The notes under the pieces: model-generated
What the model was told of the DNA's origin: nothing
What the model saw: the letters and a program-made list of their open reading frames with translations, nothing else
Database searches by the model: none
In this document: in pieces, positions 1 to 64,000 of the stretch
Numbering within the stretch: the first letter of the stretch is position 1
Layout of the letters: each line of letters opens with the position of its first letter
Made by a program: the position numbers and the translations under genes
Origin: a virus
Taxonomy: Duplodnaviria > Caudoviricetes
Direction: 5' to 3' (one strand)
DNA length: 64,000 nucleotides
IMG/VR virus record: IMGVR_UViG_3300021400_000885
Coordinates: 39,910 to 103,909 of that record

Positions 1-2
1 AT

Positions 3-356
3 TTGATTAACTTTGATTTTAGCCTAGAAAGCTGGGCAGCACAAGGAATTTTGCTTTTAAATTCAGCATTGACTGTAAGAAAGGGAGTTCCTGGGAGTCA
101 CACAGAAGCTTGGAAACCTTTTATTAAATTAGTTGCAAAGAATCTTTCAGCCTATAAACCAAGGATTTTTTGGATACTTTTTGGTAAACAAGCTTGGGAT
201 TTTAAGGAATACATAAATCCTAAAAGTCCTATACTGATGGAGTATCACCCAGCTTTCTATGCAAGAAATAATAAGGAAATGAGCCCACATGTATGGGAGA
301 AACTCATTGATTATTACCAACAAGAGTATAATCAAGACTTGCTTTTATATGAATAG
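3..356 (+). CDS. ung: Uracil-DNA glycosylase, family 1 (C-terminal part, truncated by window edge)
   Basis: WAAQGILLLNSALTV, GSH..W, LFGKQA and HPA motifs of UNG. Confidence 0.9.
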   Translation: MINFDFSLESWAAQGILLLNSALTVRKGVPGSHTEAWKPFIKLVAKNLSAYKPRIFWILFGKQAWDFKEYINPKSPILMEYHPAFYARNNKEMSPHVWEKLIDYYQQEYNQDLLLYE

Positions 357-783
357 GAAAGTATTAAATGCTACTCCAGTTATTGCAAAAGATGGCACAC
401 ATCTTAAATCTAAGATGGAAAGAACTGTTTATGAGACACTTTTAAATCTTGGATATGATGTACAATATGAGCCAGAGTCTTTTACTTATTGGACAGGGTT
501 TTATCCTACAGTTCCTTTCTTTGATTTAGATAAAAAGAGAAAGTTAAGGAAAAACTCAAAGAAACTGATAAGTATGGCATACACTCCTGACTTTATATTC
601 ATGCATAATAATACTAAAGTTATAATTGAAGTAAAGGGTTGGGAGAATGACCAATTTGCAATAAGGAAGAAATTGTTTAGAGCATATCTTGAAACAGTTC
701 CTTATAAAGTAGTATATGCTGAAATATTCACTAAAAGACAATTATTAGAATTTTTAAATGTTTTAGAAAATGAGGATTATTAG
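349..783 (+). CDS. PD-(D/E)XK endonuclease (T7 endo I / DUF1064-like)
   Basis: KSKMER, YEP and YTPDF...IIEVKG motifs; ATG at 349 overlaps the ung stop. Confidence 0.8.
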   Translation: MNRKVLNATPVIAKDGTHLKSKMERTVYETLLNLGYDVQYEPESFTYWTGFYPTVPFFDLDKKRKLRKNSKKLISMAYTPDFIFMHNNTKVIIEVKGWENDQFAIRKKLFRAYLETVPYKVVYAEIFTKRQLLEFLNVLENEDY

Positions 784-1075
784 AGCCAAAAGGATTGTTC
801 CAGTAGCAAGAGCAATTATCTATGATGGAACAAATGGCCAAGAGATTTTTGACTTTACTGGAACTCGGTGGGATGCCCTCTCAAGAAAGATTGGAGCATC
901 TTGCTCAAAGCAAGAGTATATAGATGCCAATGCTAATAGTACTATCTATGCAATGTATAAAGATGTTCCTTGGTCAGTTTCTGTAGGAAATGTTCTTTGT
1001 ATTGAAAATGACGAGCTTTACATCTACAAGGATGCTGAAAAATTTGCAACAATTTTTGAACAAATAGAAGTATGA
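770..1075 (+). CDS. Hypothetical phage protein
   Basis: 101-aa ORF overlapping both neighbours. Confidence 0.65.
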   Translation: MRIIRAKRIVPVARAIIYDGTNGQEIFDFTGTRWDALSRKIGASCSKQEYIDANANSTIYAMYKDVPWSVSVGNVLCIENDELYIYKDAEKFATIFEQIEV

Positions 1076-2136
1076 GACACTCATTTGCAGACATTGCTTG
1101 GGATGTTCCTGAGCCAACATATAGAGAAGATGAGGCCCTTTCATATTCAACTCTTGCAAAATATGAAAGAGAAGGAGGATTTAATTCTCTACCAACACTC
1201 TTTGATAAAACTTCAACTCCATCACTACGCTTTGGCAGTATGGTAGATACTCTCCTTACTGATGGAGAGGATGCCTTCAACAATAATTTCATAGTTGTTG
1301 AAGACCCAGGAATTTCAGAAACTCTGAAGGATATTACTTCCACTCTTGTGGAGATGTATAAAGAAACACAGACAGCTTTCCAAAATATTCCAGACAGTGT
1401 TATTGCTGAAGTTGGCAAACAAAAGGAATTCTGGGCTAATGATAAATACACAGAGGTAAGGGTTAAGAAAATCAGAGAAGCCTGTAATTCTTATTATAAT
1501 CTTCTCATGCTTGCTGAAGGAAAGACTGTGGTTACTTTAAAAGATGTTGAAGATGCTAGAAGATGTGTAGATATCCTCAGGAATGATGAAATGACCAGAA
1601 AGTATTTCACAGATGACCCATTTAATGATAATATTGAAGGCTTTTATCAACTTAAATTTAAAGGAGAAGACCCTGCTACACACATTCCTTACAGGTGTAT
1701 GGCAGATAGAATTATTGTCAATCATGCTGACAAAAAGGTTATTCCAATTGATTTAAAGACTTCTTCAAGCAATGAGTGGGAATTCTATAAGTCTTTCATT
1801 AAGTGGCGGTATGATTTACAATCAAGGAACTACTGGAGATTGATTAGACAAATAATGGATAAAGACCCTTACTATAAGGATTTCAGTCTTGAGAACTATC
1901 TGTTTATTGTCATTAATAGAAACACTCTGTGTCCTTTGGTTTGGGAATATTCTGATACAAAGACTGTAGGAACTATCAGATATACAACTAAATCAAATGC
2001 TTGCATTAATCTTAGAGACCCTTATGAGATTGGTAAAGAGCTTTGGGAATATCTCCACAAGGAAGGTCCAAGCAAATATCCTATTGGAATCTCTCAGATT
2101 AATGATATAAGGAAATATATTGAGGAGAAACTTTAG
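1072..2136 (+). CDS. PD-(D/E)XK exonuclease (RecE/ExoVIII, DUF3799-like)
   Basis: LSYSTL, FGSMVD, ADRI...IDLKT, WRYDLQ motifs. Confidence 0.8.
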   Translation: MRHSFADIAWDVPEPTYREDEALSYSTLAKYEREGGFNSLPTLFDKTSTPSLRFGSMVDTLLTDGEDAFNNNFIVVEDPGISETLKDITSTLVEMYKETQTAFQNIPDSVIAEVGKQKEFWANDKYTEVRVKKIREACNSYYNLLMLAEGKTVVTLKDVEDARRCVDILRNDEMTRKYFTDDPFNDNIEGFYQLKFKGEDPATHIPYRCMADRIIVNHADKKVIPIDLKTSSSNEWEFYKSFIKWRYDLQSRNYWRLIRQIMDKDPYYKDFSLENYLFIVINRNTLCPLVWEYSDTKTVGTIRYTTKSNACINLRDPYEIGKELWEYLHKEGPSKYPIGISQINDIRKYIEEKL

Positions 2137-2137
2137 T

Positions 2138-2323
2138 ATGGTTATAAAATTTGTTGGTAAATACAATCTTGTAGTATGTGATTATTCTACTTGTTCAGTA
2201 GATTTTTACTACATTGAAGATAATGTTATTACTGAAGATTTTCTTAAAGATAAAGGATATAGAGAATCTGAAATCTCTTGGATGAGAGCTGATAATTTAG
2301 ACGTTAATTGCCATGAAAATTAA
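2138..2323 (+). CDS. Small hypothetical protein
   Basis: ATG at 2138 immediately after the upstream stop; overlaps the dut start. Confidence 0.6.
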   Translation: MVIKFVGKYNLVVCDYSTCSVDFYYIEDNVITEDFLKDKGYRESEISWMRADNLDVNCHEN

Positions 2324-2783
2324 ATATGTAAGAGAGAATGACAGTATTCTCAAAGTTATAAAGCTTTCACAAGGTGATTGGCTAGACCTTGCAACTGCTG
2401 AAGATGTTACCCTTACAAAAGGAGATTTCTATTTAATTTCTCTTGGAATAAGGATACAACTTCCTAAAGGATTTGAAGCACACCTTGTGCCAAGAAGTAG
2501 CACATTTAAAAAGTGGGGAATTATACAAGGTAACTCCATTGGAATAATTGATAATTCTTATCAAGGAAGACAAGATATTTGGAGATTTCCTGCTTATGCT
2601 ATCAGAAAGACTGAGATTCCTAAAGGCACAAGGATATGCCAATTTAGGATTGTACCAAGCATGAATGCAGGATTCTGGGTTAAGTTAAAATGGTTGTTTA
2701 CAAAGAAAGTTGAATTTATTGAAGAGGAGTATATAAGTGATGAGGATTCTAGTAGGGGTGGGTTTGGCTCAACAGGTAATTAA
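2313..2783 (+). CDS. dut: Trimeric dUTPase
   Basis: DL, PRSS, GIIDNSYQG, RICQ, RGGFGSTG motifs. Confidence 0.95.
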   Translation: MKIKYVRENDSILKVIKLSQGDWLDLATAEDVTLTKGDFYLISLGIRIQLPKGFEAHLVPRSSTFKKWGIIQGNSIGIIDNSYQGRQDIWRFPAYAIRKTEIPKGTRICQFRIVPSMNAGFWVKLKWLFTKKVEFIEEEYISDEDSSRGGFGSTGN

Positions 2784-3267
2784 ACTGCTGGGCTGTATTG
2801 TGATATTGACAATTTTAGCAATCTTATATACTATGATATTTAATAAAAAAATAAAGAGATTCAGCTTTAGGGAATCTATGGCTTTATCAGGATTGCCAAT
2901 AATTTCTTTTGAGAATAACAATCACTGGGTAAACATGCTTTTGGATACTGGAGGCACAGACTCTATAATTGATAGTAATTATATAAAATACCTAGAATAT
3001 ACAGATACAGATAAACCAACATCTTCCTTTGTTGGAACAACTGGTAAAACAGATATTGGTCAAAAGATAATTAATATAATTCTTACTAAAGATGATGATA
3101 AAACTTTCAATATTGACTGTACTGTAATAAATCTAGGAGAAGCATTTACTGCAATTAAGGAGTCTTATGGAGTTCAGTTGCATGGAATCTTAGGCACAGA
3201 CTTTCTTGATAAATATAAGTATGTAATTGATTTTGAAAAGATGATTGCATATAATAAAGCAGAATGA
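2737..3267 (+). CDS. Retropepsin-like aspartyl protease, possible N-terminal TM segment (start uncertain)
   Basis: LLDTGG catalytic motif and GILGTDFL motif. Confidence 0.8.
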   Translation: MMRILVGVGLAQQVIKLLGCIVILTILAILYTMIFNKKIKRFSFRESMALSGLPIISFENNNHWVNMLLDTGGTDSIIDSNYIKYLEYTDTDKPTSSFVGTTGKTDIGQKIINIILTKDDDKTFNIDCTVINLGEAFTAIKESYGVQLHGILGTDFLDKYKYVIDFEKMIAYNKAE

Positions 3268-5324
3268 TTTATTTAGTAACCAAACAACAAGAGCTGTTTG
3301 AGTCTGACCTATATAAAATTATAGATGCTCAGACAGCTCTTGATTTTATGAAAGATTGGACTATTGTTCAGTTTGATACTGAGACAAATGGAAGAGATGC
3401 TCACTTATGTGAATTGCTCTCAGCTCAGTTTGGTAATGATGCTGCTAATAAAAGAATTGTAGTTGACTGTAAGACTGTTGACATAACTCTTTTTAAGGAA
3501 GTACTTGAGAATAAGAGAGTTATAGGGCACAATCTAAAGTTTGATTTACAGTTCCTTTATAATTATGGTATTATACCAAGAAAAATTTATGATACTATGA
3601 TTGTAGAGCAGCTTCTTTATCTTGGTTATCCTTCAGGAATCAAACAGTATTCTTTAAAGGCTGTTGCTTGGGAAAGACTCAAAATTGATATTGATAAGTC
3701 AATTAGAGGTGAAATTATATGGAGAGGATTATCACCAGAAGTTATACAGTATGCTGCCGGAGATGTCACATTCCTTGAAAAGATAATGCAAAGTCAACTC
3801 ATCGAGGCAAAGAAGAAAGACTGTTTAATTGGAGCTAAACTTGAATGTGATGCAGTTCCTGCAATGGCGTATCTTGAATGGTGTGGGATTAAACTTGATG
3901 AAAATAAGTGGAAAGTTAAAATGCAAAAAGACCAAGAAAGACTTAATGAAAGGCTTTCTGCTTTAAATAAATTTGTTGAGGATGACCCACACACATATAA
4001 AGATTTTGTTGTTGTAGACCTTCAAGGAGACCTTTGGGCGGGATATGATACTTCTCCAAAATGTCAGATTAACTGGGACTCTTCAAGGCAAGTAATACAG
4101 TTTTGTAAAGTACTTGGTTTTGATACTACTGTACAAGATAAAAAGACTGGTGAGGATAAAGACAGTGTTCTTGAAAAAACTTTAAGAACACAAAAAGGAA
4201 TCAATGATGAATTCCTAAATCTTTATTTTGACTATAAAGAATCTTCAAAGGTATGTTCTACTTATGGGCAAGGACATTTGAATGTAATTAATCCTAAAAC
4301 AGGGAGAATTCATACTACATTTAAACAAATTGGAGCTTCTTCAGGAAGAATGTCTTGTGGAAGCAATCAGCCAAATACTGACCTTGCTAAAGTAAATAAA
4401 GTTACTCCATCAAAATGTACATATCCAAATCTTCAACAGCTCCCTGCTGATGAGCCTACAAGAAGCTCTTTTGTACCTCCAGAAGGAAATTTAATGGTTT
4501 CTGCTGATTTTAGTGCAGAAGAGTCAAGACTTGCTGCTGATATTTACCAAGACAGAGAATTTATTAAAGAGTTTACTGAAAGGTCAGGCGATATGCACAG
4601 TCTTTTCGCGTGGGCTGTGTTTAAAAAAGAGTGCCAAGAGTGTGGATGCTCTGGAGTACAAGATGTTAAAAAGAAAGCACCACAATGGAGAAAAGCAGTT
4701 AAAGCTGTGGAGTTTGCTTATCTCTTTGGGGCTGCTGCACATACAATAAGTCAAGCAGCAAATTGTAGTGAAGAACAAGCTCAAAAATATATTGATGCTA
4801 TAGATAGTGAATTTTCTGGAGTATCCTCCTTTGCAAAAAGAGGGAGTAAATTTGTTAGAGAACATGGATATATTCTTATTTGTCCTTATACTGGACATAA
4901 GATGTATTGGTGGGATTGGAAACAATGGAAAGAAAGACAAAAAGAATTTACTCCTGAGTTTTGGGAAGAGTATAGGCTACACCATAAAGGTACTGGAGAT
5001 AATATTGCTCAAATGGTTAGAGAGCATTTCCAAGCTGCTGGTAAGTACGATAGAATGGCACGTAATTCCCCAACACAAGGCACTGGAGCAATTATCTTAA
5101 AAGATGCTATTACTCAATTATTTAACTGGATTTGTCTAAACAATTACTTCAATAAAGTGCATCTTTGTTGTTGTGTTCATGATGAAATTGTTTGTGATTA
5201 TCCTAAAGAGCTTAATGAATTTCCCAAAGTACTTGAAACTATTATGGAGAATGCTGCTGCAAAATATTGTAAAACACTACCAATCCCTGCAGAAGCTTCT
5301 GTTGGAGACCATTGGATTCATTAG
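3264..5324 (+). CDS. polA: DNA polymerase, family A, with 3'-5' exonuclease
   Basis: FDTET, HNLKFD, YAAGD exonuclease motifs; SGRMS, NLQQLP, ADFSAEESR, RKAVK..F...FG, QGTGA, VHDE polymerase motifs. Confidence 0.95.
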   Translation: MIYLVTKQQELFESDLYKIIDAQTALDFMKDWTIVQFDTETNGRDAHLCELLSAQFGNDAANKRIVVDCKTVDITLFKEVLENKRVIGHNLKFDLQFLYNYGIIPRKIYDTMIVEQLLYLGYPSGIKQYSLKAVAWERLKIDIDKSIRGEIIWRGLSPEVIQYAAGDVTFLEKIMQSQLIEAKKKDCLIGAKLECDAVPAMAYLEWCGIKLDENKWKVKMQKDQERLNERLSALNKFVEDDPHTYKDFVVVDLQGDLWAGYDTSPKCQINWDSSRQVIQFCKVLGFDTTVQDKKTGEDKDSVLEKTLRTQKGINDEFLNLYFDYKESSKVCSTYGQGHLNVINPKTGRIHTTFKQIGASSGRMSCGSNQPNTDLAKVNKVTPSKCTYPNLQQLPADEPTRSSFVPPEGNLMVSADFSAEESRLAADIYQDREFIKEFTERSGDMHSLFAWAVFKKECQECGCSGVQDVKKKAPQWRKAVKAVEFAYLFGAAAHTISQAANCSEEQAQKYIDAIDSEFSGVSSFAKRGSKFVREHGYILICPYTGHKMYWWDWKQWKERQKEFTPEFWEEYRLHHKGTGDNIAQMVREHFQAAGKYDRMARNSPTQGTGAIILKDAITQLFNWICLNNYFNKVHLCCCVHDEIVCDYPKELNEFPKVLETIMENAAAKYCKTLPIPAEASVGDHWIH

Positions 5325-5326
5325 TT

Positions 5327-5656
5327 ATGACACAAGAAATACAAACAAGAAAAGCAGGCTCCTTTGTCATTGTTGACAATGGAGCTTGCCGTTATATGGG
5401 AGTACTTAAAGATGTTTTTACTGATGAAAGAGGATATATCTGTTGTAATCTTTATGCAGCAGTTCCTTGTGGAGCAGTAAAGACCACTGGTTATGGTAAT
5501 GGACATTACTATCCTTATCAAATGAGTACAGTATTCATAGGAAGAATTGATAAGATTTATAAACTTACAAAGAAAGATTTCTATGAAGACTATATTAACA
5601 AATGTGTAGAGATAAGTAAATATAATGAAAATGCTGCCTATCCATCTGATTACTAG
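5327..5656 (+). CDS. Hypothetical protein
   Basis: ORF follows the polA stop by 2 nt. Confidence 0.6.
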   Translation: MTQEIQTRKAGSFVIVDNGACRYMGVLKDVFTDERGYICCNLYAAVPCGAVKTTGYGNGHYYPYQMSTVFIGRIDKIYKLTKKDFYEDYINKCVEISKYNENAAYPSDY

Positions 5657-5690
5657 TAATTATTTGTATCTTTACACAAACAAATAATTA
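5657..5690 (+). promoter_or_regulatory. Inverted repeat enclosing a Bacteroidota -7-like element (TATCTTTA)
   Basis: TAATTATTTGT (5657-5667) / ACAAATAATTA (5680-5690), perfect 11-bp arms. Confidence 0.5.
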
Positions 5691-5696
5691 TTACTT

Positions 5697-6005
5697 ATGG
5701 ATTGTGAATTAGAACAAAAAGAGCCTTGTGAAAGAAAGCTTTCAGCTTGGGTTATTACTTATCATTTACACACTGATACAGATTATTATGAAGGAGTTGC
5801 TGTGGTTCAGGCTTATGAAGTAAAGGAGGCTGAATGCATTTTCCTTGCAAACAGCTGCTTTAATTCTTGCAGAGAAAGAATCTGTATTGAAGCAATTAAA
5901 GAAATTTACTGTTTGCCTGAACCAGACCTTCTTGCTGAAGTAAAGGTTAAAGAGTTTAATATTTATGACAGAAGAGCTAAGCTTAAGGGAAAAAATAGAG
6001 GTTAA
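5697..6005 (+). CDS. Hypothetical protein
   Basis: 102-aa ORF after the putative promoter. Confidence 0.65.
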   Translation: MDCELEQKEPCERKLSAWVITYHLHTDTDYYEGVAVVQAYEVKEAECIFLANSCFNSCRERICIEAIKEIYCLPEPDLLAEVKVKEFNIYDRRAKLKGKNRG

Positions 6006-6261
6006 TGTAACAATCTCTATGACTTGCAGCAAATCTACGACAGTTAAAGTTCCTGTAGATTATACAGTAAAAGAGCTAAGAGAAGCAGTAGTACAAAGTA
6101 CTATTCTTCCTCTTGATGATATAACTGAGAAAAAACTGACTATCGAGCAACAACTTAAATCTAAAGAATTTATTCCAAACCCAAGAAGGAAATACCTTGA
6201 AATTCTTCATAAGGAATATGACGGATGGAATATTGACGAATTTGAGGTTATTGAGGATTAA
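5965..6261 (+). CDS. Hypothetical protein
   Basis: 98-aa ORF in the co-oriented run. Confidence 0.65.
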   Translation: MTEELSLREKIEVNVTISMTCSKSTTVKVPVDYTVKELREAVVQSTILPLDDITEKKLTIEQQLKSKEFIPNPRRKYLEILHKEYDGWNIDEFEVIED

Positions 6262-6267
6262 TTCTAA

Positions 6268-6429
6268 ATGATGCTAAAGTATTGGTGTATAGAGTATATC
6301 AATGTTTTTAAAGAGTACTGCTACTTCTGGACAAAGGCTTATTCCCCAGAAGCAGCAGTAATTAATCTTAATGATGAAGAATCTGATGTATCAAAAATTA
6401 TTTCAATCAACCAAACATTCCCATTCTAA
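6268..6429 (+). CDS. Small hypothetical protein (53 aa, not in ORF track)
   Basis: Hand translation MMLKYWCIEYINVFKEYCYFWTKAYSPEAAV...; TAATG coupling to the next ORF. Confidence 0.6.
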   Translation: MMLKYWCIEYINVFKEYCYFWTKAYSPEAAVINLNDEESDVSKIISINQTFPF

Positions 6430-6575
6430 TGGAAACATTTAAAATCATTTACAAAGACTTAGATGACAATATCAAGTCTCAGTATGTTCAAGCTGACCAT
6501 GCATCTGAAGCAATAAGTAATGCTGAAGATGATATTTGGGATTTAAAAGAAGTTGTTAGAGTAGAGCAGCTATGA
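6429..6575 (+). CDS. Small hypothetical protein (48 aa, not in ORF track)
   Basis: METFKIIYKDLDDNIKSQYVQADHASEAI...; ATGA overlap with thyX. Confidence 0.65.
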   Translation: METFKIIYKDLDDNIKSQYVQADHASEAISNAEDDIWDLKEVVRVEQL

Positions 6576-7357
6576 AATATGTTAATCAAGATGTTAGTCT
6601 CTTCAATCAAGGAGAGGGGATTCAAGGAATCTATGACATTATTGCTCAATGTGCTGCAACTTGCTATCAATCTGAAGCTAAGAGTGGTGAAAGTGCAGAA
6701 ACTTTCGTAGAAAAGCTTATTAAGAATAAGCATACTGCAATGCTTGAGTTTGGCACTGTGTATTTAAAATGTCCTTCAGAAGAATATCTGTACAGACGTT
6801 ACCATTATAACCCATACTCTAAAACTTACTATACAAAGGAATGCCTTGCAATTACAACAAACTATAGAGTATTAGTTGAAAATGGCTGGCTTGAAGATTT
6901 AAAGTACCTATGTAAGCCTACAGAAAATCACTATAAAAGATATACAGTCAAGGCTATTACATCTATTGGTGTTGCAAGAGAGTTGACAAGGCATAGAACA
7001 TTCAGCTTTGCACAAGAGAGCACAAGGTATTGTAATTATAGTAAGAGTAAGTACAATAAACAGATTACATTCATCAAGCCAGAATGGTACTATACTGCCA
7101 ATGATGACGAAAGAAAGATTCTTGATATGCACCTTGCTGATGCAGAGAGGTCTTATAATGCTTTAATTAACTGGGGAAGAGTTGCTCAAGATGCAAGAGA
7201 AGTACTGCCATTAGCAACAAAGACAGAGATTTGTATGTGTGGATTTGAGGAGGATTGGAAACATTTCTTTGATTTAAGGCTAAGAAACACTACTGGTTCA
7301 GCACATCCTGATATGTCAGCTCTTGCAGAAAAAATTCATAACTTTATAGACCTTTAA
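6572..7357 (+). CDS. thyX: Flavin-dependent thymidylate synthase
   Basis: RELTRHRTFSFAQESTRY signature, AREVLP, FFDLR..AHP. Confidence 0.95.
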   Translation: MKYVNQDVSLFNQGEGIQGIYDIIAQCAATCYQSEAKSGESAETFVEKLIKNKHTAMLEFGTVYLKCPSEEYLYRRYHYNPYSKTYYTKECLAITTNYRVLVENGWLEDLKYLCKPTENHYKRYTVKAITSIGVARELTRHRTFSFAQESTRYCNYSKSKYNKQITFIKPEWYYTANDDERKILDMHLADAERSYNALINWGRVAQDAREVLPLATKTEICMCGFEEDWKHFFDLRLRNTTGSAHPDMSALAEKIHNFIDL

Positions 7358-7358
7358 T

Positions 7359-7496
7359 ATGTTAGAATCTCTACTTGCAATTGTGCTGAAATTGCTTATT
7401 GTACTACTAATATATGAGGTTATTATGAGAACACCTTATATATTATCTATGCTACTTGAGACTATACTTTCAATATTTAAAATACGCAAGTTATGA
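7359..7496 (+). CDS. Small hydrophobic membrane peptide (45 aa, not in ORF track)
   Basis: MLESLLAIVLKLLIVLLIYEVIM...; fills the gap and has ATGA overlap with the next ORF. Confidence 0.5.
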   Translation: MLESLLAIVLKLLIVLLIYEVIMRTPYILSMLLETILSIFKIRKL

Positions 7497-7696
7497 CAAC
7501 AGAACAATGGAACTCTTTAAGACTTAATGACAAAGAAAAGTTAATCAGTACGGTATTTAATAATGATTATATATCAGCAGTTCATGCATATAAAGACCCA
7601 GAGAAAGACCCTGTAATTAAAGAAGTATTAAGTGTATGCTCAATAAATGGAGATACTATATACATCAATATTCATAAAGAACTAAAAATTAAATAA
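7493..7696 (+). CDS. Hypothetical protein
   Basis: Last + strand ORF before the terminator. Confidence 0.6.
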   Translation: MTTEQWNSLRLNDKEKLISTVFNNDYISAVHAYKDPEKDPVIKEVLSVCSINGDTIYINIHKELKIK

Positions 7697-7698
7697 AG

Positions 7699-7730
7699 AA
7701 AAGCTCTGATGTTTTATCAGAGCTTTTTTC
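7699..7730. terminator. Bidirectional intrinsic terminator at the convergence point
   Basis: AAAAGCTCTGAT-gtttt-ATCAGAGCTTTT hairpin with A and T tracts on either side. Confidence 0.85.
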
Positions 7731-7752
7731 TTTAATATTGAGAATCTTTTCT

Positions 7753-10700
7753 TTAAATGTTCTTAAAGACATTGAAGAGGTCATCATTTTCAATAAGGTC
7801 TATTTGCTTCTTAATCTGGCCAACAAAGAGCAGATTCTTGTCAAGATTGTGAAGATATTTGTTTTCTCCATCATATTTGCCACCCTCAATAGTATCAAAC
7901 AGGTCAAGTACATTCATAGTATCTGCAATCTTGTTAATTGTACTAAGAGCAGCAAATGGAGAGTTCATTATACTTATAAAGTTTGAAACCATTCCAAGAG
8001 GGTTTGTTAATCCAGGAATAAATACTGGAGTGGAGGCTTCAACTTCCATGAGCATACGTTTAGTTTCATACATAAGATTTCTGTATGCCCAGTTTCCTTT
8101 TTTGTCCTTGTAACTGCCTAAGCTAAGGTTACTCAACGAGAGGAGGAGTAATACCTCAACTTCTGCAATGGCTCTTTTACAGTTATATCTGTCCATCTCA
8201 GACATTGCATTCCATGATGCTGCAATGCTGGTTCTGTTTTTCACAAGGCCAGATACTGCGTCTTTAAGAAATACAAATGTTGAAGTGTAGTATCCTCTTC
8301 TAAACTCTCCAAGGTCAGCATCTCTGTGTAATGCATTGAATCTTCTTGCATAGTGTTCAGGCATCCATTGTCTAAAGTTAATAAAGAGTCTACCAACAGC
8401 CAATCTATGAATAGTGCCCCTATCAATAGCTGAGAATGCACCATGCATTGACTTATTGCAGTAGGTAATCTGTTTTTCAATACCCTCAATATCATCATCA
8501 TTTATCTCTCTTGTAGAGGCAATACTTCCATCTGGATTTCTTTCAATCCACTTGTACCTTACCCTGTCTTCAATGAGTTTTCCATTGTTACCTTCCTCTT
8601 GAACACTAAAGATATTAAGAAGTGGAACTTCAGTATTTGTTTGAGTATCAAAGACTTTCTGATGATTTAATATTGCAAACATTGTCTGATTGTGAAGAAG
8701 GTGTTCACCAGCTCCATATAGGAACATTAAAGCTGTATTATCTAATACTCTACCAATCAGGCTAGATTTAAATCCATTGCTCTTAAGAGTATCATAGTAG
8801 TCTTCCATTACATCAAATCTCTCTCCAAGGAGAGTAATAAGAGCCTTTTTGTTATTACTATAAAGCTCTGCCATATATGCTGGAAGATGTCTTAAGTATT
8901 GACCTTCAGCAACTGCAAAGTCCTTTAAATTAAAGAACTCTCCAGCTTGTCCATCAATAAACATTTGAATCTGTCCAACCAAAAGGTTAGCCTCAGCACC
9001 CAGCAAGTTAACTGTCAAACCAGAAATTGATGTGAGTTGAGTAAGTGTATCAACAGCTCTTCCTGTAGAGATATCAATACCAAAAAGAGAAAATTCACCA
9101 GTTCTATTCTTTCTTTGATTATAAATATTAGAAGCTACAAACTGATTTAATTGCTCTGCTGACCTTGAAGTTCTTATATCCTTTGATACAGTTTCCATAG
9201 CAGTATCTCTACCATACTTCATAATATTAATGTAGCTTCTATTGCCACCAGTTGCAGTAAATCCTCTCTTTGTGGTAAGATAATCTTGAGCCAATGTAAA
9301 AGCATCAATCATTTTTGACATTTCACCATAGTTAACTGCTGAAGTGGCAAATGCTGACATTGCCATACTCATATCAGTGGTTACTCTGGTTTGGTCTTTC
9401 AATTTATGTGTAAAGAAGAGTGGAAGTTGCATAAGCTGCATGCCTCTCATATCAGTTGCAACAGCTTGAACATTATTTCCAGCTAATAAATCACTGAAAG
9501 AGTCTCCATATTCAGTACTGTCTTCACGAATGGTGTAAGTATCAACAAAGGCATCTCTAAGAATCTTAAGCTGCTCTTTTGGATTAAATCCAGCTCTTCC
9601 AACTCTTTCAATAGTGTCTGCTGATACCTGAATTGTTTTAAAGAAATCCTTTTCTCCAAAAGGAAGAGGCACAGTAAGAATGGATTTTAAAGCCATCATC
9701 CTTAAATAGTATTCTCTTTCAGCAGGATTTAACCCTAAAGTCTGGGCATCTGGAATTCCATACTTCTCAGCCTTTGGCATTAAAATTTTTAAAGTATACT
9801 CTAATGGATTGATTTGAGCAGTGTCAATACCATAAAGCTCATGTACATACTCTTTAATATATCCTAAGAAATCTGTATAATTCTGACCAGAGAAAGGGGC
9901 CCTTGCTTTAAGGTTCTCTCTTTCCCATTTCATCATTGCCTTATCAAGCTTATCTCCACGCAGACCCTCTTCCCATTTTTGCCTTTTAAATTCAGCCTTT
10001 TCTTTATTAAACTTTTCAAAGTCAACCTCAGCCTTTAAATACTCTGAAGGAATTCCATCTTTAAAGTTGAATACTGAGGAAGTTTTTCCACCTTTTGATG
10101 CTAAGTCATCAGTAATAGTTCTAATGACATAATCAACATTTCTTAATATCTTATCTCTTTGACGGTTGTTTGTTTTCACAGCCTCGTAGAAAAGACCTAA
10201 GGCAGCATCTGTACTTTCATTCATTGATAAGAAAAGCTTTTCTACAATATTGACATCTTGTGAAAGAGTAGATATTATTGAGTTTAAGCTATAAGTCTTA
10301 TCTCCAAAAGTCTTAACGTCATTATCTCCCCAGAACTTCTGTAAAAACATGTAAGTTAAATCAAACTCAGCACCCTGAGCAAAAGTTCTAACATCATTTA
10401 TAATAAAGTTAAGACCTTTTGCAGTCTTTTCAATGTCTTTAAGTATTTGCTCTGGAATACCTTCTTGGTCAATATCAAGATTTTCAATGTTTGTAAGGCT
10501 TCTTACAACATCTTCATAGGCATCCACAAGAGAAAGTGCTTCCATTACAACTTTACTCCAGACATTGATTTTACCAAGGTCATCAGTTTTAGCTGCAATG
10601 AGTGGCTTAATTGACTCTATAGTTTTTTGAAGTTTCTCAAAGTCACTGTAAACATTACCAAGAAGATTTACAACTCCAGTAACATAGTCCTCATCATCAA

Positions 10701-11850
10701 TAAGCTTCTTATTTTTCCTGTTTATATTCCTAAGCTTTTTGTCCTCAGAACCAGTTTTTATTGTTTGAAGTTGCTGCTTTCTTGAAGATGTACTTAAAAG
10801 TCTTTTAGCAACATCTGACAAGCTCCTTATTTGCTTACCAGACTCTACAATTAAATCTTGCTTTATATGAAACCTTTTATCAAGGTCATTTAAAACATCA
10901 TCAACCTCAAGTATGGGTACTCCAAGTACTTTTTCAGTATTAATAGGAAGTCCTTGTACAGCAGCATTTTCTGCATTAATAAGTGCATCTGTATCAAAGT
11001 TTTGGAATATTGTAATCCCATTATTTATTGCTGCAGTAATTTGCTTTTTCCAGTAAGCACTGTCCACACTGCTCATTCCAGGCAAATCACCTTGAAATCC
11101 TGTAGAAACAAGTGAAACTATTTTACCAGTATCATCACCAAACTGACTTAATATTCTGTTTGCAAGAGCTCCATACACAGAGTGTGTTGCAACAAGCTCC
11201 ATTAGGAGTCTTGCTTTGACCTCACTCATATTCCTTACACCTTCAGAGCCACCCTGAAAGTCAATAATTAAATTTCTTAAGGTTCTATAGTTCCTAAAGT
11301 TTGCAATAGTATTCTTTAAAAACTCTGAGTATGTTGGAGTAATACCAATAGTTCTTAAATAATCATTCATTGCATTAAACCTTGCTGTTAAATTTTCAAT
11401 AACAGCATTTGTCTTAAAGTTTGTTGCATCTGTAACATCAAGAACTATAGTATATTTACCTCTTGAATAGTCAATTTTTGCATGGAAAACATTATGATTA
11501 TTATTATAATCCAAGACCCTATCTTTGATAAGGTCTGGATTATCATAATATATAGTCTGACCATTTGAATCAATTGCTCCAATTGAAAGCCTTTCTCCTT
11601 GAAGAGCTTGCTGAGCATTTACATATTGGTCAAGGTTAAATTTGGCTTTTAGAGCTTTAAAGTCTATCTCATTTTGGTCATTAAATTCCTTCTGAGTAAA
11701 AAGACTTTTAACTTGGTCAGATAAAGCTGCTGCATACAAAAGGTTGGTAAGGGGTCTGTTTTTACCTGTATAGTCAAGAATATCTTTATACAATTTACTT
11801 CTTTTACGATTCACAGTTGGAATCAAGGTACATATGTCATCAGTAGCCAT
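7753..11850 (-). CDS. Large virion cargo/ejection protein
   Basis: ~1365 aa, helical character, adjacent to the vRNAP gene; likely start MATDDIC. Confidence 0.7.
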   Translation of the reverse strand: MATDDICTLIPTVNRKRSKLYKDILDYTGKNRPLTNLLYAAALSDQVKSLFTQKEFNDQNEIDFKALKAKFNLDQYVNAQQALQGERLSIGAIDSNGQTIYYDNPDLIKDRVLDYNNNHNVFHAKIDYSRGKYTIVLDVTDATNFKTNAVIENLTARFNAMNDYLRTIGITPTYSEFLKNTIANFRNYRTLRNLIIDFQGGSEGVRNMSEVKARLLMELVATHSVYGALANRILSQFGDDTGKIVSLVSTGFQGDLPGMSSVDSAYWKKQITAAINNGITIFQNFDTDALINAENAAVQGLPINTEKVLGVPILEVDDVLNDLDKRFHIKQDLIVESGKQIRSLSDVAKRLLSTSSRKQQLQTIKTGSEDKKLRNINRKNKKLIDDEDYVTGVVNLLGNVYSDFEKLQKTIESIKPLIAAKTDDLGKINVWSKVVMEALSLVDAYEDVVRSLTNIENLDIDQEGIPEQILKDIEKTAKGLNFIINDVRTFAQGAEFDLTYMFLQKFWGDNDVKTFGDKTYSLNSIISTLSQDVNIVEKLFLSMNESTDAALGLFYEAVKTNNRQRDKILRNVDYVIRTITDDLASKGGKTSSVFNFKDGIPSEYLKAEVDFEKFNKEKAEFKRQKWEEGLRGDKLDKAMMKWERENLKARAPFSGQNYTDFLGYIKEYVHELYGIDTAQINPLEYTLKILMPKAEKYGIPDAQTLGLNPAEREYYLRMMALKSILTVPLPFGEKDFFKTIQVSADTIERVGRAGFNPKEQLKILRDAFVDTYTIREDSTEYGDSFSDLLAGNNVQAVATDMRGMQLMQLPLFFTHKLKDQTRVTTDMSMAMSAFATSAVNYGEMSKMIDAFTLAQDYLTTKRGFTATGGNRSYINIMKYGRDTAMETVSKDIRTSRSAEQLNQFVASNIYNQRKNRTGEFSLFGIDISTGRAVDTLTQLTSISGLTVNLLGAEANLLVGQIQMFIDGQAGEFFNLKDFAVAEGQYLRHLPAYMAELYSNNKKALITLLGERFDVMEDYYDTLKSNGFKSSLIGRVLDNTALMFLYGAGEHLLHNQTMFAILNHQKVFDTQTNTEVPLLNIFSVQEEGNNGKLIEDRVRYKWIERNPDGSIASTREINDDDIEGIEKQITYCNKSMHGAFSAIDRGTIHRLAVGRLFINFRQWMPEHYARRFNALHRDADLGEFRRGYYTSTFVFLKDAVSGLVKNRTSIAASWNAMSEMDRYNCKRAIAEVEVLLLLSLSNLSLGSYKDKKGNWAYRNLMYETKRMLMEVEASTPVFIPGLTNPLGMVSNFISIMNSPFAALSTINKIADTMNVLDLFDTIEGGKYDGENKYLHNLDKNLLFVGQIKKQIDLIENDDLFNVFKNI

Positions 11851-11860
11851 ATCTCTATTT

Positions 11861-14800
11861 TTAATTAACACACAAATTTAACTCTTTTTCAACCTCTTGC
11901 AACTGCTCAATAGATAAGTTAGAAACATTAATATCTTTAAGTATCTTTTTCATTTTCGCTGCTGCTGAGTTGTTATCAATATCATCCTTCTTGTCAAGAA
12001 TTCTTTGAGCAATCTCAAGTCTGTCAGATATATTATCAGTATCAGCAAAAATAATCTGGTCTAAAATATCAAGAGACTCATTTATTTCATTGACAGTTTT
12101 ATAGTATCTTGGCATTACTGGAGCCTTCTTAGGCTTTTCAGGCTCTTTCTTTTCTCCCTGAGATTGGCTTGGAGTAACTACTTTAAACATACTATGCATG
12201 TCTTCAACATCTCTAGATGGGTCAATTTCAAAGCCTTGATTGAGACCACCAAGTTTTTCAAGAGGATGAACCTTAATTAAGTAAGTTCCTTTAATCTTAT
12301 AAAACTTCTTCTCAGAACTCTTTTCGTTCTTCTTAATGGCAACAATACCATTAGGGAAAGTGGGACTTAAGGTATCAAAGGTTGTAATGCCATTTGGATT
12401 AAGAGACACTCCCATCAGCTTTTCAAACTCCTCTTGAGTATAAACTCCAACATTAGCTATACCATTATTAAGCATAAACTGCTCCAAGAGTCTGTCAATA
12501 TGAATATCATTATAAACAGCTGCAGCATCAAGATTCTGTAAGTAATTAGGAAGAGCTTGCTTAACTGAACTTGGAACAAGACTCATGAAAGATTTGCCAC
12601 TAAAACCAAATCCAGCAAGGACAAAGTTATATTGAACAAGCCTTAAAGCAAGATTTTCATCCACATCAAAAGCATTTTCACCAAGTCTCTTTGCTTCATC
12701 TTCAAGAAGCTTAGACCACCCTTGCTTTAAATCTTGTATTTCAGTAGCATCTCTTCCTCTTGTAGGAACTCTCAGTATCTTATTACCATGTTTATCCTTA
12801 TTAACTCTAATAGCCTTTAAGAACTTATTATCTGGATATAAAGCTTTTGCACTAGTTACAACATCTGGAGTAGTTTCATATATCATATCTCTATGGTACT
12901 GCTCACCATTGTCACTTAAGTCAAATATTGGATTGTCAATATTGACCACATAAGACATAATAAAGTCTGAAAGCTTCTGGGCAGTTTTATCATTTAAATA
13001 TCCAAGTTTGGCATCTGCAGCTCTATATATGTTATTAGCAAATTCCCCTCCTTGAATAAAGTTTTGTCCAATTAATTTACTTTCAAGTTCATATGCTTTT
13101 TCCCTAAAGGCTTTAATTATAGGATTCTGAAGGATGGATTGAGCACTTGGAGAAATGCTATCATTAGTACTAAAATTAATATCCTGAATCTTTGAAACTG
13201 CTGTATGTGCTGCAAATGGACCAACAGCAGCTGCTATTGAATTATACCTTGTAACATGAGTAACCTGTCTAAATGCATTGGCTATTTTATTGATTCTTGA
13301 CACAGTTTCAAGAATTTGGTAATCCATTCTAGCAATTGCCTCATCATCTCCTTCCCAATTATGAACTCTTATAAGGTCATCAACTGAAAGGTCATACTCA
13401 GCATCAAAAGTTATATCGTTGTACTTGTCAAGGATATTATCCTTCATCTTGGCTATAGTACTTTCAATACTTGTACTTCCATCAACACTGTCTCTTTCAT
13501 ATTGTTCAGTCATTCTCTTAATGACTGGTGTTGTAAGAAGCCATCCTATTGTATCAATATCATAGCCAAGTCTTATCAGAGCAACTGCAATATTTACAGT
13601 TGTCATATTAAGGTTAAACAGGTTAAGCACAGGGTCTTTTACAGCATCTACAGAAGCTGCAAGCAATGCTGCAAGATTCTGACTAACTCTTGTTACTCTA
13701 TCAAAGGCATACATAGGGTCAATTCTTACTTCCCCACCAATTCTGTGGCCAGCAAGAACAAAATCTCCATGTTCACCTTCTCCAAAATCCTTTACCTTAA
13801 ATGTAGGATTATCAAGAAGCCCCATAAACCCATGCGACACGTTAGCTTGAGCAAATACACCAATAAGTTTACCTGCCACACTATTCTGTCTATGGAAGTT
13901 TACCTGCACATTAGCAAACAGAAGGCTTGATTTCTTGTAAGCAAGGTCTTTAAGTTCACTAATACTTTTATCCTCAAGAGTGCTGGCAATATACTCAGTT
14001 CTGTCTGCAATATCTCCAAGTTCTTCATTAGGACGAGCACCTTCATTAAATGCCACATCAGCAGCCTTAATAAGATAACCAATCCTCTTAGGAACATCAA
14101 AGTTACCCGGAGAGAACATTTGGTCTACAACCTGAGGAGAAGTGAGAATTGCCTGTGTAATAGAGAGAATTGTGTTATTATTAGCTTCTCTCTTATCCTT
14201 CATATTGGTTGTGTAGTAAACCTCTCCTTTATACTTATTCCAAGCATCTTGAACCTCTTTCCAGTCATTCAGCTCTTCCTCAGATACTTCTTCTTTGGAC
14301 TTTTTAAGAAGTCCTATTATTCTTTGTTTTTCTTCATATAGCTCCTTTCCACTAAGTTCATTATCAGCATTTGTAAGAGCTTGTTCCTTAGCAAAATCTT
14401 CAAAAGATTTTTTCCTTCCCTTGCGGAAGGCATACCTCATTATATAGAGTTTATCAATATCAAAGTCTGAGCCTGTCAGAGTGGTAATATCAGCAGGAAG
14501 CATAATTCCTTCACCACCATTTCTCGGCAAGAATCCTACAATTTTTATAGGAACTATGGAATACTTAGCTTCTGTAGGGATACGATACCCAATCATTTCA
14601 AGAAGCTTAGGATTCATCTTTTCAATGGCTTTAACATCAATTACGCCATCCTCATCAGCAAAATCCATTAAAGCCTCATCATATATTGGAGCATAAGCTT
14701 CAAAATAAGCAAGACTATGCTGATTATCCCTTACATAAGACTCATACCACAAATCAAGAATACCTTTAAGCTCTTCCTCTGTAGTACCCTTAGGTACTTG

Positions 14801-17800
14801 TTGTACATAATCCTTAAAGTCAACATATCTTGCAGAGAATGAAGCACTACGTTTCTTTTGCTTCCTAATATATTGTTCAAACTCTTTTCTACTTAAAAGA
14901 AGCTTGCCATTTTCACTCTTAAACCTAATATTAAGGTCTTCAGATGTGCCATAAGCAGATACTTGAACAACTGGACCACCAGAGATTTCCTGCTTATTAA
15001 TATGATTTTTAATTACACTATTCAGTAGTTGCTGAAGTCTGCCAGAATGTATAGGGTCACTTAAAGGAATATTAAAATCGCCGTCCTCATTTACATCAAC
15101 TGCCCAAAGCATGTCAGCACCAAGTCTTCCATCTCTTAGAATCTCCTTCTTGAGGAGTCTACTTAATGCAATGTTTCTAAATTTCTTACTCTGACTGAAT
15201 CTTCCATCAAGACCAAGCTCCTTACTAAGCTCTTCAAAACTAAGTTCAATGTTTTCAGCAGTTGCTGCCATATATCTCTTCTTAGCCTCAGCTACAGTAA
15301 CATGCTCTGTAGTTACTCTTCCACCTCTTTCAGTTGTAATATCAACATAAAGGTCTTCTCCATTCTCTTTCTCAACAAGGTCAGCAATTGTATGAATTCT
15401 TACCTGAGAACCAATTTGTTGCTCTCCCTTAAAGTGTGGTGGAACCTCTTGTTGGATAGTATAATCATCAAATGGAATTGCAGTTACATAATTTGCATTG
15501 TATCCATCAGGTTGGGATGCATCATAAATTGCATTTCTAAGTGTAGAAAGTGCAGCATTATAATCCATCCCATTGATACTGATGACACCTTTAGCTCCAG
15601 TTTTTACACAGCTTTCAAACTGTACAGTATCAATACCTTTACCATTTGGAATAAATCTCTCTCCATCCTCAGACCAAGCTCCCTGAGATTCTTCCATAGC
15701 ATCAAATATGGCTGCTAATGGAGACTCAACACCTTGACTCTTCATTAAGGCATCTGCCATAACAAGCAAGAACTCAGAGTTTTTGTATTGAACACCAGTC
15801 TTAACAAGAGGCATTGCATCAGAACCTGTAGGTCTTGTTATTTGAGAATATACGAAAGGTTTAAGAGGCTGCCAAATAACATTCAAATCCTCTTCACTAA
15901 AGTCTCCTTTCAGTACCTTTTCATAAGCAGTCTCATCTTGTTTAGACCACTTACCATACATATGCATTTTCTTACGGTAAGATGTTGGAGATGAATATGC
16001 TTGACCATCAGTCCATTTGTTGCTCTCAGCAGAGAATACCTTAATTACACTATCAAATTTCTTTTTAAGGGATTTGCCTAATTTAGTAAGAGGAGCATTT
16101 ACATTGTCTCCTTCATGATACTTTGGATTAGCAAGCATATTGCTAAGTGCCTGCTTAATATTGATTAAAGCTACAGAAGCAACCTCTTCATCTTTTATAA
16201 TAAGGCTTCTGTGCACACCATCAGAAACATTCTTTTTATAGGTAATATCCTTTGCTTGAATGTTTGCTCTCATTCCTGGAGCATGTAACTGAGCAAGTCT
16301 CTTCTGTAAATTCTCTGCATTTTTATAAAGAGCAATATCACCAACTGTAAGCTGAAGAATATTCAGTGTTGCAAAGAAATCATTGTAGAAATACTCTCTT
16401 AGTACTTCTTTTCTTGTGCCATTCTTTGTTACAAGCTTATCAATCTGGAACACACTTACAACACCAGAATCAGGATTTCCTTTCTCTCCAAGGGTAAGGA
16501 AACCAGCTTTTTCAGCATCAAGCAAGTACTCATTAAATCTTTCATCAAGACCTTCTTTAATTGCTTGAGAAAGTAATTGTCTGAATTCCTTAGCTTCAGT
16601 AGAGTCTCTTTCAAGGCCTTCACCATTAACAACTTTTCTTAAAAGTTCCCCAAATCTGTCTTTTCCATTCATTCTCTCGTTGAGGAAAGGAAGGAAATGA
16701 AAAACTGTTCCATTCTTATCAAAGTTGTCAATCTTTTGGTCTTTAGGAATACTGTTTTGCCTGTCTCTTACAGCTTTGATTCTGTTTAATTCTTGATAGA
16801 ATGTATAATCTGTAAGCCAATTAACTATGGTGGATTCATAGTTTTCAGTAATTCTCTCAAACTTGAGGTACTCTTCTGAAGGCTTGTTGGACATTGTTGG
16901 CATCCTAAAGTAGCTGTAATTTTTATGTGCATCATACAGATACATTGATAAAAGGGATGCATAATACAAAGGGTCACTCTTATCTGAGTAAGCAGTTCCT
17001 TCATATGTTAAGGAAGTGACATGCTCAAGCATTCCTTTGTATCTCTCACCATCAGACCCATTAAGCTTGGCAAGCCAGTAATTCATAAATCCCTTAGGGC
17101 CTCTTGCACCATCTTCACTATTATAGAACCATCCTTCATATTTACCATACTCTCTCTGCATGAATGTCTGATAATTTTCAGGATTGCCTAAATAAGTCTT
17201 ACCTACTCTTCCCTTAAGCTTGTCTACTAAAATGCCTAAGTATGATGGAGTAACATATCCATAGTAAAGCTTACCGCCTTCATATGATACTGCCTCAGTT
17301 GCTGAAGCCATTACTGGGCTTATATATTTAATGATGGCTTTATAATTGCTTGAAGCATTTGGAATCTCAGTACCATTAATCTTTTCACCTTTTCTTCCAA
17401 ATAGCTCAAACCAGCCACCTTTCTCTTTAGCAAGATTTGCAGAAACCTCAATATTTCTGGTAGTTAAGTATCCTAAAGTTTTTACAAAATCAGTTAAATT
17501 CTGCTTGTTATTTGAGAATATATTAACAAGTTGACTTGCTTCTGGAGACTCAATATTTAATATCTCATAGATTTCCTTAATAGCATTGGCAACTCTAAGC
17601 TTGAGGTCTTGTGTAAGCTCCTCTCCCTTATCAAGCCTTTCAACAATTTGATTAAGGCCTGTTGCAGCAATCTCTGGCTTTCCTTTAACTTTTTGTCTTG
17701 GAGTACCTAAAATTTCTTTTAACCTATAGTAATCTTTAGTTAGTCCATTAGCATCTTTATCCCAAATTCTGAGCATTCCATAGTCAGCACTTTGAGCTAA

Positions 17801-20800
17801 AGATTGAATATTCTCAAGTGTTTCAACCTCAAAGGATGGACTATTAACAGACTTTGTAACTACATTACCCTTTGCATCAAGATAAGTTACAAAGTAACTC
17901 TGGAAATACTTTCTAAAATTAGTAAAGAACTGAGACTGGAATTGTTGCTCTTCAGGATTAACAAGTAATCCCTCAACAAGTTTAGAATTATCTGTACCAT
18001 TAGCATAATATGCAGTATCTCCTTTACCAACAAGTTGCCTTAACCAAGGGTCTGTACTAAGATGGGATGTAAGCATATCAACCATTTCTTCAAGGGTTGT
18101 TGCTTTTTGAGTCCATTGAAGAATCTTTGATATGGCTTCAGCAGTATCAATTGTTTTTGCCATACCAACAGAGTCAATCTTCATAGTTCCATCTTCATTC
18201 AAGTCATAAAATCTGCTTACAGTATTCTTTATGAGTTGAGAAAGGGAATTAAAAGCACTTACCTGCCTAAATCCAACTTGCCAATGCTCAACAGTACTTC
18301 CAAATACCTCAGCAAGCTCCTGCTCAGTTTCAGCATTTACATTATTTTCATTAGTGCCATCCTCATTTTCAATTACAAGCTGCTCTGTAACTCTTGCTTT
18401 AGGATTATCAAGAGTTACCTCTTCCAAATTAATAAGGGTATCATAAGCAAGCTGTTTAAATGCTTCAAAGTTATTGTAAATGACAGCAAGCTTATTTTTC
18501 ATCACAGAGCTCTTGATGTCAGTTCTTTTAGGACTGAATATTGCTTCCCTAATCTGAGTGTCAAAGAGAGTCCCCAATCCAATCTTATTCAGAATATCAA
18601 TTCTGGACATCTGAGTATAATCAATCTCTTTGCCCTCAGCATCATAAATAAGTGATTGATAATCCTTATTATTTCCAAATAGCCTCTTAACAGCTCCTTG
18701 CTCATTCTGAATAATACTGATACGCTCACTGACTTTAAATACTGACCTCTTAGCAAACTCTCTCAGTTCAGTTTGTGTGAATTTATTCTGCCCAAGAAGG
18801 TTATTTAACTCATTCCTTAAGGACATTTCATACTCTGTAAATCCTACAGTGAATGTAGGGATATAATACTTACCATCAGCATGAGGAATCTTTGCTTTAT
18901 TAAGAGCATCAACTTGTTCAGCAGTAAGGTTTTCTTCAGAAAGTGGAGTTGTTACATCAAGAGATTCAAAGATACTGTCACTCTTCATTCTCCTTAATAC
19001 TGTAATAGTATCAAGAATATCAGACACACTCTCTCCACCTATTTGAATCCTTGTACTTATATCAAGCTCTCCAGACAATACAAGCCTTATAATATGCTCA
19101 CGCTTGTCTTCTTGAGAAGTTTTCTCCTGCAAGGGAGTGATTGTAACGGTCTTTTTTGTATTTCCTTGATTCTCAGAAACTTCTATACTATAAGCATTTT
19201 TAACTGGAGTATTGCTTGCAGGCTTTTCTCCTGGGTCTTGGCTGGCAAGTTCCCTTGTAATTAAGGATGACATTGAAGCATCTTTAGGCATGCTCTCTAA
19301 AAATAAAGGCCTAGCAAATGAAATGGGATTTTCCTTCATTTGCTGGACAGTCTTTGCATATACCTGTCTTATTGCTTCAAGTCCATTGTCGTTAATTTCT
19401 CTTGTTCCAATTCCTGCAAAGTCTTTGGAAAGAGTAGGAGTTTCAGTTTCTACAAAGCTCTTAGTACCATAGTCATATTGATACCATTGGTTTTTCTCTT
19501 GGTCAAAAACATGTACTGGCTTACCTAAATTAATACCTATTTGTACAGCATATCCAGTGCCCCCTTTAACTTGAGTACCATCTAAAACTCCAATGGCAAA
19601 AATCTCAGATGCTCTGGTTGCCTGAGTAACATCTCTACCAATTAAATCTTGATATTTGGTAACAGTTTCAGCTTTTCTTCCCATATCTTTGGCTGCTTGA
19701 TATGCCAAAGGAAGTCCTTCTTTAAACTCTTTATCTGAAACTTCAACATTGCCTGCTGGAGTAGGATTGCCATGATAATAGTGCTTTAAAGATACACCAT
19801 ATTGCTCACCAACTCTTCCCCACCAAGTATCACTTCCAGCAGCACCACCACTATGCAAAGTGAACTCACCAAGGATGGGTAATTGAGATGTTTTAGATAC
19901 TTTACGGGGAGATTTATTATTATCTATAGTTTCACTAAGTTCTGTATATGAGCCTATATTTTCATTATTTCCTTGTTCTGAAACTACTACAGAGACATTT
20001 CTACTCCTTGTAAGGGCAGTATACATCATTTCTGCTCTTTCAATGTCTCCCCAAATTCCTGCCTTGAGTATATTATCTTTATCAACAGCTACTATATCAT
20101 ATGTTGAGCCCTGAGCCTTGTGGTCAGTTACTGCATATCCGTATGATATATCTGCATATTTACCGAATTCTTGCCAGTATGCTTTCCAAGCAGTTCTATA
20201 TGGTATTCTGTTTGATTTTGGTATTCTCTTAGCCTCCTCATGAAGAGCTTTAACCCTACTTTCATGCAAGTTTAAACTTTCTTTGTCTTTAGGGTCAATT
20301 CTTCTTACTGTAACAGAGCTTCCATCACTTAAATCAATAGAAATTTCTCTATATTTTACACCATCATCTTCATATTCATCTGAAACCTCTGTTACCTGAC
20401 CCTCTGCAGAGTTTTCAATTATAGGACTATCAAAGCTGTTTAGAGAAATTTTATATGGCTCATTAAATATTATTAAGTCTCCTTCGCAAATAAGGTTTGG
20501 ACTTTCTGGGAAAAGAACTCTACGAATATCATCATTCCAAGAGTCTACTGATCCATTTGTAGCTGTGACAATTTTTACATGAGTAGGATTACCTTCTTTT
20601 ACAGCCTTTTTAAATCCATCCATGATACTTGACAGCACAAAAGGCTTTGTCTCAAATATAAGAGCTCCAAGCTTTGTAATACTTGTTTCTCCACTTATTG
20701 AGTAAATACTATTGTCAGTTTTTCTAGTACTAATATTCCAGAATTTGTCTGCATATGAAAGGATAGGAGAGTTCTCACCTTGTCTTATTCTCTTGGTGAG

Positions 20801-22048
20801 ATTCTCTACTTGCATATCTTTACTACTAAATATGGTGGATTTGTGACTCCTTTCTCCTTTTTTAGGTATTGGACGTATTTGTCCTTCATCACCTAAGAAA
20901 CACACAACAGTCCTTGGATGTTCACTTACATACTTGTCAATGTTTCTCATTATGGTATCAGATACCATAGAGGCCTCATCAACAAAAATAAGGTTATACA
21001 TACTGTATTTAGCCTTATTCTCATCAACTGCAAACTTTTCTGGACCACTTAAAGGGTCTGCTCCAGCAAGAGTATATAAAGTTTCTGTCTGAGCTCCTAA
21101 GTCTTGCATTTTTTCAGAAAGAACGTGGACTGCTTTTCTTGAAAGAGCAGCAACACAAAAACTTGGATATACTCTCTGTTTTTCAAGACTTTGTACAATA
21201 CTACGTACAATAGTAGTTTTACCAGTTCCTGCCATACCTTGAATAAGCAGGAACTTCTTACCACTTGGAGACTCCCCAGTTCTCATTTTTTTGGATATGA
21301 AAGAAACTGCATTGTCTACAGCAGTTTGTTGTTCTTTGGTAAGAACAATCTTTGACATGTCCTGAGTACTTACTGGAAGGTCTTCTTCTGCAGAAACAGT
21401 TTCTGTCTTTCTTACTTGAGAATGACCAAATTCATTAATATAAACTTCTGATGTTCCATCTTCCAGTCCTTTATAAAGAGCCTGACTTTCTTTTAGTTTT
21501 TGTTGAAACTCTGCAAGGTCATCCTTGTCTTGCTGGGTGGCACGATTCCATTTTATTTTTTCTTGAAGTTTTTCAATAACCCCCTCTTCAAACTCAATTT
21601 TATTGCGAAGTAAGTCTTTCGCAGACTTAATGTCTTCTTCTGTTACATTTGTTGTAGCCTGACTCGTTTTGCTCTGAATGGGTTTTGCAATATGAATCTC
21701 ATTCTCTCCAGTATCTTTAGTGACTAAGAACACATTAGGTTCACCAAAAACTCTTTTAAGTTGAGTAAACTGTTCTACACTGCTAAGACTGGCAACTTCT
21801 CCTTCTGGAACAAATATTCCATCATTGGTATACTTATTATAGAAATCTATAATTTCTTGTCTTTGTGTTAAAAATGTTTGGTCTCTATAGTAAGTCTTTG
21901 CTTCATCCTCACTTGGGAAGCCATCTTCAGAACCAGTTTTTGCTCTCCAAAGGTATACAATTCCTGCTGCAGATGGAGCAGTTAACCCAAGACTTTTTGC
22001 ATAGTTCTGAAAAGTCTTACCGTTAATATCAATACAAGATTTTGCCAT
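11861..22048 (-). CDS. Virion-associated RNA polymerase with N-terminal SF1B helicase and SLOG-like domains
   Basis: GYRIPTE...GSDFDIDK catalytic motif (14453-14467); GMAGTGKTT, DEASM, HKAQGSTY, YTALTR helicase motifs; HSGGAAGSD...GGTGYAV. Confidence 0.9.
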   Translation of the reverse strand: MAKSCIDINGKTFQNYAKSLGLTAPSAAGIVYLWRAKTGSEDGFPSEDEAKTYYRDQTFLTQRQEIIDFYNKYTNDGIFVPEGEVASLSSVEQFTQLKRVFGEPNVFLVTKDTGENEIHIAKPIQSKTSQATTNVTEEDIKSAKDLLRNKIEFEEGVIEKLQEKIKWNRATQQDKDDLAEFQQKLKESQALYKGLEDGTSEVYINEFGHSQVRKTETVSAEEDLPVSTQDMSKIVLTKEQQTAVDNAVSFISKKMRTGESPSGKKFLLIQGMAGTGKTTIVRSIVQSLEKQRVYPSFCVAALSRKAVHVLSEKMQDLGAQTETLYTLAGADPLSGPEKFAVDENKAKYSMYNLIFVDEASMVSDTIMRNIDKYVSEHPRTVVCFLGDEGQIRPIPKKGERSHKSTIFSSKDMQVENLTKRIRQGENSPILSYADKFWNISTRKTDNSIYSISGETSITKLGALIFETKPFVLSSIMDGFKKAVKEGNPTHVKIVTATNGSVDSWNDDIRRVLFPESPNLICEGDLIIFNEPYKISLNSFDSPIIENSAEGQVTEVSDEYEDDGVKYREISIDLSDGSSVTVRRIDPKDKESLNLHESRVKALHEEAKRIPKSNRIPYRTAWKAYWQEFGKYADISYGYAVTDHKAQGSTYDIVAVDKDNILKAGIWGDIERAEMMYTALTRSRNVSVVVSEQGNNENIGSYTELSETIDNNKSPRKVSKTSQLPILGEFTLHSGGAAGSDTWWGRVGEQYGVSLKHYYHGNPTPAGNVEVSDKEFKEGLPLAYQAAKDMGRKAETVTKYQDLIGRDVTQATRASEIFAIGVLDGTQVKGGTGYAVQIGINLGKPVHVFDQEKNQWYQYDYGTKSFVETETPTLSKDFAGIGTREINDNGLEAIRQVYAKTVQQMKENPISFARPLFLESMPKDASMSSLITRELASQDPGEKPASNTPVKNAYSIEVSENQGNTKKTVTITPLQEKTSQEDKREHIIRLVLSGELDISTRIQIGGESVSDILDTITVLRRMKSDSIFESLDVTTPLSEENLTAEQVDALNKAKIPHADGKYYIPTFTVGFTEYEMSLRNELNNLLGQNKFTQTELREFAKRSVFKVSERISIIQNEQGAVKRLFGNNKDYQSLIYDAEGKEIDYTQMSRIDILNKIGLGTLFDTQIREAIFSPKRTDIKSSVMKNKLAVIYNNFEAFKQLAYDTLINLEEVTLDNPKARVTEQLVIENEDGTNENNVNAETEQELAEVFGSTVEHWQVGFRQVSAFNSLSQLIKNTVSRFYDLNEDGTMKIDSVGMAKTIDTAEAISKILQWTQKATTLEEMVDMLTSHLSTDPWLRQLVGKGDTAYYANGTDNSKLVEGLLVNPEEQQFQSQFFTNFRKYFQSYFVTYLDAKGNVVTKSVNSPSFEVETLENIQSLAQSADYGMLRIWDKDANGLTKDYYRLKEILGTPRQKVKGKPEIAATGLNQIVERLDKGEELTQDLKLRVANAIKEIYEILNIESPEASQLVNIFSNNKQNLTDFVKTLGYLTTRNIEVSANLAKEKGGWFELFGRKGEKINGTEIPNASSNYKAIIKYISPVMASATEAVSYEGGKLYYGYVTPSYLGILVDKLKGRVGKTYLGNPENYQTFMQREYGKYEGWFYNSEDGARGPKGFMNYWLAKLNGSDGERYKGMLEHVTSLTYEGTAYSDKSDPLYYASLLSMYLYDAHKNYSYFRMPTMSNKPSEEYLKFERITENYESTIVNWLTDYTFYQELNRIKAVRDRQNSIPKDQKIDNFDKNGTVFHFLPFLNERMNGKDRFGELLRKVVNGEGLERDSTEAKEFRQLLSQAIKEGLDERFNEYLLDAEKAGFLTLGEKGNPDSGVVSVFQIDKLVTKNGTRKEVLREYFYNDFFATLNILQLTVGDIALYKNAENLQKRLAQLHAPGMRANIQAKDITYKKNVSDGVHRSLIIKDEEVASVALINIKQALSNMLANPKYHEGDNVNAPLTKLGKSLKKKFDSVIKVFSAESNKWTDGQAYSSPTSYRKKMHMYGKWSKQDETAYEKVLKGDFSEEDLNVIWQPLKPFVYSQITRPTGSDAMPLVKTGVQYKNSEFLLVMADALMKSQGVESPLAAIFDAMEESQGAWSEDGERFIPNGKGIDTVQFESCVKTGAKGVISINGMDYNAALSTLRNAIYDASQPDGYNANYVTAIPFDDYTIQQEVPPHFKGEQQIGSQVRIHTIADLVEKENGEDLYVDITTERGGRVTTEHVTVAEAKKRYMAATAENIELSFEELSKELGLDGRFSQSKKFRNIALSRLLKKEILRDGRLGADMLWAVDVNEDGDFNIPLSDPIHSGRLQQLLNSVIKNHINKQEISGGPVVQVSAYGTSEDLNIRFKSENGKLLLSRKEFEQYIRKQKKRSASFSARYVDFKDYVQQVPKGTTEEELKGILDLWYESYVRDNQHSLAYFEAYAPIYDEALMDFADEDGVIDVKAIEKMNPKLLEMIGYRIPTEAKYSIVPIKIVGFLPRNGGEGIMLPADITTLTGSDFDIDKLYIMRYAFRKGRKKSFEDFAKEQALTNADNELSGKELYEEKQRIIGLLKKSKEEVSEEELNDWKEVQDAWNKYKGEVYYTTNMKDKREANNNTILSITQAILTSPQVVDQMFSPGNFDVPKRIGYLIKAADVAFNEGARPNEELGDIADRTEYIASTLEDKSISELKDLAYKKSSLLFANVQVNFHRQNSVAGKLIGVFAQANVSHGFMGLLDNPTFKVKDFGEGEHGDFVLAGHRIGGEVRIDPMYAFDRVTRVSQNLAALLAASVDAVKDPVLNLFNLNMTTVNIAVALIRLGYDIDTIGWLLTTPVIKRMTEQYERDSVDGSTSIESTIAKMKDNILDKYNDITFDAEYDLSVDDLIRVHNWEGDDEAIARMDYQILETVSRINKIANAFRQVTHVTRYNSIAAAVGPFAAHTAVSKIQDINFSTNDSISPSAQSILQNPIIKAFREKAYELESKLIGQNFIQGGEFANNIYRAADAKLGYLNDKTAQKLSDFIMSYVVNIDNPIFDLSDNGEQYHRDMIYETTPDVVTSAKALYPDNKFLKAIRVNKDKHGNKILRVPTRGRDATEIQDLKQGWSKLLEDEAKRLGENAFDVDENLALRLVQYNFVLAGFGFSGKSFMSLVPSSVKQALPNYLQNLDAAAVYNDIHIDRLLEQFMLNNGIANVGVYTQEEFEKLMGVSLNPNGITTFDTLSPTFPNGIVAIKKNEKSSEKKFYKIKGTYLIKVHPLEKLGGLNQGFEIDPSRDVEDMHSMFKVVTPSQSQGEKKEPEKPKKAPVMPRYYKTVNEINESLDILDQIIFADTDNISDRLEIAQRILDKKDDIDNNSAAAKMKKILKDINVSNLSIEQLQEVEKELNLCVN

Positions 22049-22049
22049 G

Positions 22050-25000
22050 TTAACAAGTATATTTATCTAATAATTGTTCTAAATCTTCTTGAGAGTGTAC
22101 ATTCATATACATTCCTTTTGTATGAGGATTAGCCTCCAATAAAGAAATAACTCTGTCTATAGTAAGGTCTCCATTTTCATCTAATCCAAATAATTCAATT
22201 ACTCTATCTAAGTTAGCATCATTCTCTACAAAGGTACTGAAAAGATTCTCAAAATTCTCTTGTGCGTGCTGGAATCTTAACTCACTTGCAGATATTTTTC
22301 CCTCTGTAGTCATACCATTAATTGAGTTACCCTTAGAAGCTGGTGTTGTTGGAGTTTGACTGGAATCTTTTTCACCTTCCTCTTGAGGAGTTAACTGAGG
22401 AGTTTCTCCAGCCAGTGCTTCAAGGTCTTTCAGTGCTTGTGTTGACCTTTCTGCATCTTGTTGTTCGAGCAAATAATCTAGAACCTCTTTGTATTTATCA
22501 TCTGATGGATTTAATTTCCAGAATCCTGCCTCAGCTGTTTTAGCATATATTCTGAGATTTTCACCAGTTCCAAATACCCAGTATTTTACTTTTTGTGAAC
22601 CTGTCGGAAGTTCTATTGCATTATCATTAGTTGCTTGAATTACATCTTCAAGAATTGCTAAAATATTAGGGTCTGTGACAGTATTTCTTCCAACCATACC
22701 ATTAGTTGAGAAAGTGCCATCAGACATATATGAATATTTAATTCCCTTTATATAAACAACACCTTGAACTTGATTAACAGCTCTTTGGTTCTTTCTTTCA
22801 ACAGTTGGTTCTGGAGAAGTGTTGATTGTACCATCTGTATTAGGTACATACATATATGCTTTAGCATTTACTGCTCCCCAGTTTCTTAAATTAACTTGAA
22901 GTACATTAGAATTCACATAGTATTCAGGATTATCCGTAAGAGTTTTTGTATTGATAGCAACTCTTGGATTTAATGTACTTACAAGATTAATTAATGACTG
23001 AAGCTTTTCTTCTGCAGACATTCCTCCATCTAAGAATAAGGCCGAATCGTCCTTAACATCTCCAAATTGTTGGATTCTTATAGAGTTATAATTAAGGTTT
23101 GTCTGTCCATCAACTTCTTCTCTTGTATCATAGAATATCTGATTACCAGCAACTGAACCAAATACCAACTGGCTTCTTAGAACACCAAATAAGCCTTCAA
23201 GCTGATTAATATCAGTTGGGTCTGTAGAAGCAATACTTCTAAGTGTATTCATAATATCTTGATACACTTGACCATTTTGTTCTGAGAGTTGGTTAAATGT
23301 AAAAGGACTTATAAATTGAGCTATGTATCTTCCATCAGCAACTGGCATCCATACAATTACTTGACCCGGATGATGAAGGTACTCTGTATCATAGATTTGG
23401 TCTTCAGGATTAACTCTGATGTGTCTATGAGTCACAGTTCCTTCCTCTTCATCACCATAAACAACAGTGAATTTAAGGTCTTTGACCTGAGCTCCTGTTG
23501 GATTATTGTTGTCTAAAACAGCTTTTAAGCTTGTATCATTATCTTCCTCTTCAGAGTTCTTTCTAAGTACAGTTCCTGGAGAAACATCATAAATATAGTT
23601 TGTCCATTCTCCATTTTCTCCTTCATCAAGAATTTCGTAAAGAGCATCTGAGTTCTTATCATTTCTTTGTTTGGAGATTCTGTCACTTATTGCTTTATGA
23701 GCTTTTTCAAGCTTTTTCTGACCTGTAGAATATCCATAATTACCTACAATAAGATACTTACCATCTGGAGTAATATTTCTTTGAATGTTTACATCAGATT
23801 GAGGAAGAATCTTTTTAACTTCATCATTATACTCAGTTACTAAAAGAATATGAGGTTTTCCTCCTTTGCCATTCTTTTTTCTTACTCCAGTAGCTAAAAT
23901 ACCATCAGGATAATACATGGCATATTGTACTTTTAATTTGCCATCATTTCCCTTGATATTCATTAGTTTGTGTAGGAAATTATTAACAATATAATCTATT
24001 CCCTCAGCAAAGGGGAATGAATACCATTGCTGTGAGGAAGGGTTTGTATCTTCAAGTTTTCTCCCAATACCGTCAGCAATTCCTAAGTTTCCATCATTGC
24101 CAACTGCATACTTTCTGAAACTGTTAGCTCTGGCAGATAATTCAGCTTCTTGAGCTTTTTCTTTGTCTTTGTCAGTTTCATCAGGATTCTCTCGAATGGG
24201 CTCACTAACTTGGGTGTTTCCAGCCTCACCCCCCCGGAGGGGGGGTGGTGTAGTAACACTCCCTTTAGGAGCTTCATTGGAAGTGTATAACTCTTTGAAC
24301 TTGTCTGTAGTTAGGTCTAATAAGTCATTAAGTTCATTACTTTCTTCTTCAGTTAAATTCTCCTTATCAATAAGTTCAATAAGTCTGTCTAACCCATCAC
24401 CAAAGCGTTTCCTCATATACCTGCTTGCATAGGACTTTGCTCCTTCTTTATCAGTTATATAAAACCTTGGTTTTTGTGGTTCTTCATCTTCTTTAATCTT
24501 TACTTCTCTTTCAGTTCCTTCTTCAGTACCTTCACTCTTAGGAGTTTCTCCAAAATCAATATTTATCTCTGTAGAGCTGCTTTCAGTTCCTGTAGGAGGA
24601 GCTAAATTATCTTCATTATTACTCTTTGGCTTTGTCTCTTCTTTTTTCTCAGCCTTCTTTTTTCTTGGTTCAGCAGCTTTATAGGCAATCTCATTTTTCT
24701 TTAAGTCATCTACAACATCACTAAGGATTCCTTGAATTACAGCTGCTGTATTTGCTGCTTCTTGGCTTGGCGATTCAACACTCTTTAAGGATTCTGCAAG
24801 GTTACTTAAAGTATCAATAAATGAGTCCTTAGAGTATTGGACATTCTCATCTTCTATATAATCTTGTATAGCTCCTTGTATTACACTTTCAGCTGCAAGT
24901 GTCCAAGATAATTTAGCAGCTTGAGCTTGTTTAATCTGTTCATCAGTCATTTCTGATGACATTGGAATAACATTTTCAACTGCATTATTTATAGAGTCAT

Positions 25001-27563
25001 GATATGCATTCAGTACTGAAATAAATGGCTTAAACTTCTCTAACAAAGTCTTTGTTTCACCCTCAGATTCTGCAACAGCCTCATCAAAAACTGCCTGTTT
25101 GTTTTCAACATCAGCACTTAAATAAATATCACCAAGCTCCTTTAAAGTAGTAACTCCTTTTACAGCATTCTTAAGAGATTCTGCATCTTTAGTAATTCGT
25201 GCTAAAGAAGCAAGGTCATCCATTCTTTTTAAGGAGTGGGCATAGTTTTCTAAATTAGTAATGTCTCTATTATAGCTGTCTAGCTTTTTATCAATTTGAT
25301 TATCAATCTCACTAATAGCAGAAGTGTAAGTTGTAGTATGCCTAACACGCTTATCAACATCAGACATTGAATCTAATTCAGATTGAAGCTCTTCTTTCCT
25401 TCTTTCCAAATCCCAGATTGTGGTTGCCTGTGCTGTAAGGTCAACCATCATACTGTGTACAAGACTAGTTGCCCTTTCATTAGCATCTGGTAATCCTTCA
25501 TATACTTTTTGAGCCTCTTTTAATGCTTTTTCAGTATACTTTAATGTATGACTATCATGAAATTCCAGTGCCTTATCAATCTTCTCTAATGTAGAGCTAG
25601 CCTTATCTTTTAATACTTTTCTTAGCTCTTCACTATCCATTCCATCGTAAGGAGACATGCCATTCATAGTTTGTAATTGCTCCCTTACTTGCAGAAGGTC
25701 ATCATCAGAAACTTCATCTTTCATTGCCTCATAGAAAGATTTATAAGCATCTAATGCACCATTATTCTTAAAGAACAGTGCATCATTTACTATCTGAGCA
25801 AGTTCCTTATTCTTGTACTGAAGAACATCTCCAACTCTAAGAAAGTGGTCCATTTCTTCAGTTAAAGACATTGCTGTGACAGCATGCCTTACCCTTTCTC
25901 TGAATTCTGGTTTTTGGATAGCATCATTAAAGCTGCTGACAAACTTTTCAGCATCTTGTTGTCTTTCTTTAATACCAGCAATTTCTTCCCAGATACCACC
26001 TTGCATTCCAAATCCCCTCTTTCCTTCCCTGCTTTTCTTAACATTGAATGTTCCAATTCCTCCAGTCAGAGCTCCAAGGAATACTTCTTCCCAACCTGTG
26101 GAAGAAATGTCCCCAAAAGCAGTATTCCAAGCATGATAAAGAGCCTTATACTTGTCTACAAGCTCATCAGTAACATCGGGGTTTATTCCCTTTGCATAGA
26201 AAGAATCATCAGTTTTCTTAGCCCAAACATTAAGTCTTGCTTGCTCTTGCATTTGGGCACTGTCTGAAATAAGTCTTTGAGAGCCCTCTTCAAATCCCTC
26301 TTCAGCCATTCTAGCTACAGTACCTCCAATAATCTTTCCTACTTTGTTCTTTCCGAGCTCTTCAGATACTTGCAGGGCAGCCTCTCCCTTTGCCATAGCT
26401 TTACCAAATTCTTTAAGACTTTCAGTCTTTTCTCCCTTGGCAAGCATGTCAAGATTCATAAATCCCTTTTGTGTGTTGTATCCTCCCTTTAAATACTTTC
26501 CGAACTCTAAGTTATTAGTTAATGAAAGTAAAGCAAGGTTTGCCAAATAAACAGAGTTACCAACATTAATAATGCCTTTTTCAGCTTCCTGAACTGCAGT
26601 ATTATAATCATTATTAATATTATCCAGTTCAGCCATATAAGCATCATAGGGATTCAACTCTCCTTCTTGAGGAATTCTATACTTATTCCTTTCATATTCC
26701 TCAGTTGCAGCCCTTATAGCTTCATTTCTTCTCTCTCCAAGATTTCTTATTTCAGCATCAAGGTTATCTTTGGTGGCATTAATGGCTTCAATAGAAGCTT
26801 CACCATGTGCTGAGATTAAAGTATTTCCAACTCTTGAAACAAGCCTTCCAGCTTTATCAGCTCCTCTAAGAGCCTTCTCCCCAAAGTTTAAAGCCCTACC
26901 AGCAGTAGAAATGCCCTTTCCAAGCCAAGCCATATCAAACCCGGGAACTGCCATAGTTGCTAAAGCACCAGCAGTAAAGCCCATATTCTTAAGGAACTTA
27001 TCTCCCCAGAAGTTTGCTGAAAGAAGATTTGCAGCACTGTACCAAGGAGAATTGAGTTGCTCCTCAGTATAATAGTTTGGAGCAATTTCTTCCATTTTCT
27101 CTTGGGCAGAAGCCATCCACTTGTTAAAGTCATTATTCCAAAGACCATTTCTAAACGTGGTTTTTGGGTCATTGTCCAGAGCATTAGCAGTTCCTTGTGC
27201 AAGACCAACTAATCCACCTACAGTACCATCAAGAAATGTTGTAACTGCGGTAGTTCCCATTTTAAGAATACCAGCACCAAGTTGAACTACTCCAGGTTGG
27301 TTCTCAGCTCTTAAATTTGCAACACTCTGTGCTTCATCAACACTAAGGATATTCTTATCCCACATTGAAGAGCCAAAGTCTGCTCCAGTACTCATTGGAG
27401 TAATTTGACCATAAGACTCTGCTATATTTCTATGGGCTTGCTCTGGAGTAATAAAGTTGGGCTTTACATGTAACTGCTTAATTAACTCTGCAGTATCAAT
27501 ATCTTGTTTTGTATTTACTCCTTTCAATCCTACTGGACCAGTTTTAGTAATATCTTTAAGCAT
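22050..27563 (-). CDS. Large virion cargo/ejection protein (crAss001 gp47-like)
   Basis: 1837 aa; Gly/Ala-rich hydrophobic N-terminal region, EEGFEEG.Q motif, synteny. Confidence 0.7.
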   Translation of the reverse strand: MLKDITKTGPVGLKGVNTKQDIDTAELIKQLHVKPNFITPEQAHRNIAESYGQITPMSTGADFGSSMWDKNILSVDEAQSVANLRAENQPGVVQLGAGILKMGTTAVTTFLDGTVGGLVGLAQGTANALDNDPKTTFRNGLWNNDFNKWMASAQEKMEEIAPNYYTEEQLNSPWYSAANLLSANFWGDKFLKNMGFTAGALATMAVPGFDMAWLGKGISTAGRALNFGEKALRGADKAGRLVSRVGNTLISAHGEASIEAINATKDNLDAEIRNLGERRNEAIRAATEEYERNKYRIPQEGELNPYDAYMAELDNINNDYNTAVQEAEKGIINVGNSVYLANLALLSLTNNLEFGKYLKGGYNTQKGFMNLDMLAKGEKTESLKEFGKAMAKGEAALQVSEELGKNKVGKIIGGTVARMAEEGFEEGSQRLISDSAQMQEQARLNVWAKKTDDSFYAKGINPDVTDELVDKYKALYHAWNTAFGDISSTGWEEVFLGALTGGIGTFNVKKSREGKRGFGMQGGIWEEIAGIKERQQDAEKFVSSFNDAIQKPEFRERVRHAVTAMSLTEEMDHFLRVGDVLQYKNKELAQIVNDALFFKNNGALDAYKSFYEAMKDEVSDDDLLQVREQLQTMNGMSPYDGMDSEELRKVLKDKASSTLEKIDKALEFHDSHTLKYTEKALKEAQKVYEGLPDANERATSLVHSMMVDLTAQATTIWDLERRKEELQSELDSMSDVDKRVRHTTTYTSAISEIDNQIDKKLDSYNRDITNLENYAHSLKRMDDLASLARITKDAESLKNAVKGVTTLKELGDIYLSADVENKQAVFDEAVAESEGETKTLLEKFKPFISVLNAYHDSINNAVENVIPMSSEMTDEQIKQAQAAKLSWTLAAESVIQGAIQDYIEDENVQYSKDSFIDTLSNLAESLKSVESPSQEAANTAAVIQGILSDVVDDLKKNEIAYKAAEPRKKKAEKKEETKPKSNNEDNLAPPTGTESSSTEINIDFGETPKSEGTEEGTEREVKIKEDEEPQKPRFYITDKEGAKSYASRYMRKRFGDGLDRLIELIDKENLTEEESNELNDLLDLTTDKFKELYTSNEAPKGSVTTPPPLRGGEAGNTQVSEPIRENPDETDKDKEKAQEAELSARANSFRKYAVGNDGNLGIADGIGRKLEDTNPSSQQWYSFPFAEGIDYIVNNFLHKLMNIKGNDGKLKVQYAMYYPDGILATGVRKKNGKGGKPHILLVTEYNDEVKKILPQSDVNIQRNITPDGKYLIVGNYGYSTGQKKLEKAHKAISDRISKQRNDKNSDALYEILDEGENGEWTNYIYDVSPGTVLRKNSEEEDNDTSLKAVLDNNNPTGAQVKDLKFTVVYGDEEEGTVTHRHIRVNPEDQIYDTEYLHHPGQVIVWMPVADGRYIAQFISPFTFNQLSEQNGQVYQDIMNTLRSIASTDPTDINQLEGLFGVLRSQLVFGSVAGNQIFYDTREEVDGQTNLNYNSIRIQQFGDVKDDSALFLDGGMSAEEKLQSLINLVSTLNPRVAINTKTLTDNPEYYVNSNVLQVNLRNWGAVNAKAYMYVPNTDGTINTSPEPTVERKNQRAVNQVQGVVYIKGIKYSYMSDGTFSTNGMVGRNTVTDPNILAILEDVIQATNDNAIELPTGSQKVKYWVFGTGENLRIYAKTAEAGFWKLNPSDDKYKEVLDYLLEQQDAERSTQALKDLEALAGETPQLTPQEEGEKDSSQTPTTPASKGNSINGMTTEGKISASELRFQHAQENFENLFSTFVENDANLDRVIELFGLDENGDLTIDRVISLLEANPHTKGMYMNVHSQEDLEQLLDKYTC

Positions 27564-27567
27564 GTTC

Positions 27568-29277
27568 TTACTTATTTATATTCTTTGACCCAATATGTTC
27601 CATAATAGACATTGGAATATCTCCTAAGACAGCATCATAGTCATCAAGATTTTGCAGCTGCTTAAAGTACCCATCAATAAGCTGTGCTTCTGGAGAATCT
27701 TGGAGCCCGTTCTGTACTAAATATTTATATAATTCTTCAAACTGGTCTTCACTAATACCTCTTTGAGCAAAGTAATCCTTTGTTGTTTTAATTAATTCCT
27801 GTGTATTTTCAAGATTTGACTTTCCACTTGGTGTAGTTCCTGGGGCAACAATGGTTGCCAAAGATGCAAGAATTTCATTACTTAAAATGCTCTTTGGAAT
27901 CTGATAGTATTCATTTTGGTACTTTAAAATCAGCTCATTTGCTTGTGGGTCATACCTTAATTCGCTTTCAGCATCTGTCTTATATTTAAGTGTTTCTGTT
28001 TTTCCATAAACAAGTTCACCGTTGGATTTTCTGTCCTTAATCTTTTTTGCATCACCATTATTGCTTATCATATTAAGCATTCTCTTAGTACCAGCAGCAT
28101 CAAGATTCCATCTTAACTGACTTGTATTATTTGCATCAAGACTTGCATCATCATTTATGGCTTTAATAGCATTTTCAACTTGAGACCTTGACATGTTAGC
28201 AATCTCTTCATCAGAATAATATTTACCTAACATATCTACCAAAGCTTCGTATTGCCTGTTTTCCTTTGTTTGATAGTTATACTGTTGACCTGTAGGTGCT
28301 TGAATTGTCTGATACTTTTCAGGCTCTACAAGTTTACCATCTTTAAATAACTTGTCACTTAAAGTCAATGCTCCAGTTTTCTTATCTACAAACATTCTTG
28401 CAGAGGTGTCTCTATCCCTCTCAAATATCATAGATGTGGTTCCTACATTATGTAATGTTCCAGAGCCTCCACTTCCAGATTTACCAGATTTTTTGTTGTT
28501 TAATTTTGCTTTGTTTTCTTGCTCAAGTAACTTGTATTGATGTGCTCTTGCTTGGTTTGCTGCAGTTATGCCTCCCTTGTATCTTGCAAGGTCTTTTGCA
28601 TAAGCATTTTTCATAGCAAGCTTTGCTTCTTCTTCAGCAAACTTTGACCTCTTAGCTCCTAATCCATTCAATATACCACTTTGGATTATGCTTAATGCTT
28701 GCTCTGGATTAGCAAGATTTTCAATACCTGAAGATTCTGCCACTTGTTGCATAGCTGCTAATACATCCTCTTGAGTAGAATTTAAATCTAATGAGCTTCC
28801 AATTCCCGCAGCTTGAGCAAATAACTTGTCACCAGAAAGTATAAATGGTTTTGCATTAGGGTCTCTTACCAAGTCATCAACTGTTGGAACATTTCCAATC
28901 ATTAAGGTTGGGTCTTGAATTGATGCCTTTCTTAAAGTGTCCTGCATAGTTTGATAATTAGCAGTTGCACTTTTAATTTTAGCAATGTCACCATTATACT
29001 GCCTTCTTAGGTTAAACAGGGCATTCCTGCTTACAGCTTTAAGACCATTAGCTGACAAATCTTGAGCAGCTTTTTCAAGGGCTGAATTGTATGCTTGAAC
29101 CTTTTGTCCTGATTCAGAATTTGGGTCTAAGTATTGTTGTAATGCTCCAGCTTCCTCACCAAGGGTTGCTAAAGTATTAGTAACGTTGTCATACTCCTGC
29201 TTGTATGCTTGAAGAGGAGCTATCCTTTCTTGAAATGAGAAAGGTTGAAATTGTGCTGTAATTGCGTATCTTCCCAT
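27568..29277 (-). CDS. Cargo protein (crAss001 gp46-like)
   Basis: N-terminal FQPFSFQE motif, synteny. Confidence 0.65.
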   Translation of the reverse strand: MGRYAITAQFQPFSFQERIAPLQAYKQEYDNVTNTLATLGEEAGALQQYLDPNSESGQKVQAYNSALEKAAQDLSANGLKAVSRNALFNLRRQYNGDIAKIKSATANYQTMQDTLRKASIQDPTLMIGNVPTVDDLVRDPNAKPFILSGDKLFAQAAGIGSSLDLNSTQEDVLAAMQQVAESSGIENLANPEQALSIIQSGILNGLGAKRSKFAEEEAKLAMKNAYAKDLARYKGGITAANQARAHQYKLLEQENKAKLNNKKSGKSGSGGSGTLHNVGTTSMIFERDRDTSARMFVDKKTGALTLSDKLFKDGKLVEPEKYQTIQAPTGQQYNYQTKENRQYEALVDMLGKYYSDEEIANMSRSQVENAIKAINDDASLDANNTSQLRWNLDAAGTKRMLNMISNNGDAKKIKDRKSNGELVYGKTETLKYKTDAESELRYDPQANELILKYQNEYYQIPKSILSNEILASLATIVAPGTTPSGKSNLENTQELIKTTKDYFAQRGISEDQFEELYKYLVQNGLQDSPEAQLIDGYFKQLQNLDDYDAVLGDIPMSIMEHIGSKNINK

Positions 29278-29279
29278 AA

Positions 29280-32228
29280 TTAAAATCTCCTCTTCTTTTT
29301 AAGTTTTCCTCCATTCTTTGCCCAAGGATTTTCCCCAGTTCCAAAAACTTTGTTTGTAAGTGAGAAGCCAAGAGCATTAAGTATCTCTTTATTTCTCTCT
29401 TCATTTTCAAGATTTTGAATAAATGCATTCATGGTAGCACCACTATTAGCATCCCATCTGTCTTGAATGTTTTGTCTCATTGCAAGACCGTTTGCAATTC
29501 CTTGGAATCCTTGAGCCTGTCTTTGAGAATTTAACTGAGCTTGTGCCATATTTCTATGATTAATAGCACTCATATTTTGAAGATTTGTGCCTCTATTAAA
29601 TTCAGCAACTTGTGCATCATCAGCTCTATTAGCAAGGTATGCTTGCCTTGCTACTTCACCAAGGTCACGTTGATTAAAGTAGTTAAGTACATTAGCAAGC
29701 CTTGCACTTTGATTTCCTCCAGTAGTATTATCTAATGACCTTAGTGCAGCAGCTCTATTAGCATTGGCCATATTAACAAGATATTTCTCATCAAAAGGAT
29801 TCCTTCTCCTGTAATCTCCAATAGTTTCAATTGGAATATTTACAGGAGTTTGAAGAGCTCTTGCCTCATCAATCATAGCATCTGCATTACTAAAGTCTGG
29901 AGAAGTAAGAGCATCTGCAAAAGCTTGCATCCCAGAAGCTACTGTTGCTGGGTGCAATTGGTCTCTTGTATTATCAGCTGGAGGATTCTGCAAGTCTCTT
30001 CCTCTCGCATCTCTCATTCTTTGAAGCTCTGTATTTGGTACAGGAATGCTTCTTGGAATTGGAATATTTGCATTTGTTGCAGGAGCTTCAAGTCTTTCAG
30101 AAATGTAAGGAGTCATAGCCTTAGTTGCCTCAAACAAATACTCTTCCATTGATTTGTTTGGGTCATATCCTGAGGCCTTAAGTGCTTCATTTAATGTAGT
30201 TTCTAATAAAGTATTTGTAGTACTTCTTCTTCCTCTTCCAGTTCCTCTTCCAGTTCCTCTTAACCTTGGGCCAATGAAGTCTGTGTCTTCTGGATTATTT
30301 GAACCAGCACGTTGTACAGATACATGCCAATCATCAGTTTGACTTTCAGTAGTGCCTTGATTAGGTCTGTCTGAGTATCTTGATACAGGATAGTATCTTC
30401 TTCTTGTTGAGGAAGTTTCTTGTCTTTGATTTGTACTTTCAGTTACAGCTGTTTGCTCTGATTGTACATTTCGTAGAGCTTGTTTTGTTGCTTTTGTTTC
30501 TACTGGTCTCTCAGAAGTACTTTCAGCACTTGGTGCTGTACCATTTAACTCTTCTTGAGCTCTTATAGCTCTCTCTCTGTTTGAGCCCATATTTTTTCCA
30601 TCACTTGTTTCATAGTGATGTACAGGCCCTTGCATTCCATCTCTTCCCTTTGAATATATTACTGTTAATCCATCTGGTAAGCCAGTTTCATCTGGAGCAC
30701 CAGTATATTCAGAGTTAGCTCTTTTATTCTGTCTTGTTGCTCTTCTTGATTGTGTAGCATATCCTTGAGTAGCAGCATATCCCTCATCTCCAGTTCCAGA
30801 GTATCCCGTAGATTTAGGTGTTTCTCTGGTTCTTCTTGTTCTTTCTGCAGTTACAGTTGCTGGAGTAATCTCTGTGCCACTGTTCCTACTATTTAAAATA
30901 AGTGCCTTTGCTTCATCAGAACCTAAATTCCTACCCTTTTCATCTTCATAGTGATGAACTACAGTGTTGTTACTTCCCTTATTATACACAACATAAAGAC
31001 CATTTTCAAGCCTTTTTCTTCCACCACTCACAAATTTATGCCCACCATCAGCCATTCCTGGAGGTAACATTTCATTCCCACCTTGAGGAGACAACGCAGA
31101 AACATCAAAACCTTGTATTCCCTCAGGTTGCTGACCATTAAGCATGGCTAATTGCTGAAGGAAAGCATCTTCACCATAAGCATCTATGAATTTTTTAGCT
31201 GCCTTTCTTTGCTTCTCTTCTCTGATTGCTTCTTGAGCATCCATAAACTCATTAATAATGGCTCTATTAGTAGCATTACTTATTGGGTCATTTGGTCTTT
31301 GCTTGGACTCTTTAGTGGCTTTTTCAATAGCTTCTGCAAAACTTAAATCTCCATCAAGCTTATACTTGTTGGCTAAATCAGCAGGAACTTTAAGTCTGTT
31401 AGAAAATACATAATCATTATCCCAGATTACTTCTCCTTCCTCAACAAGATTCATTTCTCCATCTGGAGCAATTCCTGCAGGGACTCCACCATTAGGATTC
31501 TCTTCGTGTGTACCACCCTCTCCAATAAAGGTTAGGCCACTTGTGAAGTCTGAACCATGAGTTCCTTTTTCACCACCATAAGCAGCATAATTGTAATTCA
31601 AAAAGTCTTGCATAACTCTTCTATCATTAGATGCATCAACATTATCAGCCACTTTAGCAAATTGACTGGCTAAAGCAGCATTAAACTTGTCAGCATCATC
31701 ATTTTCAAGTTTGGATTGTCTGTTGGCTCTTCCCCATTGAAACAAGTTCTTACCTCCAGCAAGGACAGCAGCACCACCCATAATCCAAGGATTATACCCA
31801 CTTAATCCTCCAGCAGCGCTGGCAGCACTTGTCATGTCTCCAATTGCACTAGACCAAGTTGGAGAACCATAATCACTAGCTTCAGAATTACCAGATGCCC
31901 AATAAGCATTGTTAAAAGCAGACATAAGAGCATCATTATCTGAAATTCCAGATAAAACTCCATTATTATAGTTCTGCCTTTGCTGCTTTATGTCCTCATA
32001 GGTTTTAGCATTCTCAATGTTTTTTAAGCCATCCTTCACAATGTTAATCCCTTGTAAAGAAAGCTGGGCAATCTCTGGACCACCTAAATTAAAGTATCTT
32101 CCTGACACTTTTCTAGCTGATACTCCGGCATCATAGGGTAAAGTATTTAAGTACTCTTCCCTAGCTTTGTTCAGTTTTTTTCTTGTCTTTGCTCCACCTA
32201 AAGCAAAGTACAGCTCCTTATTATTCAT
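29280..32228 (-). CDS. Cargo protein 1 (crAss001 gp45-like)
   Basis: GGTHEENPNGGVP...VEEGEVI...VFSNR motif; start MNNKEL lies downstream of the promoter. Confidence 0.75.
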   Translation of the reverse strand: MNNKELYFALGGAKTRKKLNKAREEYLNTLPYDAGVSARKVSGRYFNLGGPEIAQLSLQGINIVKDGLKNIENAKTYEDIKQQRQNYNNGVLSGISDNDALMSAFNNAYWASGNSEASDYGSPTWSSAIGDMTSAASAAGGLSGYNPWIMGGAAVLAGGKNLFQWGRANRQSKLENDDADKFNAALASQFAKVADNVDASNDRRVMQDFLNYNYAAYGGEKGTHGSDFTSGLTFIGEGGTHEENPNGGVPAGIAPDGEMNLVEEGEVIWDNDYVFSNRLKVPADLANKYKLDGDLSFAEAIEKATKESKQRPNDPISNATNRAIINEFMDAQEAIREEKQRKAAKKFIDAYGEDAFLQQLAMLNGQQPEGIQGFDVSALSPQGGNEMLPPGMADGGHKFVSGGRKRLENGLYVVYNKGSNNTVVHHYEDEKGRNLGSDEAKALILNSRNSGTEITPATVTAERTRRTRETPKSTGYSGTGDEGYAATQGYATQSRRATRQNKRANSEYTGAPDETGLPDGLTVIYSKGRDGMQGPVHHYETSDGKNMGSNRERAIRAQEELNGTAPSAESTSERPVETKATKQALRNVQSEQTAVTESTNQRQETSSTRRRYYPVSRYSDRPNQGTTESQTDDWHVSVQRAGSNNPEDTDFIGPRLRGTGRGTGRGRRSTTNTLLETTLNEALKASGYDPNKSMEEYLFEATKAMTPYISERLEAPATNANIPIPRSIPVPNTELQRMRDARGRDLQNPPADNTRDQLHPATVASGMQAFADALTSPDFSNADAMIDEARALQTPVNIPIETIGDYRRRNPFDEKYLVNMANANRAAALRSLDNTTGGNQSARLANVLNYFNQRDLGEVARQAYLANRADDAQVAEFNRGTNLQNMSAINHRNMAQAQLNSQRQAQGFQGIANGLAMRQNIQDRWDANSGATMNAFIQNLENEERNKEILNALGFSLTNKVFGTGENPWAKNGGKLKKKRRF

Positions 32229-32246
32229 AGTGTACACTCTTTTATG

Positions 32247-32254
32247 CAAATATA
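32247..32254 (-). promoter_or_regulatory. Bacteroidota sigma-A -7 element
   Basis: TATATTTG(CA), 18 nt upstream of the ATG and just downstream of a terminator. Confidence 0.65.
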
Positions 32255-32292
32255 AGATATTAAGTAGGATAAGTAAAAAAGAATATTAAAAT

Positions 32293-32333
32293 AATAACGG
32301 AGAAGATATTTAAAGTTTCTCTTCTCCGTTATT
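32293..32333 (-). terminator. Intrinsic terminator after the muzzle gene
   Basis: AATAACGGAGAAG ... CTTCTCCGTTATT inverted repeat. Confidence 0.75.
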
Positions 32334-32342
32334 AAATTCTTA

Positions 32343-35300
32343 TTACTCAAAAATTCCTACTGACATATCATTGAAAATCATCATGTCCTTATTTGGAATT
32401 GTCTTAGACAGTTGAATGTATGCCCAAGGACTTCTTATCCTGTCTCTTGAATGTCTTGTAAGCTCCGCTCTCTTATCTCTTGGTATTTGAGCTCTGAACA
32501 CATTGAATTTCTTTTTAAGAGGACTAGGGCTACCTATGTTCATAAATAATGAAGATTGTTGTGTATCTTGATATTCATTCCAAACTCTTAGAGAATCAAA
32601 TGTATCCAGTGGCTTGAGAACTCCAGCATCACCATCAGCTTGAGTATACACGGTGCTTCTCCATTCCAGATTGTCAAATATTTTATCCACAGTTGGGTCA
32701 ATATTGGATACAAAGGTTAACCAGAACGGCTTAAAATCATCAAAGAAGTAATTGTAATCTCCTGCCCATAGTTTATGTGCTGATATAACTTCCCAATCAG
32801 AACTCTTAAATGCAATACAATGATTATCAACACTTATCAATGCATCTAATTCATCATAATCCATTATAGATATAAAATTACCAAGTTTCTCAGAGTACAC
32901 AAGACTTTCAAGTGCATTTGAAAAATATATATCTTTATTTATATAATCATAGTAAGTTCGTATATTGGTCCAATATTCTGGATTCCAAACACTTAGATTA
33001 CAGTGCTCACTTGTCCAAGTTTCAAAGCCTTTTTGCTGACTAAGATTATTTATTTGTCCATTGAAATTATAAAGAGCTTTCCTTACATCATCAATAAAGT
33101 ATATACCCAATGAAGTAGTACATACAGACCACTTGTTAAAACAGCCTATATTTTCAGATATGTATCTCTTACCAGACATCTTCAGTCCATTGGTAATTTC
33201 AATAGGCTGTCCATCAGATACTGGAATTTGTACTCTTGAGTTAAAGAGAAGTTGAGCAAATCCATCTTTTTGGAATGCAAAGATATTGTCATTCCATGTT
33301 ACAAGCTCAGTTACTCCTCCCTTATCTCCATCAAGATTTAATGTGGATGTTAAAGGCATTGATGTCCATGTGTCAACATCCTCACCAAATGATTTCTCCA
33401 AGGACCAAGTAACCATATTAGGAAAATAATCAACATTATACCTATCAGTATTTAAGCTCTGATAAGTAAAGAATTGATTTGTTTGGTCATATCCAGCCCT
33501 ATTAAAGAGGTTAAAGTTCTGAGGAGTAATCAGAGTATTGTCTTGTAATCCTCTATTCTTGTCATATCTTAAATCAAGATTAACTCTTGATTCAAGCTCA
33601 GTAGAATAAATGCTTACAATACTGTTCTGGTCTTCTTGAGTAAATGGATATGTTTTTAAGCAATCATATCTTCCTATGTATGTATCACCTTCCTTGTAGA
33701 GAAGTGTAGCACTCTGTCCAGACTCAAGTTTCACAGGGTCTCCACACATTACCCATTTATTAGTAGCAAGGGCCTCTTCAGAAGTTCCTCCAAATCTTGC
33801 AGCAAGTTGGTCTGGTGTAAAGTCTCTATATAATTCTCCAACAAGGATAGAATCCCTTAAATGAGTATAAGGGAAAATCTCAGAACTGAAACCAGAGGAG
33901 TTCACCCAACTGTCAATTCCCTTTAATTGATTAAACCCTGTATAAGACTGATTTTGCCAAACCATTGGAATGGTACTCCCAGACATAGCAAGTGAGCTTC
34001 CTCCTAAGGAATTTTTCTTCAGTGAAAAAACAGCATGTTTAGTAGTTTTATACTTTATTCTCACTGGGTCTTTTCCATGAAGGACAGTATCATTTCCTCT
34101 TGATACATATCCAATATTTACAGGAGTTGTTATTTTAGGCCAGTTTAACTGCTTGGTTTTACCATCATTATACTCATCAATTCCACCTGTAGTTCCTCCA
34201 GAATGTTGTAATGGAATGTATGTTATAGGATAGCCATTACTAAAATCTAAAGTTACATTACTTCCATTAATAAGTGCCTCATAGGTTTTTAGTGATGGAG
34301 TATGAACTTTATCAACATTTCCATAATACAATACATTTGTTGTGCTTCCGTCAATACTATCTATAGGTACTTGCAGTGCAGAAATTTGGTCTGAATCAAA
34401 TACTTTTGGAGTATTTACTTCTACGTTGTATGGAGGAAGACTAAAGTTTTCTTCTGATGGTTGTAAGTAAGTGGTTAACCCATACTGAATTTCAGAAATG
34501 CATTTTCTTGTGTACTGGGCAGTTCTTATTTCTTGAGAATTGCTGACAGGATTTTGATTATTTAATGACCCTGACCTGTGCCATAAATAGGTTAGATACA
34601 AATAAGAAGAGCTGCCAGAGCTTTTTTCTGGAGCATTGCCATAAGTACCATCCAAGTCTGCATATCCGTCAAGCAGCCCTGGGAAGCATAAATCTTGTGG
34701 AAGTAAGGAAAATCTTGAATGAGTTTGTAATTTTTGATACTCACCATTTATTGAACTTCCTAGTTTTAGGGATTTAAATATGGATGGATATTGTGTACTT
34801 GTTATATCATAAATACCTCTGGTTTGAATGTCCATATAACTATCCACCACATGTTCTGGAACATATGGGCTTCCTCCACCAATCCAATATCCAAGGTTAC
34901 TAAACCCAACAATTCTTAGATTTGTATTCTCTAATGATTGAGAAGTAATAGATTCTGTAGCTTCAATGTCTGGAGAATAAAAGTCTATGATGTTGGCATC
35001 TCTATAATAGAAGTCTCCGTATAGGTCTTTAAACTCTTGTACTTTTGATTCAAAATTAGAAATGTCCTCTACTGTTGGTATTGTAGGATTTACAGCAATT
35101 GGCATTGTTTGTATCTCATTGTCAATTGCTTCAAAAGAGTAATCAAGCCTTGCTCTCCAATCAGACTGTACAAATGGAGAGTTATCTAGTCTGTCATTTA
35201 TATTAAAAACAGTTCCAAATAAGAGTCCTTGACAAACAACTTTTTTATCTACATCTTGTGGAAATACTACTACAGGAGCAACTCTTCTAAAATGATTAGT

Positions 35301-36716
35301 TCTAAGTAAAGTAACTACCTGCTCTGGCAGGGACGCTCTGAATCCAAGAGTTCTTTTGCAAGACCTCCATATTACTCTTTCTTCACTGTGGTCTGGCATT
35401 TCTCCATATTTAAAGAAATGTTCTCCCGGCATACACAGCTCATCATAGTCACCTACCCAAACAACATCAGACCATTCTCCAGTTTCTTTTTGGGCAACAA
35501 ATCCTAATCTGTATCCCTCATGAGATTTAAATCCCTTTTTACTTCTAGAAGATTTTGTATTGTCAATAGTATCTGAGTAAAACTCCCTTCCAGCAACTTC
35601 TGCAGAATTCCAATACTCATTATCATTTATTACTTGACTGCTTACTTTAGGTGTATCTGTATGGTCGAAATATACTGACTCTATTGGAATTTCATCATTT
35701 AAATTATTCTTGATATATTCTCCTAAAGTAGAGTTTTTATATGATAGAGATGATAATTTTGGAGAGGTTTCTTTTAGGTTTCCAAGGAATAAAGTATTAT
35801 CCTTTTGGTCAAGAGTTCCAGCAATAATACTTTTACCTCCAATGAAATATAATGCAGTAGGGTCTATTGTAGAGCCAATAGTTCCATTATCATTGATAAT
35901 TATCTCATTTGTGATTTTATAATCACCAACAATCCTGCAATTAGGCGTAGCATTTTCAGATGTCCTGATGATTGAGTACAGTCTTACATAATCAAAACTT
36001 GTATCTGCATTTCCTATCTTGATGAGAAAACTATTGGTACACCTTGAATCAGCAGGAAGTCCTCTATCTGCTGGAGAAAGATAGTACAATGGAGAAGTTT
36101 CTATAAGATTAGTTTCTTGACCATTCAGATTAAAGTATGAAAAACAATATTGAATTGTTCCAACAGGAAACTCTCCACCCGTAGTATTCTTTTCAACTGT
36201 AAAATAATGATTAAACTCTACTGTTTGACAAAAATCAAAAGCATCATTATCATTATCTTGATACTCTTTATTTATATTAAGCATTCTTGGCTGATTAATG
36301 CCATCAACCCAGTAGACTTTTTTTATATTTTCATTCTCAATTACTACAGTAGTTTCAATAGGATATTCTGTACTAAAATTAAGAGTTCCCTCAAATAGCT
36401 TCTGAATTTGGAGATTATCCTTATTTTCTCCAGATACAGTAGCCTTATAAATTAAATCTTTGTCTCCTTCATCATAATGAGAAAAAAGTATAATATCAGT
36501 ATTAATGACAGCATACCCAATTACTGTACCATATAAAGGAGATGAGAGAGTCATCTCTTTAGTGCCTTTCTCATTAGTAACAACAAGCAAGGTAGCCTTA
36601 TCTCCTTGGGTAGTAATTCTTATGTTCCTTGCATCAACAACAAGGTTTGGATTAAATCTTGTTACTGACATATCTCTAGACATGCCAGTAACTACATGTG
36701 TATCCTTTTTATTCAT
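32343..36716 (-). CDS. Muzzle / tail stabilisation protein (crAss001 gp44-like)
   Basis: GMSRD...NIRI...NEKG N-terminus, YWVDGINQPR, KKKFN..R..IPR C-terminus; 1457 aa; synteny. Confidence 0.85.
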   Translation of the reverse strand: MNKKDTHVVTGMSRDMSVTRFNPNLVVDARNIRITTQGDKATLLVVTNEKGTKEMTLSSPLYGTVIGYAVINTDIILFSHYDEGDKDLIYKATVSGENKDNLQIQKLFEGTLNFSTEYPIETTVVIENENIKKVYWVDGINQPRMLNINKEYQDNDNDAFDFCQTVEFNHYFTVEKNTTGGEFPVGTIQYCFSYFNLNGQETNLIETSPLYYLSPADRGLPADSRCTNSFLIKIGNADTSFDYVRLYSIIRTSENATPNCRIVGDYKITNEIIINDNGTIGSTIDPTALYFIGGKSIIAGTLDQKDNTLFLGNLKETSPKLSSLSYKNSTLGEYIKNNLNDEIPIESVYFDHTDTPKVSSQVINDNEYWNSAEVAGREFYSDTIDNTKSSRSKKGFKSHEGYRLGFVAQKETGEWSDVVWVGDYDELCMPGEHFFKYGEMPDHSEERVIWRSCKRTLGFRASLPEQVVTLLRTNHFRRVAPVVVFPQDVDKKVVCQGLLFGTVFNINDRLDNSPFVQSDWRARLDYSFEAIDNEIQTMPIAVNPTIPTVEDISNFESKVQEFKDLYGDFYYRDANIIDFYSPDIEATESITSQSLENTNLRIVGFSNLGYWIGGGSPYVPEHVVDSYMDIQTRGIYDITSTQYPSIFKSLKLGSSINGEYQKLQTHSRFSLLPQDLCFPGLLDGYADLDGTYGNAPEKSSGSSSYLYLTYLWHRSGSLNNQNPVSNSQEIRTAQYTRKCISEIQYGLTTYLQPSEENFSLPPYNVEVNTPKVFDSDQISALQVPIDSIDGSTTNVLYYGNVDKVHTPSLKTYEALINGSNVTLDFSNGYPITYIPLQHSGGTTGGIDEYNDGKTKQLNWPKITTPVNIGYVSRGNDTVLHGKDPVRIKYKTTKHAVFSLKKNSLGGSSLAMSGSTIPMVWQNQSYTGFNQLKGIDSWVNSSGFSSEIFPYTHLRDSILVGELYRDFTPDQLAARFGGTSEEALATNKWVMCGDPVKLESGQSATLLYKEGDTYIGRYDCLKTYPFTQEDQNSIVSIYSTELESRVNLDLRYDKNRGLQDNTLITPQNFNLFNRAGYDQTNQFFTYQSLNTDRYNVDYFPNMVTWSLEKSFGEDVDTWTSMPLTSTLNLDGDKGGVTELVTWNDNIFAFQKDGFAQLLFNSRVQIPVSDGQPIEITNGLKMSGKRYISENIGCFNKWSVCTTSLGIYFIDDVRKALYNFNGQINNLSQQKGFETWTSEHCNLSVWNPEYWTNIRTYYDYINKDIYFSNALESLVYSEKLGNFISIMDYDELDALISVDNHCIAFKSSDWEVISAHKLWAGDYNYFFDDFKPFWLTFVSNIDPTVDKIFDNLEWRSTVYTQADGDAGVLKPLDTFDSLRVWNEYQDTQQSSLFMNIGSPSPLKKKFNVFRAQIPRDKRAELTRHSRDRIRSPWAYIQLSKTIPNKDMMIFNDMSVGIFE

Positions 36717-37405
36717 CCTTGGTGTCTTTTATATTTTTCAGTATCTCCAAGAGTCTTGAATCCTCTTTGGAATTCTGACTTTGAAGGAATCATCCTATGC
36801 ATCATGCCAGTAATACTCTGCATTTCGCTCATTGAAGGCATCTTAAATTCAGCAGCACACTTTCCAACTTCCCAGAAATACTCTTGTTCTGCATGAGAAA
36901 GAACATCTCCTCTAATCTTTCCAAGGTCAAATAAGACTCCAAATCTTTCTTTCTTAATGTAGAGTTCCAATGCTTTTAAAAATATTGGATGGTCTGGAAG
37001 CATAGGAAGCTCGTCTTTATCAACTTTAATGGCAAGGTAAGATATCAGTACTGTGCCCTCAGGAAAAGAAGTGGTAATAATTCTATTCTGAGTTTTAAAA
37101 GTTAAATCACCTGGAACCATCTTGCTCTTAGTATTGAAAGTATCAGTCATTGACCTTAAAAATACTCCAGTCTTTTTGTCTTTAACTTGCTCAATTCTTA
37201 TAAGGTCACATGGAAGTACTCCCCTAAACTTATGAATAAGTACCTCAGCTTGCTTATCTTCATATACATTAGGAAGCCCTACTCCTTCAATAAAATCAAG
37301 AGTATATTGAATTGCAGCCTCTAAATCCATGTCTTGCAGGAGAGGATGCCTTGTAACTCTTGAAAGTATCTCTCTTATTGAGATAAACTGTATATCATTA
37401 GTCAT
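36713..37405 (-). CDS. Tail ring protein 1 (gp43-like)
   Basis: RHPLL, LPCD, ISY.AI.VD...P motifs; synteny. Confidence 0.75.
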   Translation of the reverse strand: MTNDIQFISIREILSRVTRHPLLQDMDLEAAIQYTLDFIEGVGLPNVYEDKQAEVLIHKFRGVLPCDLIRIEQVKDKKTGVFLRSMTDTFNTKSKMVPGDLTFKTQNRIITTSFPEGTVLISYLAIKVDKDELPMLPDHPIFLKALELYIKKERFGVLFDLGKIRGDVLSHAEQEYFWEVGKCAAEFKMPSMSEMQSITGMMHRMIPSKSEFQRGFKTLGDTEKYKRHQG

Positions 37406-37976
37406 TGTAAAATGATTTTAAATGCTTATCTATTTTATTATCAATATATAATGGACTCAGAAGATTGCTTCTTTTATTTTCCGCAATTTTTAAATTAAGG
37501 TCTCTACAAGGAGTGAAATCATAGTATCTCATAAACTTGAACTGCGTAGCATCTTTCCTGTATAAAAGTTTATCTGCATACTCATATTCAGTTCTCAGTA
37601 GAGTTTTGTTTTTGTAAGCCTCTTCATCCTCATACCAAAGTCTAAGAGTTTTATCCCAGTCAATAGGCCTTTTGGTTACAAGTTTCCCATTAATAATAGA
37701 GTCTTTTCTTTTTGTTCTTATTAGTTCTACCTTTCCCATATTATATGGAAAGGATATTGAACCACCAAAAGAAAGCTCTTTTGCAATCCTTTTGTTTATT
37801 TCTCTTAGGATGGTATAATATTGTTTTTCAGAAAGGTACCATTTTTTATCTTCAGGTCTTTCTTTTCTATAAAATTTATAGTAGTCATACACACCATAAG
37901 AGTTCCTAATCTTACCTTTACCTCTTTTTAGTGGTACTACTTTGGATATAAACTCTTGAAACTCAGGCTCTCTCAT
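37398..37976 (-). CDS. HU/IHF-like conserved crAss protein
   Basis: FPYNMG, IDWDKT..LW motifs; basic composition; position between ring genes. Confidence 0.65.
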   Translation of the reverse strand: MREPEFQEFISKVVPLKRGKGKIRNSYGVYDYYKFYRKERPEDKKWYLSEKQYYTILREINKRIAKELSFGGSISFPYNMGKVELIRTKRKDSIINGKLVTKRPIDWDKTLRLWYEDEEAYKNKTLLRTEYEYADKLLYRKDATQFKFMRYYDFTPCRDLNLKIAENKRSNLLSPLYIDNKIDKHLKSFYND

Positions 37977-38710
37977 CCTTCAATTTGTCTTCTAAGAGGA
38001 GATTTCATGTAGCTTCTGATGAAATTAGCAAGGTTACTTAAATCATCGTCTGCATTATTTTCATCATCCTTTGGTTTATAAATGCCACCAGTAAGGTCTT
38101 TAACCACATATTGCATTACAAGAGGGAGAAGGTTATCCTCAAGAGGGAAAGTTGATTCTAACGGACTACAGAGATTTCCTTCAGCATCAAGTTCAGCACC
38201 TTCTTCAAGTGCAGCAACTTCAAGAGGGTCTGCAAAGATGGCCCTATAGTTAACTTCCTGTAGGTAATATAACATTGGATTACAGGATTTAAAGTAAAGC
38301 TTGCCTCCTGCTCCAGTAGTTACATAGGATATATTCCTCATCCATTTATTAAATCCTACATACTTAAATCTTATAGGACTTACTTTACATAAATCTTCTT
38401 CAAACTGGTCTTTGCCAGTAATTGATTCCACTCCAATATCTAAAGTGTCTGGAATAGATTCAACACTACGTAAATATTCACCATTGTTTGGAAACCCTTC
38501 AATTCTATCAATTCTTTCAAGATTTAAATGAATGGTTTGATAGTTTGAATCTGAAGGAGTTTCTATCCCTTTCTCATATTTATTCTTTAGAACATAAGCC
38601 CTAAATTTATTTAAAAGGAATACTATATGGTCAGGTGTATAGTAAGAATCATCTGAAGAAAGTTTCAGATAATCCATAATCATATACACTACATGATTAT
38701 AAGTATACAT
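37973..38710 (-). CDS. Tail ring protein 2 (gp40-like)
   Basis: SSDDSYYT, NYQTI.L, FPLE, P.D..NNA.DDL motifs; start MYTYN lies downstream of the promoter. Confidence 0.75.
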   Translation of the reverse strand: MYTYNHVVYMIMDYLKLSSDDSYYTPDHIVFLLNKFRAYVLKNKYEKGIETPSDSNYQTIHLNLERIDRIEGFPNNGEYLRSVESIPDTLDIGVESITGKDQFEEDLCKVSPIRFKYVGFNKWMRNISYVTTGAGGKLYFKSCNPMLYYLQEVNYRAIFADPLEVAALEEGAELDAEGNLCSPLESTFPLEDNLLPLVMQYVVKDLTGGIYKPKDDENNADDDLSNLANFIRSYMKSPLRRQIEG

Positions 38711-38730
38711 AATAAATAATTTTATGTTTG

Positions 38731-38761
38731 TAAAGTTACCTATTTTATCTGAAGAAACAAG
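38731..38761 (-). promoter_or_regulatory. Putative Bacteroidota promoter (CTTG-N19-TAACTTTA)
   Basis: Near-consensus -33 and -7 elements with 19-nt spacing. Confidence 0.5.
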
Positions 38762-38787
38762 GGTGATAATACATATTACCACCCTTG
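38758..38787 (-). terminator. Intrinsic terminator
   Basis: CAAGGGTGaTAAT-acat-ATTAcCACCCTTG hairpin. Confidence 0.7.
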
Positions 38788-38813
38788 CGTTAGTATCCTA
38801 TTAATCAAAAGGT

Positions 38814-39611
38814 TTATGCTTCACCATTTCCTTCGTCATGAACTGAACCTTCATGAACATAGAATGTTACATAAACTTTCTGACTAAGGGCTTTTCCTTC
38901 ATCAAGGACAGGATTAAATCTATCAGAGAAAGATTCTGTCTGAACAAGCTGTACAGGCACAGTGACTTTAGTAAATCCATTCTCAGCCTTTTCACGCTTT
39001 GCACTATCAGGAATTCTCCAGTCCTTAGGAACTTGAACAGTGAGGTCATAAGGAGTACCCTCAGAAGGAATACCATATCCATAAGAAGGAGCAAAGAATC
39101 CTAACCCAGATTCACTGGAAGCCTCTTCAAGCTTAACATACTCAACAAAGTTCTGATAAGTTCTGTAAGACCTAGCATTCAGCATAAAAATACCACCATC
39201 CTTAAGGAATACTCTGTCTGGATAATTACTATTAGGAGTACCATCAACTTCAAGATGATATTCCCAAGGAGCATCATAACCTACAGTTCTAAAGGTAGTT
39301 TTATAAGTTCTGCCAAGAATCTCATAATAAACAGTCATACCAATGTACACACTGAATGAGCCCATATGAGTATCCTTAACACTTTCAGCAGGATTGAATT
39401 GAGCAGTAATGGTGTAAGCAGAATATCCAAGCCTTCCCTTAGTAGGAGTAATGGAAATGGGGATAAAATCACCAGCATGCAAAGGTTCGACCCTTTTGAT
39501 TTTAGCATCGTAGACACCACCACCAAAGGCAATAATTTCTACGTCAACAGAAGCTCTTCCACCACAATAGGGGATTCTGGTCTTTTGATAAAGTTTTGGA
39601 GTGATTACCAT
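38814..39611 (-). CDS. Hypothetical beta-rich (Ig/BACON-like) protein
   Basis: Beta-strand pattern; C-terminus similar to that of 39614..40357. Confidence 0.55.
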   Translation of the reverse strand: MVITPKLYQKTRIPYCGGRASVDVEIIAFGGGVYDAKIKRVEPLHAGDFIPISITPTKGRLGYSAYTITAQFNPAESVKDTHMGSFSVYIGMTVYYEILGRTYKTTFRTVGYDAPWEYHLEVDGTPNSNYPDRVFLKDGGIFMLNARSYRTYQNFVEYVKLEEASSESGLGFFAPSYGYGIPSEGTPYDLTVQVPKDWRIPDSAKREKAENGFTKVTVPVQLVQTESFSDRFNPVLDEGKALSQKVYVTFYVHEGSVHDEGNGEA

Positions 39612-39613
39612 AA

Positions 39614-40357
39614 TTAAATATTGTTAAATTTAACATTAAGAGTAGTACTCTTTGCTTTTTCTAAATCAATACCTGGATTTCTTGGATTGTTTATTATCCT
39701 ATGTTGTATTATAGTAATTGGCAGTTCATACTTCTCAGTTTCTGAGTTATAAGTAATACCAGCAACATCTGCAATATTTCCTGTAACTCTGATAGACATT
39801 CTTAGCCTTTTTACTTTGGCTACTTCAGGTGTAAAAGTCTCTTGGACAACACTTATATGTACTTTTTCAGAATCAGAGGTTTCTACTCTTGGTAGAATGA
39901 CAAATCGTTGGGTAATATCTGTATTCAACTCTTCGTATGAATATAGGTACACTGTAGATGTGCCATTTACCAGACTTCCTAAGTCTTTTTGCTCTATTCT
40001 TTTTAGATAGTAATCATATTCTCCTCTAAAAGGAATAGTGAAACTATCTCTGACAGTACTGCCCTCAGTATTAATGTATTCATACCAAATACGTAGTGCT
40101 TGGTTTTTTAAATCTTCTGAGGATTCCCAAAGTATGTCTTTTATTGGTTTATAAGTAATTGTTACCTTAGTTCCAAATTGACCCTCATTAGTAAAAGTAT
40201 TCACAAGAAAGTTTTCTTTATTTGAGTATACTTTTACTATGTTTAATTTAGTTTTTACACCATTGTCTTCTACATTACTAAAAATTGTAAATGCAGTAGA
40301 CCCCCCAGTGTTTGAAAGGTAAGCGTCTGTTAGTTTTGTTGAAAATTCGTAAACCAT
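39614..40357 (-). CDS. Hypothetical beta-rich (Ig/BACON-like) protein
   Basis: Beta-strand pattern; paralogous to its neighbour. Confidence 0.55.
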   Translation of the reverse strand: MVYEFSTKLTDAYLSNTGGSTAFTIFSNVEDNGVKTKLNIVKVYSNKENFLVNTFTNEGQFGTKVTITYKPIKDILWESSEDLKNQALRIWYEYINTEGSTVRDSFTIPFRGEYDYYLKRIEQKDLGSLVNGTSTVYLYSYEELNTDITQRFVILPRVETSDSEKVHISVVQETFTPEVAKVKRLRMSIRVTGNIADVAGITYNSETEKYELPITIIQHRIINNPRNPGIDLEKAKSTTLNVKFNNI

Positions 40358-40374
40358 AGTTCTTTGCCTTTAAA

Positions 40375-42771
40375 TTATTCTCCAGAGCCACTTTGATTAT
40401 CTCCCTCTTCTGGTGCTTCATATACAACAGTAGAAGCTCTGTATGTTCTATATGACCCATCAATTCCTTTGTACTGAATTATTACTACAACAGTATTTGG
40501 TTCAGGTTGTATATGTACAGTCTCTCCATCAATGACAGTATCATATCCTAAATTCGCAGAGCTTTGGGCCTGAGGAACAAACACACATTCAGCTTTATAT
40601 GTGTATAATACTTGGTCAATATTAGAGTACTTTTCAAGACTATTAACTGTGAAATCATCTGGTTGTTCTGCGTATACATTCATAATTTCACAGTCTGTAT
40701 CATATATAGTACCACTACCATCAGAAGCAAAGATATTTAGATATAAATTAGATGTTCCCCCCGCATAAGAAACTTTGTCTGCATACCAACTTAACCTATA
40801 ATTAATATTTGAAGGAATAGTAGCAAGTGTCCAATTTAAGTCTAATCCTGCAGAGGTTAAGTTTATAAATCCAGTATTTCCAGAAGAATCTGTTAGGTCT
40901 CCTCTCTTTTCAAAGTACCCTTGCTTTTGAGCAACAAGTTTATGAAGTCCCTCTTCAAGAGTTACATCTATGCTGCCATATCCCATCTTAACATTGTCTA
41001 GCCAAATTTCAGCATTTGCTGGAGTTACTGTTAATTTAAGATGTGCAGGATTTTCGAGTAATGGCTGCATTATCAAAGAGTACCTGTTAGTGTTACTAGT
41101 TAACTCTTTTGCTGGATAGTCTTCAAACCCTTCTGCAGTAGCCCTGACAACATCTCCAGCACTTCCAGAAGTCTTTATTTTTACAACTGCAGTAGCAATT
41201 CCAGAAGTACTAATTAACATATCATTAACATAGATATATCCGTTACTTATAATAGCATTATTGTTTTTATTGTAACAAGATATTTCCATTATGTCATACC
41301 CCTCAGGCAATTGTACTGCACCGTCCTTATAGTAATTATAACCATAAGCAGTAATTTGAGTGCTTCCTAAATCTTTGCCTGTTATAGAATCCTGTAATGT
41401 GAATGCCCCAGTTCCATAATCTGGTTCTGTTCTAGGGTTATTTGCTATAACATCAGAGCAAGTAACATGGAAAGTATACTGTCCGGGCTCATAAAGGTCT
41501 CCTACACTGACAGTATTATTATTAGCATCTTTAATTGTTATCGCAGGCTTATTAGCACTAAGGTCTAAGAATTGTGGAACACTTACCACTCTAAATGGTG
41601 CTGCAGAATATACTGTAATATCTGCACCATTTATGTAGTTATCATCTTTAACATAATCCTCTTCTGTCTCATCATAGTTGTAATCAAAAATGATGCTTGA
41701 GGTCATTGAGAATGGAATTCTTTTATAGTGGCTTGAATATATTTTTCCAACCCACGAAAGAGCTGCCCAAGAGTAAGTATCTAATTTTGTTGTTTGAAAA
41801 ATTGAATACACACTTGTACTAGATGTAAGTGCAAGTCTTTCTGCAAAAGTGCTTGCATCATCATCATATCGTGGAAAACTTGTGCTAGTATGGTCATAAG
41901 AGCCTCTTACTTTTGTTGGGCCTCCAGTTTTATCTATAAGAGTAGATACAAATGCAACCCTACTTCCTATAGGTATATTAGGGAATTTAAGCTGCATCCA
42001 TATTGAAAACATTAAGGGGTTATCAATTCCTGCTACAACCATACCATTTACAGCATCTTGTGCAGTATAATTTACACCTTCATAAGTAATCCTTCCAACA
42101 TTATTAAGGTCTATAATAAAGAATCCAGTATCCCCAACTAAACTGCCTTCACTATTAAATATAGCTCCTGGAATTGGCGTATACCCCTGACCATAAGATA
42201 TCCTTAATTGCCCATTACTGTCAACATCAAGCTTTAAATTAGATAAAGGTTTTACTCCATCAGCATCTCTTGCACCAACTATGGTAGTATAGTTGACACC
42301 ATCATATGCCATTTTTATATCTCCATTCTCTATTTTAAGTTTAATGTTAGATAAATCTACATTACTCGTTGGAATGGTCAATCCTGTAGGTTGCCAGTCA
42401 GGAGATGCCGCAGTTTTATCTGCAGTATATTCAAGAGTAGTAACTCCATCAACAGTATTTGCTCTAAATCCTAGTTTACTTAAATCTATGGTAGATTCCT
42501 TCTGCTTTTTCTCTACATAGTTCCAGTTTCCATCTTGAGTAAACCAGTACTCAACTGGTTTAGTAGTTCCATTGACAGACTCTAAAAGGCAGAAAGTAAA
42601 CCCTTTTGGTATATTTGCATCATTATTGAATTCTGCTCTTATAGCAGTTTTTGCTGCATCAAGATTTTCATAAGGACCATATGCAACTTCTACAGAAGGT
42701 TTGAACTTCTGAGGAAATGTTCCCTTATCAAATAAGGCTAATGGTCCTTGTACAGAAATGTATGAACTCAT
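40375..42771 (-). CDS. Putative fibre/adhesin with a PEGA-like domain
   Basis: YGPY...VEYWF N-terminal motif, repeated LS.(L/I).(L/F) units, VTPANAEIWLD...GLHKLVAQKQGY. Confidence 0.6.
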   Translation of the reverse strand: MSSYISVQGPLALFDKGTFPQKFKPSVEVAYGPYENLDAAKTAIRAEFNNDANIPKGFTFCLLESVNGTTKPVEYWFTQDGNWNYVEKKQKESTIDLSKLGFRANTVDGVTTLEYTADKTAASPDWQPTGLTIPTSNVDLSNIKLKIENGDIKMAYDGVNYTTIVGARDADGVKPLSNLKLDVDSNGQLRISYGQGYTPIPGAIFNSEGSLVGDTGFFIIDLNNVGRITYEGVNYTAQDAVNGMVVAGIDNPLMFSIWMQLKFPNIPIGSRVAFVSTLIDKTGGPTKVRGSYDHTSTSFPRYDDDASTFAERLALTSSTSVYSIFQTTKLDTYSWAALSWVGKIYSSHYKRIPFSMTSSIIFDYNYDETEEDYVKDDNYINGADITVYSAAPFRVVSVPQFLDLSANKPAITIKDANNNTVSVGDLYEPGQYTFHVTCSDVIANNPRTEPDYGTGAFTLQDSITGKDLGSTQITAYGYNYYKDGAVQLPEGYDIMEISCYNKNNNAIISNGYIYVNDMLISTSGIATAVVKIKTSGSAGDVVRATAEGFEDYPAKELTSNTNRYSLIMQPLLENPAHLKLTVTPANAEIWLDNVKMGYGSIDVTLEEGLHKLVAQKQGYFEKRGDLTDSSGNTGFINLTSAGLDLNWTLATIPSNINYRLSWYADKVSYAGGTSNLYLNIFASDGSGTIYDTDCEIMNVYAEQPDDFTVNSLEKYSNIDQVLYTYKAECVFVPQAQSSANLGYDTVIDGETVHIQPEPNTVVVIIQYKGIDGSYRTYRASTVVYEAPEEGDNQSGSGE

Positions 42772-43721
42772 CTTATTGTAATTTTATAGTTATTATTAAG
42801 TGGAGCTACAGTACTAATGTAATATAACTTATATTCAAAGTCATCTATAGTCATTTGAATTTGATGGTCAGTGAATATAGTTATATCAATTTCATCATTT
42901 TCAAAATTCTGATTAGCTACTTTAACAAGAGTCTTACTCGTTGGTAATACAATCCAGAAGTGAAGCCCAGTAATTTTATTTGTTGTAGCAGATGTTGAAC
43001 TTAAAGCTACTTTTGAAGAGAGCCTTTTTACTGTAGTACTTGATGGGAGAGTATCTCCAAATCCATAATACCAATAGTCAGGAGTAGCCACTTTCTCTGT
43101 AACAAATATAGTATAAGTAACTGGTTTTGCAGTAGAATAAGATACTGTTACAGTAGGTTCTCCTACTTTAGAAGTATCATATCCAGTAACGCTGTATTCT
43201 CCACTACTTAAAATTTTTGTAGAGCCGTCAGAGTAATGAGCAGTAACTGTTCCTCCAAACTCAAAGATGTCTCCAACATTGAAGGATAGTCTTTGCCCAG
43301 AAACTGTAATATGTGTTAAAGTTTTTTCACTTGGAGTAGGGTCATCTGGGTCAATAGGAGTATCACCACCACCATCTTCATCAGGACATATGTTCTCCTC
43401 AACAGTCTCATCAGTGCCTCCATCATCATAAGTCAACTCAGTAAAGCAGTTTCCAAGATATTTACCCCATATCCTTTTATCTTCATCAGACATATAAGGA
43501 TAGAGTAATCCATTTGGATTGAGAATGTCTTTAATGAGTTTAAGTAAGCACATCCTGTGTAATGTATTGACTTTAATAGTTCCACAGGACACTTTCAAGA
43601 TATTGAAATAACTATTCAACATCTTGACAATTCTAACGTCTGATTTCTTTATTCCCTTAGGAAATACAGTTGGTATATAATCAGACACTGTTGGATTAGC
43701 TATTGCTGCCATTACATCCAC
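42768..43721 (-). CDS. Tail hub protein B-like (gp39) with C-terminal bacterial Ig-like extension
   Basis: Synteny; FNVGD.F...GTVTAHYSDG...VTGYDTSKVG...VTVSY (Big_3-type). Confidence 0.6.
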   Translation of the reverse strand: MDVMAAIANPTVSDYIPTVFPKGIKKSDVRIVKMLNSYFNILKVSCGTIKVNTLHRMCLLKLIKDILNPNGLLYPYMSDEDKRIWGKYLGNCFTELTYDDGGTDETVEENICPDEDGGGDTPIDPDDPTPSEKTLTHITVSGQRLSFNVGDIFEFGGTVTAHYSDGSTKILSSGEYSVTGYDTSKVGEPTVTVSYSTAKPVTYTIFVTEKVATPDYWYYGFGDTLPSSTTVKRLSSKVALSSTSATTNKITGLHFWIVLPTSKTLVKVANQNFENDEIDITIFTDHQIQMTIDDFEYKLYYISTVAPLNNNYKITIR

Positions 43722-44292
43722 AAGGTTTATATGTTGGAGCTTTTCTCTTCTTTCCAGAACATCTCATCAATACTTTATATGCATCAAATGCAGTCTCCCA
43801 ATCCATAATCTCAAGAGCTGTAGATAACCTAAAGTACTGTAAAGCAAAGTTAGCAAAATTTGCATCAACTGCACAATCTTCACCAACACAACCACAACCC
43901 TTTGTACACTTTACATATTTCAGTGCTTGCTGATATACTCCATACATATTTGCAACAGCATAAGGCTCATATTCCTTATCCCATCCACAAGGAGTATCAG
44001 ATGCAGGAGTACCTGCCATATGTACATATATAAAGAGCATTTTAGGATTATTGCAGTTTGTATATTCAGATACATCAATAATACCATCAGCTCCTGCAAT
44101 TCTAGTTGGATTGTTTGAGAAAGTTTTTAATTTAACTGCTTTAGTACTTGGCCCAGATGCACACACAGTATCCTGAGTGTCCATTAAAATTTCAGAGATA
44201 TAACACCCAGTAAAGTAATCATAATCTGGAATTTGAGCATCTATGTAAATAGTATGGTCGTCTAAAAAATTTACTTTATTGAATTGTATCAT
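43696..44292 (-). CDS. Tail hub protein A (gp38-like)
   Basis: MIQFN...DTQDT...GPS, GTPASDTPCG, C-terminal CGC. Confidence 0.75.
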   Translation of the reverse strand: MIQFNKVNFLDDHTIYIDAQIPDYDYFTGCYISEILMDTQDTVCASGPSTKAVKLKTFSNNPTRIAGADGIIDVSEYTNCNNPKMLFIYVHMAGTPASDTPCGWDKEYEPYAVANMYGVYQQALKYVKCTKGCGCVGEDCAVDANFANFALQYFRLSTALEIMDWETAFDAYKVLMRCSGKKRKAPTYKPCGCNGSNS

Positions 44293-44303
44293 ATCTATAA
44301 ATT

Positions 44304-44336
44304 TAAAAAAGGGCTGGGGTATTTGCCCCAACCCCT
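44304..44336 (-). terminator. Intrinsic terminator after the auxiliary capsid gene
   Basis: GGGTTGGGG-caaata-CCCCAGCCC-TTTTTT on the - strand. Confidence 0.85.
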
Positions 44337-44358
44337 GTGATTACTCATTAGGCATTAA

Positions 44359-45318
44359 TTAGGAAGTCTTTCTTGCAACAAATCCTTCATTATTAACCAG
44401 CTTGTTAGTGCCAATTAACGTTGTTATGGCAGAAAGAACTGTAGCAGAGTTTGCCGTTGCAACAACAAGGGTAATTTCCTTTTCAGACTGTTGAACAGAA
44501 ACACCAGTACCTTGGAAGTAATAATGAATGTCAATTACATCATAAGTTGCAGTAGGGTCAACCATTAACTTGGAAGGAACATCATTAGGATATCCCATAC
44601 CTCTGTACTGGTCAGCTCTGTTACCCATGCAGAACCACTCAAGGTCAGCAATCTTCTTACCAGAGTTGCTCAGTGTGGTAGGAGTTCCCTTAGTGATTGT
44701 AGCCCAGCTATAATTGATGTAATCATCGTTAGAAACAATACCATTGAGACTGACCTCAATAGGCATTTGAGCTACACTAAACTTACCAAGCTCCCAATAC
44801 TGCTCAACCTCTTTGATTGTAATGGCAGCACCACTCACTTCAACAGTTGCAATGGGCTCTTTATACTTGGTGATGTCACTTGGAGTGGCACCCTTCTCAA
44901 GACCAAGAGTTGTCTGCAGAGAAGCTGCAAGACCTGCAGCAATTGCAGCAGCATCATCACCAGTCTTAGCTCTATATGTACCAAGACGATAAGTGAAATC
45001 TTGAGCACCCTGACCAATGTAATTCAGGAAGCGAAGTTTAATTTCATAAATCTGACCTGCGGAGACCTCTGTGACAGTAACAACATGAGTCTTAAGTTTA
45101 TCATTCATCTGAGAAGCTGGAGTAAGCTTCACATAACGAATCTTTTCAACATCAATCTTGTCCGAAGAGGTAAGTCCGCCCTGTCCAAAATGCTTAAAGT
45201 AGAGAGACTTACCAGTCTCACCAAGGACTTGAAGTTGTCCTAATGTTGCAGGAGTAGCATTTGCTTTTTCACTAACAACATAAATGTGTCTTACTTGATT
45301 AGCTAAAGGAAGTGACAT
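44359..45318 (-). CDS. Auxiliary capsid protein (gp36-like)
   Basis: NQVRHIYV, IADLEWFCMGNRADQYR.MGYP, VQQSEKEIT. Confidence 0.8.
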   Translation of the reverse strand: MSLPLANQVRHIYVVSEKANATPATLGQLQVLGETGKSLYFKHFGQGGLTSSDKIDVEKIRYVKLTPASQMNDKLKTHVVTVTEVSAGQIYEIKLRFLNYIGQGAQDFTYRLGTYRAKTGDDAAAIAAGLAASLQTTLGLEKGATPSDITKYKEPIATVEVSGAAITIKEVEQYWELGKFSVAQMPIEVSLNGIVSNDDYINYSWATITKGTPTTLSNSGKKIADLEWFCMGNRADQYRGMGYPNDVPSKLMVDPTATYDVIDIHYYFQGTGVSVQQSEKEITLVVATANSATVLSAITTLIGTNKLVNNEGFVARKTS

Positions 45319-45340
45319 ATACTTACTCTGTTAAATTAAT

Positions 45341-46099
45341 TTACTGTCTGCTTTTCTCTTGTCTTGTCAGATTAATCAGCTTTGTTTGAATGGCTCTTTT
45401 TACAGCTCCTTCAAGTATTTGTGTATGCACAAATGAAGGAAGGACACATTCAGTTCTTTCTGATACACCTTCAATAGACAATCCGTCTGGCAAATCAGTT
45501 AGTATTATAGGTTTTGGTTCTTCTACATATCTCAGTAGATATGAACCGATGGGGTAGTCTGAAATTAATTCTACCAAATTCTTACTGGTATTGAGTCTTA
45601 AAACTCTTTTCCCAGAAGTCCCTCTAAAAGGATTTTGCAATCTGTGCCAAAGCTCATCATGAGTTGCTGGTACAACTAAAGCAGTTTGGCCATTCTTGCA
45701 TCCGCTAAGGTACGAAGAAAATTTTACTTCTTCAAATACGATATAAAGAAGGTTATCTGGTATTCTAAAGAATGTTTTTGTCTTACTGTCAAGAACATGT
45801 AACTCAGAACTTAATCCAGAAGCTTCTTCAACTTGGTCTGAGGAGTTATATACCAAAGTTCTTACTAGTACATCAAGAGCTTCACGTATCTCTTCTTTCT
45901 CCTCGAAGGAGAAGTCTGAGGGATTCTTTCCAGAGTAATATGAGTATACAAAATCTTTCTGCTCTTCAGTTAAGAACAATGATTTTTCATACTCATCAAC
46001 AACAAGATTTAACCGTGATGCATTATCTCCAAATTCAGCTTCAGAAGCATAGGAATTTAGGAGCACATCAAACTTATCGCTAAATTCATAAGTATTCAT
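45341..46099 (-). CDS. Tail ring protein 3 (gp35-like)
   Basis: EFS..FDVL, DEYEKS.FLT, NPF, PKPIIL, H..ILE.AV. Confidence 0.75.
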   Translation of the reverse strand: MNTYEFSDKFDVLLNSYASEAEFGDNASRLNLVVDEYEKSLFLTEEQKDFVYSYYSGKNPSDFSFEEKEEIREALDVLVRTLVYNSSDQVEEASGLSSELHVLDSKTKTFFRIPDNLLYIVFEEVKFSSYLSGCKNGQTALVVPATHDELWHRLQNPFRGTSGKRVLRLNTSKNLVELISDYPIGSYLLRYVEEPKPIILTDLPDGLSIEGVSERTECVLPSFVHTQILEGAVKRAIQTKLINLTRQEKSRQ

Positions 46100-46101
46100 A
46101 A

Positions 46102-46836
46102 TTACTCACTCCTTTTTCCTATGGTTATTTGATTCTGAAGTTGTGCTTGTCCTGATTGGTCTGAAGCATAAGAGGCTTTGGCAAGCTCCACAGCCCTTTG
46201 TAATATCTCTTCATGTATTGAAGGGTCAAGCTCACACTCTGTTACAGCAGATTCTCCTTCAATAGTAAGACCATAACTAGTTAAGTTTGTAAGGATAATG
46301 GGCTTTGGCTTTCTTATAAACCTTAGTTTGTAAGTCAGTTGAAAATTCTTATCCTCTGAACTTGGTATTATCTCAACAGTTTGATTGTTGGTAATCAATC
46401 TCCATACTTGTGATTTTAAAGGTTCTTTATAAGGCTTTTGCATCAGCCTTGTATATTCAGAGAAACTCAGTGGAATTACTTGTTTCATCACAGTTCTTCC
46501 ATTCTTTGTGAAAGAAACACTTTCATTAAGAATACTGAATATACTTTTATTGTCTGGCAGAGAAAAGAGCTTTCCTCTTAAATCATATGGAGTTCCTGAA
46601 GCACTGGCAAGAGTTACAAACTCAGTAACATTCTTTAAATCAATCTGTCTTATTGAAGAATCATCAGCACCTTGGCCATACTTGTTACCAAGTTTATTGA
46701 TGTAGTTCTTCAATATTTCATATTCAGCTTTTGTTAATAACACGGATTTCTCATAAGCATCAATGCCTGGAGCAGCATTGCTGGCAATGTTGTTATACAG
46801 GACATCAAATCTTTCTTCAAACTCGCGTGTATCCAT
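46102..46836 (-). CDS. Tail ring protein 4/5 (gp34-like)
   Basis: FDVLYNNIASNAAPG.D.YEKS, PKPIIL, HEEILQRAVELAK; paralogue of its neighbour. Confidence 0.75.
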   Translation of the reverse strand: MDTREFEERFDVLYNNIASNAAPGIDAYEKSVLLTKAEYEILKNYINKLGNKYGQGADDSSIRQIDLKNVTEFVTLASASGTPYDLRGKLFSLPDNKSIFSILNESVSFTKNGRTVMKQVIPLSFSEYTRLMQKPYKEPLKSQVWRLITNNQTVEIIPSSEDKNFQLTYKLRFIRKPKPIILTNLTSYGLTIEGESAVTECELDPSIHEEILQRAVELAKASYASDQSGQAQLQNQITIGKRSE

Positions 46837-46839
46837 ATA

Positions 46840-47721
46840 TTAAAGCTTCTCTTTATAAGCGTTAACTTTCGTATTAATTGTAAGTTTAAGCTCTTGGTTC
46901 TTTGGAAGATTAAGATAAGCAGCAGCAACACTTAAAGTTGGTTCTCCATTTTCACACAAAGGAGTGTTACCTTCTCTTAAATAAAGCTGACCACCTCTGT
47001 TGGTAATTACTCCAGCTTCAATACCATCCCTTATAAGTACCTTTGTAGAAAGCATCGGGTCTTGTACAATCTTGAGGAAGAGCTTAGTATCACTCTGTAC
47101 ATATCTCTCAACTTTCTCAGCAAGGTCATCAACCTTCATTGATGAGGAAACTGGTCTGCCAGTAATGGTTTCAAGAATCACTCTGAGAACTCCAATGTTA
47201 TCCTCAATCTTACCAAATTCTTTATAAGCTTCCATTGTAGAGCTTATCCTTGCTCTGTTAACCTTGGACTCTTCATTAGAAGCAATTATGACATACTCAT
47301 AAGTTGCTTTAGGTCTATTCTGCAAAGTGTCAAGGTTTGGTGCAATAGCATTTGTATTGGCTAAAAGCACTTTATATTTTATGTAATCCGTAGGTTCACT
47401 TAAATCAAGATAATTATCTTCTTTGTGTAAAGTAACCTTGAAGGATTTCCAGTAATTGTTTTCTACTTTATAAATGGAAAGAGCATTATCTTCAAGTCCA
47501 AGTATGTTCTCAAGAAATGCCTTTTCATCTTTTGTAAGTACATCAACCAATTGACCTGACCTTAGTTGAGGTACAACATAAGTTCTTGTGGCGTTTTCAC
47601 CCATACCACCAGACAATACGTGTTTTGGGTTATTGCCAATCATTGAGTTTTCTTTTGGGATGTGTCTTACAATAACACGTTCATCCCGCAAGCAATTAAT
47701 AAGTTGTTCTGATTTTGCCAT
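46840..47721 (-). CDS. Conserved crAss protein downstream of MCP (gp33-like)
   Basis: LDLS.P.DYIKYKVL motif; synteny. Confidence 0.65.
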   Translation of the reverse strand: MAKSEQLINCLRDERVIVRHIPKENSMIGNNPKHVLSGGMGENATRTYVVPQLRSGQLVDVLTKDEKAFLENILGLEDNALSIYKVENNYWKSFKVTLHKEDNYLDLSEPTDYIKYKVLLANTNAIAPNLDTLQNRPKATYEYVIIASNEESKVNRARISSTMEAYKEFGKIEDNIGVLRVILETITGRPVSSSMKVDDLAEKVERYVQSDTKLFLKIVQDPMLSTKVLIRDGIEAGVITNRGGQLYLREGNTPLCENGEPTLSVAAAYLNLPKNQELKLTINTKVNAYKEKL

Positions 47722-47749
47722 TTTCTTCTCCTTTAATGACGTTTAAAAT

Positions 47750-47780
47750 TAAAAAGGGGCAGGCAGTATTACCTGCCCCA
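47750..47780 (-). terminator. Intrinsic terminator after MCP
   Basis: GGGGCAGG-taatactg-CCTGCCCC-TTTTT on the - strand. Confidence 0.85.
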
Positions 47781-47813
47781 TTTGTGCTATGTTTCAAAAA
47801 CAGCTTTTATACT

Positions 47814-49352
47814 TTACTGAAGAATGGAAGGAATAAGGGATACCATTCTAGTAGGGTCAAATACAATAGCTGCAAGAGTGGTCATTCTATGAACAGTGCA
47901 GGAATCCTCATCATGAGACATATTCATGTTGGAAATTTGTCCAGTGAAAGGATTTCTGAAGCCCCACTCATAACCCCAGAACTCTGGTTTGCCCTTAAGA
48001 GCAGCCTTCTGGATATTAGGTTGGTCTTGCTCACCAATGTACCAAATATCAAATCTGTAAGAGAAAGCAACACCACCTTCCGGATGGTAAATCTTATTTC
48101 TTACCTTGTCATCATAGAAGCTGTCAACATCAAGCTTTACAAATACACCATTAGGAGCCTGCCACTCAGTAATCTGATGGTCAGTGAGTCTAACAGCATT
48201 GTTTGGAGCAAATGCAGCAGTTGTCTTGGTAATTGCAGGAGGATTGCCCTCAGAGTATTGCAGACCAAGAGGAAGCCAACCAGAACCAAGTGCTTGAGCA
48301 GCTCTATTGAAAAGTAAAGCACCACGCTCACCAGTCTTGATGATGAATTTACGGTTTCCATAAGCAATCTTGCCTTCAGAAAGCTCATAAAGGGCATCAA
48401 GAATGTAAGTCATGATGCTGGAGGTATCATTGTAATAAACAACATTACCAGCCTCAGCCTGCTCAAAGATACCAGAACCCATTCTGATAACATTACCAGA
48501 CTTACCAAAGTTCAGATACTCACCATTAGCATTTCTGTTAGAACGACCAAATGCAAGAGCCCTGTTCTTATAACCAGCCCATTCAAGAGCAAGCTGCCAG
48601 TCAACATAGTGCATCCACATATTGTCAACAGACCTGATTTGCTCACCATTCTTGCCTTCCCTAACCATAGGAATACCAAAGGCAAGTTTCTTGTCATACA
48701 TCTTACCAGGAACCTTATGTTGGATACGCAGAGTTGTCCACTCACCACGCATACTAACTGGAGCAGTGAATCTGATGTCACCAACCTTACGGGAAAGTTC
48801 AGTCTCTACAGGAGCAAAGTCAACGGAGAATCTTTCACCATTGAGGAGTCTTCCTGCAGGAACACCCTGAGTATTGCCACCACAAAGCTCTACCTTATAT
48901 ACATAGTTGGTTCCTTCCATCTGAGGGTCTCCAAGGATGCGGAATTGGTATTTCTCATTAAGATTACCAACGATGATTTCACCATCAGCAAACCAAGCTT
49001 CACCAAATACAAGATAGAAAGGAGCTGTACCAGCACCAACATTATCAGCATCATCTTCAACAACAACTAAACCATTCTCATCTCTTGCCTCAACAAGAGG
49101 AATGTTTCTACTTGCAGAAGCAATGACATTCCAGAAGAACTCATCATCAGATTCAAATTCTCTGGTTGGGAACTGAGCAAGGAAAGACTCAAGAGTATTT
49201 CCCATATTGTAAGCTTGCAGTTGGACTATAACATCTGAAGCCTTCTGAGGTTCTTTCTGAAAAAGAGCACCAAGATGGTTTTCAGTTGTCATGCCAGCCC
49301 AGCCCTGAAAGCTTCTCATTTGATACTTGTTTAAAGTAATTTTGCCTGCCAT
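47814..49352 (-). CDS. Major capsid protein
   Basis: ENHLGA.FQ, RNIPLVEARDENG, ELSRKVGD.RF, GFRNPFTG, DPTR..SLIP, matching the crAss001-type MCP as recalled. Confidence 0.93.
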   Translation of the reverse strand: MAGKITLNKYQMRSFQGWAGMTTENHLGALFQKEPQKASDVIVQLQAYNMGNTLESFLAQFPTREFESDDEFFWNVIASASRNIPLVEARDENGLVVVEDDADNVGAGTAPFYLVFGEAWFADGEIIVGNLNEKYQFRILGDPQMEGTNYVYKVELCGGNTQGVPAGRLLNGERFSVDFAPVETELSRKVGDIRFTAPVSMRGEWTTLRIQHKVPGKMYDKKLAFGIPMVREGKNGEQIRSVDNMWMHYVDWQLALEWAGYKNRALAFGRSNRNANGEYLNFGKSGNVIRMGSGIFEQAEAGNVVYYNDTSSIMTYILDALYELSEGKIAYGNRKFIIKTGERGALLFNRAAQALGSGWLPLGLQYSEGNPPAITKTTAAFAPNNAVRLTDHQITEWQAPNGVFVKLDVDSFYDDKVRNKIYHPEGGVAFSYRFDIWYIGEQDQPNIQKAALKGKPEFWGYEWGFRNPFTGQISNMNMSHDEDSCTVHRMTTLAAIVFDPTRMVSLIPSILQ

Positions 49353-49375
49353 AACAGTTTTATTAAATTAACGTA

Positions 49376-50536
49376 TTAAATGTCAAGTCTTTTCCTTCCT
49401 TTGGAATAGGTTTCTTCTTCATCATCACCTTCCGCAAAACGGAAACTACCACCTTGGTGTTGATTGCCAAATACAGCCTTTTCAATATTTTGAAGATTTG
49501 TCTTGACCTTCTTATTTACACTTTTATTTAAAATGTTTCCCATGTTTTTAAATCCATCAGTCATAGCATACATAAGACCAAGTACAGACCTAAACTCTAT
49601 GGGATGCTCATCTGCATATAATTGAACTGCTGTAAGTTGCTCTCCATCATTTGTTGTTTTGACTACTTTAGTCATTGCATCAAATGCTTTTTGTCTTGTG
49701 ACTCTATCAATAGGAATGTCACCAAATAAGGTATTCTGTTCAAGCATTGACTTCTTAAAGTCCTTTGCTTCCTGTTCAACCCTTTCCTTTTCAGCCTTTG
49801 CAGCTTCTTTATTCTTCTGAATTTCTTCATCATACTTTGTCTTGAAGAAATCTTTTACTGATTCAAGAGCATCTTTAGCATCCTCAATATCAGTTCCAGA
49901 AGCTACAATTCTTTCAACTTGTTTTTCAGCACGTGCTGCTGAAAATCCCCTGTTCAGAAAGTCCTGCTTAATAATTACCTTACGTAAGTTCTCTCCTTGA
50001 GGAGTCTCCGCTTCAATACTTTCATCTGTAATGCCTTCAAGATTTGAGATTGTCTTCTCATACTGAGAAATAACATTTGGCTCAACTCCAGCATTCAAAG
50101 CATCATTTACTCTTCTTTGAACATCATCAAGTCTTGCATTAATCTCATTCTCAAAAGCTTCAGAAAAAGATTCAGCATCTTTTACCTTACTAACAGTTTC
50201 TTCATCAAGGAATTGAAAGAGGCCATCACCTTGTAGAGCTTGGGCAAAGGAAGTATAAAGGTTTGAGCCTTTGGGAGAAGAACCAGTTTCTTTAGGTTTA
50301 GCCTCTTCCTCAAATTCCTCTTTATTATCCCCTACGCTCTCTGGTTCCTCATCATCATTGCCAAATAAATCAGCAGCATCTACAGGTCCCTCAGGAATAT
50401 TGTTCTCTTTAGTTTCATTCTCTTGTTGTTCAGAATCTTGATTGGAAGTTTCAAGTTCCTCATCATTTCCAAACAACTGTTCTGCACTAACATCTCCATT
50501 AAAGATGTTACTTTCAGTAAATAAATTATCGTTCAT
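49376..50536 (-). CDS. Putative capsid scaffolding/assembly protein
   Basis: Acidic N-terminus plus coiled coil, immediately upstream of MCP. Confidence 0.65.
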   Translation of the reverse strand: MNDNLFTESNIFNGDVSAEQLFGNDEELETSNQDSEQQENETKENNIPEGPVDAADLFGNDDEEPESVGDNKEEFEEEAKPKETGSSPKGSNLYTSFAQALQGDGLFQFLDEETVSKVKDAESFSEAFENEINARLDDVQRRVNDALNAGVEPNVISQYEKTISNLEGITDESIEAETPQGENLRKVIIKQDFLNRGFSAARAEKQVERIVASGTDIEDAKDALESVKDFFKTKYDEEIQKNKEAAKAEKERVEQEAKDFKKSMLEQNTLFGDIPIDRVTRQKAFDAMTKVVKTTNDGEQLTAVQLYADEHPIEFRSVLGLMYAMTDGFKNMGNILNKSVNKKVKTNLQNIEKAVFGNQHQGGSFRFAEGDDEEETYSKGRKRLDI

Positions 50537-50563
50537 TTTCTTCTCCTTTTAATAAACTTGAAA

Positions 50564-50600
50564 CAAAAATAACGGGTTTATAAAAATTTTACAAACCCGT
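50564..50600 (-). promoter_or_regulatory. Promoter TTTG-N20-TATTTTTG overlapped by an inverted repeat (terminator or operator)
   Basis: -7 at 50564-50571, -33 at 50592-50595; ACGGGTTT...AAACCCGT repeat at 50572-50600. Confidence 0.65.
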
Positions 50601-50628
50601 AAATAAAATCCTATCTTTTGCTATTGTT

Positions 50629-51042
50629 TTAAAGCTTTTCTCTGCAATGTTCACATAGAAAGTGCTTTGCAACTTTGAATACTTGTTGACCAATCATTCC
50701 ATTCAAATACTGAAACTCTTCACTGAAAGGTTCTATATTTTCAGCAATACAAATATGCATAGCTAAATGTCCTTTCTCATGGTCAATTGTATCTTGGAAT
50801 TCCTCTGGAGTTTTTGTTGGTCCAATGATAATAATACTCATCTTCCTATTAATATTACTGTATATATAGCCAGTATCATACTTAAATTCTGATAACTTGT
50901 CCATCTCTTCCTCAACATCTTCTTCTGGGCATCCAAGAGCAAGCAAATCTTTAGCAATATCATCTAAAGGGTAGAAGGATATTGCATAGTATATCCTTAC
51001 AAACCAACCATATTTATCCAAAGTAAATTCCTGCATTATCAT
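50629..51042 (-). CDS. Putative HExxH zinc metallopeptidase
   Basis: TIDHEKGHL followed by downstream EEFQY; ATGA overlap with the upstream gene. Confidence 0.6.
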   Translation of the reverse strand: MIMQEFTLDKYGWFVRIYYAISFYPLDDIAKDLLALGCPEEDVEEEMDKLSEFKYDTGYIYSNINRKMSIIIIGPTKTPEEFQDTIDHEKGHLAMHICIAENIEPFSEEFQYLNGMIGQQVFKVAKHFLCEHCREKL

Positions 51043-51449
51043 AGCATATCTTCCCAAATAATAGGCATACCTTTACCTATACAATCTGCATAAAATCTTG
51101 TAAAAGCTTGACCATCATAACCATCTGGGTCTTCAAGAGAATCCTTAACAAACATAATCAGTTCAGCTTCTCCTCTTACAGCCTTGCCAAGGTAATCAGC
51201 TTTACACATATTTGCCAAATAAACATCATCATACCCATTAACATCCTCAATGGTAGTACCATATTTCTTCAAGAGAGCTGTAAAAGATTCTTTTGTATAA
51301 GGGTCAATGGGTCTTTTCATTCCATTGATTGTCTTATACATCTTACTTGCAGCCCATTCAGACATCTTCTTTGAAAAATGCCATCCATACATAGAAAGAT
51401 ATTTCATCATATCTTCTGAGTATCCTTCATAAGAATCAAGTCTTGCCAT
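51039..51449 (-). CDS. Conserved hypothetical protein
   Basis: YGWHFSKKM, YLANMCKAD, DPDGYDG, I.WEDML motifs recognised from Bacteroidota phages. Confidence 0.7.
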   Translation of the reverse strand: MARLDSYEGYSEDMMKYLSMYGWHFSKKMSEWAASKMYKTINGMKRPIDPYTKESFTALLKKYGTTIEDVNGYDDVYLANMCKADYLGKAVRGEAELIMFVKDSLEDPDGYDGQAFTRFYADCIGKGMPIIWEDML

Positions 51450-51460
51450 ACCTTAATATA

Positions 51461-51485
51461 TTAAAGGGGTGAGTTTCCTCACCCC
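51461..51485 (-). terminator. Hairpin/terminator inside the module
   Basis: GGGGTGAG-gaaa-CTCACCCC-TTTAA on the - strand. Confidence 0.7.
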
Positions 51486-51491
51486 AAATGA

Positions 51492-51683
51492 TTATTCAAG
51501 TTCTTTAAGGTGCTCTTCAAGAATGTCCATTGCAGCACAAAAGCCATCCTTTACTCCATCTTCATAGGAATTTTCTTTTCTGCCAGACATTTTTCTGCCA
51601 GACATTCCCTTGTAGTTGGACTTTTCATCTTCATATCTTGAGCCTTCTTTACGCTCCTCAATAATTTTCCAAACTCTATTCAT
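51492..51683 (-). CDS. Small charged protein with an MSGRK tandem duplication
   Basis: 63-aa ORF; 15-bp direct repeat TTTTCTGCCAGACAT x2. Confidence 0.6.
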   Translation of the reverse strand: MNRVWKIIEERKEGSRYEDEKSNYKGMSGRKMSGRKENSYEDGVKDGFCAAMDILEEHLKELE

Positions 51684-52194
51684 TTGTTCTAGTATTTTTA
51701 GACATTAATGCATCAACCAGTTGACCCAATTGGCTTGAAAGAACATCTACCTTAGATTTAAGTTCGTCCATTTCTTTTCTTTGTGATTGTTTATCAGCAA
51801 ATTCTGGGTTAAGTTGAGTAAGTATTTCATCACATTCAGCAATTCTCTTTTGATTAAAGTCTCTGCTATTTATGATATCAATGCTTTTCTGTTTGATACT
51901 TAATACTTCTGAGTTCATTGCTTCTCTGCTTGTAGAAACAACAATGTTCTCACCATCAATATATGAATCAACAATATCAAGCTGTGAAGGTAACTCCTTA
52001 AGGTTCAATGTTGCATTTCCAACCCTTACAGTAAGGTCTACAACAGTTTCTTGTGGTTGCCCAAAAGTTGTTGGCATTGTATATTTAGGTCTTGGTACGG
52101 GCTGATTAGTCACCTGACCAATATTAAGTATCATTTTTTCTCCTCCCTTGTGGAGAATATAAATCTGATTATTGGGTCTAACTGATTGAAACAT
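51676..52194 (-). CDS. Conserved hypothetical protein with C-terminal coiled coil
   Basis: MFQS.R....YILHK, VVDLTV, LNPEFA motifs. Confidence 0.7.
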   Translation of the reverse strand: MFQSVRPNNQIYILHKGGEKMILNIGQVTNQPVPRPKYTMPTTFGQPQETVVDLTVRVGNATLNLKELPSQLDIVDSYIDGENIVVSTSREAMNSEVLSIKQKSIDIINSRDFNQKRIAECDEILTQLNPEFADKQSQRKEMDELKSKVDVLSSQLGQLVDALMSKNTRTNE

Positions 52195-52204
52195 AATGTA
52201 TTAA

Positions 52205-52534
52205 TTAAAGTACTTGTAAAATATTGTCTATCCTGTCATAGAAAACAAGGAATACACCTGGATTAGGTAAGTCTGCAACAGTGGCATTAGCACCACCTGC
52301 AAGGGTAACATTAAGGGTATTGCCAGCCATATTAAATCTAACTGGAAGAGTTGTTGTAGTTCCTTCAGGCAAGTCTACAAGGTATACAAGCAGTACTCCA
52401 CTGAAAGGATTTCTATCCCAATCAGGATTAAATCCATAATCAACAGTGTCTGTATTTACAGTAACTCTTCTGGATTTTATTCTGGGAATCCCATTAATGT
52501 TAGAATACTGTTGAGGGAATTTCGCCATAATCAA
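52205..52534 (-). CDS. Conserved hypothetical beta-rich protein
   Basis: 109 aa; GTTTTLPV motif; preceded by AGGAGG. Confidence 0.7.
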   Translation of the reverse strand: MIMAKFPQQYSNINGIPRIKSRRVTVNTDTVDYGFNPDWDRNPFSGVLLVYLVDLPEGTTTTLPVRFNMAGNTLNVTLAGGANATVADLPNPGVFLVFYDRIDNILQVL

Positions 52535-52562
52535 TCCTCCTAATTAATTGATTATCAACAAA

Positions 52563-53480
52563 TTACCCCCAATATGAATTGCCTCCCCAACCATAACCAT
52601 AGGGGTTAAAGCCAGCACCATAAAAACCACCAGCGTAAGGAGTGTTATTTACTGCAGTAACATTAGGATAAATCACTGGAATAGTGTTGGGTTGCTTATT
52701 TGCAATTTCATTAACTTTGGCTTGCAGAGGAGCAATTACACCATAAAGCTGATTGGTCTGTCTGTCATTGTCAATTTGCCCACGCAGCTGGGTAATAAGT
52801 TCACTTTGACGGTTGATTTCAGATTGCATATCTCTCTTTTCAGCTTGGCAGAACTGGTCAATCATTGTTGTCTTTAAGTCAGCAATTGCATCAACAGTTC
52901 TTTGACCACTACCAGTAACTGCACTTGTTAAAGCCTCAGTTTGCTGCATATTCTGGATTCTTGATTCATACCCTTGCTGAGTTGTCAAGAGTCTATTCTC
53001 ACAACAGCACTCACAGAGTTGTCTGCCTAAAGTAGCATCACCACTTTGGATAGAGTTAATAATCTGAGGAACACTTACTGCCTGTTGAAGAGCCAGAGTG
53101 GAGAGAGCACTTTGAAGAGTCTGAACTGCACCATTGACAAGATTAAAGTCCTGACCAACCATAGTGGCAAGATTCTGAGTAGCAGCTCTGGAAGCTTCAC
53201 CTTGAGAAGTAATTGCATTCATAAGAAGCTCTCTACCAGAGTCATTGTTGATTTGATTAGAGAGGAAACCTGCACCATTTCCTCCGCCAAAGCCACCAAA
53301 ATTACCAAAACCTCCCCAGCCATTGCCAAAGAGAAGACCAAGGAAAAAGCCAAGAATACCTCCACCCCAGCCATTGCCTCCAAAGAGACCATTGTTATTG
53401 TTCATAAGGGCAGCCCAAGCAGGAATTGAAGCATTGTCACCATTCCCAAAAAAGTAAGTCTTAGAGGATTCACCTTCCAT
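52563..53480 (-). CDS. Gly/Asn-rich membrane-anchored coiled-coil protein with a CECCC motif
   Basis: GGNGWGGGILGFFLGLLFGNGWGG hydrophobic segment, heptads, LCECCCENR, aromatic/Gly tail. Confidence 0.75.
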   Translation of the reverse strand: MEGESSKTYFFGNGDNASIPAWAALMNNNNGLFGGNGWGGGILGFFLGLLFGNGWGGFGNFGGFGGGNGAGFLSNQINNDSGRELLMNAITSQGEASRAATQNLATMVGQDFNLVNGAVQTLQSALSTLALQQAVSVPQIINSIQSGDATLGRQLCECCCENRLLTTQQGYESRIQNMQQTEALTSAVTGSGQRTVDAIADLKTTMIDQFCQAEKRDMQSEINRQSELITQLRGQIDNDRQTNQLYGVIAPLQAKVNEIANKQPNTIPVIYPNVTAVNNTPYAGGFYGAGFNPYGYGWGGNSYWG

Positions 53481-53519
53481 AATAAAAAAAAAATAAATTA
53501 AGTGTTATACAAAATGGTA

Positions 53520-53542
53520 TGTTAGCTAACACTACAAAGGTA
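53520..53542 (-). promoter_or_regulatory. -7 element TACCTTTG with an adjacent 12-bp palindrome TGTTAGCTAACA
   Basis: -7 at 53535-53542; palindrome at 53520-53531. Confidence 0.6.
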
Positions 53543-53581
53543 AGGTGGACTCTTCAAGGGAAAGAATGATGCCAGAAAAAC

Positions 53582-53610
53582 AAAAAATCCACAGTATAAT
53601 ACTGTGGATT
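53582..53610 (-). terminator. Intrinsic terminator after the HTH gene
   Basis: AATCCACAGTA-tta-TACTGTGGATT-TTTT on the - strand. Confidence 0.8.
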
Positions 53611-53638
53611 AATAACTTAGCAAATAAGATAATGCCAA

Positions 53639-53938
53639 CTATTTGTCTTTTATAGTCTTAATGTACTGCTTGATATCTTTAACAGACCATTGTAACTCCT
53701 TAAATCCTTCAACTTTCTTTCCCCTTGGAAGCTTGCCTTCTCTAACAAGACTGTCAAACTTAGACCTGCTTATATTTAAATATGTATAAGCTTGATATTT
53801 ACTTATGTATTTCTCTCTAAAGTTATACCTCTTTAGAGCATCAACAACTTCAAACATTTCTTTTTCAGAAAGTTCTGAGTTTCCAGCATCAATATCATCA
53901 ACTATTTTAAGCAGTAGTTTCTTAATTACTTGCAACAT
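53639..53938 (-). CDS. AlpA/excisionase-like HTH DNA-binding protein
   Basis: SKYQAYTYLNISRSKFDSLVREGKLPRG...W. Confidence 0.75.
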   Translation of the reverse strand: MLQVIKKLLLKIVDDIDAGNSELSEKEMFEVVDALKRYNFREKYISKYQAYTYLNISRSKFDSLVREGKLPRGKKVEGFKELQWSVKDIKQYIKTIKDK

Positions 53939-54357
53939 AATTTCTCTTTTCTATAAAAGTAAAGTATTAAGAAAGCAAATACACCAAGAGTAATACTAAA
54001 TACACAGCATAGACCCATAAAGCTTGCAGGTATTCCTATGGTAAACTCTATAGTACTTATTATATTATTTACTACAATATAATGTAGAAACATTCTGTGG
54101 TATATACAGAATTTAAATACATAAGAGACTAAATAAAGAAAGGCTAAAGTCAAAAAAGAGATGCCACCAATAAAAGATATTACTGGGGCATCTACACCAC
54201 ATAAGTCAAGTAGAGTATGAAGGGCATCACAAAAAGCAAGTAACATTGGTATTACTTTAAGCAATTCCAATGTTACTTTATATAGTTTCTTGTCAACAGA
54301 GTTTCCCACCCTTACACAGTCTTTTACCTCTTGCAGATAATCCTGCTCTTGGCACAT
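53926..54357 (-). CDS. Multi-pass membrane protein (start uncertain)
   Basis: 3-4 hydrophobic segments; FKFCIYHRMFLHY motif. Confidence 0.7.
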   Translation of the reverse strand: MCQEQDYLQEVKDCVRVGNSVDKKLYKVTLELLKVIPMLLAFCDALHTLLDLCGVDAPVISFIGGISFLTLAFLYLVSYVFKFCIYHRMFLHYIVVNNIISTIEFTIGIPASFMGLCCVFSITLGVFAFLILYFYRKEKLCCK

Positions 54358-54433
54358 TTGGAGTTACCCTTCCTTTTTGTTTAGTGCCTCCAGAAGCTTT
54401 CTTATTACTCTTAGTTGTCTTCTTTGTAGCCAT
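54293..54433 (-). CDS. Small basic peptide (46 aa, not in ORF track)
   Basis: MATKKTTKSNKKASGGTKQKGRVTPNVPRAGLSARGKRLCKGGKLC, directly after a -7 element. Confidence 0.65.
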   Translation of the reverse strand: MATKKTTKSNKKASGGTKQKGRVTPNVPRAGLSARGKRLCKGGKLC

Positions 54434-54436
54434 ATG

Positions 54437-54444
54437 CAAATATA
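54437..54444 (-). promoter_or_regulatory. -7 element TATATTTG, 3 nt before the ATG
   Basis: TATATTTGCATATG on the - strand. Confidence 0.6.
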
Positions 54445-54469
54445 ATTAAATTGTTGTGAAATAAAAAAT

Positions 54470-55027
54470 TTACTCCAGTGTTTTAAGACTAATACCTTTA
54501 ATTGGAGTTGCTATACTATCTTGCAAATCATACCAGTGTACTCCATTATCTACAGTAAGCCAATAGCTCATTTTGTATGCAACTGGTGAATCTGAAGCAG
54601 ACAGTCTTAAATACCCAAATACAACTGTACCAAGAACTTGTGTATCTGAAAAATCGTATTCTTTATTTGTTGAATCCCATGCAGCTTTTTTGTCAGTTAT
54701 ATATAGAATGTCCGTACATTTCTCTCCTGCAAAATATTCTTTATATCCTTCATTAGAAAGTGTTGCACAGAGCTTTTTCCATTCTGTCTCATCATAAGAC
54801 CTATGCCCACCAGCGTAAGCCTCTGTAACAAAACAAAGAAGTGTTTCTATTTTAGTTTCATAAAAACAGTCTGCCTCTGAAAGATAATGCCTAGCCAATG
54901 AAAGGCTTGGATAAAAATCTGTAAAATCAGTATCGTCTGGAAAAAGTTTACAAAGAATTGCACTAGTAGCTTCTTGTAACTTATCTAATGCAGTAACTAC
55001 TAAGTTTGTTGTATGCTCACTTACCAT
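54470..55027 (-). CDS. Hypothetical protein
   Basis: 185-aa ORF. Confidence 0.6.
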   Translation of the reverse strand: MVSEHTTNLVVTALDKLQEATSAILCKLFPDDTDFTDFYPSLSLARHYLSEADCFYETKIETLLCFVTEAYAGGHRSYDETEWKKLCATLSNEGYKEYFAGEKCTDILYITDKKAAWDSTNKEYDFSDTQVLGTVVFGYLRLSASDSPVAYKMSYWLTVDNGVHWYDLQDSIATPIKGISLKTLE

Positions 55028-55042
55028 AATACATTTTATTTT

Positions 55043-55537
55043 TTACCATGCTGGTCCTCTTAATACTACTATTTCATTAATAAGCTTGGCGGAAGGATAG
55101 TTGGCTTCTTTAGCTGAAAGTATTGCCTGATACTGTATATCATCAGCGTATAGCACTATTATTTTATCTTCACCGGCTCTAATTATGATTTTGTGTCCAG
55201 AAGAGTCTCCTAATGTCTCTATTGAAACTCCATTCTTTTTAGCACGCTCTAAATTTCCATCAATACGTTCTTTTCCTTCGTCATTAAGAGTATCATATAT
55301 CGTAATACCCCCGTATCGCCAAAATTCTTTAGGAGCATTTAAAACAGTTTTAACTAAAGTATCAGCCTTTTCTCTGAAGTAAGTCGCCCCTTTAGGCAAA
55401 GTCATGAATCTATCAGCGTTCAGCCCTTTAGCTTTAGCTTTAAATAACTTTTTCCCTAATACTGGAGGGCCAAAGTGTTTCTCCTGTTCTCTTTGTACAG
55501 GAATTTGTCCACCTGGATTTACTACTGTTGATGACAT
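55043..55537 (-). CDS. Hypothetical virion-surface protein with a KL.KAK...F.TLP motif
   Basis: KKLFKAKAKGLNADRFMTLPK. Confidence 0.55.
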   Translation of the reverse strand: MSSTVVNPGGQIPVQREQEKHFGPPVLGKKLFKAKAKGLNADRFMTLPKGATYFREKADTLVKTVLNAPKEFWRYGGITIYDTLNDEGKERIDGNLERAKKNGVSIETLGDSSGHKIIIRAGEDKIIVLYADDIQYQAILSAKEANYPSAKLINEIVVLRGPAW

Positions 55538-55607
55538 AATATTTTATATTTATTAATAGTTTAAATTGTCTAATACAGTTTCTTATATAATGTTTTTATC
55601 GCAGCTT

Positions 55608-56105
55608 TTATCTAATAGTATCAGTATTAGATTGCAAAACTCCTGATAAAGTATGTTCTTTTTCTTCATCAATTGTTAAAAGCCATCCTACATATCCACT
55701 AGAGGAATGTTTATAATATTTTGGATAACACGTATAATATTTATAAACATTATTACTATCTTCAAATCTTCCTATAAAGCAGACTTTAGTTTCACCCTTT
55801 TGGTCAAATAGGTATGGATATAACCCACTATTCTCTAAAGTTGTATTATGCTCAGAGCCCTCATCCCAGTCATTAGAATTAAATCTTACATTACCATTAC
55901 TGTATAAAGTGTGTGTAATTTGAGGCCCGACGCTACCAAATGTAATAGTATCAGTATCAATATAATAATCAGCCTCTGGAAGAGTTAAATCTGTCTCACC
56001 TCTATCCTCTCCTTCTCCATCATTAACTTTAGCATTTCTTGGCAAAGTAATGAATGGTTCTCCCCCAGTAAACCTATTCTTAGATTTTGCTTTAATGAGT
56101 TTCAT
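55608..56105 (-). CDS. Hypothetical virion-surface protein with a KLIKAK...PFITLP motif
   Basis: MKLIKAKSKNRFTGGEPFITLPRN. Confidence 0.6.
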   Translation of the reverse strand: MKLIKAKSKNRFTGGEPFITLPRNAKVNDGEGEDRGETDLTLPEADYYIDTDTITFGSVGPQITHTLYSNGNVRFNSNDWDEGSEHNTTLENSGLYPYLFDQKGETKVCFIGRFEDSNNVYKYYTCYPKYYKHSSSGYVGWLLTIDEEKEHTLSGVLQSNTDTIR

Positions 56106-56122
56106 AATACTGTAATTTTATC

Positions 56123-56153
56123 CAAAAATACTTACAATATATAACTAATCAAA
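56123..56153 (-). promoter_or_regulatory. Full-consensus Bacteroidota sigma-A promoter
   Basis: TTTG-N19-TATTTTTG, 17 nt upstream of the ATG at 56105. Confidence 0.75.
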
Positions 56154-56162
56154 ACAAGTTAG

Positions 56163-56381
56163 TTATTCACTAATTTCTTTAGGTTCATCAATCTCCTCAA
56201 AATCATCTGGAGAATCTATATGAGGAGTATCAAGTTTAACACCATTCATATAGTATGATGTACCTAAATATAATTCATTACCATATACATCATTACTATT
56301 CTTTCTCTTGAAGACTTTACCTTCTTCAGCAAGGAGAACTGTAATATCTCTAATGCCATTGTTTCTAATTTCAATTTTCAT
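56163..56381 (-). CDS. Small protein following the LRR genes (possible fibre chaperone/partner)
   Basis: L.AEEGK...YLG...DSPDDFEEI. Confidence 0.6.
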   Translation of the reverse strand: MKIEIRNNGIRDITVLLAEEGKVFKRKNSNDVYGNELYLGTSYYMNGVKLDTPHIDSPDDFEEIDEPKEISE

Positions 56382-56384
56382 ATT

Positions 56385-57857
56385 CTAATCATTTGGTATA
56401 TTTCCTTTTTCATCAAGTTCATATATTTTAGATGCATATTGAGTCCAATTAGTTGCAGTCTTATATGCATTTAGAATACCATGGTCTGAAGAGTAGGGTA
56501 CATAGATTTTTTCAAGAGATACACAGTTCCCAAAAATAGTAGTACCTGCTGTTGGGGGAGTAGTTGATTGAAAAATAATTGATTTTAGGGAAGAACAATA
56601 ATTAAAGCAGTTTGTCCCTATAGAAGTTAAAGTACTAGTAAAGTGCAAATGTTGTAAGCTTAAGCACTCATAAAAAGCACTAGTACCTAAAGTCTTAATG
56701 GTATCTGGAATGGTAACTTCTTCGAGAGAAGTACAGGTATTAAAACAATAATTTGGAATACTTGTGATAGTTCCATTTATAAAAATGCGCCTGCATTTAC
56801 GTAAATCACTAAATGCATGCTGGTTTAAAGTAGCACACTGACCAGCAACTATTAAAGAGTCGAGACCTCTGGCGTACCTAAAACAGTAACTCCCTAATTT
56901 TGTTCCAGCACTTTTTGGTAAACATAGTGCCTTCAATTGTAGCGTGTCAGTAAATGCTTGATCGTTTATCACTGTAATACCTTCTGGAATTACGATACCT
57001 GTTAAAGTGTAAGTTGCTTGAAAAGCACAAGTAGTAATACTCTTTTCTAAGTTTGTGTAATCTTCTTTTGGAATACTTATTTCTTTAACTTTATGTCCCC
57101 AACGAACTAAAGATGTGGTGGTTATCTGAGTGTTGCTACTAAAGTATAACGCCTCTAGAGTAACTATTTTACAACGTGCATTAGTATAAGAATATCCAAA
57201 AACACCATTATATGAATTACCGTTACCTACAGTATATAAAACATTGGTTGCTGTAACTTTAATGCAGTAATTCCCATGTGCATTTGAATAAAGATGCCAA
57301 CTAGAAATATTGGTAAATCCTGTATTAATCCCTGTAGTAATTTCAGTAGTATTGCCGTCTCCCCAATCAATTAGAATACTATACACAGAGTTTGTTCTTT
57401 TTGCTCTGAAGAATACAGGAATTGAGTAATCTTCCCCTTCTAAGGCATCAAGTGTAAAATATATTTCTGTTTTATCACTTTCTGTTTTATAATGAGCACC
57501 AATATTTAAACAATCACAAGTGTTTTCTATAAAATCTTGAGCATCAGTTAATTCCCAATTCCATCCATCAGCAACTAATCCAGTATGTGATGGTTGACTT
57601 GGATGAGCAGATAAAGCAAGAAATTCTTGTGGAGTGTATACATAAAGCAAATCACCATTATAATCATAATAGTTTACTCCATGTATAGTAGGCTTTAATG
57701 GTGTATCAATATAATTTTGGAATTTAATTGCTCTAACTGCATCAGGATAAACCTTAAATCCATCTGTAATAACTACTGGTACACCTTTATTTACTATGCT
57801 TTGTCGAATGTCCTCTACTGTGTTTTGTAGAGATGCTATTTTATTGTGAATACTCAT
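56385..57857 (-). CDS. BspA-type leucine-rich repeat protein (putative receptor-binding)
   Basis: IPEGITVI..AF, IPDTIKTLG.SAF..C.SL repeats; IDWGDG; TTPPT cap. Confidence 0.8.
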   Translation of the reverse strand: MSIHNKIASLQNTVEDIRQSIVNKGVPVVITDGFKVYPDAVRAIKFQNYIDTPLKPTIHGVNYYDYNGDLLYVYTPQEFLALSAHPSQPSHTGLVADGWNWELTDAQDFIENTCDCLNIGAHYKTESDKTEIYFTLDALEGEDYSIPVFFRAKRTNSVYSILIDWGDGNTTEITTGINTGFTNISSWHLYSNAHGNYCIKVTATNVLYTVGNGNSYNGVFGYSYTNARCKIVTLEALYFSSNTQITTTSLVRWGHKVKEISIPKEDYTNLEKSITTCAFQATYTLTGIVIPEGITVINDQAFTDTLQLKALCLPKSAGTKLGSYCFRYARGLDSLIVAGQCATLNQHAFSDLRKCRRIFINGTITSIPNYCFNTCTSLEEVTIPDTIKTLGTSAFYECLSLQHLHFTSTLTSIGTNCFNYCSSLKSIIFQSTTPPTAGTTIFGNCVSLEKIYVPYSSDHGILNAYKTATNWTQYASKIYELDEKGNIPND

Positions 57858-60055
57858 TACTCCCAGTCCTCCTCAGGTATAGTCCCATCAGGATTAAGTT
57901 CTGTAATAGGGCAATTAAAAGTTAAATAGTATCCCCATGATGTTGTAGCATCTGAGTCTAGATATGCTTGTAGTATAGAGTGGTCTTCTGAGTAAGGGAC
58001 ATAAAAATGCCCCATTCTCCCTCCTATAGACCTATAGTCAGCCCCAGAATTAGTAACATATGCTCCATGAAAAGCATTTACATTACCCAGTGTTGGTGGG
58101 GTAGTTGCTCTTACAATAATTCTTCTAATATTAAAACAATAGTTAAATGATTGAGAACCAATTGAAGTAATTGTTGAAGGTAAATCAATTTCAAATAAGC
58201 TATAACCACCAATAACACAATTTTGAGGAATAGTTGTAGTACCTTCTGGAAATTTTATATATTGCAGAGAAGGGAGGTCTCTAAGACTATCACTATATGT
58301 TGTTACATTCTGCAAATTTATTCGCTGTAATACTTCACAAGCACCAATTCCTATACTTGGAATAGATGTAAGGTTTCTTGATATGTATATATACTTTAAA
58401 CTTCTTAAGTATTCAAAACTGTATGCTCCAAATGAATTACAGGAATCTGGTATTAATATACTTGCAGCTCTACAGGCATTAAACCCATAAGTTCCACAAA
58501 ACGCTGAAGACCAAGTTGTGGATGTACATATATAATCTAATGCAAAAGTACTTCTACAAGCACTGTCTCTAACTATTATAGGTCTTTCTGGATTTCTTGG
58601 AAAAATAATACATTTAAGGTCATAGCACAAGTAAAGACAGCCTCCTCCAAATGTAGTTACATTCTTTGGGATACTTATAGTTTTCAAATTTGTAAAATAC
58701 CGAAAAGCACATGGAGAAATTCCAGTTAGTCCTTTTCCAAGTTCAACTTTAAAGCATTCCTGCATTAGTTTCCAAGCATCGCTGGTATTATAGTATGCCC
58801 CAAACACAGTACTATCAGTATAAGTATACCAAGCGTAGGTATCACCTCTACCAGTTAATTGAAATGTGCAATCTTCGTCTGGCAGAAGAGATATTACATA
58901 ATTTCCGATAGTACTATAGGTATGAGTTACTGTCTTAGTTCCAGTCCCAGTAAATCTTTCAGATGTGCCGTCTCCCCAACTAATAAGTACTCCATTTGCC
59001 TTCCCTTGGTAAAATACAAGAGCTTGGTCTAAATAATCAGGATTATCTTTATGTATATAGTATCTAGTAGCACCATCATTAGTAATATACATCTGCCCAA
59101 CATCAATCCTTTCTGCTCTTGTTAAATAATCAAGTATTTCTTCTCTAGTCCAATTCCATCCTTGAGCAATCAATCCACTATGCCAAGGATTTCTTGGTAA
59201 CCCTTCCATAGCTTGAAACTCTGATGCAGTATAAGCATAGAGCAGAGTTCCATCATAATCAATAAAATTAACTGCTTTAGGTTCTGTTGGTAAGGTATAA
59301 TTTGATGTATCTATATTATCAATAGCATTAGCATACTCCACAAGGCCATCAGAATAAACTAATTCTTCTGTACCATAATGTTCATTTATGGCACTTCTAA
59401 GGTCTTCTTTAATGTAATTTACTTCAATAGCTTTTTCTGCAATAGCTGTTAATGTAATAGTTTTTACTGGACCAGCTGTAAACACTACATCATTAGCACT
59501 TGTAAAGAAGCCCTTTGACACTCTGTCATATAATCCTACAACACTGTCAGGATTAATGCATGGAATGAAATGTCTTAATGTAACACCATTATCAATAAAC
59601 TTTAATGAATACAGCTTATAGTGTCCAAATTCTTCGACAGTTCCGGCGGTGTTATTGCAGAACAAGTATATTTCTTGAAAGTGAGAAGCGTTCCTTGTTA
59701 CTGTTTCAGTAAATTCTCCGTTTTGATATGTGTTGCCAAATAAAGAACACTTTATCTTTGTATCTTTAACTATGTGTGGATTTTTTGCAGAAGTTCCAGT
59801 CTTTAATTCCCCTCCAGCAGTTGTACGATAAGTCCCAAGTAAAAAAGCATTTGCTTTTGTATACCTCGCCCCAAAAATAACACCAAAGGCATTTGTTGTT
59901 GACGAAGTATTTACGTAGTCATGAGTCTCAAATTCTATAGTAAACCCTATTGTATTAGATGCATTAATCCCAGTCTTAATATAACCAGAATTACCTAATG
60001 GCTGCTCTATATATTCAAGTTGAGTATATCCCTCTGGTACAAGCTTAATCTCCAT
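57857..60055 (-). CDS. BspA-type LRR protein with an extra N-terminal beta domain
   Basis: PEGYTQLEYIE...FIPC...GLYD.V domain; LPSTITSIG..SF..C repeats; ISWGDG. Confidence 0.8.
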   Translation of the reverse strand: MEIKLVPEGYTQLEYIEQPLGNSGYIKTGINASNTIGFTIEFETHDYVNTSSTTNAFGVIFGARYTKANAFLLGTYRTTAGGELKTGTSAKNPHIVKDTKIKCSLFGNTYQNGEFTETVTRNASHFQEIYLFCNNTAGTVEEFGHYKLYSLKFIDNGVTLRHFIPCINPDSVVGLYDRVSKGFFTSANDVVFTAGPVKTITLTAIAEKAIEVNYIKEDLRSAINEHYGTEELVYSDGLVEYANAIDNIDTSNYTLPTEPKAVNFIDYDGTLLYAYTASEFQAMEGLPRNPWHSGLIAQGWNWTREEILDYLTRAERIDVGQMYITNDGATRYYIHKDNPDYLDQALVFYQGKANGVLISWGDGTSERFTGTGTKTVTHTYSTIGNYVISLLPDEDCTFQLTGRGDTYAWYTYTDSTVFGAYYNTSDAWKLMQECFKVELGKGLTGISPCAFRYFTNLKTISIPKNVTTFGGGCLYLCYDLKCIIFPRNPERPIIVRDSACRSTFALDYICTSTTWSSAFCGTYGFNACRAASILIPDSCNSFGAYSFEYLRSLKYIYISRNLTSIPSIGIGACEVLQRINLQNVTTYSDSLRDLPSLQYIKFPEGTTTIPQNCVIGGYSLFEIDLPSTITSIGSQSFNYCFNIRRIIVRATTPPTLGNVNAFHGAYVTNSGADYRSIGGRMGHFYVPYSEDHSILQAYLDSDATTSWGYYLTFNCPITELNPDGTIPEEDWE

Positions 60056-60057
60056 AA

Positions 60058-61434
60058 TTATACAGTACTTGAACCATTTATAATAGCATCTAATGCAGTT
60101 TCAATATCACCAACAACATCATACATACACTTAGCTGATGGGTACTGAGTATCAGTTGATGCTGAAGATATTGCAGTTACTTTATTACTAACATGTTCAA
60201 CATCATCAAGGGATGAAGGAAGATATTGCTCACTAATTTTACCAGAACCATCTAAAGGAGCAACACCACTTGCAGCTCCCTTTTGTGTAATAGGGATTGC
60301 ATTATTAGCTGCTGTAAGGGAATCTTGTACACTTTGAGCAAGGTCAGTTGAAGGTATTCCTGTTGAGGGTTTACTATATTTAGCATTCCATGTAGTCTTT
60401 TCAGTATCAGTAACTAATCTATGAGTAGAGTCACCTGAAAGAGAAGATAGTGATGTTGGAATATCTGGCTTATTACTTAAATCATTATAATTACCAGTAG
60501 TTGCTACTGTAGCTAAATCAGCAGAATTTGCTTTGTCACTAATATCTTGATGAGCGGTTATTACATTACCAAGGTCTACTATATCAGATGTACCTTTGAT
60601 TACTCCATTCATCTTAATACCAGTGATAGTACCAACATTTGATGTAAAGTTACTATCATTAGTAAGGTCACTTACCTTAGTTGGTATGGATGATTTAGTA
60701 GCAAATGTATTATCTGATTCAGTCTTTGTATAGTAATTACTTGCATTGAATATGTCAGTAATTGGTATGGAAATGTTTTGCTTTCCAGCATCAGTATTGA
60801 ATGATATAACAAGACTACCATTAGTAACACTGACATTCTCAATCATACCATCCTTAACAAAGTCAGTAGTATCTACATAGAAAAGGTTGGTATTACTTGA
60901 GTTCTTAAAGTAAATCTTTTTATCATTCTTTACATATTGAGCACTTGCAACAAGCCCTGCTAAAGATTGATGCTCAGTAATTACTGTACCAAGGTCAATA
61001 TCTCCATTAGTGCCTTTGGATTGACCATTCATTGATATACCAGTAATAGTTCCTATATTACTGGTAAATCCTGAATCATTATTAAGTTGTGATATTTTTG
61101 TTGGAACAGAGATGTTTACTGACTTATTAGTGATTGCCTGAGTAGCATTATTAACTTTGATACTCTCAATCACATTAACTTGAGCACCACTTGAGATTTC
61201 ACCCAATTTAGATTTATCTGTATCAGTGTAATCATTGGTGGATAATCCTTTATTACCATCCTTCTGTACATAAGTAGACTCAGCATCTGAAGATTTCAGA
61301 TACTGAGTTATATTAAGTGCAGAGATTGCACTGTCTATGAGTCCTTTGATTCTTTGTAGGAGTTTTGTAGTATAGTATCCTAACCCAGAATCATTCAGAC
61401 CTTTTTCATCTCTAACTACCGCCATTTGATTCAA
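60058..61434 (-). CDS. Tail/head fibre protein with internal repeats
   Basis: KGLSTNDYT, GAQVNVIE, 2x PTK.S.L.NDS.FTSN.GTITGI.MNG...DLG.VIT.HQ, GVAPLD..GK. Confidence 0.75.
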   Translation of the reverse strand: MNQMAVVRDEKGLNDSGLGYYTTKLLQRIKGLIDSAISALNITQYLKSSDAESTYVQKDGNKGLSTNDYTDTDKSKLGEISSGAQVNVIESIKVNNATQAITNKSVNISVPTKISQLNNDSGFTSNIGTITGISMNGQSKGTNGDIDLGTVITEHQSLAGLVASAQYVKNDKKIYFKNSSNTNLFYVDTTDFVKDGMIENVSVTNGSLVISFNTDAGKQNISIPITDIFNASNYYTKTESDNTFATKSSIPTKVSDLTNDSNFTSNVGTITGIKMNGVIKGTSDIVDLGNVITAHQDISDKANSADLATVATTGNYNDLSNKPDIPTSLSSLSGDSTHRLVTDTEKTTWNAKYSKPSTGIPSTDLAQSVQDSLTAANNAIPITQKGAASGVAPLDGSGKISEQYLPSSLDDVEHVSNKVTAISSASTDTQYPSAKCMYDVVGDIETALDAIINGSSTV

Positions 61435-61765
61435 ATGCTTGATTTATAATATCATCAATATCCTCATTGTTGATAGCATCCCAATTCTCCATTTCAAGAG
61501 CATCAAGCTTGGCTTTATCTTCTTTAGACATAAGACCACTTGTTGAGGAAGAGCTTGGTCTTAATGCAGCATCAATAGCCTGTTGTACTTCTCTTCCAGA
61601 GTTATGCAGCCTATATCTTCCAGAAACAGTTTCATCAGTAACAACAAGTGTCTGATTATCACTTGTGATGATAATTCCTGGGATATTAATGTCATCATTC
61701 TGCTCTTGTGGAGCATGCAATTTTGACATTTTCATATAGACGTATCTTCTGGATATTGGTTTCAT
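61412..61765 (-). CDS. Fibre-associated protein
   Basis: GLMSKEDKAKLD motif typical of phage fibres. Confidence 0.6.
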   Translation of the reverse strand: MKPISRRYVYMKMSKLHAPQEQNDDINIPGIIITSDNQTLVVTDETVSGRYRLHNSGREVQQAIDAALRPSSSSTSGLMSKEDKAKLDALEMENWDAINNEDIDDIINQAFESNGGS

Positions 61766-61768
61766 ATA

Positions 61769-62311
61769 TTAAGTAAATTGTTGAGGAAACTCATAGTCTA
61801 AGAAAGCACCAATTGCATTATGGAGTGTTTCGTCAAAAATGTCATCTAGTATGTATATATATGGAACTGTATCCACATCATCAAGATTCCAATGAGTACC
61901 TTGAGTAAATGTGATATCACCTAAAATATACTGTGTACCTTGATTATTAGTGCCAGCATAAATATTTGCTTCTTTTACATTATCTGCTGCAGTTTTATCT
62001 ATTTCAATAAGTAGAGTTAAATCATTATAATTATGCAGCACTACAAGTCCACTAGCATTATAATCAGAGCCTTCAATTGGAGTTGTTTTTTCTAAGTGAT
62101 ACAATGAATACTCTGGAGTATCTGTTGCAATTAATTCAGGAGGATTTGGAGAGTGTGCTATTATCTCTTCAGGCACACTATATAAAGTAAAAGCATAAGC
62201 TCCTTTCTCTAAAGAAGAGCCTCCAGACTTTGCTTCCTTAATTAGTGCTCTCTCCCAATTTCTATTAGTATTGTTTAGAGGAGCATGTAAACTTATGTTT
62301 TTCATAAGCAT
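61769..62311 (-). CDS. Hypothetical protein
   Basis: 180 aa; N-terminal MK...LHAP motif shared with the downstream gene. Confidence 0.6.
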   Translation of the reverse strand: MLMKNISLHAPLNNTNRNWERALIKEAKSGGSSLEKGAYAFTLYSVPEEIIAHSPNPPELIATDTPEYSLYHLEKTTPIEGSDYNASGLVVLHNYNDLTLLIEIDKTAADNVKEANIYAGTNNQGTQYILGDITFTQGTHWNLDDVDTVPYIYILDDIFDETLHNAIGAFLDYEFPQQFT

Positions 62312-62314
62312 AAA

Positions 62315-62518
62315 CTATTGCAACTCATGGCTAGTCATAAGACTCTGTATATATGCAGTCTGCGCAATATCTATATTTAAAAAAGACAAATCAATAACTT
62401 TGCCTTTATCAGAATCTGAAGAGTCTCCAACTATAGCATTCTTAGGTATTGTAATAAAAGGCTTTCCACCAAATGCTTTTAAGGATTTAGCCTTTATAAG
62501 TTTCTTTTTGTATATCAT
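62315..62518 (-). CDS. Short KLIKAK-motif protein (possibly truncated)
   Basis: KKLIKAKSLKAFGGKPFITIPKN; only 67 aa. Confidence 0.55.
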   Translation of the reverse strand: MIYKKKLIKAKSLKAFGGKPFITIPKNAIVGDSSDSDKGKVIDLSFLNIDIAQTAYIQSLMTSHELQ

Positions 62519-62530
62519 AGTGTATTATAT

Positions 62531-63052
62531 TTATCTTATTATATCAACTTTAAAGGATTGCTCAAAAGTCCCTCCTTCAGACAGACTCATAAGATTTGGA
62601 TCTCTAAAGTTTAAAAATAACTTTATAGTGAAAGTTTGTCCTACTATTTGCGCATCCAAGTGTCTTTCTGTAACATCAACCCATGCACTGGTAGCATTAA
62701 AAACATCGTCTCCCAACTTTATGCTTGAAATTGGAAAATCCATATATCCATCATTAGCCACAAGCTCTTCTTCAGTAATTCCAAAAGCTGTACGTAATGT
62801 TTGGTAAATTTCATAGTAAGAAGCAAGTCCAATTTCTTCTGGACGCAACTCATAGCGACATAACTGTACTCCAGGAATTGGCATTGGATTGTAACTAGGC
62901 TTATTACCAGTAGTAAAAGCCATGAATGCACCCATGCTATTACCACCTATAAGAATATCTGATGGCTTTATCACTGGAAGTGTTGTAGGGTCATCACCAC
63001 TTACATCACAAATATCTTCCTTTAATCTGTAATTACTTAAATCTATAATCAT
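62531..63052 (-). CDS. Hypothetical protein
   Basis: 173-aa ORF with a 4-nt overlap with the upstream gene. Confidence 0.6.
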   Translation of the reverse strand: MIIDLSNYRLKEDICDVSGDDPTTLPVIKPSDILIGGNSMGAFMAFTTGNKPSYNPMPIPGVQLCRYELRPEEIGLASYYEIYQTLRTAFGITEEELVANDGYMDFPISSIKLGDDVFNATSAWVDVTERHLDAQIVGQTFTIKLFLNFRDPNLMSLSEGGTFEQSFKVDIIR

Positions 63053-63456
63053 AATTTCACTCTTAATTTGGTTTTAACAAAAATAACAATTCCACCTAAT
63101 ATAGCCAAACAGGATAGTATTTTACCTAATCTAATCCACAAGGATTGCCAGAATGAAAGTTTCTTTTCAACTTCCTTAATAACTTCCTTCTCAACCTCTT
63201 TTATCCTATCCTTGTAGAGAGTATCAGTCTTATATTTATACTTATACTTATCTTTATAGATAGTTTCTGTTATATATACAGTATCACCTTTTTCTTTAAT
63301 AATTCTATCTCTAAATACATTGATACTGTCGTGTATATATTCTGTATTATTCTTATAGATATAAGTAGTATCTCTTTGTGCTACTTGTGGAATGTTTTTA
63401 TGCACTCCACAAGCAGTACAAAAGATACAAAGCAGTATTAAAGAAAGTTTTTTCAT
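63049..63456 (-). CDS. Lipoprotein with C-terminal TM helix; putative unimolecular spanin
   Basis: MKKLSLILLCIFCTA-C lipobox, DT/DS-rich beta region, C-terminal ILSCLAILGGIVIFV-KTK. Confidence 0.6.
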   Translation of the reverse strand: MKKLSLILLCIFCTACGVHKNIPQVAQRDTTYIYKNNTEYIHDSINVFRDRIIKEKGDTVYITETIYKDKYKYKYKTDTLYKDRIKEVEKEVIKEVEKKLSFWQSLWIRLGKILSCLAILGGIVIFVKTKLRVKL

Positions 63457-63457
63457 T

Positions 63458-63889
63458 CTAATCTGTATAAAATACATGAATCACTTTTACAAGTATATCA
63501 AAATCGTCATTTAATATGCACACTGGAAAAAATCCAAAACGACATCCCCAACTATCATCAGTGGCTCTCCAAGTTATGTTTGCAGTAGTTAATGGAGTAG
63601 GACTACCCTGCTTAGTAAGTACACCTCTCGTCCATACACCCCAATCCATTCTATAAAAAGCATCTACGTTTCCTTCTGGTGGAGGAGTCTCACTGTTTAT
63701 TACAGGTAACTCATCAACATTAATAATAGTTTCTTCTTCTTCATAAATTGTTGCAAGATAACTTGCAACCTCATTTATATTCATAGATGAAGAAGAGTCT
63801 TGACTTTCACCAAGTGAAGTATTCTTAGGCAAGGTAATGTAGGGGGAGCCTCCAAACCTTTTAGTTGTTTTTGCTTTAATTAATTTCAT
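63458..63889 (-). CDS. Hypothetical virion-surface protein with a KLIKAK...PYITLP motif
   Basis: MKLIKAKTTKRFGGSPYITLPKN. Confidence 0.6.
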   Translation of the reverse strand: MKLIKAKTTKRFGGSPYITLPKNTSLGESQDSSSSMNINEVASYLATIYEEEETIINVDELPVINSETPPPEGNVDAFYRMDWGVWTRGVLTKQGSPTPLTTANITWRATDDSWGCRFGFFPVCILNDDFDILVKVIHVFYTD

Positions 63890-63914
63890 AATAAATTAAA
63901 AGTTAATTTGTTAT

Positions 63915-63969
63915 AAGTTTCCTCCCTTATAAAGTGGGGGGGGGGGGGAGAAACTTCCCCCCCGCCATT
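63915..63969 (-). promoter_or_regulatory. G13/C7 homopolymer hairpin with an alternative pairing (terminator-like)
   Basis: G13 at 63936-63948, C7 at 63957-63963; AAGTTTCCTCCC is nearly complementary to GGGAGAAACTT. Confidence 0.5.
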
Positions 63970-64000
63970 TTTAATTTTTTATTATCCTGCTTTTTAATTA

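Follow-up and report, generated by a model that had tools for sequence, protein, structure and literature searches.

Among the crAss-type RNA polymerases, presence in the virion and ejection into the cell are known for phages phi14:2 and crAss001 only: gp66 of phi14:2 is packaged, translocated into the cell and active in vitro on single-stranded DNA templates only (Drobysheva preprint), and the crAss001 homologues of the giant cargo proteins have been detected in virions by mass spectrometry (PMC10172136). The fusion described below bears on how such a polymerase gets started on the double-stranded phage DNA inside the cell. QDE-1 of Neurospora, a eukaryotic structural relative of gp66, prefers single-stranded templates and depends on a helicase and the single-strand-binding factor RPA (Drobysheva preprint); the helicase concerned, QDE-3, is a separate RecQ-type enzyme with a role in eukaryotic silencing, unlike the fused helicase reported here, and may serve as an analogy only. 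A further precedent is provided by the polyvalent virion proteins, an established theme that includes N4 virion polymerases fused to accessory enzymes (Iyer et al. 2017, PMC5512222). Such proteins are giant, multi-enzyme products of late virion genes, believed to enter the cell along with the DNA and to act immediately. The N4 polymerases, however, are T7-like single-subunit enzymes, in contrast to the two-barrel polymerase considered here, and the helicases of that survey are UvrD-like or of the SWI2/SNF2 type, the latter paired with a methylase; it does not describe a two-barrel polymerase that carries an SF1B helicase and a SLOG domain.

We report the analysis of a stretch of viral DNA of 64,000 nucleotides (IMG/VR record IMGVR_UViG_3300021400_000885, positions 39,910 to 103,909), hereafter the window, in which one open reading frame of 3395 amino acids without an internal stop (P0001; 11861-22048) encodes an N-terminal head, a helicase, a SLOG domain and a virion RNA polymerase body. 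This gene, its parts and the neighbouring cargo genes all lie on the (-) strand. The polymerase body (aa 941-3395; 11864-19228) is recognised by its homology to gp66 (6vr4; E 2e-21 by PDB phmmer, across the DFDID region) and to crAss001 gp50 (26-28% identity in two blocks totalling about 2100 aa), and the catalytic DFDID (aa 2528-2532; 14453-14467), which fits the DFD[IV]D motif of the crAss-type polymerases, falls inside the homology to gp66 and gp50. Neither gp66 (2180 aa) nor gp50 (2412 aa) has a helicase or a SLOG domain, unlike P0001, and the N-terminus of gp50 corresponds to about aa 965 of the longer protein. In all three phages the polymerase gene has its place in the cargo block: that of P0001 follows the genes for the muzzle, cargo protein 1 and cargo protein 2 (27568-36716) and stands between a crAss001 gp47-like giant upstream (1837 aa; 22050-27563) and a gp49-like giant downstream (1372 aa; 7753-11871), tightly squeezed between the two. 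A family A DNA polymerase gene (3264-5324, (+) strand) has no helicase gene behind it. Judged by homology and gene order, P0001 is the putative virion-packaged RNA polymerase of a Steigviridae-like crassvirus, a crAss-like gut phage; Megablast of the region against a phage collection returned no match, and the phage is known from metagenomes alone. The background on gp66 given in an earlier, sequence-only reading of this DNA (packaging, ejection, and activity on single strands in vitro) is borne out by the preprint.

That reading had placed a complete set of SF1B helicase motifs and the DFDID centre in the same 3395-aa frame with no stop between them, and every motif it quoted can be located in the translation. 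The helicase core spans aa 231-693 (19970-21358), in agreement with the interval of 19990-21350 (aa 233-686) first assigned to it, and contains Walker A or motif I (GMAGTGKTT, aa 271-279; 21212-21238), Walker B or motif II (DEASM, aa 357-361; 20966-20980), motif III (GDEGQIRPI, aa 386-394; 20867-20893), motif IV (RIRQ, aa 420-423; 20780-20791), motif V (YAVTDHKAQGSTY, aa 638-650; 20099-20137) and motif VI (YTALTR, aa 676-681; 20006-20023). Searches with Pfam (AAA_30, E 2.6e-18; UvrD_C_2, E 7.5e-7), PHROG (325, 'Dda-like helicase', E 8.6e-68) and the PDB by phmmer (T4 Dda, 3upu, E 2.8e-12) agree upon its family, with matches that chance cannot account for. Domain parsing with AlphaFold2, as had been proposed, gave a Dda-like fold for aa 201-700 with a mean pLDDT of 89, for which the top Foldseek matches are Deep-Sea Helicase 9 (DSH9), T4 Dda (TM 0.78 by target) and RecD2, some 480 columns being aligned with 8jx6, 3upu, 8s9i and 3gpl. 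The predicted architecture is that of Dda, with two RecA-like domains, an accessory 1B and SH3-like 2B/tower elements; residues 325-383 of the model are beta-rich and followed by two long helices, which fits 2B plus tower, and the pin region is of lower confidence.

T4 Dda (3UPU, 8GME) and DSH9 (8JX6) share with the P0001 helicase all seven motifs and, as far as the model shows, the fold (Foldseek E 1e-28; TM by target 0.73-0.78), but they stand alone as proteins of about 440 aa and have roles in replication or recombination, whereas the present enzyme forms one part of a 3395-aa cargo protein encoded in the late virion block. The residues that define the SF1B motifs are all in place (Q240, G274/G276/K277, D357/E358, G386/D387/Q390, R422, H643/Q646/G647 and R681). 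Across 117 giant fused homologues (24-54% identity), 11 of 15 catalytic positions are invariant in all sequences, G274, G276, K277 and R422 among them (117/117), and the other four vary in one to five sequences. To judge from these residues and the model, the helicase looks active, and it would be a 5'-3' single-stranded DNA motor.

The fusion would be an artefact if the assembly were chimeric, if the frame concealed a stop or frameshift, or if the helicase had decayed, and we regard this as exceedingly improbable. A single 19.5-kb contig from another study (run X6) spans window positions 17500-22499 with 266 substitutions and no gap, contigs from two further runs bridge the helicase/SLOG junction, and contigs of 57 to 102 kb from the Logan and ENA assembly sets encode the same 3395-aa protein or near-copies of 3337 aa. 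Decay is argued against by the conservation of the catalytic residues together with the confident Dda-like model, and homologous helicase-polymerase fusions number in hundreds. Some weaker contig joints, such as that of X5 (20360 to 22064; 21 letters on one side), were discounted as unreliable.

A linker (aa 694-727; 19868-19969), marked by low pLDDT at the start of the next model, leads from the helicase to a domain of the SLOG superfamily (aa 728-900; 19349-19867), closest to the cpYpsA type. Sequence comparison gives a match to PHROG 768 (E 6.6e-5), but no Pfam match even at E 10, PF12694 (cpYpsA) and PF02481 (DprA) included, and no match in a PDB sequence search. The AlphaFold2 model (pLDDT 90.8) had nothing below E 0.001 in Foldseek, and VIA-align alone resolved its fold: Z 13.0 against 3imk (rmsd 3.3, 135 aligned residues), with Z 6.4-7.2 against LOG-like, MCP, DprA and YpsA structures (DprA 6.6-6.9). 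The predicted fold is Rossmann-like with Gly-rich loops, and the motifs HSGGAxGxD and GGT are invariant. The domain is thus classed by its modelled fold only and not as a member of the DprA or cpYpsA families. Its solo homologues are proteins of about 205 aa. A second linker (aa 901-940; 19229-19348) leads into the polymerase body, homology to close relatives restarting at aa 920-941.

Pfam and PDB sequence searches with the first 230 aa of the protein and with the linker brought no useful match. Comparison with relatives, on the other hand, defines a conserved head at aa 1-130 (21659-22048), which matches the N-terminal ends of P0382, P0384, P0005, P0004 and P0006 over aa 4-129 and is also conserved in relatives without the helicase; as a guess, it may be a packaging or ejection signal. 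Relatives with the same head and body but a different middle show that the helicase and SLOG domain occupy a variable slot between the head (about aa 1-130) and the body (about aa 940 on). In P0381, the nearest polymerase relative (47% identity over 2557 aa), the head is joined straight to the body, and the cassette regions of P0381, P0382 and P0383 hold no Pfam domains.

The distribution of the helicase is patchy. Homologues of the polymerase number 2661. Of the 150 nearest polymerase clusters, 35 have the helicase and 115 lack it, a pattern that the polymerase tree explains with no fewer than 23 gains or losses. Near-complete IMG/VR relatives, recovered with a polymerase-core profile in a sample of 39 that one metagenome dominates, have it in 16 cases, 15 of them in an open frame of at least 2492 aa and the sixteenth across the ends of its record; a scan of IMG/VR with the helicase plus SLOG segment as a single-protein query returned no match. 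The genomes of crAss001, which is cultured and whose virion polymerase works, and of cr116_1, the closest named relative, contain no Dda-like helicase anywhere. Where a giant protein does bear the helicase, polymerase homology lies in the same chain, on either side of DxDxD, in 95 of the 119 best such proteins, and most of the other 24 are polymerases with DLDID or DFDTD motifs or the C-terminal pieces of split polymerases, so that the helicase stays on the polymerase polypeptide.

Its position on that polypeptide differs by lineage, N-terminal to the polymerase in some and C-terminal in others. Two RefSeq crassviruses of the Suoliviridae, cr50_1 (gp059, 4774 aa, annotated 'DNA helicase') and cr118_1 (gp14, 4946 aa, annotated 'exonuclease V'), hold a Dda-like helicase in a giant gene, as does P0001, but they belong to a different family, their helicase is just ~27% identical to that of P0001 and it lies C-terminal to the polymerase centre. 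The polymerase DxDxD was confirmed in the helicase-bearing chain of cr50_1; for cr118_1 the analysis covered the C-terminal part of gp14. Solo relatives are found elsewhere: the nearest, P0143 (37% identity), lies directly behind PolA and near UDG in another phage, on a contig of ~102 kb, and the solo copies of cr127_1, cr8_1 and Rudgehvirus adjoin UDG and DNA polymerase genes. Solo and fused forms are intermixed on the helicase tree, with at least 11 switches between them, and none of the genomes checked holds more than one Dda-like helicase, whether fused or solo. Replacement of a solo replication helicase by the fused copy was considered and is not established: the sampled genomes of the polymerase clade have the fused form or none, never the solo form, and the named genomes are too few for a test. 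Other enzymes fill the same slot, or the same protein, in relatives: ART-PolyVal in cr116_1, and NADAR, DUF1848, PD-(D/E)XK, RNase H and cpYpsA in others. P0001 is very large, has several unrelated enzymatic domains, is encoded among the virion late genes and varies in domain content among close relatives, all of which are features of polyvalent proteins.

The reading we favour, to which we give a probability of about 45%, is that the helicase is an optional, injected 5'-3' single-stranded DNA motor that would help on the incoming genome and have no required part in the polymerase. An acquired cassette of Dda-like helicase and cpYpsA-type SLOG domain, held on flexible linkers between head and body, would be packaged and ejected with the polymerase as one chain, so that an ATP-driven motor arrives at the incoming genome ahead of any phage gene expression. 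By peeling the duplex there, or by clearing it of bound host proteins, the motor could give access to a polymerase that prefers single strands; on the non-template strand, a motor of 5'-3' polarity would run co-directionally with a polymerase reading the template 3'-5'. The helicase would then be a dispensable enhancer outside the core mechanism. The phages of closely related polymerases that lack any Dda-like helicase imply that a role in transcription is at most auxiliary. The unrelated enzymes found in the same giant proteins fit a general carrier of effectors equally well as a polymerase-specific helper, and the solo relatives in replication modules indicate roles in replication or recombination. 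Both a helper role in transcription on incoming DNA and roles unrelated to transcription are plausible.

If the polymerase chain were a vehicle only, the helicase and SLOG domain would act apart from transcription, for example in end processing, recombination or the start of replication of the incoming genome, or in the removal or reversal of host defence actions on DNA. The swapping of unrelated enzymes in the slot, the precedent of the polyvalent proteins (PMC5512222), the solo copies beside PolA, UDG or DNA polymerase and the interleaving of solo and fused forms, one per genome at most, all speak for such a hitch-hiking effector; yet the helicase rides the polymerase chain or a fragment of it and not a protein holding only the other two giant cargo proteins, which are also thought to be ejected, and the few copies in a virion would be a small supply for replication, leaving this explanation possible but rather unlikely. 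The sequence-only reading had instead made the helicase the agent that opens the duplex for the polymerase or helps to pull the genome into the cell. The restriction of gp66 to single strands in vitro, the dependence of QDE-1 on QDE-3 and RPA, the covalent linkage of the two enzymes, the strict conservation of the ATPase motifs and the presumed opposite polarities on complementary strands, which would allow co-directional movement, are all consistent with an enzyme integral to the polymerase. As a general requirement this nevertheless fails against crAss001 and cr116_1, against the 115 helicase-free clusters and against P0381, with nothing between head and body, while the helper role in it stays plausible. 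Placement at one end or the other by lineage further argues against a fixed structural coupling, and an obligatory opener at early promoters or a genome-pulling motor is, to our minds, improbable. SF1B enzymes such as Dda and RecD2 run along single strands, which sits badly with the hauling of a duplex.

The helicase part could also be cleaved off or act elsewhere. Cleavage at the linkers before packaging, or late action in the producing cell (in replication, recombination or the processing of DNA for packaging), would mean that it never reaches the next cell; long linkers do flank the domains, the gene lies within the late cargo block and the authors of the gp66 work deem cleavage of the fused giant polyproteins likely (Drobysheva preprint). 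Against this stands the head, which precedes the cassette and has been conserved by relatives without one as well, suggesting that the N-terminus stays on the body, and there is no protease-site evidence; we consider this explanation highly doubtful. A bolder form of the helper model, which we judge unlikely, is a tethered, bipolar machine for unwinding and transcribing, with the 5'-3' motor on the non-template strand and the polymerase moving 3'-5' on the template. In this way a polymerase dependent on single strands might transcribe the duplex as it enters, linear and relaxed, with no need of supercoiling or single-strand-binding protein from the host, and genome entry might perhaps be faster. 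The part of the SLOG domain would be to keep hold of the displaced strand or to sense a nucleotide signal, and phages lacking the cassette would rely on host factors instead.

Nature supplies matched polymerases that either have a helicase built in or lack one, P0001 against P0381-like proteins or crAss001 gp50, which makes the question of how these enzymes start on duplex DNA directly testable. Furthermore, a defined slot would mean that the most abundant gut phages use their ejected polymerase as a platform from which swappable enzymes are delivered, with a bearing on host range, on counter-defence and on how thousands of giant genes now called 'hypothetical' are annotated. No text mention of a fusion between an SF1B helicase and a crAss polymerase was found in Yutin 2021 and its preprint, the Drobysheva preprint, Bayfield 2023, the Crassvirales review or the Zeta-group paper, and an earlier depiction is possible, for instance among the coloured domains in Figure 3 of Yutin 2021. 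The swappable slot, the SLOG companion and the C-terminal version of the fusion in RefSeq are additions to the sequence-only reading. The fusion itself is already visible in the RefSeq annotation of cr50_1 and cr118_1, and some giant genes are at present misannotated, with 'DNA helicase' or 'exonuclease V' as their whole label.

The virion RNA polymerase of this Steigviridae-like crassvirus (P0001) is encoded on the minus strand by a stop-free open reading frame of 3395 codons, from 22048 to 11861, in which a Dda-like helicase and the DFDID polymerase centre (aa 2528-2532) lie in a single chain, as the sequence-only reading had claimed. All of the motifs quoted in that reading are located within the frame, namely the Walker A motif GMAGTGKTT (aa 271-279), DEASM (aa 357-361), GDEGQIRPI (aa 386-394), RIRQ (aa 420-423), YAVTDHKAQGSTY (aa 638-650) and YTALTR (aa 676-681), and its interval of 19990-21350 corresponds to aa 233-686, the helicase core. 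The protein matches AAA_30 (E 2.6e-18) and UvrD_C_2 (E 7.5e-7) in Pfam, the 'Dda-like helicase' family PHROG 325 (E 8.6e-68) and, amongst PDB sequences, T4 Dda (E 2.8e-12) and, across the DFDID region, the phi14:2 virion polymerase gp66 (6VR4; E 2e-21). At the level of sequence, both the helicase and the polymerase matches far exceed chance.

The source IMG/VR virus record comprises 103,909 bp with a completeness rating of 100%, and contigs of four public runs were aligned to 17500-22500 to check its continuity. A 19.5-kb contig from a separate study spans this whole interval with 266 substitutions and zero insertions or deletions, and separate Logan and ENA assemblies contain an identical protein of 3395 aa, along with near-copies of 3337 aa; the fusion is therefore no artefact of assembly, a concern raised with the original claim. 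Contigs from two further runs also bridge the junction between the helicase and the second, SLOG-like domain, and the gene lies in a tight head-to-tail arrangement with its giant neighbours. One contig, from a run of another study (X5), joins 20360 to 22064, omitting 1703 bases, a non-multiple of three, with 21 letters only on one side of the joint; it is probably spurious, but could represent a variant from which the head and half the helicase are missing.

With 60 solo homologues as input, AlphaFold2 gave aa 201-700 the Dda-like fold (mean pLDDT 89); the structures that match this model best are Deep-Sea Helicase 9, T4 Dda (TM 0.78 by target) and RecD2, with Pif1 and RecD ranking next. Fifteen catalytic positions were inspected across 242 aligned helicase segments, 117 of them from giant fused proteins. 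Despite identities of just 24-54%, 11 of the 15 are invariant in these 117, and T278, H643, G647 and R681 differ in one to five of them. Such conservation of aligned residues is a signature of selection for ATPase function within the fused context, and the P0001 helicase looks like a genuine Dda-like enzyme, predicted to be active.

Close relatives align to P0001 with 39-47% identity across about 2500 aa. Since these proteins retain a common N-terminal head of ~125 aa and a body that starts at aa 920-941 and differ in what lies between, the helicase is no mere appendage but occupies a variable cassette slot. The slot (19229-21658, minus strand) was delineated against the relatives P0381, P0382-P0384, P0002 and P0004-P0006 and the cr116_1 genome (L001:6058-13581). 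In P0001 it holds the helicase (aa 231-693), a linker, the second domain (aa 728-900) and another linker; both domains are present in reversed order, SLOG then helicase, in P0004-P0006, and the helicase alone in P0002. In P0381 the slot is empty, the head being joined directly to the body, P0382-P0384 carry uncharacterised inserts of 170-550 aa, and in gp051 of cr116_1 (Steigviridae, Pamirivirus), the closest named phage, the slot is filled by ~1100 unrelated residues that include an ART-PolyVal domain. The crAss001 counterpart, gp50, begins at ~aa 965 of P0001. The gene neighbourhood is a crassvirus cargo block of muzzle, cargo 1, cargo 2, a gp47-like giant, P0001 and a gp49-like giant. The cr116_1 polymerase is itself split: a small gene, gp050 (L001:13695-14342), is inserted just past the DFDID region, and the polymerase continues in gp049, an interruption of the kind reported for crAss-like polymerases.

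The second domain (19349-19867, minus strand) has zero sequence matches in Pfam or PDB. Its model (pLDDT 90.8) aligns best with 3imk (Z 13.0), a 'molybdenum carrier' SLOG protein of the cpYpsA type, and next with LOG-like, DprA, YpsA and ShosA chains (Z 6-7); by its modelled fold it is a member of the SLOG superfamily, and a DprA label was not adopted. Its solo homologues form 373 unnamed clusters (~205 aa, 40-48% identity), a large family that lacks a Pfam model; one of them, P0341, is encoded on a large phage-like contig, in the vicinity of genes for RNA ligase, DNA ligase and NUDIX proteins.

A search with P0001 aa 200-900, limited to targets of 1867-5942 aa, returned 602 giant proteins. 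Amongst the best 119 of these, 95 show homology to both helicase and polymerase within a single chain, some with the helicase on the N-terminal side and some on the C-terminal side, and the rest are mostly DLDID- or DFDTD-motif polymerases or C-terminal fragments of split polymerases. The fusion is already visible in public RefSeq annotations: in Suoliviridae, cr50_1 gp059 (4774 aa, DxDxD at 3154) and the giant cr118_1 gp14 (4946 aa) carry C-terminal helicases and are annotated 'DNA helicase' and 'exonuclease V', respectively. Elsewhere the helicase is a solo protein of ~490 aa adjoining UDG and DNA polymerase, as in cr127_1, cr8_1 and Rudgehvirus (Crevaviridae and Intestiviridae examples). 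The closest solo relative, P0143 (37% identity), directly follows PolA, unlike the PolA of the window (3264-5324), which has no Dda-like helicase neighbour. A profile search found at most one Dda-like helicase in each genome checked: fused only in P0001's phage, cr50_1 and cr118_1, solo only in cr127_1, cr8_1 and Rudgehvirus, and absent from cr116_1 and crAss001. At 2313-5324 (plus strand) a dUTPase, an aspartyl-protease-like ORF of retroviral type (2737-3267, plus strand; gag-asp_proteas E 2e-5) and PolA stand in succession in the replication module; crAss001 likewise has its aspartyl protease Gp66 a short way upstream of PolA Gp64.

A polymerase-core query, unbiased for the helicase, gave 2661 homologues, and the nearest 150 cluster representatives include 35 with the helicase and 26 with the SLOG domain. 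In these 150 the two domains occur together in 14, the helicase alone in 21 and the SLOG domain alone in 12, a co-occurrence above chance (odds ratio 5.7, p 2e-4). On the polymerase-core tree (FastTree, approximate), well-supported branches force a minimum of 23 changes in helicase presence, little below the shuffled mean of 31.5, and solo and fused forms are interleaved in the helicase tree (at least 11 switches). The helicase is present in 16 and absent from 23 of 39 near-complete IMG/VR relatives, many of which come from one metagenome and hence are not independent; an open frame of 2492-5226 aa surrounds it in 15 of the 16, and the other crosses the record ends, split into 1105- and 2747-aa frames. 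Judged from sequence comparison, these data show a helicase that is intact, under selection and covalently embedded in the cargo polymerase, and at the same time mobile and dispensable. Genome size is mostly 108-128 kb in relatives that have the cassette and mostly 86-106 kb in the others, which may be a lineage effect only.

Each part of P0001 comes from a known family (SF1B helicase, crAss-type two-barrel polymerase, SLOG fold) and the whole fits a polyvalent virion protein, or virion polymerase with add-ons. An SF1B and SLOG cassette on a crAss-type polymerase, a defined slot between head and body, and the variation amongst phages in whether the helicase is fused, solo or absent each appear new relative to the published text consulted; figures in Yutin 2018 and 2021 may depict the fusion.

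The phi14:2 polymerase gp66 is packaged, enters the cell, transcribes early genes and is active on single-stranded DNA in vitro (Drobysheva preprint), in agreement with the background given in the sequence-only reading, and its eukaryotic relative QDE-1 requires a helicase and RPA (Drobysheva preprint). The crAss001 homologues of the giant proteins occur in virions and must partially unfold for ejection (PMC10172136). We infer, with a probability of roughly 0.45, that the cassette is delivered together with the polymerase and would act on the incoming genome as a 5'-3' single-strand motor that exposes template or strips off bound proteins and thereby aids the polymerase; with opposite polarities on complementary strands, the two enzymes could travel together. 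That this motor is an obligatory opener or drives DNA entry is improbable, because such a helicase is missing from crAss001 and from most close relatives.

The principal alternative, in which the polymerase is only the carrier of a cassette that functions in replication, recombination or counter-defence, we consider less likely. The location of solo relatives in replication modules speaks for it, as do the ART, NADAR, PD-(D/E)XK, RNase H and DUF1848 domains on the same giant proteins, multiple enzyme domains that agree with the polyvalent-protein concept (PMC5512222); the helicase nevertheless keeps to the polymerase-bearing chain or fragment, which favours a tie to the polymerase. Helicase-bearing giant polymerases of other crAss-like phages (P0019, P0059 and P0083) also carry NADAR, DUF1848, PD-(D/E)XK, cpYpsA and RNase H domains; these enzymes handle DNA and ADP-ribose and may act together as a set.

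Follow-up and report, generated by a model that had tools for sequence, protein, structure and literature searches.

The nine open reading frames g1 to g9, all on the minus strand within positions 50629–54444 of the window (the whole 64,000-nt stretch of DNA that was analysed), form a two-part late-gene cassette of phages with Gram-negative hosts. The earlier description of these genes as a nine-gene module stood as regards an ordered unit, but its conserved part proved narrower, the core consisting of the six genes g4 to g9 and not of nine. A front unit, g1–g3, encoding a basic peptide, a multi-TM protein and a small HTH-like protein, is often found upstream of this core. The cassette is carried by many gut Bacteroidales phages, and its lead protein, g4, has a relative in coliphage T5 as well.

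The cassette belongs to the late-gene block. In the window it lies inside the structural block, with the fibre genes on one side and the scaffold and MCP genes on the other, and in recoding phages the cassette genes bear in-frame recoded stops, as do the late genes of such phages (review PMC10136315). At the positions given by the first-pass annotation all nine ORFs were recovered, and so were the two terminators, the hairpin within the core and the palindrome (Table 1).

Table 1. Genes and signals of the cassette in order of transcription, with positions in the window.
Feature	Position	Strand	Description
-7 box TATATTTG	54437..54444	-	Bacteroides-type; position only, 31-nt gap upstream of g1
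g1	54293..54433	-	46-aa basic peptide from ATG, no Asp or Glu
g2	53926..54357	-	143 aa, 3–4 hydrophobic segments (hydropathy)
g3	53639..53938	-	99 aa, helical N-terminus and excisionase/MerR-like HTH
Intrinsic terminator of g1–g3 unit	53586..53610	-	11-bp stem, T-run
-7 box TACCTTTG and palindrome TGTTAGCTAACA	53520..53542	-	g4–g9 promoter and operator-like element
g4	52563..53480	-	305 aa, phrog_16490, E 3e-34 (PHROG family without assigned function)
g5	52205..52534	-	about 107–109 aa, beta-rich, phrog_31654
g6	51676..52194	-	172 aa, phrog_28898, E 2e-45
g7	51492..51683	-	63-aa charged peptide, rich in R/G/Y/E/D
GC-rich hairpin between g7 and g8	51466..51485	-	8-bp stem, GAAA loop, 16 nt upstream of g8
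g8	51039..51449	-	136 aa, DUF7841 (PF25223), phrog_38431
g9	50629..51057	-	mini-zincin, about 137–142 aa, HEKGH
Intrinsic terminator, cassette end	50572..50600	-	13-bp stem

Conservation and punctuation of the cassette

About 40 of the 48 IMG/VR viral loci kept the order g4–g5–g6–(g7)–g8–g9, as did 16 genome contigs, counts that are not independent because many of the compared loci come from related lineages. The co-conservation of g4–g9 is far beyond chance, and the genes form an ordered unit in many genomes. The core is carried by several crAss families and by non-crAss Bacteroidales phages, and the carriers differ widely in size and gene content, ranging from phages of 40–53 kb through crAss-like phages of about 100 kb to 150-kb phages. 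The recurrence of CCC-protein clusters in unrelated phages, which the first-pass annotation had mentioned, was borne out. Homologues of g8 were present in four phage records from Parabacteroides and five from B. fragilis. The genomic position of the cassette differs between the phage groups, and in C3_41T2LP it is located downstream of recombination genes. No homologue of the cassette genes was found in crAss001, and the cassette was absent from the 25 kb searched around the MCP of DAC15. These varied positions, together with the absence from close relatives such as crAss001, fit the patchy, mobile distribution that had been suggested.

Also the claim that the cassette has its own punctuation held, the promoter with its palindrome, the inner hairpin and the terminators all being confirmed. 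The -7 motif was not enriched in the window (77 found vs 83 expected), and the promoter calls are therefore based on position and cross-locus conservation and not on motif statistics. The -7 box upstream of g1 is a candidate promoter of the front unit. In front of g4, the -7 box (53535–53542) is followed, starting 3 nt downstream, by the palindrome (53520–53531), which is a perfect 12-bp palindrome with a single occurrence in the window. Judged from its sequence and placement, the palindrome would overlie the expected transcription start of g4–g9 and looks operator-like. The same layout is present in most of the related loci, the palindromes being clade-specific and of the form GT-N6-AC, and palindromes occur also in loci without g3. 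The features conserved across clades comprise the promoter followed by the clade-specific palindrome, the g7/g8 hairpin and the ATGA overlap of g8 and g9. The g7/g8 position was strongly structured in 32 of the 43 loci (z below -2, median -3.1) with differing stem sequences, and the hairpin is a candidate attenuator or RNA-stabilising element within the operon. Directly after the terminator at the cassette end there is a further -7 box (50564–50571) and then the scaffold gene.

In the front unit, the g1 peptide has the conserved core R-V-x-P-N-V-P-R-A-G ... G-G-K/R with 10 invariant positions in an eight-sequence alignment, and a second, divergent family of basic peptides occupies its position in six other loci. 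The start of g2 overlaps g1, with an alternative GTG start at 54309. The gene is present in 17 loci, its product carries the conserved motif F-C-x-Y-H-R/K, and a divergent family in other loci is homologous to it (hhalign 85.8%, E 5.4e-6, 111 columns). With regard to a possible holin role, g2 has 3–4 hydrophobic segments and a basic C-terminal end; no match was found among Pfam, PHROG, PADLOC or NCBIfam families, and the endolysin of the genome lies elsewhere. The third gene, g3, is on its sequence a candidate regulator. Its match to HTH_17 (E 0.0065, 17.2 bits) was below the cut-off of 27, and the other matches were likewise weak (TIGR01764, E 0.027; PHROG HTH/excisionase families, E about 1e-3 to 8e-3). 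Its 17 homologues share 15 invariant residues, and the recognition region is nearly invariant. If the system is autoregulated, as the first-pass annotation proposed, g3 might be the protein that binds the palindrome. In 14 other loci g3 is replaced by a non-homologous protein of about 100 aa.

The lead protein g4 and its relative in phage T5

In the g4 protein a Gly-rich head is followed by a coiled-coil rod, the motif CECCCE, a conserved stretch rich in Pro and finally a tail rich in Gly, Tyr and Trp, the tails of its homologues being either Gly/Tyr/Trp or Gly/Cys. The head, in which G31, G34, F51, G56 and G57 are invariant, holds a GxxxG-type hydrophobic segment at about residues 40–60. Also the Cys triplet C158–C160 (C-C-C within CECCCE) is invariant (alignment A1). 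The position of the hydrophobic segment is conserved among 46 homologues (median residue 40, median 17-residue hydropathy 1.56). Its hydropathy was at least 1.6 in only 18 of the 46. The segment is only moderately hydrophobic in g4, but many homologues have a clearly hydrophobic one with the length of a TM segment. Its N-terminal flank has a net charge of -2, and positively charged flanks are lacking. The ESM Atlas model of g4 had a pLDDT of 0.58. As in the class I fusion proteins such as influenza HA2, a hydrophobic peptide rich in Gly (G-N-G-W-G-G) precedes a long coiled coil in g4, but in sequence this likeness is one of composition only; the best PDB sequence matches of the g4 profile were HA2 chains with E 0.1 and 15 bits, which is not significant.

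Profile comparison showed g4 to be homologous to the 321-aa protein T5.077 (hhalign 96.7%, E 4.4e-10; 96.4%, E 1.4e-9, 107 columns), of which homologues were found in 223 T5-like records. The aligned block extends over the hydrophobic, Gly-rich head with the helices next to it, and an E-C-C-C-E motif was seen by eye further on in T5.077, outside the block. By the profile homology, the shared Gly-rich hydrophobic head and the ECCCE motif, g4 is classed with the T5.077-like proteins. Like g4, T5.077 leads a short operon with a promoter (P12) and a terminator of its own. Next in the operon come a low-complexity protein rich in Q and a small peptide rich in Cys, but no homologue of g5, g6, g8 or g9 was detectable in the operon, and the host is enterobacterial, unlike those of the Bacteroidales phages studied here. 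A literature search on T5.077–T5.079 found no publication. The operon is located at 38–39.7 kb of the 121.75-kb T5 genome, which we take to be the early region and not the late block.

The proteins g5 to g9

The conserved start of g5 is the ATG at 52528 (alignment A7), and the ESM Atlas entry of the protein begins at residue 3. No sequence relative of g5 was found in PDB. The AF2 model of g6 (pLDDT 79.5) has an N-terminal six-strand SH3/KOW-like barrel and three helices, of which the last is a long coiled-coil helix. Its best fold match was domain I of EF-P (Z 6.1, rmsd 2.3 Å over 60 residues), a generic barrel, and Foldseek gave no match for the model.

The assignment of g8 to DUF7841 was clear (95.5 bits with a cut-off of 25.2, E 3e-27), and also its fold matches in BFVD were all DUF7841 proteins. 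The AF2 model (pLDDT 91.2) is alpha-helical with one beta hairpin and had no PDB neighbour by Foldseek. Its best VIA-align match was to Ulp1-type proteases (Z 4.0), but no Cys or His is conserved in g8. Among 1.84 billion representatives, 926 clusters of g8 were found. The start of g9 is probably the ATG at 51042, which overlaps the g8 stop as ATGA. In 25 g9 sequences H93, E94, H97 and E113 are invariant (alignment A2), giving an HExxH motif with a Glu 20 residues later, which is the zincin pattern of HExxH and a third metal ligand if E113 acts as that ligand. The protein carries also a C-terminal CxxC. In its small size, HExxH and downstream Glu it resembles the minimal zincins (ImmA/IrrE M78, SprT-like, MPTase-PolyVal), but all its Pfam matches were below threshold: Peptidase_M78 in 3 of the 25 members (best E 0.0019; window protein E 0.094), SprT-like in 2 of the 25, and DUF6782. 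In phage C3_41T2LP the g9 homologue carries the annotation PolyVal metallopeptidase.

The small g7 is a real, fast-evolving gene, and its product is probably disordered. Nearly every related locus has in this slot an ORF of 60–100 aa with 35–58% charged residues. The peptides contain RGG/RGY-like tracts, many of them end in R-D-S-R-G-R-Y/F, and in PD691P6, cr52_1 and cr1_1 g7 is fused to DUF7841. No signal peptide, other export signal or TM segment was found in g5 to g9.

The absence of export signals and the near-ubiquity of charged, RG-rich peptides are in line with a cytoplasmic scaffold, filament, gel or condensate, in which an intermediate-filament-like g4 would co-assemble with g7 and organise late infection. 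The head–rod–tail layout of g4 with its Gly/aromatic-rich ends and invariant CCC, the tail types of its homologues, and the T5 operon, which pairs the g4 homologue with the Q-rich low-complexity protein and the peptide rich in Cys, point in the same direction. Such an assembly is nevertheless quite unlikely, since the invariant residues of the g4 head suggest a defined structure and not a generic low-complexity domain, many homologues have there a clearly hydrophobic segment as long as a TM segment, and the reducing conditions of the cytoplasm make disulfide cross-links improbable.

Relation to the envelope, lysis and the virion

In the leading, though tentative, reading the products of the cassette may form a coiled-coil assembly that is associated with the membrane, can be cross-linked and acts on the cell envelope as infection comes to its end. 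A promoter with the palindrome over the transcription start would drive the six genes g4–g9, g4–g7 being made in bulk and the translationally coupled g8–g9 in smaller amounts. The glycine-zipper segment of g4 would anchor in or insert into the inner membrane, and the protein would oligomerise through its coiled coil, with the invariant Cys triplet permitting cross-linking. The proteins g5 and g6 and the charged peptide g7 could join the g4 assembly, which the DUF7841 protein g8 and the mini-zincin g9 might regulate or process. The whole would serve as an accessory to lysis or egress and not as a holin, endolysin or spanin.

The genomic surroundings often connect the cassette with lysis, as it is frequently situated beside or inside lysis cassettes. 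A known lysis gene was found at most 2.5 kb away in 17 of the 64 loci and at most 8 kb away in 30. In cr1_1 and cr10_1, g8, g4, g5 and g6 are placed between the holin with a LysB-like protein and the endolysin, while the Parabacteroides segnis and P. leei contigs have a holin and an M15 endolysin just upstream of g4–g9, in P. segnis with a u-spanin-like gene in between. Directly before the holin, endolysin and LysB-like protein there are g4-like (by eye), g6-like and g8-like proteins in PD691P6 and g4-like (by eye) and g8-like proteins in BF486P2. A LysB-like gene is also present in many loci. The genome of the window has a separate holin (phrog_199) and endolysin (phrog_894, E 1e-13) elsewhere, as well as a u-spanin candidate (lipoprotein with C-terminal TMD) at 63049–63477, 9.6 kb upstream of g4 and the only such lipoprotein, and the cassette is therefore distinct from the core lysis set. 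The Pfam, PHROG, PADLOC and NCBIfam searches gave no lysis-family match for any cassette protein.

With the spanins (lambda Rz/Rz1, P2 LysB/LysC, T1 gp11) g4 shares the general features of i-spanins, namely a hydrophobic segment near the N-terminus, an extended coiled-coil region, conserved Cys residues and a stretch rich in Pro towards the C-terminus, as well as the frequent location beside lysis genes. It differs from them in being twice the size of Rz and in having no partner lipoprotein, embedded or adjacent. No ORF within or beside g4 combines a signal peptide with a lipobox, g4 has no lipobox of its own, and no spanin family was among its Pfam, PHROG and NCBIfam hits.

Some observations speak against the envelope reading: the moderate hydrophobicity of g4 and its lack of positive flanks, the lysis genes that the genome has elsewhere, and a linkage to lysis that is not universal. 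As g5–g9 have neither signal peptide nor TM segment, they would be unable to reach a g4 rod in the periplasm. The location after recombination genes in C3_41T2LP and the presumably early position of the T5 homologue argue against a late role at the envelope.

In crAss001 the cluster gp27–gp30 (LysB-like protein, holin, head fibre HFD and L,D-carboxypeptidase) fills the same slot between the fibre and the scaffold/MCP genes. It mixes lysis and non-lysis genes as the neighbourhoods of the cassette do, and none of its members has a homologue in the window genome. One gene of this lysis cluster, gp29, is a true head-fibre gene, and a position near lysis genes is therefore by itself weak evidence for a lysis role. 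The slot is compatible also with a virion or assembly accessory, in which g4, g5 and g6 would serve as fibres of the capsid or tail, as decorations or as assembly factors, and g8–g9 as a maturation pair. The location inside the structural block, the beta-rich g5, the barrel and coiled coil of g6, and the names 'viral fiber', 'spike' and 'spike protein/glycoprotein' given to g4 homologues in public records agree with this. The accessory role is nonetheless rather doubtful, as the carriers differ greatly in size and gene content, fibres do not usually come with a glycine-zipper hydrophobic head, an RG-rich peptide, a regulator of their own and a zincin, and the fibre and spike labels seem to have no basis beyond coiled-coil similarity. 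That g4–g6 take the part of the crAss001 head fibres gp21 and gp29 is similarly doubtful. The window genome has no homologue of either, and the authors of the crAss001 study allow that uncharacterised proteins may serve as head fibres in other crassviruses (PMC10172136), but the hhalign probability between g5 and gp29 was below 1%, and PDB profile searches with g4, g5, g6, g8 and g9 did not find any solved crAss001 virion chain. The first-pass statement that none of the genes is a recognised crAss virion component agrees with these searches, no gene matching the solved crAss001 virion or a structural or lysis family.

Superinfection exclusion and host-surface modification, which had been named as possible functions, gained no specific support; the cassette is a late set often near lysis genes. 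In a wider sense, a conflict module active in superinfection exclusion, defence or counter-defence, or host takeover would be a mobile cargo operon ending the late transcript, and indeed in P. segnis the late operon has the cassette at its 3' end, adjoining convergent replication genes. The patchy distribution and varied position, the promoter with an operator-like palindrome and a nearby HTH gene, and the PolyVal-type annotation of a g9 homologue fit this, small zincins of that type being reportedly common in conflict systems. Such a module is all the same improbable: no PADLOC defence profile matched better than E 1e-3 (best E 0.0014 to 0.012, coiled-coil stretches only), and late timing is unusual for counter-defence. 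The core trio is moreover kept across whole phage groups (Parabacteroides and B. fragilis records, as judged by the g8 homologue only, and T5-like records by the g4 homologue), a conservation more in keeping with a function in the life cycle than with variable cargo.

Anatomy and transcription signals of the cassette

The nine genes of the cassette (g1–g9), of which g1–g3 form a front unit and g4–g9 a six-gene core, are all located on the minus strand of a genome whose MCP, scaffold, portal and TerL share 42–65% identity with those of the Bacteroides phages crAss001 and DAC15 (Steigviridae). The window spans bases 39910-103909 of one contig of 103.9 kb. Every element listed in the first-pass annotation, including nine genes, two terminators, a hairpin and a promoter with a palindrome, was found in the sequence, and the gene coordinates of the window bore out the placement between the fibre genes and the scaffold and MCP genes. 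The proposed AlpA-like HTH protein was present as the 99-aa g3, with weak matches to the expected domains. The anatomy is settled as that of a conserved late cassette with separate punctuation of its own.

Features of the cassette and of its flanks in order of transcription (window coordinates)
Feature	Position	Strand	Description
Tail-fibre-like genes	56385-61434		upstream of the cassette
g1	ATG at 54433	-	basic peptide, 46 aa
g2		-	143 aa, 3-4 hydrophobic segments
g3		-	99 aa, weak HTH_17/excisionase matches
Terminator ending the front unit	53610-53586	-	11-bp stem
g4 promoter		-	-7 box TACCTTTG, 3 nt, then perfect palindrome TGTTAGCTAACA
g4		-	305 aa
g5, g6, g7		-	present in this order after g4
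GC hairpin between g7 and g8	51485-51466	-	8-bp stem
g8		-	DUF7841, 95.5 bits
g9		-	HEKGH motif
Terminator ending the cassette	50600-50572	-	13-bp stem
Scaffold gene	49376-50536		downstream of the cassette
MCP gene	47814-49352		downstream of the cassette

The Bacteroides-type -7 motif alone was not enriched across the window, so that the promoters are called from the comparison of loci. A sigma-70-type scan gave 34 sites against 28 expected and was uninformative for a Bacteroides phage. At most loci, TAnnTTTG is present 5' of g4, with a perfect palindrome of 10-16 bp 3-6 nt after it. The palindromes of the different clades differ in sequence yet share a GT-N6-AC frame (GTTAGCTAAC, GTTGCGCAAC, GTAAGCTTAC, GTAACGTTAC and GTTGTACAAC), and TGTTAGCTAACA has a single occurrence within the 64-kb window. 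Judged from the sequence, the palindrome looks like a candidate operator covering the transcription start. The recognition region of g3 is nearly invariant across clades whose palindromes differ.

The structure of the hairpin between g7 and g8 was kept in 32 of 43 loci with varying stem sequences. The hairpin is too near g8 to leave space for a new promoter. Its probable role is that of an attenuator or RNA end-stabiliser, setting the level of g4–g7 relative to that of g8–g9. The g9 family has a conserved Met start, resulting in the window in an ATGA overlap with the stop codon of g8. At the end of the cassette (50564-50600, minus strand), the T-run of the terminator also serves as a -7 box, TATTTTTG. 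The scaffold ATG follows 28 nt later, and the cassette terminator and the next promoter may therefore overlap.

Conservation and distribution

A scan of IMG/VR with g4, the Gly-rich lead protein with a CCC motif, returned 48 loci. According to tblastn and ORF-level blastp, g4-g5-g6-g8-g9 kept a common order and strand in approximately 40 of them, most of the others being truncated. Prokaryote assemblies scanned with g8 (DUF7841, PF25223) added 16 contigs of identical order, some of them from Parabacteroides segnis and P. leei isolates. The co-occurrence across genomes that the first-pass annotation proposed to check was thus found, as an ordered unit, in both collections. Among 1.84 billion representatives, the DUF7841 profile alone matched 926 clusters (E 1e-3 or better).

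The slot of g7 was almost always filled by a charged ORF (60-100 aa, 35-58% charged, with many R, G, Y, D and E residues), which argues that g7 is a real and fast-evolving gene. Many of these ORFs terminate in R-D-S-R-G-R-Y/F, and in PD691P6, cr52_1 and cr1_1 g7 is fused to the DUF7841 domain; a search for longer, fused forms of DUF7841 gave one unnamed 282-aa match (E 4e-6), which was uninformative. In-frame stop codons in cassette genes, detected as TAG in cr52_1 (L053) and as split profile matches at two further loci (L072 and L073), show that the cassette genes are part of the late set that is recoded.

The front unit was more variable in sequence than in layout. Genes g2 and g3 preceded g4 in 17 of the loci; seven had g1 there. 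Loci without relatives of g1–g3 had in the same positions another basic peptide, a multi-TM protein and a protein of roughly 100 aa containing an HTH-like motif. This last replacement, just upstream of g4, was present in 14 loci (L004, L007, L011, L013, L014, L016, L017, L019, L020, L032, L034, L038, L042 and L048). The replacement multi-TM protein is homologous to g2 (hhalign 85.8%, E 5.4e-6), while the protein of about 100 aa had no detectable homology to g3, though its size and position match. As these positions are refilled by equivalent genes, the nine-gene architecture is conserved beyond what sequence similarity suggests.

In the human gut no viruses are more abundant than the crAss-like phages, and crAss001 is, to our knowledge, the one crassvirus with a solved virion. 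Profile searches of 100 of the 102.7 kb of crAss001 gave no cassette match at E below 1, and it is because of this absence that the cassette has escaped study. The 25 kb surrounding the MCP gene of DAC15 lacked it as well. Suoliviridae and further crAss families do carry it. In cr272_1 (Suoliviridae) the cassette is followed by a gp16-like gene, endolysin, TerL and portal, and in cr52_1 and in cr1_1 and cr10_1, the latter two also Suoliviridae, the genes are rearranged to the order g8-g4-g5-g6. The cassette was also present in csAssE-Sib, a 151-kb phage, and in C3_41T2LP, a 74-kb phage of Bacteroides uniformis, where RecT and resolvase genes precede it. A reduced form was found in PD691P6 and BF486P2 (40-53 kb phages of Parabacteroides and B. 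fragilis), g4-like by eye and with g6 and g8 recognised by profile. The recurrence of the CCC-protein cluster in unrelated gut phages, suggested in the first-pass annotation, agrees with this distribution. The cassette is both widespread and tightly organised, its promoter, palindrome, inner hairpin and gene overlap all being conserved, and C3_41T2LP, PD691P6 and BF486P2 are cultured carriers of all or part of it.

The core proteins and the link to coliphage T5

None of the six core proteins is a member of a family with a known role. Scans with PADLOC and NCBIfam gave nothing significant, and Pfam scans of every member of the g4 and g9 alignments gave only sub-threshold matches. A module acting in conflict, ranked fourth among the possible roles, is considered improbable. 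Sequence-profile searches of the PDB with five families returned only coiled-coil noise and the beta protein g5 was rejected as a gp29-type head fibre (hhalign probability below 1%), both in line with the earlier statement that no recognised crAss virion component is included. The structure comparison suggested earlier was run with Foldseek on g6 and g8, with no match in the PDB at E 1e-3 or better. A wide VIA-align search found only a generic barrel and weak matches, BFVD only DUF7841 proteins, and the ESM Atlas only unnamed viral clusters for g4 and g5. Among the papers searched for DUF7841, T5.077 and lysis in Crassvirales and Bacteroides phages, none covered the cassette genes.

The invariant residues of g4 are G31, G34, F51, G56, G57 and C158-C160. 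Around residue 40 it has a hydrophobic segment of the GxxxG type. Its middle is long and helical, a Pro-rich stretch is conserved, and the tail is of Gly/aromatic composition, or of Gly/Cys in certain homologues. Its best PDB sequence matches were influenza HA2 chains (E 0.1, not significant), and this resemblance probably explains the public 'spike/glycoprotein' labels of g4 homologues. The keratin-like layout of g4 together with the RG-rich g7 hints at a cytoplasmic filament or condensate, a reading that was ranked third and is considered quite unlikely.

No TM segment or signal peptide was detected in g5 to g9. The predicted (AF2) model of g6 (pLDDT 79.5) has a six-strand SH3/KOW-like barrel and helices, its best fold match being the generic fold of EF-P domain I, at Z 6.1 and an rmsd of 2.3 A across 60 residues. 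The model of g8 (pLDDT 91.2) had no convincing PDB neighbour; the best score, Z 4.0, was to Ulp1-type proteases, and an active CE-clan protease was rejected because of this weak fold score and the lack of a conserved Cys or His. The g9 protein has an invariant HExxH and Glu and a C-terminal CxxC, and its matches to M78 and SprT-like families were sub-threshold only.

T5.077 of coliphage T5 (321 aa) aligned to the g4 family over up to 107 columns (hhalign 96.4-96.7%, E about 1e-9), and the E-C-C-C-E motif of g4 was recognised in it by eye, outside the aligned block. It is the first of three genes in an operon for which a separate promoter and terminator are annotated, co-transcribed with T5.078, a Gln/Met/Pro-rich low-complexity protein, and T5.079, a Cys-rich 64-aa peptide with nine cysteines (L077 9052-9672 for the two). 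Its conservation extends to 223 phage records, almost all of them from T5-like phages. This homology extends the family of the lead protein beyond phages of Bacteroidota and turns a metagenomic puzzle into a question open to bench work. At stake is a possible unrecognised late function in phages of Gram-negative hosts, whether in egress, assembly or cell organisation.

Relation to lysis genes and possible roles

A lysis cassette was the first hypothesis, because the same slot in crAss001 is occupied by the LysB-like gp27, the holin gp28 and the carboxypeptidase gp30. The cassette as the holin/endolysin/spanin set of the genome was ruled out, since a separate holin, endolysin and u-spanin candidate exist. 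Just after the portal gene, in the part of the genome outside the window (L054 1334-2978, minus strand), a 184-aa holin-like protein (phrog_199) and a 154-aa endolysin (phrog_894, E 1e-13) were found. This cluster, the lysis cluster of the genome, also includes two small TM proteins of 106 and 133 aa, the latter containing H-E-W-G-H. The 142-aa protein at 63049-63477 (minus strand) has an N-terminal lipoprotein-type signal ending in C-T-A-C-G and a C-terminal TM segment, the layout of a candidate unimolecular spanin, and its homologues adjoin endolysins at two loci (L011 and L058).

Linkage between the cassette and lysis genes is far commoner than the size of the cassette would predict. Of the 64 loci, 17 had a reference lysis gene within 2.5 kb and 30 had one no more than 8 kb away, many of the loci being related and the counts thus not independent. 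In cr1_1 (L074 3689-8683) and cr10_1 (L075 3671-7866), g8, g4, g5 and g6 lie between holin and LysB-like genes and a YkuD-like endolysin; this insertion also includes one fibre-like coiled-coil gene. The Parabacteroides contigs have a holin and an M15 endolysin followed by the cassette, in P. segnis with a u-spanin-like gene in between and the cassette as the end of the late operon. In PD691P6 and BF486P2, holin and endolysin are directly downstream of the cassette.

The reading ranked first, a tentative one, is that of a membrane-associated, cross-linkable coiled-coil assembly, an accessory of lysis or egress that would act on the envelope as infection ends. It accounts best for the linkage to lysis genes, for the recoded status as late genes and for what is seen in g4. 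Counting against it are that the genome has its complete lysis set elsewhere and that g5 to g9 are cytoplasmic in character. As a caveat on the lysis linkage, the head fibre gp29 of crAss001, a true structural gene, sits inside the lysis cluster (PMC10172136). An accessory of the virion or of its assembly was ranked second and is regarded as unlikely. It is doubtful, but conceivable, that the cassette encodes an undescribed phage machine. At its centre would be a coiled-coil rod of the g4/T5.077 family, inserted into the membrane and cross-linked through Cys, with partners of its own and a zincin for processing, and its site of action late in infection would be the Gram-negative envelope. Such a machine, shared by phages as far apart as crAss-like gut viruses and T5-like coliphages, could be a novel type of device for egress or at the outer membrane, beside spanins and disruptin, or a filament or gel built by the phage.

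Three fibre-region proteins of the window (63458-63889, 55608-56105 and 55043-55537, minus strand) have a common N-terminal motif, K-L-I/F-K-A-K ... R-F ... I/M-T-L-P-K/R, joined to unrelated C-termini. From its sequence, the motif looks like a common docking tag.
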